Assembly (NCBI GenBank): GCA_030390025.1
Contig: CM059431.1
Location: 143,408,001 to 143,472,000 of the forward strand
Length of the DNA: 64,000 nt
Origin: Squalus acanthias
Lineage: Eukaryota
Direction: 5' to 3'
A program made the translations under genes and the position numbers. Positions 1-64,000 of the stretch are shown in pieces; positions within the stretch are counted from its first letter, which is position 1, and the number at the start of each line of letters is the position of its first letter. The notes under the pieces were generated by a model. That model was not told the origin of the DNA and ran no database searches. It was given only the letters and a program-made list of their open reading frames with translations.

Positions 1-442
1 CCCCGTCAACAAGACACACCCTGCACGGTGTTGGAGTAAATATAGAACTGTTAGTGATTTAAACTCGGGTTTCTCTCCTGGTTCCAGTTGAAATGGTGGA
101 TGTGGAATATAATTAATTAATTTTATCTTTACTGCTGGATTATGTTATGTTTACATTCTGTTGACCAGTCTTATTAAATATGAATTATTTTAATCAAATC
201 ATACTCTGTGACCTGTATTTGCTGATCCAATAAAGACTGTAAAATCCCTACTTGTTCACAAGAATCCGTTCTAGATTCCTTAGGGAATTACTGACCGATC
301 CTATTATTATTGGTCATATTTGTGTTTAATCTGCTTCTCCCTGGTTTAACTGAACTGTTTGTTTCCCTTCATTACGGAGCAACAACACAATCCGTGACTG
401 TTCTATAATTCACCCAACAGTTAGAGACAAATAAACAGTTAC

Positions 443-2216
443 CTCAACACTCGGCATTTGTGCAGTACGGGTCCCAGCCGCTGGAGTCCTTCACACTGGA
501 TGGAGCAGTTCTGTAGGTCGAGTTGTTTTATTGTATCACAGAGTCCAATGATGTGAGAGAGGACCGCACAGTCAATCGGGGTCAATGTCAATTCACTAAA
601 TGTAAGTGTTTCCACAGACCCCACTGTTTTCCGAGCCAGTGCTTTATTCTGAGACTCAAACAGGTAGTGGAATGTGTTCAGGAGGGTCCTTTTACTAGTT
701 TCACTCCACATGTTCTCAATCTGTCCTTCAACCTTCTCCTTCACCCAGTCAATCACGCGGCAGGTGGTTTGATGAAGAAATGGACTCAGAAACTCCTCCA
801 GGGGCCGAGCTGCCTGTGGGGAGGAGAGACCAGCAACAAAACGGAGAAATATCTCAAATCGCCCATCTTTCTTGCTGTGGGCTTCTCTGAGGAGTTTCAG
901 GATGTCCCCAGGATCTGGAGTCAGGAATTGTGCGAGTGCAGCTACAAACTCTTGGATGGTGAGGTGCGGGAATGTGTACACCACGCTCTGGGCAGAATCA
1001 TCTCTCTCCAAAAGTTCCATCATGAACCCAGACAGGAACTGGGAAGGTTGCAGATTATACTTGATCAAATCTCCATTTCTAAACACAATCTTCTTCTCGG
1101 AGACTCCTGTGAAGGCCATCTCACCAAGCTTCAGTAACACATCACGGGGGCTTTCAATCTCTCGGCCATGGTTTTTCAGAATGTTGTAAATATAGTAGGA
1201 ATATAGTTGGGTGATGGTCTTGGGAACTCGCTGCTGATTCCTGTATCTTTGTGTAAAGAAGGGACCCAGTGAGAGGCCGAGGATCCAGCAGTAGGAAGGG
1301 TTGTAGCTCATGGTGTACAGGATCTCGTTCTCCTCCACGTGTTTGAAAACAGCTGCTGCCACCGTCTGATCTTCAAAAAACTTGTTGAAATATTCCTTCC
1401 GTTCTTCACCAACAAATCCCAGGATTTCAGCCCAGACACTGATCTCAGCCTTTTCCAGTAAATATAATGCAGTGGGGCGGCTGGTCACTAGCACTGAACA
1501 TCCTGGGAGCAGCTTGTGCTGTATTAAACTGTACACAATGTCAGACACTTCACACCAGTCTTCGGGATCTGTGCACATGTGCTGAGGTTCTGTATTTCTC
1601 CGATTGTCAGCAAAATCGATCCTGTCCTTGAATTCATCCAAACCATCGAATATGAACAGCAATCCCTCTGGGTTCTTCCAGAGCTCTCCCAGAATATTCC
1701 CAAAGTAAGGATACAGATCCAGTATCAGATTCCTCAGGTTTATTCTACAGTTAATAGCATTCAAATCCCGGAATTTAAAACTGAAGACAAATTGAAAGTG
1801 TGGGTATATTTTCCCAGTGGCCCAGTCATGAACAATCTTTTGCACCATTGTTGTTTTTCCAATCCCCGGAACTCCGCTCACTGCTGCTGAATTCCCAGAA
1901 TTGGATTGCCAGAAGAAACTCTGAATTTTCTGGAACAAACTCCCTCTCTGGGAAAAACTGCTCTGGAACAATTGATCAGTTCGGATTTTTTCCAGCTCTC
2001 TCCGGAGATGTTTCTCTCTCCACTCTTCATGGCTTCGGCCTCTTGCCAGCAGTTCATGTTCTACAAGTGTCCGATCTCGAACAGTAGAAATGACCGTTAG
2101 CTCAGCGTATCGATCAACCAGTTGGAAAATCTTAACCTTCTCCTTTATTAGGATAGTGTTCACTCTCAGTGTTTCAGTTTGTACCCGGAGTGTTTCCTTG
2201 TGTTTCTGTTGAAGAT
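443..2216 (-). CDS. NLR gene, large NACHT exon (FISNA-like region, NACHT NTPase, winged helix/HD2, first LRR); NLRP3/NLRC3-like fish-type NLR
   Basis: The 611-aa ORF has Walker A GVPGIGKT, Walker B LLFIFDGLDE, sensor-1 VTSR, WH motif FPHLTIQEFVAA and a terminal LRR (IKQLDLQNCSI). Acceptor ...ttgaag|ATCTTC at 2216 (phase 1). Donor TTGAG|gtaac at 443 (phase 2, typical before NLR LRR exons). The gene continues beyond the left edge. Confidence 0.95.
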
Positions 2217-2639
2217 CTTCAATTGGAACAGACAGAAAGTGGTTCTCAATGTGAGTTGTATTGACATAAAACAACTTATCAACACCATTTCGCTATTCAG
2301 TAAACTGTTGCGAGATTTAATTCACAGCTTCAAAAAAGGTGAGTGTAGAAATTAAAACTCAGTTAATGGAAACCTCGCTTGAAAGTGAACAATGACCGAG
2401 AAAAGTTTCAAATCCTCACTTGATTCTAATAGTCACTGAACATGGAGATTTCTATGACGGTGATATCTTCCCTCTGATGGTTAATACTGTCTGGCCTGTC
2501 CTGTACTATAGACATCTCATTACAAATCCACACATAATCCTGTTTATATGACAATTGAGGTTCTAGTGGATCAATCTGTGAAGCCGTCCGTGGTGCTTCC
2601 CTTCTGCAGAAGTAGGAAATAGGACATTGGAGATCAGTG

Positions 2640-3735
2640 TGAGAGGGGCAGACTGAATGGTCAGGAGTCCCATTATTTTCAGTTCAGTCCTTGGGCAGTT
2701 GATCTGGGGTAGTGTGTGCACTGGAAGAGGGAGAGGCTGTGAATGAATAGAAGACCTACTATTATTATATCAGGCCTTGGGCAGGCTATTTATATTATTG
2801 TGTACACTGGGTGAGGGACAGACTGTGAATGGTCAGGGGTCCCACTATTATATCAAGCCTTGAGCAGGTTATCTGGTGTATTGTTTGCAGAGAGATGGAC
2901 AGTTTGTGAATGTACAGAAGTTGCACTGTTACTGTATCTGGCCTTGAGCAGGGTGTCTGTGGTATTGTTTGCACTGGGTGAGGGACAGACTGTGGATGGA
3001 AATCAATTCCAATCAGCGGCCTATAACTGAGATTCGAATCCCATATTCTCCCCATCACCAAGACCGCCTACTTCCACCTCTATAATAACGCCCGTGTCAG
3101 CCCCTGAAAACCTCATAAAAGCCTTTGTTACCTCCAGACTCGACTATTCCAACGCTCTCCTGATCAGCCTCCCACCTTGCACCCTCCGTAAAGTTGAACT
3201 CATCCAAAACTCTGCTGCTCATAGCCTAACGCGCACCAGGTCCCGTTCATTCTTGACTCCTGTGCTCGCTGACCTACATCAGCTCCCGGTCTGGCAACGC
3301 CTCGAACTCATTCTAGTATTCAGATCCCTCCATGGCCTCGACCCCTCCCAATCGCTATAACCTCCTTCAGCACTGCAAACCTCAGAGATCTCTGCACTCC
3401 TCCAATTTTGGCCTTTTGCGCATTCCCTGATTTTCATTGTTTAATCATTGGCGGCCATGCCTCCAGCTTCCTAAGCCCTAAGCTCTGGAATTCCCTTGCT
3501 AAACCTCTCCATCCCTTAACAGAAGATCCACTTTCATTGTATCAGGACTCGGGCAGGTTATCTGGGGTACTGAAAAGAGAAGGACAGAATCAATAGACTG
3601 GAATTAAATTGCTGTTGTTTCAGGACTCGGGCAGGTTATCTGTGGTATTGTGTGCACAGAGAGGAGCAGACTGTGAATAGACTGGAGATAAATTGCTGTT
3701 GTTTCAGGACTCGGGCAGGTTATCTGGGGTATTAC
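2640..3735. repeat. degenerate ~80-86-bp minisatellite interrupted by an L2 fragment
   Basis: The motif (cttg/ctcg)ggcaggttatctg recurs near 2690, 2776, 2859, 2943, 3548, 3626 and 3710. Confidence 0.6.
3030..3515 (+). mobile_element. L2-clade LINE, 3' fragment
   Basis: Translation AFVTSRLDYSNALL...LIQNSAAHSLTR...LTPVLADLHQLPV is the characteristic L2 ORF2 C-terminus. Confidence 0.8.
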
Positions 3736-4851
3736 CAGCACTTCTATAGTCACCTGATCACAGGTAAAGGTTACTGACATTCTGAAGGTACAGAGGGGAA
3801 ACAAAAGACTGGTTTAAGGCATTAGGAGTTTAGGCTGACGGCAGGGTGAGTGGGTTTGATGTATTTTGTTTGGGTAAGAGACTTCGCTGTCGAAATGTTT
3901 TAATGTAATTCACAACTTTAGTGCACGAAACAGGTTCACAATTGCCGATATAATTAAAAATGGACAAAATTGAAAGTCAGACATAAGAAAGGAAATTAGG
4001 GCAGCTTTTCACCCAAAGGGTAATAGATCGGGCGGACCAGGGACGGACACTGAAGGGGCAGTGTAAGTGGGGTCTAGAGACAATTGAACGTGTTTCTCTG
4101 GATACACTGAGGGGAGGGGTAGGTGGGTTCATCTCTAACAGGGACAGACTTGTTTGGGCCAAATGGCCTTTTCTTGTCTCTAATCGATCTCTGATTATAT
4201 TGTCTTTCAGAAATTGCGATAAATTTGTCAGCAGTTTTACATATATACCTTCATTTAATGTGTTTTATAAGTACTGTCATATCAGCGATTACAATTAGAA
4301 ATAGAACTACTGCCCACTGCACACAGTGTAAGGTTAGAACAGAAAACATTCACAATTCATTTGAACTGTTCCACCAATAATTATACACCATTGTTTTATT
4401 TTAGTCTTAGTTTCCTATAATGCAGGTTTGGGAAATTACAAATATGTTTCCGTTAGTCATTACATTAGCTCAATAAAGACTCCGGAATTAAAGGACTATT
4501 CTGTGAGTAGAATAAGGTCCTCTCTTTGACTGCCCATTAGGAAGCTAGCCAATAACTTCTTTCTCGCCCTGAACATTGATTCTTCCTCACATTTCTCCAC
4601 AGATTAATGTTCTTTTGTGAGAACATCTTCTCAGATTTAATCAAACACTATCTGACGGTTTGTTCTGTGCTGTGAAATGAAAACATTTTAATGACTTGCA
4701 TGTTGCCACCTATCTCCACCAATCTCCCTAGTTTACAGTGGCCCAGATTACTATGGATGCAGGTAACCCTTAACATTTGGGTCAAGGCACTGCTCTTTAC
4801 TGGTGAGCCCAGAGAGTCAGTACGGCCCATAGGAAGATTACATTTTGATTC

Positions 4852-5540
4852 ACAGTGTATTAGAATCTTACCAGGTGTGTGTGGGGTTTCACAGAGTATC
4901 AGGATCCTGCCAGGTGTGTCTGGGGTTTCACAGTGTATCAGGATCCTGCCAGGTGTGTATGGGGTTTCACAGTGTATCAGGATCCTGCCAGGTGTGTATG
5001 GGGTTTCACAGTATATCAGGATCCTGCCAGGTGTGTATGGGGTTTCACAGTGTATCAGGATCCTGCCAGGTGTGTATGGGGTTTCACAGCGTATCAGGAC
5101 CCTGCCAGGTGTGTCTGGGGTTTCACAGTGCATCAGGATCCTGCCAGGTGTGTATGGGGTTTCAGTGTAATTGGATCCTGTCAGGTGTGTATGGGGTTTC
5201 ACAGTATATCAGGATCTTGCCAGGTGTGTATGGGGTTTCACAGAGAATCAAGATCCTGCTAGGAGTATGTGGGGTTTTACAGTGTATCGGGATCCTGCCA
5301 GGTGTGTATGGGGTTTCAGTGTATCAGGATTCTGCCAGGTGTGTATGAGGTTCCACAGTGAATCAGGATCCTGCCAGGTGTGTATGGGGTTTCAGTGTAT
5401 CGGGATACTGCCAGGTGTGTATGGAGTTTCACAGTGTATCCGGATCACGCCAGGTGTGTATGGGGTTTCACAGTGTATCAGGATCCTGTCAGGTGCGTAT
5501 GGGGTTTCACAGTGTATCAGGATCCTGCCAGGTGTGTACA
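4852..5540. repeat. 39-bp minisatellite (tgtatcaggatcctgccaggtgtgtatggggtttcacag), ~18 copies, intronic
   Basis: Direct tandem units. They account for the repetitive 13-aa-period ORFs. Confidence 0.95.
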
Positions 5541-5819
5541 CAAGACTTCACAAGTGATAGACATCAGCAGCTGGATTAGCGAAATGATGCAACGTCCGCA
5601 TATTTACAGGAAATGTCAGAAATGGTCTGAATTGTAATTTGAACCTATGCCGAATAGCTTTGGATTGATGACAAATCTGAATGACGTTCAATCCTATTTT
5701 TCCAGGCTTTGAACTTCTGATTCCCAGATTCTGACAACTTCTAAACAAACGGCTACAGCTAATCATTCTGATTCTGAGAAGTGAAATAAACGGTTTGAAA
5801 TCTCCAGGTCATCATTTAC

Positions 5820-5885
5820 CTTTCAGGTGCCTGGGTACTTCGGATAAACCTCGTGCGATGTTCATGTAATCAAATGGATCAGAAC
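5820..5885 (-). CDS. NLR gene, 66-nt linker exon (GSDPFDYMNIARGLSEVPRHLK)
   Basis: Acceptor tttaaacag|GTTCTG, donor CTGAAAG|gtaaat. Phase 1 to 1, stop-free, joins the CARD exon to the NACHT exon in frame. Confidence 0.85.
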
Positions 5886-5988
5886 CTGTTTAAATCAATT
5901 AACTTTCATGAAATCAGATCTGTGTAATATTATAGTAAATCCTGCTTTGTTTGAGTGTGAATTTGAATTCAGTGTTATTTTACCGTAC

Positions 5989-6160
5989 CAAGTTCCTGTA
6001 TTTGTCTCAGTATTTTGTCCAGCTTTGGTACCCCATGGCGCATTTTCACAAAGGATTCCCACATCACCCTTCGGGCCCGAGAGCCTTTCTCCATCACCAG
6101 ATTTAGGAGAAGTTTGGAACTGTCCGCCCGGTTTCCCTTCTCCACGAGCTCAGTGACTTT
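5989..6160 (-). CDS. NLR gene, C-terminal half of CARD-like death-fold domain (KVTELVEKGNRADSSKLLLNLVMEKGSRARRVMWESFVKMRHGVPKLDKILRQIQEL)
   Basis: Acceptor ttattctttacag|AAAGTC, donor CTTG|gtacgg. Phase 0 to 1. The pattern R-x-D-x-x-K-L-L-x-x-x-V-x-x-K-G-x-x-A resembles CARD helices 4-6. Confidence 0.88.
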
Positions 6161-6464
6161 CTGTAAAGAATAATAATGAATGTATTGAGGAGCGAGAGAA
6201 AGACACACAATGAGAATGAGAAGGAAAGGATCTGCTCAGTGATGGGATCTCCCAGTTATTTTGAGCAGAGAAAGCAATCACTGGGCCAGGTACTGATCCA
6301 TTCTGAACATGGTCTGAATATTCGGTAAGCATCTTGATTCAGTTGTTAATGGCAAAGAAATAGAATGAATTATAGTTCTCGGAGAACGAGGAATCACTGA
6401 GAATCTGCAGCAGTTTTAATGGGATTCGATTTCTCTGTCCTTCAGAACGATAGCTTGCTGTTTA

Positions 6465-7345
6465 TGTTGCTGGGCCAGTAATCCAGAGATAACGGTTCAA
6501 ATCCCATCGTGGACATTTCATGAATTTGAATTCAAATCAAATCTGAAGCATTTCAAAATAAAAAGCTAGTATCAGTAAAGATTGTCATAAAATCGAATGT
6601 CCTTTACATCTGGTCTATACGTGACTCCAGTCCTTCACCAATGTGGTGGCCTTTGAAATGGCGGAGAAAGCCTCGAGAAAGAAAGATACAGAAGAATAAA
6701 ACTGGGCGGACCGCTTGGCTTCGGCACTGGATTCGGACACGACGAAGGAACACCCAGCCCAGTCAACCCTGCAAAACCCCCCTCACTAACACCTGGGGAC
6801 TGGTGCCAAAGTAGGTGTTCCACACATTAGTCAAACAACGGTGTGACGTAGTGATAATTATAAAATCATATTTATTAGCCAACGTCCCAGGCTCCTCCAT
6901 CAGCATTCATCGGTATTTCCTGTCCCACCGGCAGGACAGACCCACCAGTGGTGGCCCACAGTGATATACCCTCAGATGCAAGTGCCCTGGGAATCATTTA
7001 CATTGATTCTGGAGCCAATGAAGTCTCATGCCTTCAGGTCAAACTTGGGCAAGGAAACCTCCTGCTGATTACCACCTACCACTCGCCCTCAGCCGATGAA
7101 TCAGTACTCCTCCATTTTCAATACAACTTGGAGGAAGCACTAAAGGTGACAAAAGGTGCAGAATGTACAGCAGTTGGGAGATTGAATGCCTAGTTCCCAG
7201 CCAATTCGATATCAAGAAACACATGAATGCACTGGGCACAGCAAATGCTGCAAGTCCGGATAACATTCTGGCTGTAGTATTGAAGATCTGTGCTCTGGAA
7301 CTAACCACACCTCTAGTCAAGTTGTTCCAGCACATCCACAACACT
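6465..7345 (+). mobile_element. decayed 5' part of the tRNA-headed CR1-group LINE (family B)
   Basis: B-box GTTCAAATCC at 6495-6504, then a SINE-like body, then APE-start sequence (ctcactaacacctggggactggtgccaaag, ~6782) and the remnant SPDNILAVVLKICALEL. Colinear with the 11393-14556 element. Confidence 0.7.
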
Positions 7346-7573
7346 GGGTAGTGAGCAGAAGGTTGGGATTAGACTAGGTGGGATATTAACAGTAATGGGT
7401 AGTGAGCAGGAGGTTGGGATTAGACTCGGTGGGATATTAACGGTAATGGGCAGTGAGCAGGAGGTTGGGATTAGACTAGGTGGGATATTAACAGTAATGG
7501 GCAGTGAGCAGGAGGTTGGGATTAGACTAGGTGGGATATTAACGGTAATGGGCAGTGAGCAGGAGGTTGGGAT
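7346..7573. repeat. 51-bp minisatellite, ~4.5 copies
   Basis: Tandem units of gggtagtgagcaggaggttgggattagactaggtgggatattaacagtaat. Confidence 0.9.
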
Positions 7574-7874
7574 GAGAGTAAGTTTCCTAGATTATCAACT
7601 TGGAAAGTTGGTAGCAGGTCGACCGTCCATTATACACCCTGCCCGATTATCATTTCCATTCAGCTCTATTCCATTAAAGGTAACTGACAGAACTTTACAG
7701 GCTGCTTGCTGTAATTTCCTGAAGTGCTGAATATTCACAATATTTTCAGTTTTATCCATTTCTTTCCTATTTGGTCTGTTTCTCTTCTGTAACATAATCT
7801 GATTCTAAGATCTGATTTCCTGTCAGTTCTGTGATGTTTAAATAATCCAAACTCATTGTGTCCCTCCCACTTAC

Positions 7875-8041
7875 CCGATGTTCTTGTCCACTGAAATGCC
7901 TCTCGTATGTTAACAACAAGCTGACTCCGTCCACCCCTCCTTCAATCGCTTGTTCCAGTCTGTCCCGGTAGAATTTCGTGAACTGGAACAGCTGGTAATC
8001 ATCGCACTGTGTCAAGAACTCAGTGATTGTAGAGTTCGGAT
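7875..8041 (-). CDS. NLR gene, N-terminal half of CARD-like domain (DPNSTITEFLTQCDDYQLFQFTKFYRDRLEQAIEGGVDGVSLLLTYERHFSGQEHR)
   Basis: Acceptor tttgtgttcacag|ATCCG, donor CATCGG|gtaagt. Phase 1 to 0, stop-free and in frame with both neighbouring exons. Confidence 0.88.
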
Positions 8042-8489
8042 CTGTGAACACAAATGGAGAAAACTGAACACATTATCGACTTTCTACCCAGGCGGCTACA
8101 TTTCATTTTATACTAAACGACTGAAACCTCCTGTGAGCCACATTAACAATCACCTTCTGATAACCCATTTATACCGCATGTACGACATTTCATCAACCTG
8201 TATAGTCACATCTCAACAAATCTGTATCTTAATGGGTTGGGAGATTGGGCTCATGACTGGCAAATGATGTTTAGCTTGGATAAGTGCAGTGTTGTGTCTG
8301 TGGAGAGGGCGAATGCTCAACATTCATACACCCTTCATGGAGAAGCATTAAAGGGGGAGAAAGGAAGATTCTGGGCTTTCTAGTGCATACATCTCTAAAG
8401 GTACTGGAGCAATGCCATGAAGCGATGCGAGCGCAAAGAGGGTGTTGTGGTGCATTCATAGGACAGTTGGGTATAAGACGACCTATTTT

Positions 8490-9150
8490 GTCCCAGTACA
8501 TGACCTTAGTAAAGGCCTCACTTGGAATACTGTGTCCAGTTTTGGTCTCCTCACATGGTGGGTGATATTGAGGCTTTGAAACTGTTGCAGAGGAGGGACA
8601 TTAGACTAATTCCCAGTATAAACAACTTAGTTATCAAGACAGGCTAAGAGTTTGGACTCTACACTTTAGAGAAGCAAAGTCTTTGGGGTGATCTGATTGA
8701 GGTTTATAAGATGAAGGGAATGGATTGTGTTCCAGTTGAGTTTGTTCCAAGGTCAGGGAGGGTCAGGGGTCACAATTTTAAGTTGTGCAAGGCCAGATTT
8801 AAGTTAGATGTCAGGAGGAGGTCTTTTCCCAGAGAATAGTCGACGTCTGGAACAGGATACCTTCTCTTGCGGTGGACGCTGACTCGCTGAATTCCTTCAG
8901 GCGAGAGCTGAACCTGTTCCTGTTTGGTGCGGACATCAGCTCTTACAACAGGAAGACACTTCCAGGAAGTCAGTGTAAGATTGATCTGCTGGACTAGTTT
9001 CAATCGCCTAGATGGGTCGGAGAGGAATTTCCCGTATTTTAATCCCACAAATTGGCCTGTTTTTACCTGTTTGTTTCACCTCACCCAGGAGATCACATGG
9101 TTTTCTTTGGGATAGCTAGAACAAAGTATCGACAAAGTATCGCAATTGCC
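8490..9150 (+). mobile_element. old CR1 LINE, 3' fragment
   Basis: Degenerate LVRPHLEYCVQFWSP / RGDLIEVYK-type sequence (cacttggaatactgtgtccagttttggtctcc; ggtgatctgattgaggtttataag). Confidence 0.7.
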
Positions 9151-10129
9151 TGGGAAAGTCTGGCTGGTCCAAAGGATCTTCACCTGTCCGTCATTGTTCG
9201 TAAAATTGTCAAATACGACTTTTCTACAGCTAATCCGTTCCAGCCTCCCCTCATCATCCTCTTTATCGCTAAATGCTCGCTAATTCGACCTGGATTAACA
9301 GATTTGGTGGAGTTTCTACACAATAGTCTCTGGTTACCAGGTTAACCATCTCTCCACATTATAACAGAAACATCACTTGAGCTCCTTCAGTCCACCTGTA
9401 TATTTTTGATATCAACTGTGGGTTGAAATGCTGTGCTCAGTCCCTCCTATCTGCCTCTCTGACTTCCTTTAACAGTCTAGGGTGCAATATTTCTGAGCTC
9501 AGTGACTTCTCCACCTCGGCTATTTTACTCAGATCCAAATCCTTCTCTACAGTGATCTCTAACTGTGGACCCACATCCTCCTCTAGTACAACAACATTCT
9601 CACTTCAACCATTTTTAGAAAGTAAAGGAGATATTTTGTATCTCCCCAACATTGCAATCCTCCACAACTAGTTCCTCAGGCCCACCTCTATCTGCCCTCC
9701 ACTGCTTGCTGCCCTGCAAATCCCACTGAGAATTGTACTGTCTCCCTTCCTATTGCTGAACTGCGTACATATGGATTCCATCTTGGCATAGATCCCTGGA
9801 ACACCCGTATGTTCTAAACCACTCCGCCTCTCTCTCTCTCTCTCTCTCACTCTCCTCCTTTCAGACGTTCCTTAAACCTTACCTTTGAGCAAGCTTTTGC
9901 TCACCTGTCCTAATATCTCCTTATGCGACTCGGTGTCAAATTTTGATTCCTATAAAGCACCTTGAGACATTTTAGTACATTAAAGGTGCTATATAAATGC
10001 AAGTTTGTTCTTGTTGTTGATCTTGCGCTGTCATAGAACGCTTTATTAATACTGGCGTCCACAAATTCTTTGCTCTTCCCTCAAAATGTTATCACCAGAA
10101 ACATTTCCCACTGAATCCTGTGAAAACCC

Positions 10130-11160
10130 AGGCTCTGTCTTATAGATACTAGATCACATCTCTCATGCTTCTAAATGTTTGGAATGATTTGTACACAACA
10201 CTCAATCCTCGCTCCAACGTTTGGAATGTTGACTTGTCCCAGTTTCTTTTTTAAAAAAAACAAGTGACTTTATCTCTCACTACTTCAAATCCTCCTTCCT
10301 TTGTCTTGCCAATAACTTTTCACGATTTCTTAAATCTTCTGTTTCAGCTCCAACATTTTTATTAATTCCGCTCTCTAGTCTCCGATCCGGATATTTCCCA
10401 CTCTCCAGTCACATCGCCCTGATACCCTCCCACTGCTCCATTCACCTTTTCTAGAAAACCATTACTGTTGGTCGGTACAGAACGTGGCCATCCCTTCCCT
10501 TCTCCCTGAACTCATCCTCGTGCCCCAAGAACGTGAACCCTTCCCTCCTGCTCCAGCCCTGCAGCCGCACATTGACCAGCCTCATATTTCCCTCCTGAAG
10601 CAGCCCAGTGCAAAACAATCCAGAGATCAGTAGCTTGAGGCCTGGTTTCTTAGTTTAGTGCCTCAGTCTTAATAGTCCCTCTAGAAACGTATTTCTATCC
10701 GTGTTACTGGTTCCGACCATGGCTATTTTCTGCTCTCCTTTGCTTCCCAGAGATGGTCCCACCCGTTTCGGGATGTTCTTCCCTCTGGTACCAGGAGAGA
10801 CAACTTACCATTCGGGGCCTGCTCAGGGCTGCAGAAGAGGTTGTTTATTCCCCGATTACACAATCTGCCACCAGTATCTCTCTCCTATTCCTGTGCTCCA
10901 CCTGCCTCTCACTCTCGCCCCGCTGGGTGGCCTCCTGCTCCCTGGAGTGACACTGTTGCTCAGGAAGACCCTCCTCTGAGTCACTGTCTCCATCCACCTT
11001 ACAGTCCCCAGTACCAGGGATCTATTGGACAGTTCCAGTACTCAGGGGGCTCCCTCCACCTGTGACTGCGATGCCTCTCTAGATGGTCACTCACATCCCT
11101 CTTTGTACTCAGCCCTTGTCCTGTTCCCTCTTCTTGTGAGCTGCAGGTTCAGGCACTAGA
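10130..11160 (-). mobile_element. highly decayed CR1 5' region (ORF1 esterase remnant)
   Basis: Reverse-strand remnants resemble the VGTND and GFxF..GH segments of the esterase ORF1 seen at 32.2-32.6 kb. Confidence 0.45.
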
Positions 11161-11214
11161 TCTGGACCCTTTGTCAGGACATCAATTATATTTTAAAGTA
11201 TTTTGTGAACCTAC

Positions 11215-11278
11215 CTGTGTCCCTTCTCATTCTTCTTGAAGATGTTGGATCATCTCCCCTGTTTGGACCTTCAGCCAT
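11215..11278 (-). CDS. NLR gene, first coding exon (MAEGPNRGDDPTSSRRMRRDT); the whole exon including UTR is 11310-11215
   Basis: ATG in strong Kozak context (CACCACCATGG). Acceptor t(n)acag|AGCATC at 11310. Donor GACACAG|gtaggt, phase 1, matching the next exon. Confidence 0.8.
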
Positions 11279-11392
11279 GGTGGTGACAGGCGTTCCCAGA
11301 TTCTGATGCTCTGTAAAAAAAAAATACAATATTAGTAGGAGGGTTCGAGGGAAATATTAAAATGAGGAGAACATTGCCTTGTTAAACATGAT

Positions 11393-14300
11393 ATTGCTGT
11401 ATCCAGTGCGCTCAGCCGTTTCTTGATATCACGTGGAGTGAATCGAATTGGCTGAAGACTGGCTTCTGTGATGGTGGAGACCTCGGGAGTAGGCCGACAT
11501 GGATCATCCACTCAGCACTTCTGGCTGAAGGTGGTTGCAAACACTTCAGCCTTGTCTTTTGCACTCACGTGCTGGGCTCCACCATCATTGAGGATGGGGA
11601 TATTCATGGAGCCTCCTCCTCCCGTTAGTTGTTTCATGGTCCAGCACCATTCACGACTGGATGTGGCAGGACTGCAGAGCTTAGATCTGATCCGTTGATT
11701 GTGGGATCGCTTAGCCCTGTCTATAGCATGCTGCTTCCGCTTTTTAGCATGCATGTCGTCCTGTGTTGCAGCTTCCTCAGGTTGGCACCTCATTTTTAGG
11801 TATGCCTGGTGCTGCTCCCAGCATGCTGTTCTACACTCCTATTGAACCAGGGTTGGTGGTAATGGTAGAGTTAGGGATATGCCGGGCCATGAGGTTACAG
11901 ATTGTGGTGGAATACAATTCTGCTGCTGCTGATGGTCCACAGCGCCTCATGAATGCCCAGTTTTGAGCTGCTAGATCTGTTCTGAATCTATCCCATTTAG
12001 CACGGTGGTAGTGCCACACAACACGATGGAGGGTGTCCTCAGTGTGAAGACAGGACTTCGTCTCCACAATGACTGTCACTGCTACCAATGCGGACAGATG
12101 CATCTGCGACAGGTAGATTGGTGAGGACGAGGTCAAGGTCAAGCAGGTTTTTCCCCTCCTGTTGGTTCTCTCACCACCTGTCGCAGGCCCAGACTGGCAG
12201 TTATGTCCTTCAGAGCTCGGTCAGTAGTGGTGCTACCGAGCCACTCTTGGTGATGGACATTGAAGTCCCCCACCCAGAGTACATTCTGTGCTCTTGCTGC
12301 TCTCAGTGCTTCTTCCAAATGGTGTTCAACATGGAGAACTATGATTCATCAGGGGAGGGAGGATGGTAGGTGCTAATCAGCAGGAGGTTTCCTTGCTTAA
12401 CCTGAAGCCATGAGACTTTAATATTGAGGACTCCCAGGGCCAGTACTTCTCAACTGTAGACCACTGTGCCGCCACCATGGTGGGTCTGTCCTGCCGGTGG
12501 GACAGGACATACCCAGGGATGGTGATGGATGAGTTCGGGACATTAGCTGAAAGATATGATTCTGTGAGTATGACTATGTCAGGCTGTTGCGTGACTAATC
12601 TGGGTGACAGCTCTCCCAATCTTGGCACAGGTCCCCAGATGTTGGTGAGGAGGAATTTGCAGGGTTGACTGGGCCATTGCTGTGTCCATAGCCGAGGTCA
12701 ATGCTGGGTGGTCCGTCCAGTTTCATTCTTATTATTTTGTTTCGTAGCGGTTAGTTACAACTGAGTGACTTGCTAGGCCATTTCAGAGGGCAGTTAAGAG
12801 TCAACCACATTGCTGTGGGTCTGGAGTCACATATAGGCCAGACCAGGTAAGGAAGGCAGATTTCCTATCTTAAAGGACATTAGTGAACCAGATGGGTTTT
12901 TACAACAACTATTACTGACACTAGCTTTTTATTCCAGATTTATTTAATGAACTGAATTTAAATTCCCCAGCTGCTGTGGTGGGATTTGAACTCACGTCTC
13001 TGGATCATTAGTCCAGGCCTCTGGATTACTAGCCCAGTGACATTACCACTACGCTACTGTATATCAAGCAAAGACTATGGGCCCCGACAACATCCCAGCT
13101 ATCGTGCTGAAGACTTGTGCTCCAGAACAAGCCACGCCTCTAGCTAAGCTGTTCCAGTACAGCTACAACACTGGCATCTATCCAACAATGTGGAAAACTG
13201 CCCAGGTATGTCCTGTCCACAAAAAGCAGGACAAATTCAATCCGGCCAATTACCACTCCATCAGTCTACTCTCAATCATCAGCAAAGTGATGGAAGGCGT
13301 CATCGACAGTGCTATCAAGTGGCACTTACTCACCAATAACCTGCACACTGATGCCCAGTTTGGGTTCCGCCAAGACCACTCGGCTCCCGACCTCATTGCA
13401 GCCTTGGTTCATACATGGACAAAGGAGCTGAATTCCAGAGGTCACGTGAGAGTGACTGCCCTGGACATCAAGGCATTTGACAGAGTGTGGCATCAAGGAG
13501 CCCTAGTAAATCTGAATTCAATGGGAATCAGGGGGAAAACCCTCCACTGGCTGGAGTCATACCTAGCACAAAGGATCATGGTTGCAGTGATTGAAGGTCA
13601 ATCATCACAGCCCCAGGACATCGCTGCAGGAGTTCCTCAGGGCAGTGTCCTAGGCCCAACCATCTTCAGCTGCTTCATCACTGACCTTCCCTCCAACATA
13701 AGGTCAAAAATGGGGATGTTCGCTGATGACTGCACAGTGTTCAGCGCCACTCACAATTCCGCAGATAATGAAGCAGTCCATGCCCGCATGCAACAAGACC
13801 TGGACGATGTTCAGGCTTGGGCTGATAAGTGGCAGGTAACATTCGTACCACAGAAGTGCCAGGCAATGACTATCTCCAACAAGCGAGAGTCTAACCACCT
13901 CCCCTTGACATTCAACGGCATTACCATCGCCGAATCCCCCACCATCAACATCCTGGGGGTCACCATTGACCAGAAACTTAACTGGACCAGCCAGATAAAT
14001 ACTGTGGCAACAAGAGCACGTCAGAGGCTAGATATTCTGCAGCGAGTGTCTCACCTCCTGACTCCCCAAAGCCTTTCCACTATCTACAAGGCACAAGTGA
14101 GGAGTGTGATGGAATACTCTCACTTGCCTGGATGAGTGCAGCTGCAACAACACTCAAGAAGCTCGACACCATCCAGGGCAAAGCAGCCCGCTTGATTGGC
14201 ACCCCATCCACCACCTTAAACATTCACTCCCTCCACCACCGGCATACCGTGGCTGCAGTGTGTACCATCTACAAGATGCACTGCAGCAACTCGCCAAGGC

Positions 14301-14556
14301 TTCTTCGGCAGCACCTCCCAAACCCATGACCTCTTCCACCTAGAAGGACAAGGGCAGCAGGCGCATGGGAACACCACTACCTCCAAGTTACCCTCCAAGT
14401 CACACACCATCCTGAATTAGAAGTATATCGCCGTTCCTTCATCGTCGCTGGGTCAAAATCCTGGAACTCCTCCCTAACAACACTGTGGGAGTACCTTCAC
14501 CACACGGACTGCAGCGGTTCAAGGCAGCAGCTCACCACCACCTTCTCAAGGGCAAT
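11393..14556 (+). mobile_element. near-full-length CR1-group LINE family B (tRNA-like head plus APE-RT, no ORF1) with its 5' half (11393-13060) inverted
   Basis: Minus part: A box 13056-13046, B box 12991-12982, APE (TNIWG...QPDIVILTESYL). Plus part: 352-aa RT ORF ([14 protein letters not shown]) and 3' end. The halves join at ...GGATACAGCAA / AGCAAAGACTATGG. TSD ATATTGC at 11391-11397 and 14555-14561. Confidence 0.88.
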
Positions 14557-14561
14557 ATTGC

Positions 14562-15160
14562 CCACAGAGTACAAGCGCAACGAAATTAGGCTCAGCCATC
14601 ATCAAACACTGGTTAGGCCTCAGCTGGAGCATGGTGTCCAATTCTGGGCACCGCACTTTAGGAAGGCTTCCAAGGCCTTGGAGAGGGTGCAGAGGAGATT
14701 TACTAGAATGGTAACAGAGATGAGGGACTTCAGCTACATGGAGATACTAGTGAATCTTGTTCTCCTTAGAACAGAAAAGGTTAAGGAGAGATTTAATACA
14801 AGTGTTCAATATCTTGAAGGTGTTTCGATAGAGTAAATAAGGAGCAACTGTATCCACTGACAAAAGGGTCGGTAAACAGTGGACACAGATTGAATGTAAT
14901 TGACAAAAGAGCCAGAGGTGAGATGAGGAGATTGGTTTTAGGGATCATGTTATTATGATCTGGAATGCAATGTCTGAAAGAGTGGTGGGAGCAGAGGCAA
15001 TAGTAACTTTTAAACCTGAATTAGTTAAATACACGAAGGGGAGAACATTAGCAGTGCTCTGGGGACAGAGCAGGGGAGTGAGACACATTGGATTGCTCTT
15101 TCAAAGAGCCGGTACAGGCACGTTGTGCAGAATGGCCTCATTCTGTACTGTATGATTCCA
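14562..15160 (+). mobile_element. CR1 LINE, 3' fragment
   Basis: Translation LVRPQLEHGVQFWAPHFRK...LERVQRRFTRMV. Confidence 0.8.
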
Positions 15161-15284
15161 AGTTTCTATGGTATCGACCTCTGACTGGTCCTAAGCCTGT
15201 AATAAATGATAAGTGTACTTCAATACTATTTACAGAAGCAGACCTTTAGCGTGTGAAATTGCATTTGGAAGTTTTATTTTGTTA

Positions 15285-16634
15285 ACCAGCAAAGGAAGAC
15301 CAAAAATTGATTAAAAGGGAGCAGATAGAATATGAATGTACACTAGAAAGAAACATAAAAATTCCAAAGTATGTAAAAAGGAAGAGAGTGGCAAAAGTAA
15401 GCATTGGTCCCTTCGAGGCTGAGACAGGAGAAATTATAATGGGAAATAAGGAAATGGCAGAGACATTAAACACATATTTTGTATCTGTCTTCACAAAAGA
15501 CACAAATAGCATACCAAAAATAGCAGGGAACCAAGGGGCTGATGAGAGTGAGGAACTTAAAGTAATTAATATCAGTAGAGAAAAAAGTACTCGAGAAACT
15601 AATGGGACTAAAATCTGACAAATCCCCTGGACCTGACGGCCTACATCCTAGGGTTCTAAAAGAGGTGGCTGCAGAGATAGTGGATGCATTGGTTGTGATC
15701 TTCAAAATTCCCTAGATTCTGGAACGGTCCCAGCACATTGGAAGGTAGAAAATGTAACCTCGCTATTCAAGAAAGGGGGAAGAGAGAAAGCAGGACCTAC
15801 AGGCCAGTGAGCCTGACGTCAGGAAATGCTGGAATCCAGGTGACAGGGCGCGTAGAAAATCATAATATGATCAGGCAGAGTCAACATGGTTTTGTGAAAG
15901 GGAAATCACGCTTAACCAATTTATTAGTGTTTTTTGAGCATGCAACTAGCAGAGTCGATAAAGGGGAACCAGTGGATGTAATATATTTGTATTTCCAAAA
16001 GACATTTGATAATGTGTCACATAAAAGGTTGTTACGCAAGATGGGGTCATGGGGTTAAGGGTAATATATTAGCATGGATAGAGGATTGGTTAACGGACAG
16101 AAAAGAGAGAGTAGGGATAAACAGGCCATTTTCAGATTGGTGAGCTGTAACTAGTGGGGTGCCGCAAGGATCAGTGCTTGGGCCTCAGCTATTTACAATC
16201 TATATCAATGACTTAGATGAAGGGAACGAGTGCAATGTATCCATGTTTTCTGACGATACAAAACTAGGTGGGACAGTAAGCTATGAGGAGGACACAAAGA
16301 GCCTGCAAAGGGATATGGGCAGGTTAAGTGAGTGGGCAATAAGGTAACAGATGGAATATAATGTGGGGAAATGTGAGGTTATTCACTTTGGTAGGAAGAA
16401 TAGAAAAACAGAATCTTTTTTAAATGGTGAAAAGTTATTAAATGTTGTTGTTCAGACAGATTTAGGTGTTCTCGTACAGGCAACAAAGTTAGCATGCAGG
16501 TACAGCAAGCAATTAGGAAGGCGAATGGCATGTTGGACTTTATTACAAGCGAGTTGGAGTACAACAGTAAGGAAGTCTTGCTACAATTGTACAGGGCTTT
16601 GGTGAGACCACACTCTGAGTACAGTGCACAGTTT
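15285..16634 (+). mobile_element. CR1 LINE (family A), RT fragment, frameshifted
   Basis: [39 protein letters not shown]. Confidence 0.9.
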
Positions 16635-17097
16635 TGGTAGCCTTATCAATAAAGGATGGGATAAACACAGTAGAGAGAAAGGATCTTAGCAACGAAAATC
16701 AAGAAGTAGAATCAGTTTGGGTGGAGCTAAGAAAGAGCAAGGGGCAGAAAACATTGGTTGGAGGTGTTTATACACCCCCATACAGTAGTTGTAATGTAGG
16801 GCAGAGCATAAATCAGGAAATTAGAGGTGCATGTAGCAAGGGTAATACAGTAATCATGGGGAACTTTAATCTACATATAGACTGGGGAAACCAAATTTAC
16901 AGTAATAGTGTGGAGGACATTATCTGAGTCAATGGGACTCTCCCTGACCTTTGTCCCCAGTCCATCTTCAGGACCAGTGTGTACCTGAGTCAATGGGACT
17001 CTCTCTGACCTTTCTCCCCAGTCCATCTCCAGGACTAGTGCATACCTGAGTCTGAATTTTATAGTGAGTTTGAAAGTGATTTAGTTAAATCCGAAAC

Positions 17098-17669
17098 ATA
17101 AGAACATAAGAAATAGGAGCAGGAGTAGGCCATTCGAGCCTGCTCCGCCATTCAATGAGATCATGGCTGATCTTCTGCCTCAACTCCATTCATCGGCCCT
17201 ATCGCCATATCCCTTGATGCCCTTACTAGTCAGAAATCTATCGACTTCTGTTTTGAATATACCCAATGACTGAGCCTCCACAGCCCTCTGCGGTAGAGAA
17301 TTCCAAAGATTCACCACCCTCTGTGTGAAGAAATTTCTTCTCATCTCAGTCCTGAATGGCCTACCCTTTATCCTGAGGCTGTGGCCCCTGGTTCTAGACT
17401 CCCCAGCCAAGGGAAACATTCTCCCAGCATCCACCCCTGTAATAATTTTATATGCTTCAATGAGATCCCCTCTCATTCTTCTGAATTCAAGAGAATACAG
17501 GCCTAGTTTACTCAATCTCTTCTCATACAACAGCCCCACCATCTCAGGAATCAGTCTCGTGAACCTTCGTTGCACTCCCTCTATGGCAAGTATATCCTTC
17601 CTTAGGTAAGGAGACCAAAATTGTCCACAGTTATACAAGGTATGGTCTCACCAAGGCCCTATATAATTA
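17098..17669 (-). mobile_element. 5'-truncated CR1 (family A) nested in the opposite orientation
   Basis: ORF QFWSPYLRKDILAIEGVQRRF..., (cataagaa)n tail, TSD GAAAC at 17093-17097 and 17670-17674. Confidence 0.9.
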
Positions 17670-17747
17670 GAAACTAGGGTCTTAAATCTAAACAAAGCAA
17701 ACTACGTAGGTATGAGGGGCGAAATTGCTAAGGTAGATTGGAAAACT

Positions 17748-18050
17748 ACCTCCAAAACCCACGACCTCTTCCACCTTGAAGGACAAGGGCAGCAGGCGCA
17801 TGGGAACACCACCACCTCCAAGTTCCCCTCCAAGTCACACACCATCCTGACTTAGAAGTATATCGCCGATCCTTCATCGTCGCTGGGTCAAAATCCTGGA
17901 ACTCCCTACCTGACAGCAGTGTGGGAGTACCTTCACCACACGGACTGCAGCGGTTCAAGAAGGCAGCTCACCACCACCTTCTCAAGGGCAATTAGGGATG
18001 GACAATAAATGCTGGCCTCGTCAGCGACGCCCATATCCCATAAAAATGAA
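17748..18050 (+). mobile_element. 3' end of LINE family B nested in CR1
   Basis: Near-identical to 14315-14556, and extends to the complete tail (gggcaattagggatggacaataaatgctggcc...cccatatcccat). Confidence 0.85.
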
Positions 18051-20187
18051 TTTAAAAAAGGTATGATGGTAGAAAAGCAATGACTAGCATTTAAATAATT
18101 AATACATAATTTACAACAAATATACATTTTTAAGGCACAAAAACCCCACAGGAAAAGTGGTCCAACCGTGGCTAACAAGAGAAGTTAAAGATAGTATTAG
18201 ATCAAAGGAAGAGGCTTAAAATGTTGCCAAAAAGAGTAGTAAGCCTGAGGATTGGGAGGATTTTAGAATTCAGCAAAGGAGCACCAAGAAATTGATAAAG
18301 GGAAAATAGAATAGGAGAGTGAACTAGCGAGAGACATTAAAACAGACCATAAAAGCTTCCATAGGTATGTAAAAAGACAAAGATTAGCGAAAGTAAATGT
18401 GGGTCCCTTACAGGCTGAGACAGGAGAAATTATAATGGGAATTAATGAAATGGCAGAGAAATTAAACAAATACTTTGTATTTGTCTTCACAGAAGAAGAT
18501 GCAAAAAACTTCCCGGAAATAGTGGAGAACCAAGGGTCCAGCGAGAATAAGGGACTGAATGAAATTAGTATTCGTAAAAAAATAGTACTGGAGAAATGAA
18601 TGGGACTGAAAGCCGATAAATCCCCTGGACCTGATGGCCAACATCCTAGGTTTTGAAAGAGGTGGCTATAGATATAGCGAATGCATTGGTTGTCATTTTC
18701 CAAAATTCCATAGATTCTGGAACGGTTCCCGCGAATTGGAAGGTAGCAAATGTAACCCCACGATTTAAGAAAGGAGGGAGAGAGAAAACGGGTAATTACA
18801 GACCACTTAGCCTGACATCAGTAGTAGGAAAAATGCTAGAATCTATTATTAAGGACGTGGTAACAGGGCACTTAAATAATAATAGAATTGGGCAGAGTCA
18901 ACACGGATTTATGAAAGGGAAATTGTGTTTGACAAATCTGTTAAGAGGTTTTTGAGGTTGTAACTAGCAGAATAGATAAGGGGGAAACAATGGATGTGGT
19001 GTATTTGGATTTTCAGAAGGCATTCGGTATGGTGCCACACAAGAGGTTATTAAACAAAATTAGGGCTCATGGGATTGGGGGTAATATATTAGCATGTATT
19101 GAGGATTGGCTAACGGACAGAAAACAGAGAGTAGCAATAAACGGGTTATTTTCGGGTTGGCAGGCTGCAACTAATGGGGTAACGCAAGGATCAGTGCTTG
19201 GGCCTCAGCTATTCACAATCTACATCGATGATTTGGATGAGGGGACCAAATGCAATTTATCCAAGTTTGCTGATACAAAGCTCGGTGGGAATGTAAGTTG
19301 TGAGGAGGATGCAAGGAGGCTTCAAGGGGATATCGACAGGCTAATTGAGTGGGCAAGAACACTGCAAATGGAATATAATGTGGAGAAATGTGAAGTTATC
19401 CACTTTGGTAGGAAAAATAGAAAAGCAAAGTATTTTTTAAATGGTGAGAGATTGGGAAATGTTGGTGTTCAGAGGGACCTGGGTGTCCTTGTACACGAAT
19501 CACTGAAAGTTAACATGCAGCGACAGCAAGCAATTAGGAAAGCAAATGGTATGTTGGCCTTCATTACAAGAGGATTTGGGTATAAGAGTAAAGACGTCTT
19601 ACTGCAAATATATCGGGCCCTGGTGAGACCACACCTGGAGTATTGTGTACAGTTTTGGTCTCCTTACCTAAGGAAGGATATACTTGCCATAGACAGAGTG
19701 CAACGTAGGTTCACCAAACTGGTTCCTTGGATGGGGGGATTGTCCTATGAGAAGAGGTTGAGTCGACTAGGCACATATTCTCTAGAGTGTAGGTGAGAGG
19801 TGATCTCATTGAAACATACAAAATTCTGACAGAAGTTGACAGGGTAGATGCAGGGAAGATGTTTCCCCTGGCTGGGGAGTCTTGAACCAGGGGTCACACT
19901 CTCAGAATAAGGGGTCGGCCATTTAGGACTGAGATGAGGAGAAATTTCTTCACTCAGAGGCTGGTGAATCTTTGGAATTCTCTACCCCAGAGGACTGTGG
20001 AGGCTCAGTCATTGAGTATATTCAAGACAGAGATCGACAGACTTTAGAATATTAAGGGACTGAAGGGATATTGGGATAGTGCAGGAAAGTGGAGATGAGG
20101 TTGAAGATCAACCATGATGTTATTGGATGGCGGCGCAGGCTCGAAGGGCCAAATGGCCGACTCCTGCTCATATTTCTTATGTTCTTG

Positions 20188-22950
20188 AAGAAGTGGGTTT
20201 TAGGCGGGTCTGACAGGAGAGGGAGGCAGGGGGGTTTAGGTGCGGAATTGCAGAGCAGAGAGCCTGGACAGCTGAAGGCACGGCCGCCACGATTGGGATT
20301 AGAAGAGGGTGAAATGCACCAGATATCAGTGTTGGAGGAACAGAGAGATCTTGGAGGTGGGGGATTGTAGAGCTGGAGGAGGTTACAGAGGCTGGAAGGG
20401 ACAAGACCATGAAGGGGTTTAAACAAGCATGAGAGTTTTAATTTGGAGCAGCTGGGGGACCAAGAGCCAATGTAGGTTCACAAGGACAGGGGTGATCGCT
20501 GAGCAGGGTTTCATGCATTTAAGTTGACGGAGGGTGAAAGGATCAAAGCCGACCGGGAGAGCACTGGGAAATTCGAGTCTCCAGGTGATAAAAGTATGGA
20601 TGAGGGTTTGAGAAGATGGGTTGAAGCAGGTACGAAGATGGATGATGTTACGGAGGTGGAAGTTGGCAATCTTTGACCTGGAGAGAATATCTGGTCAGAA
20701 GCTGAGCTTGGCGTCAAATAGAACACTGCAATTTATTTATTCGTTTATGGGATGTGGGCGTCGCTGGCAAAGCCAGCATTTGTTGCCCATCACTAATTGC
20801 CCTTGAGAAGGTGGTGGTGAGCCGCCGCCTTGAACCGCTGCAGTCCGTGAGGTGAAGGTACTCTCACAGTGCTGTTAGGGAGGGAGTTCCAGGATTTTGA
20901 CCCAGCGACGATGAACGATCGGCTGACATACTTCGAAGTCAGGATCATGTGTGTCTTGGACGGGAACTTGGAGGTTTTGGTGTTCCCATACGCCTGCTGC
21001 CCTTGTGCTGCCGAAGAAGCCTTGACGAGTTGCTGCAGTGCATCTTGTAGATTGTACACACTGCAGCCATGGTAGCCGGTGGTGGAGGAAGTGAATGTTT
21101 CAGGTGGTGGATGGGGTGCCAAGCAAGCGGGCTGTTTTGTCCTGGATGGTGTCAAGCTTCTTGAGTTTTGTTGGAGCTGCACTCATCCAGGCAAGTGGAG
21201 AGTATTCCATCACACTCCTTACTTGTGCCTTGTAGATGGTGGAAAAGCTTTGGAGAGTCAGGAGGTGAGACACTCACCACAGAATACCCAGCCTCTGACC
21301 TGCTCTTGTTGCCAAACTATTTGTGTGGCTGGTCCAGTTAAGTTCCTGTCAATGGTGACCCCCAGGATGTTGATGGTGGCGGATTCGGCGATGGTAATCG
21401 CGTTGAATGTCAAGGGGGGGGTGGTTAGATTCTCGCTTCTTAGAGATAGTCATTGCCTGCCACTTGTGTGGTGCGAATGTTGCCTGTCACTAATCAGCCC
21501 AAGCCTGAACGTCGTCCAGGTCTTGTTGCATGTGGGCATGGACTGCTTCATTATCTGAGGAGTTGTGAATGGCGCTGAACACTGTGCAGTCATCAGCGAA
21601 CATCCCCAATTCTGACCTTATGTTGGAGGGAAGGTCCTTGATGAAGCAGCTGAAGATGGTTGGGCCTAGGACACTGCCCTGAGGAACCCCTGCAGCCATG
21701 TCCTGAGGCTGTGTTGACTGACCTCCAACCACCACAACCATCTTACTTTGTGTTAGGTATGACTCCAGGCAGTGGTGCGTTTTACCCCCGATTCCCATTG
21801 ACTTCAGTTTTACTAGGGCTCCTTGATGCCACACTTCGGTTAAATGCTGCCTTGATGTCAAGGGCAGTCACTCTCACCTCACATCTGGAATTCAGCTCCT
21901 TTGCCATGTTTGGATCAAGGCTGTAATGAGGTCGGGAGCCAAGTGGTCTTGGCAGAACCCAAACTGGGCATCAGTGAGCAGGTTATCGGTGAGTTAGTGC
22001 CGCTTGATAGCACTGTCGATGACACCTTCCATCACTCTGCTGATGATTGAGGGTAGACTGATGGAGCGGTATTTGGCCGGGTGGGATTTGTCCTGCTTTT
22101 TGCGGACAGGACATACCCGGACAGTTTTCCCCATTGTCGGATAGATGCCAGTATTGTAGCTGTACTGGAACAGCTTGGCTAGAGGCGCGGCTAGTTCTTG
22201 AGCACAGGTGTTGGATCAGCACGATAGCCAGGATGTTGTTGGAGCCCATAGCTTTTGCTGTATCCAGTGCGGTCAGCCGTTCCTTGATATCACGTGTGAA
22301 CATTATGTTTAAATCTGAGACACTGATTGGGACGGGGAGGGAACAGAATTCCTGGCAGGGGCCGAAGTCCATGTCTTTGGTCTTCCCAATGTTTAATTGG
22401 AGAAATGTGTAGCTCATCACAGATGAATGTCAGACAAGCAGCGTGAGAAAGCAGAGGCAGTGGAGGGTTCGAGAGATGTGGTGGAGATGTGGAGCAGAGT
22501 GGTGTCAGGGTACATGTGAAAGCTGACCACTTGTCTTCGGATGTCTCCAAGGGCCAGCACGTAGATGAGAAATAGGAGGGGACGAGGGGTGATCCATGGG
22601 GGACTCCAGAGGTAACAGTGTGAGAGCGGGAAGAGAAGCTGTTGATGGAGATTCTCTGACTACTAGATGGTTAAAAGTGGAAACAAGCGACGGCAGTCCC
22701 TCTGAGCTGGACAACGGAGGAGGATGTTGTGCTCGACCGTGTCAAAGACTGCAGAAGTCGAGAAAAATGAGGAGTGATAGTTTACCACGGTCACAATCTT
22801 AGAATGTGTCGATTGGGACTTTGGTTATTGTCATTTCAGTGGTGTGGCAGGAGCAGAAACCCGATTGGAGAGATTCAAACATGAGGCTGTGAAAAAGATG
22901 GGTAGAAATTCAGGAGGCGACAAAACATTGAGGAAAGGGAGGATGGAGAT
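20188..22950 (-). mobile_element. decayed L2-clade LINE interrupted by a family-B copy
   Basis: Translations FKPLHGLVPSSLCNLLQ...GGRAFS and FLQLNIGKTK, plus a GVPQGS-like remnant near 22600. Confidence 0.7.
20730..22295 (-). mobile_element. LINE family B, 5'-truncated RT copy
   Basis: VWHQGALVKLKSMGIGGK...[20 protein letters not shown]...FADD. The tail at 20735-20800 matches 17990-18050. Confidence 0.88.
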
Positions 22951-23032
22951 GCACCTGTCTAAATTTTCACCCACGGGTCAATCGGGACGAGTCTCTGATC
23001 AAACCCACTCCTCTGAAATATACAAACCTTAC

Positions 23033-23150
23033 TTGTGATTCAATGTTACAGGAACAGTTAAACTCATTTCACTTTTACAGAATATTCCACATGCTCTGGC
23101 TGGGCGACTGGAATCTCCCAGTTCCACCAGAGGAGTTTGCTTGTTGTAGG
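23033..23150 (-). other. putative non-coding (5' UTR) exon of the NLR gene
   Basis: Unique island between repeats with acceptor ctctaattctgtag| and donor CACAA|gtaagg. Not in frame with the main CDS. Confidence 0.35.
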
Positions 23151-23486
23151 CTACAGAATTAGAGCAAAGCTTCTGATGTTCTCTTTATACCAAACTGTCT
23201 CAGAAAATGTGGCATCGTCACCTCCTTTTTTACATAGAATTAACAGCAGAGAAACAAGCTATTCAGCTCAAGTGGTCTGGGCCAGTGCCTATGGTCCACA
23301 CGAAACTGCTACCACCGCTCTTGTTCTAACCCCATCAGCATAACCTTATATTCCTTTCTCCCTCATGCGTTTATGAAACATGTCATTCAATGCATATTTT
23401 ATTTGTAGTGTGGCTCAGCAACATGGAATTTGCTTTCTGACGGACCATGTACAATTTAAGTGATGTTGTTCCTCCGTCCCCGCAGT

Positions 23487-24930
23487 GGCCCAGCCCCCCG
23501 CCCCCTCCCCCCCCACTGGTCCAGCCCCCTCATTGGCCCAGCCACCCACCTCCTCCACTGGCCCAGCCCCCTCCACTGACCCAGCCCCCTCCACTGACCC
23601 AGCCCCCTCCACCGGCCCAGCGACCCACCCCCTCCACCGGCCCAGCCCCCCGCCCCCTCCCCCTCCACTGACCCAGCCCCCGTCCACCGGCCCAGCCCCC
23701 CGCCCCCTCCACCAGCCCAGGCCCCCGCCCCCGCCACCGACCCGCCCCCTCCACTGGCCCAGCCCCCCGCCCCCTCCACCGACCCGCCCCCTCCACCGGC
23801 CCAGCCCCCCGCCCCCTCCACCGGCCCAGCCCCCCGCCCCCTCCACCGACCCGCCCCCTCCACCGGCCCAGCCCCCCGCCCCCTCCACCGGCCCAGCCCC
23901 CCGCCCCCTCCACCGGCCCAGCGACCCGCCCCCCCCACCGGCCCAGCGACCCGCCCCACCCACCGGCCCGCCCCCTCCACCGGCCCAGCCCCCCGCCCCC
24001 TCCACTGGCCCACCGACCCGCCCCCCGCCCCTCCACCGGCCCAGCCCCCCCGCCCCCTCCACCGGCCCAGCCCCCCGCCCCCTCCACCGGCCCAGCCCCC
24101 CGCCCCCCTCCACCGGCCCGCCCCCTCCACCGGCCCAGCCCCCCGCCCCCTCCACCGGCCCAGCGACCCGCCCCCTCCACCGGCCCAGCCCCCCCGCCCC
24201 CTCCACCGGCCCAGCCCCCCCGCCCCCTCCACCGGCCCAGCCCCCCGCCCCCTCCACCGGCCCAGCCCCCCGCCCCCTCCACCGGCCCGCCCCCTCCACC
24301 GGCCCAGCCCCCCGCCCCCTCCACCGGCCCAGCCCCCCGCCCCCTCCACCGGCCCAGCGACCCGCCCCCCCCACCGGCCCGCCCCCTCCACCGGCCCAGC
24401 CCCCCGCCCCCTCCACCAGCCCAGCGACCCGCCCCCCCCACCGGCCCGCCCCCCCCACCGGCCCAGCCCCCCGCCCCCTCCACCAGCCCAGCGACCCGCC
24501 CCCCCCACCGGCCCAGCCCCCCGCCCCCTCCACCGGCCCAGCCCCCCGCCCCCTCCACCGGCCCAGCGACCCGCCCCCCCCACCGGCCCAGCCCCCCGCC
24601 CCCTCCACCGGCCCAGCCCCCCGCCCCCTCCACCGGCCCAGCGACCCGCCCCCCCCCACCGGCCCAGCCCCCCGCCCCCTCCACCGGCCCAGCCCCCACC
24701 CCCTCCACCGGCCAGCCCCCGCCCCTCCACCGACCCGCCCCCCCCACCGGCCCAGCCCCCCGCCCCCTCCACCGGCCCAGCCCCCCGCCCCCTCCACCGA
24801 CCCGCCCCCTCCACCGACCCGCCCCCTCCACCGACCCAGCCCCCCGCCCCCTCCACCGGCCCAGCCCCCCGCACACACCCCCACTGACCCAGCCCCAAAC
24901 CCCCACCACCCACTTGCTCAACCCCCGCCA
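23487..24930. repeat. C-rich (G-rich on minus) ~25-bp minisatellite (ccggcccagccccccgccccctcca)
   Basis: ~1.45 kb of tandem variant units. The Gly/Pro-rich ORFs in four frames are artefacts of the repeat. Confidence 0.95.
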
Positions 24931-24934
24931 CAAG

Positions 24935-25640
24935 GAGCCTTTATGTGACCAAACATTTGGTCAAAGAAGTAGTTTTTAAGGAGCGTCGTAAAGGAGCAGA
25001 GAGAGGTAGACAGGTTTATAGAGGGAATTCCAGAGCTTTGGGCCTCCGCAGCTAAAGGCACGGCCGCCAATGGTGGAGAGAAGGAATTCGGAGATGTGAC
25101 ACAGATCTGAATTGGAGGAGCGCAGGGATTTCGGAGGGATGTAGGACTGGATGAGATTACAGACATAGGGAGGGGCAAGGCCATGGAGGGGATTGAAAAC
25201 AAGGATGAGAATTATAAAATCAATGCAATGCCGGACCCGGACCCAATACAGGTCAGCGAGCACAGGGATAATGGGTGAACGTGACTTGTTGCGAGTTAGA
25301 ATGCGCGGAGCAGATTTTTGGATGAGTTCAAGTTTATGGAGAGTGGAAGAATGGGAGGCCGGTCAGGAGAGCCTTGGAGTTTAGAGGTACCAAAGGAATG
25401 GATGAGGGTATCAGCAACAGATGAGCTGAGGCAGGGTCAGAGACCGGCACTGTTACGGATCTGGAAGTAGACGGTGTTGGCTATGGAGTGGATATGTGGT
25501 CAGAAGCTCATCGTACAGTCAAATACGACAGCAAGGTTACGGATGCTCTGATTCAGCCTCAGACAGTGGGCAGGGAGAGGGATGGAGTCGATACCTCGGA
25601 ACACAGCTCGTGGCGGGGATCGAAGACAATGGCTAATGTT
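24935..25640 (-). mobile_element. L2-clade LINE, 3' fragment
   Basis: LADLYWVRV...FNPLHGLAPPYVCNL...IGGRAFSCGGPKLWNSL. Confidence 0.8.
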
Positions 25641-25994
25641 CCCTTTCTACCTGTCCCACAGGTGCTGCTCACCCAGGAGAATCCCTCCCACTGACACAGC
25701 TGGTTGATGCTTTTCATGCATCTCCACACAACAGCAGGTGCACGGTCTAGGAAACACTTACAATGGAAAGACTGGTCACACTCACAGGCCGAGGGGTTGG
25801 ACGTCCAGCGGGCACAGGAGTTTGGTCAGTGTGGCGCGGGTAGAGGCAGAGGAAAGAGAGGGGGAGGCAGGGGGCAGAGTGGGACAGGAATTTATTGCAC
25901 TCTGAACAGTCCTACCCTGAATATAACGGGACATTGTACAAGGGAGGAAACATACATCTCTTCTAATATTAAAACCAACATCTAATATTATTAC

Positions 25995-26222
25995 GAACAG
26001 CAAAATACTGGAGATGCTGGAAATCTGTCATAAAAGCTGAAAATGCTGGAAACACTCAGCGGGTCAGGCAGTGTCTGTGGGGAGGGGACGGTGGGGTTAA
26101 CGGTTCAGGTCAATGACCTTTCCTGAGAACAGGTTCAGGATCTGAAACATTAACCCCACCTTCCTCTCCCCACAGTCGCTGCCTGACCCGCTGAGTGTTT
26201 CCAGCATTTTCAGCTTTTATTT
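25995..26222. mobile_element. palindromic non-autonomous element (Penelope-like inverted pLTR or MITE-like)
   Basis: ~80-bp inverted arms (ataaaagctgaaaatgctggaaacactcagcgggtcaggcag... / ...ctgcctgacccgctgagtgtttccagcattttcagcttttat), flanked by the direct repeat tctaatatta. Confidence 0.65.
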
Positions 26223-26479
26223 CTAATATTACTCATCCCCATTTCAGACTATATTCTGTGTTTTACTTGGTTTGGGTTCTCACCACTTCAGAATACACTG
26301 GGAATCTGATGCTTGCTGTGTATCTGACGTTGATTTTAGAAGCACATTCCCTGCTTGCTTTGACCGGTGTTGTTCTACCTCTGTATTGTGTGTGTCTGTG
26401 ACCAATGAAACAGGAGGCAAACACTCACCCGGCGTTTAATGTATTTCACCGTCCCCAGTACTAAACACTGGGAATGTCC

Positions 26480-28670
26480 AAAGGTAACTTAAATAAAGCC
26501 AATTACAATGGCATGAGGGGCGAGTTGGCTAAAGTAGATTGGAAAAATAGATTAAAAGGTATGGCGGTAGATAAGCAGTGGCTAGAATTTAAAGAAATAT
26601 TTCATAATTTTCAAAAAAATACATTCCATTGAGACAAAATCTCCACACGAAAAGTGATCCAACCGAGGCTAACTGAAGAAGTTAAGGATAGCATTAGATT
26701 GAAAGGAGAAGCTTATAATGTTGCGAAGAATAATAGTAAGCCTGAGGATTGGGAGAGTTTCAGAAACCAGCAAAGGTTCACCAAAAAAATGATGAGGGAA
26801 AAATAGTAGAGAAAACTAGCAAGAAATATAAAAGCAGATTGTAAGAGCCTCTACAAGTATGTAAAAAGGAAGAGAGTAGTAAAGGTAAATGTTGGTCTCT
26901 AGAGGCTGAGACAGGAGAAATTATTAAGGGGAATAAAGAAATGGCAGAAACGTTAAACAAATATTTTGTATCTGTCTTCACAGTCGAAGACACAAAAAGT
27001 ATATCAAAAATGGTGGGGAACCAAGGGTGAGGAACTTAATGTAATTAATCTAAGTAGAGAAAAAGTACCAGCGAAATTAATGGGACTAAAAGCCGACAAA
27101 GCCCCTGGACCTGACGGCCTACATCCTAGGGTTCTAAAAGAGCTGGCTGAAGAGATAGTGGATGCATTGGTTTTGATCTTTCAAAATTCCCTCGATTCTA
27201 GAACGGTCCCAGCGGATTGGAAGGTCGCAAATGTAACATCGCTATTCAATAAAGGGGGAAGAGAGAAAACAGGGATCTACAGGCCAGTTAGCCTGATATC
27301 AGTCGTTGGGAAAATGCTGGAATCCATTGTTAAGGAAGTGGTATCAGGGCACTTGGAAAATCATAAGATGATTAGGCAGAGTCAACATGGTTTTATGAAA
27401 GGAAAATCATGTTTGACAAATTTATTAGAGTTTTTTGAGGATGTAACTAGCAGGGTAGATAAAGGGGAACCAGTGGATGTAGTATATTTGGATTTCCAAA
27501 AGGCAATCGATAAGGTGCCACATAAAAGGTTATTACACAAGATTAGGGCTCATGGGGGTGGGGATAATATAGTAGCATGGATAGAGGAATGGTTAACGGA
27601 CAGAAACGAGAGAGTAGGGATAAACGGATCTTTTTCAGGTTGGCAGGCTGTAACTAGTGGGGTGCCGCAAGGATCAGTGTTGGGGCCTCAGCTATTTACA
27701 ATCTATATTAATGACCTAGATGAAGGGTCCGAGTGTAATGTATCCAAGTTTGCTGACGATACAAACTAGGTGGGACAGTAAGCTGTGAGGAGAACACAGA
27801 GTCTGCAAAGGGATATAGACAGACCAAGTGAGTGGTCAGTAAGGTGGCAGATGGAGTATAATGTAGGGAAATGTGAGGTTATTCACTTTGGTAGGAAGAA
27901 TAGAAAAACAGAATATTTTTTAAATGATGAGAAACTTTTAAATGTTGGTATTCAGAGTGATTTGGGTGTCCTCGTGTAAGAAACACAGAAAGCTAGCATG
28001 CAGGTACAGCAAGCAATAAGGAAGGCAAATGGCATGTTTGCCTTTATTGCAAGGGGGTTGGAGTATAAGAGTAAGGTAGTCTTGCTACAATTGTACAGGG
28101 CCTTGGTGAGACCACACCTGGAGTACTGTGCACAGTTCTGGTCTCCTTATCTAAGGAAGGATATACTTGCCTTGGAGGCGGTGCAGCGAAGGTTCACTAG
28201 ATTGATTCCTGGGATGAGAGGGCTGTCCTATGATGAGAGATTGTGTAGAATGGGCCTGCACTCTCTGGGGTTTAGAAGAATGAGAGGTGATCTCATTGAA
28301 ACATACAAGATTCAGAAGGGGATTGACAGGGTAGATGCTGAGAGGTTGTTTCCCCTGGCTGGAGTGTCTAGAAATAGGGGGCATAGCCTCAGGATAAGGG
28401 GTCGGCCATTTAAGGTCGAGATAAGGAGGAATTTCTTTACTCAGAGGGTTGTGAATCTTTGGAATTCTCTGCCCCAGAGGGCTGTGAATGCTGAGTCTTT
28501 GCAGTACATTCAAGGCTGAGATAAGAGATTTTTGGGCTCATGGGGAATCCAGGGATATGGAGATCGGGCGGGAAGTGGAGTTGAGGTCGATGATCAGCCA
28601 TGATCTTACTGAATGGTGGAACAGGCTCGAGGGGCTGTATGGCCTACTCCTGCACCTATTTCTTATGTAA
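26480..28670 (+). mobile_element. 5'-truncated CR1 LINE (family A)
   Basis: 267-aa RT ORF ([42 protein letters not shown]), C-terminal ORF, and tail ctcctgcacctatttcttatg. Confidence 0.95.
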
Positions 28671-28889
28671 TAACACTGTGCTCATCATTCACTATCTGAC
28701 AATACTCCATAACTGCTGGTCATAGGCTATAGGTTTGTCTCTGCATCGTGTTCAATGAATTGATTTTAATTAGTTTCTCTGTTCGATCATTCCCCTTGAT
28801 TTGTCACCAGACCAGAGACATTTTAAAATTGAGATCTGATGGTGTCAGTGTGAATTGAGCCCCACCTAATAACCAGAAACATGTCCAAC

Positions 28890-31390
28890 TGCTGGGCTCT
28901 GCCCCAGAGTCACCTCTTATATCAAACCCCTTTACACTAAAACATACACAAGATTCAATTGTGACTGCTTGCTCAGAGACAGAAACTGATCTCACTTCAT
29001 ATCCCACTGCACAGCCTCATGCTAGATAATTGTGCTCGGTGGTCAGACTCTCCCAGTTTCATTCTCACCATTTCCTGACTTACCCTATAACCCTTGTGTA
29101 CTGTCTCCAGGAGCAGGGTGTATCTGAGTCAAGAGGACTTTTTCTTAATTTCACCGCAGTCGATCTCTGAAGCTCTTTGAATCGGAAGGGTTCTCTCTGG
29201 TTGGTGCTCTCACAATCCTGTGCTGGTTCACCTGCTGTTGTTCCTCAGTCTACAATCCCTGTTTACTTCCAGCTGTGCACCTTCCTCAATCACTCCATCA
29301 TTCACCGGGAGATCTAATTATGGCAGGGCAGAAAATGAGAATAATATTGAAAGCGTGAAATAATGTAATGTAGACTTTTATTCTGCATAATAAAAGTTAA
29401 ATTTCAAGGCCGAGTACTTTTGCCCCTTTCCGCAGATCCACAGCCCAGCTTCCTGAATGCCCCCAGAGTTCTGAGCGCAAATGTGCAATTTACTCTGCTT
29501 TAGACAAACAGTTGCTGTCTGATCACACTGGGCCCATCCTCCCCGGGTTACACACTGTCTGATCTCAGTGGGCCCATCCTCCCCGGGTTACACACTGTCT
29601 GATCTCACTGGGCCATCCTCCCCGGGTTACACACTGTCTGATCTCACTGGGCCCATCCTCCCCGGGTTACACACTGTCTGATCTCACTGGGCCCATCCTC
29701 CCCGGGTTACACACTGTCTGATCTCACTGGGCCCATCCTCCCCGGGTTACACACTGTCTGATCTCACTGGGCCCATCCTCCCCGGGTTACACACTGTCTG
29801 ATCTCACTGGGCCCATCCTCCCCGGGTTACACACTGTCTGATCTCACTGGGCCCATCCTCCCCGGGTTACACACTGTCTGATCTCACTGGGCCCATCCTC
29901 CCCGGGTTACACACTGTCTGATCTCACTGGGCCCATCCTCCCCGGGTTACACACTGTCTGATCTCACTGGGCCCATCCTCCCCAGGTTACACACTGTCTG
30001 ATACTGGGCCCATCCTCCCAGGGTTACACACTGTCTGATCTCACTGGGCCCATCCTCCCAGGGTTACACAATGTGTGATATCACTGGGCCCATCCTCCCC
30101 GGGTTACACACTGTCTGATCACACTGGGCCCATCCTCACCCGGTTACACACTGTCTGATCTCACTGGGGCCATCCTCCCCAGGGACTCAATCTCCATGGC
30201 CTTGCTCAGGTTGAGGCAGATGGACTGGAATGTCTTTTCACTGCGCTCCTGGGAAAAGGCAGACAGTGGGAAAGTTCACTACATCGTCCCCAGTGCTGGG
30301 AGGAATACATCTGAACATAGCGACAGGAGGAGGCCATTCAGCCCCTCCAGATTGTTCCACCATTCAATTAGATCATGGCTGATCTGGGTCTTCACTCAAT
30401 GCATCCGCCGTGGTCCGTCAACCCTTAATGCCTAACAAGCATCTATTAATCTCAGTTTTGGTATTTTCCAATTGACCACGCCTCAACAGAGAGTTCCAGA
30501 TTTCCACTATCCTTTTGGTGAAGAAATACTTTGACATCATTAGAGCTTAGCTCTAATTTGAAGGTTATGCCTCATTGTTCAAGACTCCTCTGCCAGAGGA
30601 AATAATCTCTCTATCCACCTGACCGAATCCTTTAATCATCTTAAACACCTCAATTAGATCACCACTTCATCTTCTGGGGAATACAAAACCTAATCAATGC
30701 AACCTGTCCTCATAATTGAACACTTTTATCTCCGGTGTCATTCCAATGAACCTGCGCAGCATCCCCTCCAGACCAATATATCTTCCGAGGGGCGGTTCCC
30801 AGAACTGAACAACATGTGGAATAATATTCACTATTCAAAATGTATTGAGACAGGTGTTATCAAATTTAGAACAAAGCGTTAATAAACCACGGCAAGAGGA
30901 AGTCTTACGAATTATAGGTATCTATATAACCTACTTCTCAGAAACAACAGGTTCCTACTCCTAGGCTGCCCATTACATAGACTGCAGTTTACACTGAACG
31001 TTTCACAGTCCTTCAGATACAAGTTGGAGCCAGCACCTCTAGTGCTGAGATCAGACAGATTGTTACCCTGGAAATAGAGGAACTCGATTGCCGAAAATAA
31101 CTGAACACAGAAATAACAAAACCTACATCACATGTTCTGAGTTTAGTTCAGAACATTAACCCTGAACATTCAGCCAGTGTTTCTGACCATGAAGCTGTGA
31201 TTCCAATAATGGATTTTTTACTCCACCAGACCAGACACTGCAGATTTACTGAATCCACCGTCAGTTCCCTCTGTACAGAACATTATGCAGCGCCGCATCT
31301 GCAGAGGTACATCCATAAAATCGTCACATTGCTAGAAATAGAGCCTGTCTGCTCTGAAAATCTGATTGTCTTAAACCATCTGTTAACAGT
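28890..31390. repeat. segmental duplication unit A of the 5' module
   Basis: Aligns by eye with 36075-37020 plus 39120-40505, and with 47390-48310. Confidence 0.85.
29515..30185. repeat. 40-bp minisatellite (ctgtctgatctcactgggcccatcctccccgggttacaca), ~17 copies
   Basis: Near-perfect tandem units. Confidence 0.95.
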
Positions 31391-31599
31391 GATCATTTAA
31401 ATTACACAATACTGAATTTGATGCCACAATATCTGATCGTCACCGTTGTACATCTGAAATGTTCCAAAAATTTCGGTAAAGGACAATTCTGGATACTCCA
31501 GTCAGTCTTTGAAGAGCTGAAACATGGTGTTTTTAGGCTCCACGATAATCGGGGGACTGTGTTGAACGAGCAGGGAAACAAATCTAGAAAATAATTGGG

Positions 31600-34500
31600 A
31601 CAAACACCTCTCTCAGTTTAATAAACTTGTGCATCTAAATTTAAGTGCCTTGGTGTAGATTAAAAGATATACGTGTTCCAAATTTTAAAATTAATTAATT
31701 AATTAATTGAGATGGGAGACCAGGCAATGTGCTGTTGTTGTTCCATGTGGGAGCTGGTGGACACCATTGAGGCCCACAGTGACCACATCTGCAGCAAATG
31801 TAGTCTGCTTGAGGACCTTCGGCTCAGAGTTGATGAGCTGGAGTCCGAGCTTCGGACACTGCGACACATTAGGGAGGGGGAGCGATACCTGGACACTAAG
31901 TTCCAGGAGGCAGTCACACCCACTACAGTAATTACTTCCAATTTGGCCCATGGTCAGGGACAGGAGGGTGTGACTACAAGTGAGGCAGGTATTGGGATCC
32001 AGGAGGTAGTGGTGGAGGAGCCTCAGCCCTTGGCCTTGTCCAACAGGTACGAGATTCTTGCTCCCTGTGTGGACGAGGCCAAGGACTGCAGGGAGGATGA
32101 GCAAATTGAGCACAGCACCATGGTACAGGGAGCCATTCAAGTGGGGGGAGTAAAAAGAAATGTTGTAGTGATTGGGGACAGTATAGTGAGGGGGATAGAT
32201 ATTGTTCTGTGCAGCCGAGAGCGCGAGTCCCGAAGCCTGTGTTGCCTGCCCGGTTAAGGACATCTCCTCTGGGCTGGAGAGAAACTTGGAGTGGGAGGGG
32301 GAAGATCCAGTTGTCATGGTCCAAGTAGGTACCAATGACATAGGTAGGACAAAGAAAGAGATTCTGCTGAGAGAGTATGAGCAGCTAGGGGCTAAATTAA
32401 AAAGCAGAACCACAAAGGTAATAGTCTCTGGATTACTACCTGAGCCACGAGCGAATTTGCATAGGGTAAATAAGATCACAGAAATGAACGAGTGGCTCAA
32501 AGACTGGTGTGGGAGAAATGGGTTTTGATTTGTGCGGCACTGGCACCAGTACTGGGATAAGAGGGAGCTGTTCCGTTTGGACGGGCTTCACTTGAACCAT
32601 GCGGGGGCTAGAGTCCTGGCGAATCGAATAACTAGGGCTGTAGAGAGGGCTTCAAACTAAATAGTGGGGGGAGGGACCATGTGAGCGGGTATTTAAAAAG
32701 TGAATGAGAAATGAGAAAGCAATAGAGCAGGATAGAGATGGGGGAAATAATAACCAGAGTGTAACAGGGAGGGACAGAATGTTTAAAAATAAGAGTGCAA
32801 CAGAAAATGGGGCCCAAACAAGAAATGATAAAAAGACAAAGTTAAAAGCTCTATATCTGAATGCACGCAGCATTTGTAACAAGATAGATGAGTTGACGGC
32901 ACAAATAGATGCAGATGGGGATGATCTGATCGCCATTACAGAGACGTGGTTGCAAGGTGACCTGGGCTGGGAACTGAATATTCCAGGGTATTTGACAATT
33001 CGGAAGAATAGACAGAAAGGAAAGGGAGGTGGGTTGGCTTTGTTGGTAAAGGATGGGATCAGTGCAGTGGTGAGAAGTAATATTGGCTCAGATGATCAAG
33101 ATGTAGAATCGGTTTGAGTGGAGATAAAAAATAATAAAGGGGAAAAAGTCTCTGGTGGGCATAGTCTACAGGCCCCCGAACAATAGCAATACTGTTGGAC
33201 AGAGTATAAATCAACAAATAATGGAGGCCTGTAAAAAAGGTACGGTAATAATCATGGGTGATTTTAATCTCCATATTGATTGGACAAATCAAATTGGCCA
33301 TGGTAGCCTTGAGGAGGAGTTCATAGAGTGCATCCGGGATGGTTTCCTCGAACAGTATGTAATGGAACCAACCAGGGAGCAGGCTATCTTGGATTTGGTA
33401 GTGTGTAATGAGACAGAATTAATAAATGATCTCATAGTAAAGGATCTTCTAGGAAAGAGCGATCATAGCACAGTTAGATTTCAAATTGAGTTGGAGGGTG
33501 AGAAAGTTGTATCTCAAACCAGTGTCCTGATCTTAAACAAAGGGAATTACGATGGCATAAGGGCAGAACTGGCTAAATAAATTAAAGGGCAAGACTGATG
33601 AAATGCAGTGGCGGACATTTAAGGAGATATTTCATAACTCTCAACAAAAATATATTCCAGTGAGAAAGAAAGATTTTAAGAAAAGGGAGCACCATCCGTG
33701 TCTAACTCAGGAAGTAAAGGGTGGTATCAAATTGAAAACAAAGACATAAAATGTTGCCAAGATTGGTGGGAGACCAGAGGATTGGGAAATTTTTAAAAAA
33801 CCAGCAAAGGATGACTAAAAAAATTATAAAGAGAGAGAAGGTGAATTATGAGAGTAAACTGGGAAGAAATATTAAAACAGATAGTAAGAACTTCTACAGG
33901 TATATAAAAAGGAAGAGAGTAGCTAAAGTAAACGTTGGTCCCTTAGAGGATGAGACTGGGGAATTAATATTGAGGAACAGGGAAATGGCAGAGACTCTGA
34001 ACAAATATTTTGTATCTGTCTTCATGGTAGAAGTCACTAACAACATCCCAATAATGGATAATCAAGGGGCCACAGGGAAGGGGGGAACTAAAGACAATCA
34101 CTATCACGAAGGAAAAAGTACTTGGCAAAATAATGGGACTAAAAGATGACAAGTCCCCTGGACCAGATGGCCTGCATCCCAGGGTCTTAAAAGAAGTGGC
34201 TGCAGAGATAGTGGATGCATTGGTTGCAATATACCAAAATTCCCTGGACTCTGGAGAGGTCCCAGCGGATTGGAAAACCGCAAATGTAACACCCCTATTT
34301 AAAAAAGGAGGGAGACAGAAATCAGGAAACTATAGACCAGTTAGCCTAACATCTGTCGTTGGGAAAATGCTGGAGTCCTTCATTAAGGAAGCAGTAGCAG
34401 GGCATTTGGAAAATCATAATGCAGTCAAGCAGAGGCAGTATGATTTTATGAAAGGGAAATTAATTATGTTTAACAAATTTGCTGGAGTTCTTTGAGGATG

Positions 34501-35715
34501 TAACGAGCAGAGTGGACAAAGGTGAGCCAGTGGATGTGGTGTATTTGGATTTCCAGAAGGCATTCAATAAGGTGCCACACAAAAGGTTACTGCATAAGAT
34601 AAGAGTTCACGGAGTTGGGGGTAATATATTAGCATGGATAGAGAATTGGCTAAGTAACAGAAAGTCGGGATAAATCCGGTTGGCAAACGGTAACTAGTGG
34701 GGTGCCACTGGGATCGGTGCTGGGGCCCCAACTATTTACAATCTACATTAATGACTTGGATGAAGGGACCAAGTGTAATGTAGCCAAGTCTGCGGATGAT
34801 ACAAAGATGGGTGGGAAAGCAAGTTGTGCAGAGCATCAAAGAATCTGCAAAGGGATATAGACAGGCCAAGTGAGTAGGCAAACATTTGGCAGATGGAGTA
34901 TAATGTGGGAAAGTGCGAGGTTATCCACTTTGGCAGGAAAAATAAAAAAAAGCAAATTATTTAAATGGAGAAAGATTACAAAATGCTACAGTTCAGAGGG
35001 ACCTGGGGGTCCTTGTGCATGAAACACAAAGTTAGCATGCAGGTACAGCAAGTAATCAAAAAGGCAAATGGAATGTTGGTCTTTATTTCAAGGGGGTTGG
35101 AGTATAAAAGCAGGGAATTCCTGCTACAACTGTACAGGGGATTGGTGAGACCACACCTTGAGTACTGCGTGCAGTTTTGGTCTCCTTATTTAAGGAAGGA
35201 TATACTTGCATTGGAGGCAGGTCATAGACGATTCACACGGTTAACTCCAGAGATGAGGGGGTTGATTTATGAGGAAAGGTTGAGCAGTTTGGGCCTATAT
35301 CTCATTGGAATTTAGAAGAATGAGAGGAGATCTTATTGAAACATACAAGATACTGAGGGGGCGCCACAAGGTAGATGCAGAGAGGATGTTTCCCCTCGTG
35401 GGGAAATCTAGAACTTGGGGGCACAGTTTCAGAATAAAGGGTCGCCCTTTTAGAACTGAGATGAGGAGGAATTTCTTCTCTCAGAGGGTCGTAAATCTGT
35501 GGAATTCTCTGCCCCAGAGAGCTGTGGAGGCTGGGTCATTAAATACATTTAAGGTGGAGATAGACAGATTTTTGCAAGATAAGTGAGTGAAGGGTTATGG
35601 GGAGCGGGCAGGGAAGTGGCTTTGAGCCCAAGATCAGCCCTGATCTTATTGAATGGCGGAGTAGGCTCGAGGGGCCGAGTGGCCTATTCCTGCTCCTATT
35701 TCTTACATTATGTCC
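31600..35715 (+). mobile_element. near-full-length CR1 LINE (ORF1 zinc finger/leucine zipper plus SGNH esterase; ORF2 APE-RT), inactivated
   Basis: ORF1 CxxCxMWE...HICSKC...LRLRVDELE, VVIGDSIVRG, VGTND, DGLHL. ORF2 LYLNARSI, IAITETW, MGDFN and RT motifs. Multiple stops and frameshifts. CR1 tail. Confidence 0.95.
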
Positions 35716-36284
35716 TTAACCCTCGGCCGAGGAAGGGAGCTGGATCAGGTGACCACACAAAATAATAAAGATTTGTGAAATTGCTCCCAATTTATTAAAA
35801 TATAAGGCTTATGTATCATTTTATCACCTGTTTATGAAGAAATGAATCATTTAATTCAACTGCAATTGTGAAATCCAGCAAAAGATTCACAGAGTAAATA
35901 CATTTTCGTAAAACCCAACATCCAGTTCAGAACTGTGAGACTTGAGAGTTGGATATGAAATATATTTGAATGTCTGGTACCACCTTAACAGGCAGTATAA
36001 TATCGATATTATGGCCACCAGAAAGGTCGGTTCTTTGAGTTGGTGCTGGGGGTGGGGCGATAGTTACTGTCTACTGGCCTCGGCCTCAGACTGGAGTCAC
36101 CTCTTAAATCAAAACCCTTCACTCTAAAACACACACAAGATTCACTGTGACTGTGTGATTAGAGACAGAAACTGATCGCATCTCACATTTCATTGCATGG
36201 CCTCATGCTTGATAACTGTGCTCGGTGGTCAGACTCTCCCAGTCTCATTCTCACCATTTCCTGCCTTACTGTGCAGCCTGTGTG

Positions 36285-36835
36285 TCCCATCTCCAGGACC
36301 AGTGTGTATCTGAGTCAATGGGACACTCTGACCTTTCTCCCCAGTCCATCTCCAGGACCAGTGTGTATCTGAGTCAATGGGACTCTCTCTGACCTTTCTC
36401 CCCAGTCCATCTCCAGGACCAGTGTGTATCTGAGTCAATGGGACTCTCTCTGACCTTTCTCCCCAGTGCATCTCCAGGACCAGTGTGTATCTGAGTCAAT
36501 GGGACTCTCTCTGACCTTTCTCCCCAGTCCATCTCCAGGACCAGTGTGTATCTGAGTCAATGGGACTCTCTCTGACCTTTCGACCCAGTCCATCTCCAGG
36601 ACCAGTGTGTATCTGAGTCAATAGGACTCTCTCTGACCTTTCTACCCAGTCGATCTCCAGGACCAATGTGTATCTGAGTCAATGGGACTCTCTCTGACCT
36701 TTCTCCCCAGTCCATCTCCAGGACCAGTGTGTATCTGAGTCAATGGGACTCTCTCTGACCTTTCTACCCAGTCCATCTCCAGGACCAGTGTGTATCTGAG
36801 TCAATGGGACTCACTCTGACCTTTTTCCCCAGTCG
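36285..36835. repeat. 61-bp minisatellite (ccatctccaggaccagtgtgtatctgagtcaatgggactctctctgacctttctccccagt), ~9 copies
   Basis: Tandem units, each containing TGAGTCA. Confidence 0.95.
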
Positions 36836-37140
36836 ATCTCTGGAAGCTCTTTGAATCGGAAGGGTTCTCTCTGGTTGGTGCTCTCACAATCCTGTGCTGG
36901 TTCACCTGCTGTTGTTCCTCAGTCTGCAATCCTTGTTTACTCCAGCTGTGGACCTTCCTCAATCACTCCGTCATTCCCCGGGAGATCTAATTGTGGCAGG
37001 GCAGAAAATGAGAACAATATTGATGGTGAAGTAGAAGCTCACCTACCAACCACAGCCATATTATTAATTTATTCACTGTTGTATCCTCCACTTCCCCAGA
37101 GAACACATCCCATCCCATTGCTCGAAATTACCAGTCAGTT

Positions 37141-38348
37141 TCTCACTGGGACCATCCTCCCTGGGTTACACACTGTCTGATCTCACTGGGCCCATCCTCC
37201 CCGGATTACACACTGTCTGATCTCACTGGGCCCATCCTCCCCGGGTTACACACTGTCTGATCTCACTGGGCCCATCCTCCCCGGTTTACACACTGTCTGA
37301 TCTCACTGGGCCCATCCTCCCCAGGTTTCACACTGTCTGATCTCACTGGGCCCATCCTCCCCAGGTTTCACACTGTCTGATCACACTGGGCCCATCCTCC
37401 CCGGGTTACACACTGTCTGATCTCACTGGGCCCATCCTCCCCGGGTTACACACTGTCTGATCTCACTGGGCCCATCCTCCCCAGGTTTCACACTGTCTGA
37501 TCTCACTGGGCCCATCCTCCCCAGGTTTCACACTGTCTGATCACACTGGGCCCATCCTCCCCGGGTTACACACTGTCTGATCTCACTGGGCCCATCCTCC
37601 CCGGGTTACACACTGTCTGATCTCACTGGGCCCATCCTCCCCGGATTACACACTGTCTGATCTCACTGGGCCCATCCTCCCCGGGTTACACATTGTCTGA
37701 TCTCACAGGGCCCATCCTCCCCGGTTTACACACTGTCTGATCTCACTGGGCCCATCCTCCCCGGTTTACACACTGTCTGATCTCACTGGGCCCATCCTCC
37801 CCGGGTGACACATTGTCTGATCTCACTGGGCCCATCCTCCCAGGGTTACACACTGTCTGATCTCACTGGGCCCATCCTCCCCGGGTTACACACTGTCTGA
37901 TCTCACTGGGCCCATCCTCCCCGGGTTACACACTGTCTGATCTCACTGGGCCCATCCTCCCCGTATTACACACTGTCTGATCTCACTGGGCCCATCCTCC
38001 CCAGGTTTCACACTGTCTGATCTCACTGGGCCCATCCTCCCCAGGTTTCACACTGTCTGATCACACTGGGCCCATCCTCCCCGGGTTACACACTGTCTGA
38101 TCTCACTGGGCCCATCCTCCCCGGGTTACACACTGTCTGATCTCACTGGGCCCATCCTCCCCAGGTTTCACACTGTCTGATCTCACTGGGCCCATCCTCC
38201 CCGGGTTACACACTGTCTGATCTCACTGGGCCCATCCTCCCCGGGTTACACACTGTCTGATCTCACTGGGCCCATCCTCCCCAGGTTTCACACTGTCTGA
38301 TCACACTGGGCCCATCCTCCCGGGGTTACACACTGTCTGATCTCACTG
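37141..38348. repeat. 40-bp minisatellite, ~30 copies (same unit as 29515-30185)
   Basis: Near-perfect tandem units. Confidence 0.95.
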
Positions 38349-38679
38349 GTATTTTCATTCTAACTCCCGCATCTCGCCAAACCCTCAGTTCCGGGGCTGT
38401 GTGTTTATTTTGGAGATCTTCCTCACAGTAAATTTCCTGCCGCCTGAGACTCCCCCATTCTCACTGCTCTGGGCGGAAATGCGCCATTTTGTGTCCAAAG
38501 TGCCTGAACCCACCGCGCCCTCCACCCCCGGCCCAGCCCCTGTATTGTGAGCCGGTTCAGCACATTCCCCGGGAGCTGATGCTGACAGGAATCTCCCCTC
38601 CGTTTCTCTGCCGAGTTACAAAGCGGGTCTGTGACACTGTGAAGCCCCTCCCTCCCTCGCTGTGATCTAAACTCTGGGC

Positions 38680-39105
38680 TGAGCAGCCGCGCTGTCAGGC
38701 CGTGTGCTGAATGGAGCCGAGTTCCCTCAGTCACAGAGCGCGGCCCCTGTAACCCGGGCAACCATCCTGTTTCTTACCGTCACTCACACCGGCCCGCGCC
38801 GCCCGGCCCGGCACACAGCAAACCCCGCCCACCGCACATGCCCGGATCAGCAAGGGAGCGACACTGTGCCTGCGCGGGAGAGCAAGGGAGCGGGACTGCG
38901 CCTGCGCGGGAGAGCAAGGAGTGGCGCTGCGCATGCGCGGGAAAGCAAGGGAGCGGCTCTGCGCCTGCTCGGGAGAGCAAGGAGCGGCACTGCGCCTGCG
39001 CAGGAAAGCAGTGGAGCGTCATTGCGCCTGCGCGGGAGAGCAAGGAGCGGCACTGCACCTGCGCGGGAGAGCAAGGGAGCGGCACTGCGCCTGCGCGGGA
39101 GTGTA
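38680..39105 (-). promoter_or_regulatory. CpG-island-like promoter with tandem NRF1-type motifs and a first-exon donor
   Basis: CpG-dense. About eight ~31-bp units carry (T)GCGCCTGCGC, with one perfect TGCGCATGCGC at 38928-38938. Minus-strand donor GACG|gtaaga at 38778/38777. Confidence 0.65.
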
Positions 39106-40743
39106 ATGTAGCACGAACGCATCACTATAGCGCCCCCAGTGGTTGGAGGTCTTCATCGGAACATAGCAACAGGAGGAGGCCATTCAGTCCCACCATTCAT
39201 TTAGACCATGGCTGACCTGTGTCTTAACCCCATGCACCTGCCTTGGTTCCGGAACCCTTAATGCCCAACAAACTTCTATTAATACAATAGCAAAATACCG
39301 TAGATGTTGAAATCTGAAATAACAACAGAAAATGCTGGAAACACTGAGCAGGTTATGCAGCATCCATGGAGAGAGAAAAACGTCTATTAATCTCAGTTTT
39401 GACATTTTCAATTGACCCCCAGCATCACCAGCTTTTTGGGGGAGATTTTTACATATTTTTACTACCCTTTGTCTTGAATGCTTTCTGCCATCAAATGGAA
39501 CTAGAGAAGTACCTGAAAAAAATTGCAGAGCTACGGAGGATGGGCGGGGGATTAAGCTGAAGTGCTCTTGCAGAGAGTCGGCATGGGCTCGACTGGCTGA
39601 ATGGCCTCCTACTGTGCCGTAACAATGATTCTATGGTTCTATCACACCTGAACGGCCTGGCTCTAAGTTGAAGTTTATGCCTCATTGTTCTGGACTCCCC
39701 CACCTGAGGAAAAGTAGTTTTTCTCTATCCATCCTGTCAAATCCTTTAATCATCTTAAACACCTCAATTAGTTCACCCCTTGGCCTTCTATATTCAATGG
39801 AATAAAAGCCTAGTCTTTGCAACCTGTCCTCATAATTTAACCATTTTAGCTCAGGTATCACTCCGATGAATCTGCGCTGCATCCCCTCCAAGGCCAATCT
39901 CTCTTTCCTGAGGGGCGGTGCCCAGAACTGAATACCGTGTGGAACAATATTCCCGACTCAAAATATATTGAGACAAAGGCCATCAAATTTAAACAAGTGT
40001 TACTAAACCATGGCAAGAGGAAGTCTTACGAATTATATGTATCTGTATAACCTACTGCTCAGAAACAACAGGTTCCTACTGCTGGACTGCCGACTACACA
40101 GACAGGAGTTTACACTGAATGTTTCACGGTCTTTCGGACATAAATTGGACCCCAGGCCTCTTGTACTGAGATCTGACAGATTGTTACCCTGGTAACAGAG
40201 GAAATCACTCAGCGAAAATAACTGAACACGGAAATAACAAAACCAACATCACATGTTTGGAGTTTAGTTCAGAACATTAACCCTGAACATTCAGCCAGTG
40301 TTTCTAACCATGAAGCTGCGATTTCAATCTCAGATTTTTACTCCACCAGACCTGACACTGCGGGTTTACTGAATCCACCGTCAGTTCCAGCTGTACAGAA
40401 CATTAAGCAGCGCCGCATCTACAGAAATACATCAATAAAATAGTCACATTGTTGGAGATAGACCCCGTTACCCCTGAAAATCAGATTGTCTTAAACCATC
40501 TAAATCTGTTACAGTTATCGAATTGTATGTATCTATACACCAGGATCATGGGACCAACAAGAAACATTTTTCTGACAACACAATAATTTTACTAATAATC
40601 ATTAAAATATAAGACTTACGTATCATTTTATCAGTTTATACTTAAACGATAACCATTTAATTCAACTGCCATTGTGAAATTCAGAAATGGATTTACTGAT
40701 AGAAAATAACTCAGTAAACCCAGCGTCCAGTTCAGAATTGTGA

Positions 40744-43700
40744 TTCACAACTGAGTGCAGTTTGTCACGGAGTGCAGCTTGGAAAAGATTGTAAACCTGT
40801 GTTTTGTGAGAAAGGGAGTTAGGCGAGGAGGGGAGGGAGGTGCTCCTTTCTTTTTCTATCTTTATCAGCCTCCAGGAGAGCAGAAGTTAAAAAGCTGCAC
40901 GAGAGGGGATAGAGAACCAGTGGGAGGTCGGCTCGGTGAAACCCCCCAACCGCATTCGGAGCAGAAATAAAAGGTGACATCACAGGGAAAAGAGTAAGTG
41001 ATTGGCTGGTGAGTATTTTGCTCACTTCTCTTATCTTTGAAAGCCAGGAAATGTATTAGTAATTGTAAGGTTTCATTAGTATTAGTAAAGTTTACTAGCA
41101 GTAATAAATCTTATCGGGTGTAGTAGGTTAAAAATTAATTAATTAAGACTCAATAAAGATGGCAGGGCAGGTGATGTGTTGTGACTGCAGTATGTGGGAG
41201 CTCCTGGACGCCAGTGTAATCCAGGACGAACATGTCTGCGGTAAGTGTCTGCGGCTCTAGGAGTTTCGGCTCAGAGTTGATGAGCTGGAGGCCGAGCTGC
41301 GGACACTGCGATGCATCAGGGAGGGGGAAAGTTACCTGGACACTTTATTCCAGGAGGCAGTCACACCCCTTAGGACAGGGTCTTCTGATTTGGTCAGTAG
41401 TCAGGGACAGGAGGATGTGACTGCGAGTGAGGTAGGTATGGGGATCCAGGAGGTGGAGGAGTATGAATGAAAGCGGTGGCTGCAGGGTGGATGAGCAAAC
41501 TGACCATGGCACCGAGGTACAGGAAGCCATTCAAGCAGGGGGAGTTAATAGGAATGTAGTGGTGATTGGGGACAGCATAGTCAGGGGGATAGATACAGTT
41601 CTCTGCAGCCAAGAGCGAGAGTCCAGACGGCTGTGTTGCCTGCCCGGTGCTAGGGTTCAGGACATCTGCTCTGGGCTGGAGCGGAACTTGCAGTGGGAGG
41701 AGCCAGTGGTCGTGGTCCACATAGGTACCAACGACACGTTTAGAACTAGGAAAGAGGTTCTGCTGAGAAAGTGTGAGCAGCTAGGGGCTAAATTAAAAAG
41801 CAGAACCTCAAGGGTAATAATGTCTGCATTATTACCTGAGCCACGAGCAAATTGGCATAGGGTAAATAAAATTAGAGAGATGAATGTGTGGCTCAAAGAC
41901 TGGTGTGGGAGAAATGGGTTTCGATTCCTGGGGCACTGGCACCATACTGGGGAAAGTGGGATCTGTATCGTTGGGACGGTCTTCACCTGAACCATGCTGG
42001 GACCAGTGTTCTGACGAGTTATATAACTGGGGCGGTAGAGAGGGTTTTAAACTAAATACTGGGGGCAAGGGATCAGATTTGGGAAGATGTGGTAAATCAA
42101 AGAGTAGAGACAAGGCAATAGAGAAAGGTATTAATATGGGAAATGATAAACAGACTGTGACAGGAAGGGATAGAGAGTACAAATCTAAGAGTAAATCAAC
42201 AGTTAAGCCGAGAAGTTACAAAAATAATAAAAGGACAAAACTAAAGGCTCTGCATCTGAATTCACATAGCATTCAAATCAAAACAGATGAACTGATGGCG
42301 CAAATAGGAATAAATAAGTACGATCTGATAGCCATTACTGAAACATGGCTGCAGGATAACATAGATTGGGACCTGAATATTGAAGGGTACATGACATTTA
42401 AGGAGGGCAGGAAGGTGAGAAAAGGTGGAGGGGTGGCTCTGTTAATTAATGATGGTATCAGCACAATAGAGAGGGATGACCCAAGTTCAGGAAACCAGGA
42501 GGTAGAAGCGGTTTGGGTAGAGATGAGAAATGATAATGGCAAGAAGTCACTTGTGAGAGTGGTGTACAGGCCCCCTAAAAGTAACCACACGATAGGATGG
42601 AGTATAAAGGAAGAAATAATGGGAGCTTGTCAGAAAGGTACGGCAATAATCATGGGGGATTTTAATCTGCATATAGACTGGAAAAATCAGATAGGCAAAG
42701 ATAGCCTAAATGAGGAGTTCATAGGATGTTTTCAGGATAGTTTCTTAGAAAAGCAAGAGAGCAGGCTATACTGGACCTGGTATTGTGCAACGAGATAGGA
42801 TTAATTAATGACTTCAGTGAAGGAGCCCCTACGTAGCAGCGATCATAAGATGATTGAATTTTACCTTCAGTTTGAGAGAGAGAAGAGTGGCTCCAAGACT
42901 AGTATTTTAAACTTAAATAAGGGCAATTATGAGGGCATGAAAGCAGAGCTAGTTAAAGTGAACTGGCAAATTAGGTTAAGGGATAGGTCAATAGAGTTGC
43001 AGTGGCAGACATTTAAGGGGATATTTCAGAATACACAGAATATATACATTCCAACGAGAAAGAAAAATTCCAAGGGGAGGACCCACCATCCCTGTTAATT
43101 AAAAAAGTTAACAGCAGTATCCAACTTAAAGAAAAAGCATATAATTGTGCAAAGATGGGTGGCAGATCAGAAGATTGGACAGAATATAAAAAACAGCAAA
43201 GAATGACTAAAAGATTAATAATAAGAAAAATTAGTACAAGAGAAAGCTAGCTAGAAATATAAAAACAGATAGTAAGAGTTTCTATAGATATTTAATAAAG
43301 AAAAGATTTAACAAAAAGTGAGCGTTGGTCCTATAAAAAGAGCCTGGGGAATTAATAATGGAAAATAAGGAGATGGCAGTTGAATTGAACAGGTATTTTG
43401 CATCGGTCTTCACTATAGAGGATACAAGTAACATCCCAGAAATAGCTGTAAATCAGGAAATGGAAGGGAGGGAGGAACTCAAGAAAATTATAATCACCAG
43501 GGAAGTGGTACTGAGCAAATTGTTGGAGCTGCGGGCTGACAAGTCCCCGGGTCCTGATGGACTTCATCCTGGGGTCTTAAAAGAAGTGGCTAGTGAGATA
43601 GTTAATGCGTTGGTTTTAATTTTCCAAAATTCCCTAGATTCGGGGAAGGTTCCATTAGATTGGAAAATAGCGAATGTATTTATTCAAAAAGGGAGGGATT

Positions 43701-46090
43701 CAGAAAGCAGGAAACTACAGGCCAGTTAGCTTAACATCTGTCATAGGGAAGATGTTAGAAGCTATTATTAAAAACGTTATAGCAGGGCACTTAGAAAAGT
43801 TCATGGTAATCAGGCAGAGTCAACATGGTTTTGTGAAAGGGAAATCATGTTTAACCAATTTATTGGATTTCTTTAAGTAACATGTGCTGTGGATAAAGGA
43901 TGCACTTAACATAGAAACATAACATAGAAAATAGGAGCAGGAGTAGGCCATTCGGCCCCTCTAGCCTGCTCCGCCATTCAATGCGATCATGGCTGATCAT
44001 CCAAATTCAGAACCCTGTCCCTCCTTTCTCCCCATATCCCTTGATCCCTTTAGCCTTAAGAAATATATCCAACTCCTTCTTAAATATATTTAATGAATTG
44101 GCCTCTACTGCCTTCTGTGCTAGAGAATTCCACAGGTTCACCACTCTGGGTGAAGAAATTCCTCCTCATTTCTGTCCTAAATGGCTTACCCCTTATCCTT
44201 AGACTGTGACCCCTGGTTCTGGACTCCCCGACCATCGGGAACATCCTTCCTGCATCTAGTCTGTCCAGTCCTGTCAGAATTTTATAAGTTTCAATGAGAT
44301 CCCCTCTCATTCTTCTAAACTCCAGCGAGTATAAGCCCAATCGACCCAATCTCTCCTCATACATCATTCCTGCCATCCCAGGTATCAGCCTGGTGAATCT
44401 TCACTGCACTCCCTCCATGGCAAGAACCTCCTTCCTCAGATAAGGCGACCAAAACTGCACACAATACTCAAGATGTGGTCTCACTAAGGCCCTGTACAAC
44501 TGCAGTAAGACATCCTTGTTCCTGTGCTCAAACCATCTCGCTACGAAGGCCAACATACCATTTGCCTTCTTAACCGCCTGCTGCACCTGCATGCTTACCT
44601 TCAGCGACTGGTGCACAAGGACACCCAGGTCTCGTTGCACTTCCCCTTCTCCCAATCTATTGCCATTCAGATAATAATCTGCCTTCCTGTTTTTGACACC
44701 AAAGTGGATAACCTCGCATTTATCCACGTTATATTGCATTTGCCATGCTTCTGGCCAATCAGCCAACCTGTCCAAATCATCCTGGAGTTTCTCGGCATCC
44801 TCCTCACAGCACACACGCCCACCCAGCTTTGTATCGTCTGCAAACTTGGAGATATTACATCTAGTTCCCTTGTCTAGATCATTAATACTGCATCTAGTCT
44901 GTCCAGCACTGTACTTAGATTTCCAGAAGGCATTTGATAAGGTGCCACATCAAAGGTTATTGCGGAAAATAAAAGCTCATTGTGTAGGGGGGAACATATT
45001 GGCATGGATAGAAGATTGGCTAGCTAACAGGAAACAGAGTAGGCATAAATGGATCATTTTCTGATTGCCAAGATCGAACGAGTGGTGTGCCAGAGCCTCA
45101 ACTTTTTACAATTTATATAAATGACTTGGATGAAGGACCGATGGTATGGTTGCTAAATTTGCTGATGACACAAAGATAGGTAGGAAAGTAAATAGTGAAG
45201 AGGACATAAGGAGGATACAAAGGGATATAGATAGGTTAAGTGAGTGGGCAAAGATCTGGCAAATAGAGTATAATGTGGGAAAATGTGAAGTTGTCCATTT
45301 TGGCAGGAAGAATAAAAAAGCATATTATCTAAATGGAGAGAGATTGCAGAGCTCTGAGATGCAGAGGGATCTGGGTGTCCTAGTGCATGAATCGCAAAAG
45401 GTTAGTATTCAGGTACAGCGAGTAATTAGGAAAACTAACAGAATGTTATCGTTTATTGCGAGGGGAATTGAATACAAAAGTAGGGAGGTATGCTTCAGTT
45501 ATAAAGGGCATTGGTGAGACCACATCTGGAGTACTGTGTACAGTATTGGTCTCCTTATTTAAGGAAGGATGTAAATGCATTGGAAGCAGTTCAGAGAAGG
45601 TTTCCTAGACAAATACCTGGAATGGGCAGGGTTGTCTTATGAGGAAAGGTTGGACAGACTAGGCTTGTATCCGTTGGAGTTTAGAAGAGTAAGAGGTGAC
45701 TTGATTGAAACGTATATGATCCTGAGGGGTCTGGACAGGGTGGATGTGGAGAGGATGTTTCCTCTGGTGGGAGAATCTAGAACTAGTCGTCACTGTTTAA
45801 AAATAAGGGATCGCCCATTTAAGACAGAGATGAGGAGAAATTTTTTCACAGAGGGTCGTGAGTCTTTGGAACTCTCTTCCTCAGAGGGCGGTAGAAGCAG
45901 AGTCTTTGAATATTTTTAAGGCAGAGGTAGATAGATCCTTGATCAGCAAGGGGGTGAAAGGTTATCGGGGGTAGGCGGGAATGTGGAATAATCAGATCAA
46001 TCATGATCTTATTGAGTGGCGGAGCAAATTCGAGGGGCCGAGTGGTCTACTCCTGCTCCTAATTCGTATGTTTCTATGTATGTATTGTTT
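40744..46090 (+). mobile_element. full-length CR1 LINE (5' UTR, ORF1 esterase, ORF2 APE-RT), inactivated, with a nested CR1
   Basis: VVIGDSIVRG, HIGTND, IAITETW, MGDFN and RT motifs. It splits the sequence that is uninterrupted at 35930-35950 (cagaactgtgaga|cttgagagtt). Confidence 0.93.
43905..44900 (-). mobile_element. 5'-truncated CR1 nested inside the 40744-46090 element
   Basis: Minus ORFs (CEVIHFG...LVRPHLEYCVQFWSP) and an acatagaa-repeat tail at ~43910. The host RT resumes at gtacttagatttccagaag. Confidence 0.9.
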
Positions 46091-46259
46091 ATTGAGAGTT
46101 ATATATGAAATACATGAGTGTCTGATACTACCTTAACATGCAGTACAATATCGATATTATGGGGAACATCAAAGTCGGTTCTTTCCAAGTTGGTGCTGGT
46201 GGCGGGGAGACAGTTAATATCTGCTGGGCTCTTGGATCAAACCCCTTCCAATCTTAAAG

Positions 46260-47385
46260 CATTCGGCCCACGGTGCTTGGGCCGGCTCTTTGAAAAGATG
46301 TCCAAACTAGTCCCGCACCCCAGCTTTTTCCAGATAACCCTGCAAATTCATCCTCTTCAAGTACAGGTCCAATTGCCTTTTTGAAAGTTCCTATGGAATT
46401 TGTTTACATCAGTTTTTCAGGTGGTGCATTCCAGATCTTAAACCTCTGTGTAAAACAAATTCTCCTAATTCCCCCTCCAGCTCTTTTGCAAATTATTTTA
46501 AAACTGTGACCTTTCGTTAACGCCCCACTTGCCAGAGGAAACATTTCTTCCTATTTGCTCCAACAAAAACCCTCATAATCTGGAATATCTTTATTAGCTC
46601 TTCCCTTAACCTTCTCTGCTCAAAAGGCAACAATCCCAGCTTCTCCGAACTCCTCACATAATTGAAGTCCGTCATCCCTGGTACCATCCTGGTAAACCAC
46701 CTCTGTACCCTCTCCATGGCCTTGGCATCCTTCCTAAAGTGCGGTGCCCAGAATTGTTCACAATATTCCAGCCTAACCAGTGATTTGTAATGTGTTAGCA
46801 TTAACCTCCTTGTTTTTCTGTTCAATGCCCCATTTACAAATCAAAATCTCCCACGCACTCTCTTAAAAGCCTTATCAACTTACCCTGCAACCTTCAAAGA
46901 TTTGTGAATGTGCCCCAGATCCCTCTGCTATTGCACTCCCTCAAAATACAACAATCAGTTCACACTGCACCGCATTAAAAAGCATCTGCCATGTGTCTGC
47001 CCATTTCACCAGTCTATCTCATTCTAAAGTCTGCTACTATCCTGCTCACCATTTACAACAGTCAAACTTTGTATCATCAGCAAACCTCGAAGGTCCACTC
47101 CCTATACCGAAGGCCAGTTCATTTAAAATATAAGGAAAGCAAAGGTCCCAATTCCGACCCCTGGATGACCCAATGCATTCTTCTCTCCAGTCAGAAAAAC
47201 ATCTGTTCACCACTGCTCTCTGCCTATCACTCAGACAATTACTAACCCAATTTACCACCGTCCCTTTAATACCACCGCTTCTATTTTCTGAACAAGTCTG
47301 ATATTTGGCTCTTTAGCAAATTGCTTTTGAAAGTCCATATATACATCTACAGCACTCCCTTCATCAACCCTCTCTGTTACTTCAT
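46260..47385 (-). mobile_element. decayed CR1, 3' half
   Basis: LVRLEYCEQFWAPHFRKD...MERVQRWFTRMV and FADDTK. Confidence 0.85.
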
Positions 47386-47549
47386 TTATAATAAAGCACA
47401 CACAAAATTCAGAGTGACTGTGTGTTTAGAGACAGAAACTGATCTCACTTCACATTTCATTGCACGGCCTCATGCTGGATAATTGTGCTCAGTGGTCAGA
47501 CTCGCCCAGTCTCATTGTCACCATTTCCTGCCTTACTTTGTGTCCTGTC

Positions 47550-48027
47550 TACAGGACCAGTGTGTATCTGAGTCAATGGGACTCTCTCTGACCTTTCTCC
47601 CCAGTCCATCTCCAGGACCAGTGTGTATCTGAGTCAATGGGACTCTCTCTGACCTTTCTCCCCGGTCCATCTCCAGGACCAGTGTGTATCTGAGTCAATG
47701 GGACTCTCTCTGACCATTCTCCCCAGTCCATCTCCAGGACCAGTGTGTATCTGAGTCAATGGGACTCTCTCTGACCTTTCTCCCCAGTCCATCTCCAGGA
47801 CCAGTGTGTATGAGTCAATGGGACTCTCTCTGACCTTTCTCCCCAGTACATCTCCAGGACCAGTGTGTATCTGAGTCAATGGGAATCTGATCTTTCTCCC
47901 TGGTCCATCTCCAGGACCAGTGTGTATCTGAGTCAATGGGACTCTCTCTGACCTTTCTCCCTGGTCCATCTCCAGGACCAGTGTGTATCTGAGTCAATGG
48001 GACTCTCTCTGACCTTTCTCCCCGGTC
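47550..48027. repeat. 61-bp minisatellite, ~8 copies
   Basis: Same unit as 36285-36835. Confidence 0.95.
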
Positions 48028-48604
48028 GATCTCTGGAAGCTCTTTGAATCAGAAGGGTTCTCTCTGGTTGGTGTTCACAATCCTGTGCTGGTTCACCTGC
48101 TGTTGTTCCTCAGTCTACAATCCATGTTTACTCCAGCTGTGGACCTTCCTCAATCACTCCATCATTCACCGGGAGATCTAATTATGGCAGAGCAGAAAAT
48201 GAGAATATTGAAAGCGTGAAATAATGTAATGTAGACTTTTCTTCTGCTTACCAAAAATTAAATTTCAAGGCCGAGTATTTGTTTGATTTTGTCCCTTTCC
48301 TCAGATCCTCAGTTCCGGGGCTGTGTGTTTAGTTTGGAGATTTTCCTCACAGTAAATTTCCGGCCGCCTGAGACTCCCCCAATCTCACTGCTCTGGGCGG
48401 AAATGCTCCATTTTCTGTCCAAAGTGCCTGAACCCACCGCGCCCTCCACCCCCGGCCCAGCCCCTGTATTGTGAGCCGGTTCAGCACATTCCCCGGGAGC
48501 TGATGCTGACAGGAATCTCCCCTCCGTTTCTCTGCCGAGTTACAAAGCGGGTCTGTGACACTGTGAAGCCCCTCCCTCCCTCGCTGTGATCTAAACTCTG
48601 GGCT

Positions 48605-48995
48605 GAGCAGCCGCGCTGTCAGGCCGTGTGCTGAATGGAGCCGAGTTCCCTCAGTCACAGAGCGCGGCCCCTGTAACCCGGGCAACCATCCTGTTTCTTA
48701 CCGTCACTCGCACACCGGCCCGCGCCGCCCGGCCCGGCCCGGCACATAGCAAACCCCGCCCACTGCACATCCCCGGATCAGCAAGGAGCGGCACTGCGCC
48801 TGCGCGGGAGAGCACGGGAGCGGCACTGCGCCTGCACGAGTGGGCAAGGGTGCGGCGCTGCGCCTGCGCAAGAGGGCAAGCGCGCGGCACTGCGCCTGCG
48901 CGGAAGTGTAAGGGCGTGGCACTGCGCCTGCACGCGAGAAAAAGGGAGCGGGTCTGCGATATCAAGGGAGCGACACTGCGCCTGCGCGGGAGGGA
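48605..48995 (-). promoter_or_regulatory. second CpG-island-like promoter with NRF1-type repeats and an ETS-like site
   Basis: Several TGCGCCTGC(GC) motifs at 48795-48990, CGGAAGTG at 48901, and donor GACG|gtaaga at 48702/48701. Confidence 0.62.
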
Positions 48996-49159
48996 AATGT
49001 GGCATGAACACATCACTCTAGCACCCCCAGTGATAGGAGGACTTCATCTGAACATTGCAACAGGGGCGGCCATTAAGCCCCTCCAGCCTGTTCCACCATT
49101 CAATTAGACCATGGCAGATCTGTGTCTTAATTCCTGCCTTCATTCCGTAATCCTTAATA

Positions 49160-51083
49160 GTCATAGTCATAGAGTCATACAGCACAGAAAGATGCCCTTT
49201 GGCCCATCGTGTCCGTGCCGGCCATCAAGCCCTGTCCATTCTAATCCCATTTTCCACCACTTGGTCTGTAACCTTGTATGCTGTGGTGTTTCAAGTGCTC
49301 ATCTAAATGCTTCTTGAATGTTGTGAGGGTTCCTGCCTCTACCACCCTTTCAGGCAGTGAGTTCCAGATTCCAAACACCCTCTGGGTAAAAAAGTTTTTC
49401 CTCAAATCCCTCTAAACCTCCTGCCCCTTACCTTGAAACTATGCCCCCTGGTTATTGAACCCTCTACTAAGGGGAAACGTTCCTTTCTATCTACCCTATC
49501 TATGCCCCTCATAATTTTGTACACCTCAATCAGGTCCCCTCTCAGACTTCTCTGCTCTAAGGAAAACAACCCCAGGCTGTCCAGTCTCTCTTCATAGCTG
49601 AAGCGCTCCAGCCCAGGTAACATCCTGGTGAATCTCCTCTGCACACTCTCCAATGCAATCACATCCCTCCTGTAGTGTGGCGACCAGAACTGCACACAGT
49701 ATTCCAGCTGTGGCCTAACTGGCGTTTTGTACAGCTCCATCATAACCTCCCTGCTCTTATACTCTATGCCTCGGCTAATGAAGGCGAGTATCCCATATGC
49801 CTTTTTAACCACCTTATCTACCTGTCCTGCTGCCTTCAGGGATCTATGTATATGCACACGAATCTCCTCTGATCCTCTGTCCTTCCTAGGGTCCTACCAT
49901 TCATTGTGTATTCCCTTGCCTTGTTAGTCCTCCCAAAATGCATCACCTCACACATTTCAGGATTAAATTCCATTTGCCACTGTTCTGCCCATCTAACCAA
50001 CCCATCTATATCATCCTGTAGCCTGAGGCTTCCCTCCTCGCTATTTACCACTCCACCAATTTTCGTGTCATCTGCGAACTTACTGATCACACCTCCTACA
50101 TTCATATCTAAATCATTAATGTACACTACAAACAGCAAGGGACCCAGCACCGATCCCTGTGGTACCCCACTGGACACAGGCTTCCAGTCACAAAAACAAC
50201 CTTCGACCATCACCCTCTGCCTCCTGCCACTAATCCAATTTTAGATCCAATGTGCCAAATTGCCCTGGGTCCCATGGGCTCTTACCTTCTTGACCAGTCT
50301 CCCATGTGGGACTTTGTCAAAAGCCTTACTGAAGTCCATGTAGACTACATCAACTGCACTACCCTCATCCACACACCTAGTCACCCCCTCAAAAAATTCA
50401 ATCAAATTGGTTAGACATGATCTCCCCCTGACAAAACCATGCTGACTATTCCTGATTAATCCTTGCCTCTCCAAGTGGAGACTAATTCTGTCCCTCAGAA
50501 TTTTTTCCAATAATTTCCGTACCACTGATGTTAGGCTCACTGGCCTGTAATTCCCTGGTTTATCCCTACTACCGTTCTTGAATAATGGTACTACATTAGC
50601 TGTTCTCCAGTCCTCTGGCACCTCCCCTGTGGCCAGAAAGGTTCTGAACATTTGTGTCAGAGCCCCTGCAATCTCCTCCCTTGCCTCACAGCAGCCTGGG
50701 ATATATCCCGTCAGGGCCTGGGGATTTATCCACTTGTCAGCCCGCTAAAACCGCTAGTACCTCCTCCCTCTCAATGCTAATTTTTTGATATATATCAGAA
50801 TCCCCCTGCCTGATTTCTATGCTTACATCGTCCTTCTCCATAGTGAACACAGATGCAAAATATTCATTTAAAACCTCACCTACATCTTCTGGCTCTACAC
50901 ACAGATTGCCACTTTGGTCCCTAATGCGCCCTACTCTTTCCCTGGTTATCCTCTTGCTCTTAATATACTTATAAAACACCTTGGGATTTTCCTTTATTTT
51001 GCCCGCCAGTGTTTTTTCATGCCCCCTCTTCGCTCTCCTTATTTCTGTTTTAAGTACCCGCCTGCACTTTCTATACTCCTCTA
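49160..51083 (-). mobile_element. 5'-truncated CR1 LINE (distinct subfamily)
   Basis: RT ORFs ([34 protein letters not shown]) and a (tcatag)n tail. Inserted at ccttaat|gcccaac relative to the empty site at ~39258. Confidence 0.92.
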
Positions 51084-51540
51084 ATGCCCAACAAACATCT
51101 ATTAATACAATAGCAAAGTACTGAGGATGTTGAAAATCCGAAATAACAGAAAATGCTGGAAACACTAAGCAGGTCGGGAAGCATCCGTGGAGAGAGAAAA
51201 ACATCTATTCATCTCAGTTTTGACATTTTCAATTGACCCCCCATCCTCAACACCTTTTTGGGGGACTGATTTCCAGATTTCCACTACCCTGTGTGAAGAA
51301 ATGCATTCCGCCATCCAAACGGAATTAGATAAGTACCTGAAAAAAATTGAATGTTTATGAGGAAAGGTGTGGGATTGAGCTGAAGTGCTCTTGCAGAGAG
51401 CCGTCATTGGCTGGACGGGCCGAATGGCCTCCTACTCCGCTGAAACAATGATTATTTGATTCTATCACCCCTTACCGGCCTAGCTCTAATTTTAAGTTTC
51501 TGCCTCATTGTTCTGGACACCCCCACCAGAGGAAAAATAG

Positions 51541-54500
51541 AGTCAGACTGATCCGTCCCCTCTCATAATGAACTGCCCCCTCTCGGAGACTGAACCGTCC
51601 CCTCTCTCAGACTGAACCGCCCCCTCTCTCAGACCGAACCGCCACTTGTCTCAGACTGAACCCCCCCCTTGCTGAGACTGATCTGTCCCCTCCCCTGACT
51701 GAACCGCCCCCTCTCTCTGACTGAAACGCCCCCTCGCTCAGAAAGAACAACCCCCTCTCTCAGAATGAACCGCCCCCTCTCTCAGACTGAACCGTCCCCT
51801 CTCTCAGACTGAACCGCCCCCTCATTCAGACTGAACCGCCTCCTTTCTCAAACTGAACCGTCCCCTCTCTCAGAGTGAACCGTCCCCTCTCTCAGTCTGA
51901 ACCGTCCACTCTCTCAGACTGAACCACCCCTCTCTCAGACTGAACCGTCCCCTCTCTCAGACTGAACCGCCCCCTCTCTCACACAGAACCGTCCCCTCTC
52001 TGATACTGAACCGTCCCCTCTCATACTGAACCTTCTCATCTCTCAGACTGAACCGCCCAACTCTGAGACTGAACCGTTCCCACTCATACTGAACCACCCT
52101 TCTCTCAGACTGAACCGCCCCCTCTCTGAGACGGAACCACCCCCTCTCTCAGACGGAACCGTCCCCTCTCTCAGACTGAACCGCCCCCTCTCTCAGACAG
52201 AACCGCCCCCTCTCTCAGATGGAACCACCCCCTCTCTCAGACTGAACAGCCCCCTACTCAGAATGAACCGTCCCCTCTCCCAGACTGACCCATCCCCTCT
52301 CTCAGACTGAACTGCCCCCTCTCTCAGACTGAACCACCCCCTCTCTCAGACTGATCCATCACCTCTCTCAGACTGAACCGTCCCCTCTCTCAGACTGAAC
52401 CGGCCCCTCTCTAAGACTGAACCGCCGCCTCTCTCAGTCTGAACTGCCCTCTCTCAGACTGAAACCCACTCTCTCAGACTGAACCCCCCCTCTCAGACTC
52501 AACCGCCCCCTCTCTCAGACTGAACCGTCCCCTCTCTCCGACTGAACCGTCCCCTCTCAGACTGAACCGCCCCCTCTCTCAGACTGAACCGTCCCCTCTC
52601 TCAGACTGAACCACCCCCTGTCTCCGACTGAACCGTCCCCTCTCTCAGACTGAACCGCCCCCTCTCTCAGACTGAACCGTCCCCTCTCTCAGACTGAACC
52701 ACCCCCTCTCTCTGACTGAACCGTCCCCTCTCAGACTGAACCACCCCCTCTCTCATACTGAACCCCCCCTCTCTCAGACTGAACCGTCCCCTCTCTCAGA
52801 CTGAACCCCCCCTCTCTCAGACTGAACTGTCCCCAATCTCAGACTGAACAGCCCCCTCGCTCAGACTGATCCGTCCCCTCTCATAATGAACTGCCCCCTC
52901 TCGGAGACTGAACCGTCCCCTCTCTCAGACTGAACCGCCCCCTCTCTCACACAGAACCGTCCCCTCTCTGATACTGAACCGTCCCCTCTCATACTGAACC
53001 TTCTCATCTCTCAGACTGAACCGCCCAACTCTGAGACTGAACCGTTCCCTCTCATGCTGAACCACCCTTCTCTCAGACTGAACCGCCCCCTCTCTCAGAC
53101 GGAACCACCCCCTCTCTCAGACGGAACCGTCCCCTCTCTCAGACTGAACCGCCCCCTCTCTCAGACTGAACCGTCCCCTCTCTCAGACTGAACCACCCCC
53201 TGTCTCCGACTGAACCGTCCCCTCTCTCAGACTGAACCGCCCCCTCTCTCAGACTGAACCGTCCCCTCTCTCAGACTGAACCACCCCCTCTCTCTGACTG
53301 AACCGTCCCCTCTCAGACTGAACCACCCCCTCTCTCATACTGAACCCCCCCTCTCTCAGACTGAACCGTCCCCTCTCTCAGACTGAACCCCCCCTCTCTC
53401 AGACTGAACTGTCCCCAATCTCAGACTGAACCGCCCCCTCTCTCACACAGAACCGTCCCCTCTCTGATACTGAACCGTCCCCTCTCATACTGAACCTTCT
53501 CATCTCTCAGACTGAACCGCCCAACTCTGAGACTGAACCGTTCCCTCTCATGCTGAACCACCCTTCTCTCAGACTGAACCGCCCCCTCTCTCAGACGGAA
53601 CCGCCCCCTCTCTCAGACGGAACCGTCCCCTCTCTCAGACTGAACCGCCCCCTCTCTCAGACAGAACCGCCCCCTCTCTCAGACGGAACCACCCCCTCTC
53701 TCAGACTGAACAGCCCCCTACTCAGAATGAACCGTCCCCTCTCCCAGACTGACCCATCCCCTCTCTCAGACTGAACTGCCCCCTCTCTTAGACTGAACCA
53801 CCCCCTCTCTCAGACTGATCCATCACCTCTCTCAGACTGAACCGTCCCCTCTCTCAGACTGAACCGGCCCCTCTCTCAGACTGAACCGTCCTCTCTCTAA
53901 GACTGAACCGCCGCCTCTCTCAGTCTGAACTGCCCTCTCTCAGACTGAAACCCACTCTCTCAGACTGAACCCCCCCTCTCAGACTCAACCGCCCCCTCTC
54001 TCAGACTGAACCGTCCCCTCTCTCCGACTGAACCGTCCCCTCTCTCAGACTGAACCGCCCCCTCTCTCAGACTGAACCGTCCCCTCTCTCAAACTGAACC
54101 ACCCCCTCTCTCCGACTGAACCGTCCCCTCTCTCAGACTGAACCGCCCCCTCTCTCAGACTGAACCGTCCCCTCTCTCAGACTGAACCACCCCCTCTCTC
54201 TGACTGAACCGTCCCCTCTCAGTCTGAACCACCCCCTCTCTCATACTGAACCCCCCCTCTCTCAGACTGAACCGTCCCCTCTCTCAGACTGAACCCCCCC
54301 TCTCTCAGACTGAACTGTCCCCAATCTCGGACTGAACAGCCCCCTCGCTCAGACTGATCCGTCCCCTCTCATAATGAACTGCCCCCTCTCGGAGACTGAA
54401 CCGTCCCCTCTCTCAGACTGAACCGCCCCCTCTCTCAGACCGAACCGCCACTTGTCTCAGACTGAACCCCCCCCTTGCTGAGACTGATCTGTCCCCTCCC

Positions 54501-57500
54501 CTGACTGAACCGCCCCCTCTCTCTGACTGAAACGCCCCCTCGCTCAGAAAGAACAACCCCCTCTCTCAGAATGAACCGCCCCCTCTCTCAGACTGAACCG
54601 TCCCCTCTCTCAGACTGAACCGCCCCCTCATTCAGACTGAACCGCCTCCTTTCTCAAACTGAACCGTCCCCTCTCTCAGACTGAACCGCCCCCTCTCTCA
54701 GACCGAACCGCCACTTGTCTCAGACTGAACCCCCCCCTTGCTGAGACTGATCTGTCCCCTCCCCTGACTGAACCGCCCCCTCTCTCTGACTGAAACGCCC
54801 CCTCGCTCAGAAAGAACAACCCCCTCTCTCAGAATGAACCGCCCCCTCTCTCAGACTGAACCGCCGCCTCTCTCAGACTGAACTACCACCTCTCTCTGAC
54901 TGAACCGTCCCCTCTCAGACTGAACCCCGCTCTCTCAGACTGAACCGTCCCCTCTCTCAGACTGAACCGTCCCCTCTCTCAGACTGAACACCCCCTCTCT
55001 CAGACTGAACCGTGCCCTCTCTCAGACTGAACCGCCCCCTCGCTCAGACTGATCCGTCCCCTCTCATGATGATCTGCCCCCTCTCTCAGACTGAACCGCC
55101 CCCTCTCTCCGACTGAACCGTCCCCTCTCTCAGACTGAACACCCACTCTCTCAGACTGAACCGTCCCCTCTCTCAGACTGAACCGCCACTTGTCTCAGAC
55201 TGAACCTCTCCCTCTCTAAGACATGAACCCCCACTCTCTCAGACTGAACCGTCCCCTCTCTCAGACTGAAACCCCCTCTCTCAGTCTGAACCCCCCCTTG
55301 CTGAGACGGAATTGTCCCCTCTCCCTGACTGAATCGCCCCCTCTCTCTGACTGAAACGCCCTTCTCTCAGGCTGATCTCCCCCTCTCCAACTGAACCCCC
55401 CTCTCTCAGACTGAACCGACCCCTCGCTCAGACTGAACCGCCCCCTCTCTCAGACTGAACCGCCCCCTCTCCCAGACTGAACCGTCCCCTCTCTCAGACT
55501 GAACCGTCCCCTCTCTCCGACTGAACCGTCCCCTCTCTCAGACTGAACCGCCCCCTCTCTCAGACTGAACCGTCCCCTCTCTCAGACTGAACCACCCCCT
55601 CTCTCTGACTGAACCGTCCCCTCTCAGACTGAACCACCCCCTCTCTCATACTGAACCCCCCCTCTCTCAGACTGAACCGTCCCCTCTCTCAGACTGAACC
55701 CCCCCTCTCTCAGACTGAACTGTCCCCAATCTCAGACTGAACAGCCCCCTCGCTCAGACTGATCCGTCCCCTCTCATAATGAACTGCCCCCTCTCGGAGA
55801 CTGAACCGTCCCCTCTCTCAGACTGAACCGCCCCCTCTCTCAGACCGAACCGCCACTTGTCTCAGACTGAACCCCACCCTTGCTGAGACTGATCTGTCCC
55901 CTCCCCTGACTGAACCGCCCCCTCTCTCTGACTGAAACGCCCCCTCGCTCAGAAAGAACAACCCCCTCTCTCAGAATGAACCGCCCCCTCTCTCAGACTG
56001 AACCGTCCCCTCTCTCAGACTGAACCGCCCCCTCATTCAGACTGAACCGCCTCCTTTCTCAAACTGAACCGTCCCCTCTCTCAGAGTGAACCGTCCCCTC
56101 TCTCAGTCTGAACCGTCCACTCTCTCAGACTGAACCACCCCTCTCTCAGACTGAACCGTCCCCTCTCTCAGACTGAACCGCCCCCTCTCTCACACAGAAC
56201 CGTCCCCTCTCTGATACTGAACCGTCCCCTCTCATACTGAACCTTCTCATCTCTCAGACTGAACCGCCCAACTCTGAGACTGAACCGTTCCCTCTCATAC
56301 TGAACCACCCTTCTCTCAGACTGAACCGCCCCCTCTCTCAGACGGAACCACCCCCTCTCTCAGACGGAACCGTCCCCTCTCTCAGACTGAACCGCCCCCT
56401 CTCTCAGACAGAACCGCCCCCTCTCTCAGACGGAACCACCCCCTCTCTCAGACTGAACAGCCCCCTACTCAGAATGAACCGTCCCCTCTCCCAGACTGAC
56501 CCATCCCCTCTCTCAGACTGAACTGCCCCCTCTCTTAGACTGAACCACCCCCTCTCTCAGACTGATCCATCACCTCTCTCAGACTGAACCGTCCCCTCTC
56601 TCAGACTGAACCGGCCCCTCTCTCAGACTGAACCGTCCTCTCTCTAAGACTGAACCGCCGCCTCTCTCAGTCTGAACTGCCCTCTCTCAGACTGAAACCC
56701 ACTCTCTCAGACTGAACCCCCCCTCTCAGACTCAACCGCCCCCTCTCTCAGACTGAACCGTCCCCTCTCTCCGACTGAACCGTCCCCTCTCTCAGACTGA
56801 ACCGCCCCCTCTCTCAGACTGAACCGTCCCCTCTCTCAAACTGAACCACCCCCTCTCTCCGACTGAACCGTCCCCTCTCTCAGACTGAACCGCCCCCTCT
56901 CTCAGACTGAACCGCCCCCTCTCTCAGACTGAACCGCCCCCTCTCTCAGACCGAACCGCCACTTGTCTCAGACTGAACCCCACCCTTGCTGAGACTGATC
57001 TGTCCCCTCCCCTGACTGAACCGCCCCCTCTCTCTGACTGAAACGCCCCCTCGCTCAGAAAGAACAACCCCCTCTCTCAGAATGAACCGCCCCCTCTCTC
57101 AGACTGAACCGCCCCCTCATTCAGACTGAACCGCCTCCTTTCTCAAACTGAACCGTCCCCTCTCTCAGAGTGAACCGTCCCCTCTCTCAGTCTGAACCGT
57201 CCACTCTCTCAGACTGAACCACCCCTCTCTCAGACTGAACCGTCCCCTCTCTCAGACTGAACCGCCCCCTCTCTCACACAGAACCGTCCCCTCTCTGATA
57301 CTGAACCGTCCCCTCTCATACTGAACCTTCTCATCTCTCAGTCTGAACCGCCCAACTCTGAGACTGAACCGTTCCCTCTCATACTGAACCACCCTTCTCT
57401 CAGACTGAACCGCCCCCTCTCTCAGACGGACCCACCCCCTCTCTCAGACTGAATCGTCCCCTCTCTCAGACTGAACCGCCCCCTCTCTCAGACAGAACTG

Positions 57501-60500
57501 CCCCCTCTCTCAGACGGAACCACCCCCTCTCTCAGACTGAACAGCCCCCTACTCAGAATGAACCGTCCCCTCTCCCAGACTGACCCATCCCCTCTCTCAG
57601 ACTGAACTGCCCCCTCTCTCAGACTGAACCACCCCCTCTCTCAGACTGATCCATCACCTCTCTCAGACTGAACCGTCCCCTCTCTCAGACTGAACCGGCC
57701 CCTCTCTCAGACTGAACCGTCCTCTCTCTAAGACTGAACCGCCGCCTCTCTCAGTCTGAACTGCCCTCTCTCAGACTGAAACCCACTCTCTCAGACTGAA
57801 CCCCCCCTCTCAGACTCAACCGCCCCCTCTGTCAGACTGAACCGCCCCCTCTCTCAGACGGAACCGTCCCCTCTCTGAGACTGAACCGTCCCCTCTCTCA
57901 GACTGAACCACCCCCTCTCTCAGACTGAACCGTCCCCTCTCTCAGACGGAACCGCCCCCTCTCTCAGACTGAACCGCCCCCTCTCTCAGATGAACCGTCC
58001 CCTCTCACAGACTGAACCGTCCCCTCTCTCAGACTGAACTACCACCTCTCTCTGACTGAACCGTCCCCTCTCAGACTGAACGCCGCTCTCTCAGACTGAA
58101 CCGTCCCCTCTCTCAGACTGAACCGTCCCCTCTCTCAGACTGAACACCCCCTCTCTCAGACTGAACCGTCCCCTCTCTCAGACTGAACCGTCCCCTCTCT
58201 CAGACTGAACACCCCCTCTCTCAGACTGAACCGTCCCCTCTCTCAGACTGAACCGACCCCTCTCTCCGACTGAAGCGTCCCCTCTCTCAGACTGAACACC
58301 CACTCTCTCAGACTGAACCGCCCCTCTCTCAGACTGAACTGTCCCCTCTCTCAGACTGAACCGAACCCTCTCTCACACTGAACCGTCTCCTCTCTCAGTC
58401 TGAACCGTCCACTCTCCCAGACTGAACCACCCCCTCTCACAGACTGAACCGCCCCTCTCTCAGACTGAACCGCCCCCTCTCTCAGACTGGACCGCCCCCT
58501 CGCTCAGACTGAACCGCCCTCTCTCACAGACTGAACCGCCCCTCTCTCAGACCGAACTGCCACTTGTCTCAGACTGAACCCCCCCCTTGCTGAGACTGAT
58601 CTGTCCCCTCCCCTGACTGAACCGCCCCCTCTCTCTGACTGAAACGCCCCCTCGCTCAGAAAGAACAACCCCCTCTCTCAGAATGAACCGCCCCCTCTCT
58701 CAGACTGAACCGTCCCCTCTCTCAGACTGAACCGCCCCCTCATTCAGACTGAACCGCCTCCTTTCTCAAACTGAACCGTCCCCTCTCTCAGAGTGAACCG
58801 TCCCCTCTCTCAGTCTGAACCGTCCACTCTCTCAGACTGAACCACCCCTCTCTCAGACTGAACCGTCCCCTCTCTCAGACTGAACCGCCCCCTCTCTCAC
58901 ACAGAACCGTCCCCTCTCTGATACTGAACCGTCCCCTCTCATACTGAACCTTCTCATCTCTCAGACTGAACCGCCCAACTCTGAGACTGAACCGTTCCCT
59001 CTCATACTGAACCACCCTTCTCTCAGACTGAACCGCCCCCTCTCTGAGACGGACCCACCCCCTCTCTCAGACTGAACCGTCCCCTCTCTCAGACTGAACC
59101 GCCCCCTCTCTCAGACAGAACCGCCCCCTCTCTCAGACGGAACCACCCCCTCTCTCAGACTGAACAGCCCCCTACTCAGAATGAACCGTCCCCTCTCCCA
59201 GACTGACCCATCCCCTCTCTCAGACTGAACTGCCCCCTCTCTCAGACTGAACCACCCCCTCTCTCAGACTGATCCATCACCTCTCTCAGACTGAACCGTC
59301 CCCTCTCTCAGACTGAACCGGCCCCTCTCTCAGACTGAACCGTCCTCTCTCTAAGACTGAACCGCCGCCTCTCTCAGTCTGAACTGCCCTCTCTCAGACT
59401 GAAACCCACTCTCTCAGACTGAACCCCCCCTCTCAGACTCAACCGCCCCCTCTGTCAGACTGAACCGCCCCCTCTCTCAGACGGAACCGTCCCCTCTCTG
59501 AGACTGAACCGTCCCCTCTCTCAGACTGAACCACCCCCTCTCTCAGACTGAACCGTCCCCTCTCTCAGACGGAACCGCCCCCTCTCTCAGACTGAACCGC
59601 CCCCTCTCTCAGATGAACCGTCCCCTCTCACAGACTGAACCGTCCCCTCTCTCAGACTGAACCGCCCCCTCTCTCAGACTGAACCGCCCCTTTATCAGAC
59701 TGCACCGCCCCTCTCTCAGACTGAACCGCCCCCTCTCAGGCTGAACCGCCCCTCCCTCAGACTGTACCGCCCCCTATCACAGAATGAACCGCCCCCTCTC
59801 TCAGACTGAACCGTCCCGTCTCTCAGACTGGAACGTTCCCTCTCTCAGACTGAACCGTCCCCTCTCTCAGACTGAACCGTCCCCTCTCAGACTGAAACGC
59901 CCATCTCTCAGACTGAACCGCCCCCTCTCTCAGACTGAAGCGCCCCCTCTCTCAGACTGAACCGTCCCCTCTCTCATACTGAACCGCCCCCCTCTCAGAC
60001 TGAACCGGCCCCTCTCTCAGACTGGACCGCCCATCCCTCAGACTGAACTGCCCCCTCTCTTAGACTTAACCCTCCCCTCTCTCAGACTGAACCGTCCCCT
60101 CTCTCAGGATGAACCCCCCGTCTCTCAGACTGAACCGCCCCCCTCTCAGTCTGAACCGCCCCTCCCTCAGACTGTACCGCCCCCTATCATGGAATGAACC
60201 GCCCCCTCTCTCAGACTGAACCGTCCCGTCTCTCAGACTGAACCGTTCCCTCTCTCAGACTGAACCGTCCCATCTCTCAGACTGAACCGTCCCCTCTCAG
60301 ACTGAACAACCCATCTCTCAGACTGAACCACCCCCTCTCTCAGACTGAACCGCCCCCTCTCTCAGACTGAACCGTCCCCTCTCTCAGACTGAACCGGCCC
60401 CTCTCTCAGACTGAACCGCCCATCTCTCAGACTGAACTGCCCCCTCTCTTAGACTGAACCGTTCCCTCTCTCAGACTGAACCAGTCTCTCTCAGACTGAA

Positions 60501-62405
60501 CCGCCCCCTCTCTCATACTTAACCATCCCCCCTCTCAGACTAAACCGTCCCCTCTCTCAGACTGCACCGTCCTCTCTCTCAGACTGAACCGCCCCTCTCT
60601 CAGACTGAACCGCCCCTCTCTCAGACTGAACCGCCCCTCTCTCAGACTAAACTTAACCTCTCTCAGACTGAACTGACCCCTCTCTCATACTGAATCTCCT
60701 CTCTCTCAGACTATACTGCCCCTCTCTCAGAGTGTTCCATCCCTCTCTCAGACTGAACTGCCCTCTCTCTCAGGCTGAACCGTCCCCTCTCTCACACTGG
60801 ATCGTCCCTCTCTCAGACTGAACCGTCCCCTCTCTCAGACTGAGCCGCCCCCTCTCTCAGACTAAACCGTCCCCTCTCTCAGACTGCACTGTCCCCTCTC
60901 TCAGACTGAACTGCCCCCTCTCTCAGACTAAACCGTCCCCTCTCTCAGGCTGAAACGCCCCCTCTCTCAGACTGAACCGTCCCACTCTCAGACTGAACCG
61001 TCCCCTCTCTCAGACTGAACCGTCCCCTCTCTCAGGCTGAAACGCCCCCTCGCCTCGACTGAACCGTCCCCTCTCTCAGACTAAAACCCCCTCTCTCAGT
61101 ATTAACATTGACCTCTCTCAGACTAAACTGTCCCCTCTCTGAGACTGAACTGCCCCTCTCTCAGACTGATTCCCCCTCTCTCAGACTGAACCGCCCCTCT
61201 CTCAGGCTGACCCGTCCCTCTCTCAGACTGAACCACCCATTTCTCAGACTGAACCACCCCTCTCTCAGACCGGACCGCCCCCTCTCAGGCTGAACCACCC
61301 CTCGGCAGAATGTACCGCCCCCTATCATGGGCTGAACCACCCCCTCTCTCAGACTGAACCGTCCCCTCTCTCAGAATGCACCGCCCCCTCTCTCAGACTG
61401 AACCGCCCCTCTCTCAGACTGAACCGCCCCTCTCTCAGACTAAACTTAACCTCTCTCAGACTGAACTGACCCCTCTCTCATACTGAATCTCCTCTCTCTC
61501 AGACTATACTGCCCCTCTCTCAGAGTGTTCCATCCCTCTCTCAGACTGAACTGCCCTCTCTCTCAGGCTGAACCGTCCCCTCTCTCACACTGGATCGTCC
61601 CTCTCTCAGACTGAACCGTCCCCTCTCTCAGACTGAGCCGCCCCCTCTCTCAGACTAAACCGTCCCCTCTCTCAGACTGCACTGTCCCCTCTCTCAGACT
61701 GAACTGCCCCCTCTCTCAGACTGAACCGTCCCCTCTCTCAGGCTGAAACGCCCCCTCTCTCAGACTGAACCGTCCCACTCTCAGACTGAACCGTCCCCTC
61801 TCTCAGACTGAACCGTCCCCTCTCTCAGGCTGAAACGCCCCCTCGCCTCGACTGAACCGTCCCCTCTCTCAGACTAAAACCCCCTCTCTCAGTATTAACA
61901 TTGACCTCTCTCAGACTAAACTGTCCCCTCTCTGAGACTGAACTGCCCCTCTCTCAGACTGATTCCCCCTCTCTCAGACTGAACCGCCCCTCTCTCAGGC
62001 TGACCCGTCCCTCTCTCAGACTGAACCACCCATTTCTCAGACTGAACCGCCCCTCTCTCAGACCGGACCGCCCCCTCTCAGGCTGAACCACCCCTCGGCA
62101 GAATGTACCGCCCCCTATCATGGGCTGAACCACCCCCTCTCTCAGACTGAACCGTCCCCTCTCTCAGAATGCACCGCCCCCTCTCTCAGACTGAAGCGCC
62201 CGCTCTCTCAAACAGAACTGCCCCTGCTCTCAGCCGGAAGTGACCCGTCTCTCAGACTGAACCACCCCTCTCAGAATGCACCGCCCCCTCTCTCAGACTG
62301 AACCACCACCTCTCTCTGATTGAACTGGCCCCTCTCTCAGACTGAACCTCCACTCTCTCAGACTGAACTTTCCCCTCTCTCAGACTGAATCGCCCCCTCT
62401 CTCAG
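51541..62405. repeat. ~10.9-kb satellite of a 22-bp unit (cagactgaaccgtcccctctct) with higher-order blocks
   Basis: About 500 variant monomers with recurring diagnostic variant strings and an exact 793-bp offset duplication near the right end. Confidence 0.97.
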
Positions 62406-62407
62406 AT

Positions 62408-63328
62408 CGATAAGAACATAAGAACATAAGAAATAGGAGCAGGAGTAGGCCATTTGGCCCTTCGAGCCTGCTCCGCCATTCAATGAGATCATGGCTGATC
62501 TTCTGCCTCAACTCCATTCACCGGTCCTATTGCCATATCCCTTAATGCCTTTACTAGTCAGAAATCTATCGACTTCCGTTTTGTATAAACCCAATGACTG
62601 AGCCTTAATAATCTTCTGTGGTAGAGAATTCCAAAGATTCACCAGCCTCTGTGTGATGAAATTTCTTCTCAACTCAGTCCAAAATGGCCTACCGTTTATC
62701 TTGAGGCTGTGGCCCCTGGTTCTAGACTTCCCAGGCAAGGGAAACATTCACCCAGCATCAAGCCCTGTAATAATTTTGAATGCTTCAATTAGATCCCCTC
62801 TCATTCTTCTGAATTCAAGAGAATACAGGCCTAGTTTACTCAATCGCTTCTCATACGAAAGTCCCGCCATTGCAGGAATCAATCTCATGTACCTTTGTTG
62901 CACTCCCTCTATGGCAAGTATATCCTTCCTTAGGTAAAGAGAGCAGCATTGTACACAGTCCTCCAGGCGTGGTCTCACCAAGGCCCTATATAATTCGAGT
63001 AAGACTTCTTTACTCCTGTACTCAAATCCTCTTGTAATGAAGGCCAGCATGCCATTTGCCTTCCTAATGGCTTGTTGCACCTGTACATTCACTTTCAGTG
63101 ACTCTTGTACAAGGACACCCAGCACCCTTTGAGCATTTGCATTCTCCAATCTTTCACCATTTAGGAAATACTCGGCCTCTCTGTTTTTTCTACCAAAGTG
63201 GATAACTTCACATTATATTCCATCTACCATGTTCTCGCCGACACACTGAGCCTGTCGAGATCGCCTTGAAGCCTCTTCACATCCGCTTCACAACTGACAC
63301 TGACACCTAGCTTTGTATCATCAGCAAA
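62408..63328 (-). mobile_element. 5'-truncated CR1 (family A)
   Basis: (cataagaa)n tail; ORFs LVRPRLEDCVQ...RGDLIEAFK; very similar to 17098-17669. Confidence 0.9.
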
Positions 63329-63329
63329 C

Positions 63330-64000
63330 AAAACCTACTTGACCTCGTCCTCACCAATCTACCTGTTGCAGATGCATCTGTGCATGACAGCATTGGCAGC
63401 AGTGACCACCGCACATTCATTGTGGAGACAAAATCCCGTCTTCACACTGAGAACTCCCTCCATCGTGTTGTGTGGCACTACCACCGTGCTAAATGGGATA
63501 GATTCAGAACAGATCTAGCAGCTCATAACTGGGCATTCCTGAGGCGCTATGGGCCATCAGCAGCAGCAGAATTGTATTCCACCACAATCTGTAACCTCAT
63601 GGCCTGGCATATCCCTCACTCTACCATTACCTGCAAGCCAGGGGACCAACCCTGGTTCAACAAGGAGTGTAGAAGGGCATGCCAGGAGCAGCACCAGGCG
63701 TACCTAAAAATGAGGTGTCAACCTGGGGATACTGCAACACAGGACTAAATTCATGCTAAAATGCAGAAGCAGCATGCTATAGACAGGGCTAAGCGATCCC
63801 ACAATCAACGGATCAGATCAAAGCTCTACAGTCCTGCCGCATCCAGTCGTGAATGGTGGTGGACCGTCAAACAACTAACGGGGGGAGGAGGCTCCATGAA
63901 TATCCCCATCCTCAATGATGGTGGAGCCCAGCACGCGAGTGCAAAATACAAGGCTGAAGTGTTCGCAACCAACTTCAGCCAGAAGTGCCGAGTGGATGAT
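63330..64000 (+). mobile_element. LINE family B, APE C-terminus/linker, running off the window
   Basis: SDHRTFIVETKSRLHTENSLHRVVWHYHRAKWDRFRTDLAA matches the inverted part of the 11393-13060 copy. Confidence 0.88.

Follow-up and report, generated by a model that had tools for sequence, protein, structure and literature searches.

The retrotransposon at 11393–14556 of the window, which is the whole 64-kb stretch of Squalus acanthias DNA analysed here, raises the question of whether a protein-coding LINE can be the template of RNA polymerase III (Pol III). LINEs are taken as RNA polymerase II (Pol II) units, and Pol III products are taken as short and non-coding. A Pol III RNA that codes for protein and mobilises itself, if true, would break both rules. 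It would also offer a natural system in which a Pol III transcript is translated independently of a cap and of AUG, and would show that deletion can turn a LINE directly into a SINE. In an initial annotation, made from the letters of the window, the element was read in this manner, i.e., as an autonomous SINE-LINE chimera with a tRNA-like head, transcribed end to end by Pol III and translated from an uncapped RNA.

Identity of the element and its copies in the window

The element belongs to a non-LTR family that is 3.3 kb long and present in thousands of copies; this copy is decayed and inverted at its 5' end. Alignment of 27 colinear full-length copies (38 fetched) gave a majority sequence of 3295 nt, in which the 5' edge was sharp and an A tail was present; the aligned copies differed from it by 2.3–4.7%. 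The majority sequence carried a single 970-codon APE-RT frame starting at position 330, with leader uORFs of at most 48 codons, and the absence of an ORF1 held genome-wide in this sequence. An RVT_1 match was located in the 3' half of the ORF (E 5.7e-35), and Exo_endo_phos (Pfam) was found on a sister copy.

The suggestion that the family might already be catalogued proved correct. SquAca_Zenon-1 is 3314 nt long compared with 3295 nt for the majority sequence here (Stuart et al. 2026, PMC13343379), and over the first 400 nt, the part compared, the two were approximately identical by eye. On this sequence match, the family is regarded as an elasmobranch Zenon corresponding to SquAca_Zenon-1. 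In the available parts of PMC13343379, the Zenon elements of sharks, rays, coelacanth and hagfish were all without ORF1 and all had poly-A. The present element shared the single APE-RT ORF without ORF1, the poly-A tail and, in the first 400 nt, the identity with a named consensus. It showed neither an esterase ORF1 nor grouping with vertebrate CR1, by which canonical vertebrate CR1 is recognised. In an RT tree, which contained no named Zenon, its separation from L2-like proteins and from the host CR1 had a support of 0.98, and its place was near an amphioxus protein. Rather than a classical CR1 deprived of its ORF1, the family is the catalogued elasmobranch Zenon, and ORF1 is missing throughout the Zenon clade. 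The full element is not a SINE, as it has coding capacity, while its deletion products of approximately 390 nt have none. Identity with DeuSINE/SacSINE1 and MetaSINE, which were known by description alone, was set aside; SacSINE1 has an L2 tail. Thus, the family and its missing ORF1 were known already. The head, the avoidance of T-runs and the absent AUG went unremarked in the available parts of PMC13343379, where the text gave zero matches for tRNA, polymerase III and promoter and the supplement gave zero for tRNA. In the openly accessible literature searched, neither an autonomous LINE transcribed by Pol III nor a Zenon with a tRNA head was found to be described.

On mapping to the majority sequence, element positions 5–1749 of the window copy corresponded to 13060–11394 (minus strand) and 1745–3238 to 13067–14555 (plus strand), by which the inversion described earlier was shown to be real. 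The 3' tail formerly assigned to this copy was not present: the copy stops ~57 nt short of the end of the majority sequence and has no A tail. Twin priming is a mechanism of 5' inversion that joins the 5' end of an element to its middle, and the inversion here fits twin priming on a full-length RNA. The features in the window are listed in Table 1.

Table 1. Zenon-derived features in the window, with the evidence for each
Feature	Position	Strand	Evidence
tRNA-like head, element 5' end	12978..13060	-	Boxes and Rfam tRNA; sharp conservation edge in 27 full-length copies
Non-coding body	12755..12977	-	3' ~145 nt (element 186-329) is the least variable part
In-frame AUG-GCC-UAG micro-uORF, strong Kozak context	12773..12781	-	In five Zenon-1 consensuses
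Out-of-frame ATG, 48-codon uORF overlapping the APE start; dispensable	12724..12726	-	ATG/ATA counts, intact ATA subfamily
Inverted 5' half of ORF: basic leader, APE (from ~12658), linker; decayed	11394..12754	-	Mapping; Pfam Exo_endo_phos on sister copy
3' half of ORF: reverse transcriptase and C-terminus; 3' UTR, A tail missing	13067..14555	+	RVT_1, mapping
5'-truncated sister copy, element 1708-3295, 3' end present	20740..22296	-	Mapping to majority
Sister copy fragment, element 970-1640, continues past window end	63330..64000	+	Mapping to majority
Sister copy 3'-end fragment, element 2995-3291	17748..18044	+	Mapping to majority
Head, APE start and RT start of an old copy with internal deletions, inside multiplied block	6470..7347	+	Mapping, genome matches

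The copy at 6470–7347 had been presented as an independent recurrence of the head-body-APE order. The family structure was confirmed genome-wide. This copy was a single old insertion. It was 71–79% like the family, and its 29 fetched genome matches shared its deletions and flanks. Therefore, it was multiplied within a duplicated block and does not represent a second family. With its flanks (loci L099–L128), it belongs to a unit that recurs many times, on contigs of chromosome scale as well as on small ones; this may be a satellite region or one holding a tandem gene family.

Several other repeats were observed in the window. The interval 51543–62406 (10.9 kb) was a C-rich tandem array, strongly skewed between the strands, in which a 22-nt unit occurred ~503 times. 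Minisatellites of 40 nt and 61 nt recurred (29515–30180 and 37141–38349; 16924–17052, 36287–36840 and 47548–48033), which suggests a locally duplicated block. A 190-bp inverted repeat (86% arms) at 26030–26220 was derived from a short dispersed repeat also found near 39277 and 51090, and GC-rich 32-nt tandem repeats rich in CGCCTGCGC were located at 38849–39101 and 48781–48958. Elsewhere in the genome, copies L035, L053, L067, L156 and L157 lay inside or against other copies of the Zenon family. The closest named protein matches came from sharks. The annotated shark proteins P0001, P0002 and P0005–P0008 (aldo-keto reductase-like, LRRC32-like and GPR139-like) contained pieces of the Zenon frame, reflecting either gene-model contamination or exonisation.

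tRNA-like head and T-run depletion

The A box (13056–13046) and B box (12991–12982) were found on the minus strand exactly where they had been annotated. The Rfam tRNA match (12978–13057, minus strand; 22.3 bits, E 0.033) was below the gathering score of 29, and no tRNA was called at the head by ARAGORN. In the element, no ribozyme or other Rfam family was found, the only matches being the sub-threshold tRNA and two at chance level. The A box lies at element positions 9–19 and the B box at ~73–84, i.e., at a tRNA-like distance from the fixed 5' end, as in Pol III type-2 promoters. The spacer between the boxes (window 13040–12990, minus strand) contains a duplicated anticodon-arm-like hairpin, the stem of which varies between species and still pairs (by eye).

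A query running from head to APE gave 8577 candidates in the 3.7-Gb genome, and in all 40 that were scored, the head-to-APE junction was spanned and colinear. Among copies chosen on APE alone, 21 of 29 reached within 21 nt of the common 5' end. A further 60 copies were picked by a motif close to position 360; of these, 34 reached within 25 nt of this 5' end, and four more had an A box diverged by eye. No alternative leader was common to the flanks of 33 truncated copies, and no consistent target-site duplications were found in 26 copies. Together with the sharp edge in the 27 full-length copies, the genome-wide consensus bore out the head as the consistent 5' end. Repeated template-switch chimeras, in which an abundant SINE joins truncated LINE cDNAs with no replicating unit, could draw on the SINE-like element that exists with the same head and tail. 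However, the junction was colinear in all 40 places scored and in the five species, and no alternative leader was found. This largely refutes the explanation, which is considered highly improbable.

In the available supplement of PMC13343379, the A/B-box head opened the Zenon consensuses of all five elasmobranch species, and two hagfish consensuses and one coelacanth consensus were without it. From these sequences, the head appears to be an elasmobranch acquisition. Across the five species' consensuses, the A box was kept in all and the B box in four, the stingray being one base short, while the spacer changed (by eye). Among 126 loci in this genome, no shared variant was found in the B box. 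No B-box motif was found upstream of the frames of 68 metagenome relatives, many of whose contigs had little upstream DNA.

The absence of the head from the other Zenons listed also suits a Zenon of the ordinary kind, transcribed by Pol II, to whose 5' end a SINE was once added by capture. The head would then survive as part of the promoter for Pol II, or as an element acting in the RNA or in cis. Non-LTR elements are indeed regarded as Pol II units, and Pol III has been described as length-limited, which counts against the Pol III reading (PMC10886601). Nevertheless, the Pol II explanation is considered rather unlikely. The boxes were retained in the consensuses while the spacer diverged by eye, and the inferred RNA start falls exactly at the tRNA-like +1 with no excess of extra G. 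Of 35 heads counted by hand, 4 had a G ahead of the terminal GGG, which is not more than chance would give from the flanks; this lack of excess cap-derived G gives weak support for an uncapped RNA.

Pol III is terminated by runs of four or more T (T4). As annotated, both parts of the window copy had no T4 on the sense strand, the sister copy counted over 63338–64000 had none and that over 20730–22295 had one, and the neighbouring CR1s were rich in such runs (6–9 in each of five CR1 stretches). The old copy, counted over 6465–7345, had one. T4 was likewise zero in the majority sequences of both subfamilies. Compared with a synonymous-codon shuffle, for which 1.6 runs were expected (P 0.15–0.16), this zero was not significant alone. 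A third-position model gave 3.2 expected (P 0.026), and a base shuffle of the whole element gave 3.8 (P 0.02). Runs of three T numbered 5, compared with 11.4 expected (P 0.004–0.006).

The observed/expected ratios of the element were 0.72 for TT and 0.26 for TTT, below all 68 relatives (minima 0.87 and 0.73), which were metagenome loci with long frames (12 of 80 loci without a 500-aa frame dropped), of unknown hosts and many of them distant. These relatives had 3–56 T4 runs each. In the host CR1 (29 copies), the ratios were 1.09 and 1.25, with 10 T4 runs compared with 11.3 expected. Synonymous T was avoided before T with an odds ratio of 0.43 (P 0.034); the ratio was 0.72 in the host CR1 (P 0.25), and 1 of the 68 relatives was as low as the element. 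Phe codons were TTT:TTC = 3:15, and the Phe content of 1.9% was lower in 1 of 105 homologues.

In the copies, C>T rates were 0.025, 0.025, 0.022 and 0.019 where runs of 1, 2, 3 and 4+ T were made, respectively, and the copies gained 0.72 T4 per element after insertion. Since the rates were alike whether or not T-runs were built, genomic mutation does not explain the depletion. The TTT of the leader became TTTT in 13 of 108 copies by separate mutations on different backgrounds and never as a clade; TTTT occurred there in 5 of 100 matches to a search pattern, the first of a total of 8507, and in none of the species consensuses available. These sequence patterns point to selection in source elements or an RT-specific bias.

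In a Pol II element, the T-poverty would have another cause, e.g., avoidance of U-rich decay, splice or polyadenylation signals. The non-significance of T4 = 0 alone (P 0.15–0.16) and the TpT depletion also reported in a frog L2 (10.1101/788562) agree with this. Both were counted against the Pol III reading, as were the overall T-poverty of the element (19%) and the mild T3 deficit of the host CR1 (34 compared with 39.7 expected, P 0.056). The depletion is nevertheless specific to T-runs, which argues against the Pol II explanation.

Reading frame and translation start

The claim that no in-frame ATG precedes APE, made for the decayed window copy, was also true of the majority sequences of the two subfamilies. 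Their first in-frame Met was at codons 284 and 287, codon 284 being beyond the APE domain, while in all 41 related frames of at least 900 aa, the first Met was at codon 84 or earlier. The first 480 nt contained nine AUGs, none leading into the frame. A scanning capped mRNA would meet all nine, which is a further point against a Pol II transcript.

At the out-of-frame AUG site, 1134 exact matches read ATG compared with 991 reading ATA, and all four contigs of one other organism read ATA. From 14 near-complete copies (of 40), the ATA subfamily gave an intact 973-codon frame without T4. A frameshift from the out-of-frame ATG as the required start was rejected, because the ATA subfamily amplified equally with an intact frame. 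As this subfamily amplified equally without a nearby out-of-frame AUG, a non-AUG start is likely for the Zenon frame. The two subfamilies were separated by 25 synonymous and 24 non-synonymous changes (omega ~0.37, P 0.0005), and the 970-codon frame is under purifying selection. Across contigs from four other organisms, APE held four changes, all of them synonymous, and the upstream changes were mostly non-synonymous. Thus, translation probably starts shortly upstream of the APE domain. No conserved near-cognate start codon stood out in this region.

Shared variants occurred at 4 of 144 sites in element 186–329, compared with 201 of 2799 in the ORF, and this segment was nearly identical by eye across the five species' consensuses available. 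It is a candidate translation or packaging module. It ends with the in-frame AUG-GCC-UAG, which is followed by a second in-frame stop in this genome; this micro-uORF might, speculatively, act as a reinitiation primer. Folding of the leader was no better than that of shuffles (z -0.16). The unremarkable folding and the lack of a conserved near-cognate start were counted against the preferred explanation. IRES, reinitiation and non-AUG options have been discussed for non-LTR elements in the available part of PMC3894237.

The absent AUG would need no special initiation if labour were split: Pol III would make the template RNA, and host transcripts made by Pol II, running through embedded copies or spliced into them, would contribute the cap and AUG and yield the protein in trans. 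Of the CR1-Zenon-like LINEs of whale shark, 39% lie in introns (10.1101/443036), and the mobilisation of non-coding deletion products indicates that trans action happens. However, an intact, selected frame in two amplifying subfamilies is explained more simply if the copied RNA encodes its own protein, and split labour is considered improbable.

Deletion products, transcription and known systems

At the 3' end, AATAAA preceded the A tail by ~40 nt and is in line with Pol II transcription; an inverted repeat resembling a hairpin was also present there, as was a T-run of variable length, followed by As. Among the first 100 of 7212 tail matches, a single T preceded the As in 55 and four or more T in 16 (hand count), and in the contigs of four other organisms, the majority tail mostly had one T before the As. 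The T-runs of T+ SINEs lengthen after insertion, according to the available part of PMC8466645. The tail T-run, mostly one T, was not diagnostic of a terminator, and the lack of a fixed terminator was counted against the Pol III reading. Head-to-tail deletion junctions gave 166 exact matches, with the junction location fixed by the search pattern; many different junctions were found, some repeated. Larger internal deletions were also common. By structure, the head-body-tail deletion products of approximately 390 nt are tRNA SINEs.

The conserved boxes, tRNA-like start, T-run avoidance, absent AUG and SINE derivatives would be jointly explained by Pol III transcription and non-AUG translation. 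The fixed head, missing ORF1, T-run avoidance and lack of an in-frame AUG in the initial annotation were upheld, while T4 = 0 alone did not carry significance. Our preferred reading, held with slightly better than even confidence, is an autonomous elasmobranch Zenon LINE likely transcribed end to end by Pol III and likely translated without an AUG. In this mechanism, TFIIIC would bind the A and B boxes, and Pol III would start at the terminal GGG, read through the T-poor body and stop where it first meets a T-run downstream, whether in the tail or in the flank. Ribosomes would be drawn to the uncapped RNA via the conserved leader module, and translation would begin between element positions 330 and ~450. 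The protein would then bind its own 3' stem-loop and A tail, leading to target-primed reverse transcription. The chances are judged evenly balanced that sharks and rays carry a retrotransposon with a 3.3-kb Pol III mRNA and cap- and AUG-free translation, predating the shark-ray split and giving rise to a tRNA SINE by deletion.

In known systems, R2 and L1 ORF2 are retrotransposon proteins made without a cap or AUG. R2 is co-transcribed by Pol I and released by a ribozyme, whereas no ribozyme family match was found in the Zenon here, and L1 ORF2 lies after ORF1, which Zenon does not have. The elasmobranch Zenons named in the available parts of PMC13343379 (SquAca_Zenon-1/-2/-3; CarCar, RhiTyp, ScyCan and HypSab Zenon-1) belong to the same sequence class, without ORF1 and with an A tail. 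The lepidopteran CR1-Zenon and its deletion derivative Persaeus likewise show a single ORF, a poly-A tail and short internally deleted offspring (PMC6740152, in part). However, Persaeus is described there as without tRNA homology or a Pol III promoter, whereas the elasmobranch deletion products carry both boxes. The T+ SINEs B2, Dip and Ves resemble the element in their tRNA head, AATAAA, short or lengthened T-run and A tail; unlike the coding Zenon, they are short, non-coding and, in the available part of PMC8466645, confined to mammals. An autonomous LINE of the RTE clade with a tRNA-like sequence has been mentioned in passing, and SINE bodies there likewise derive from LINE ends. The position and promoter role of that tRNA-like sequence are undiscussed in the passage available. 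There, a LINE that has undergone deletion gains the head, whereas in the present family the complete LINE already carries it.
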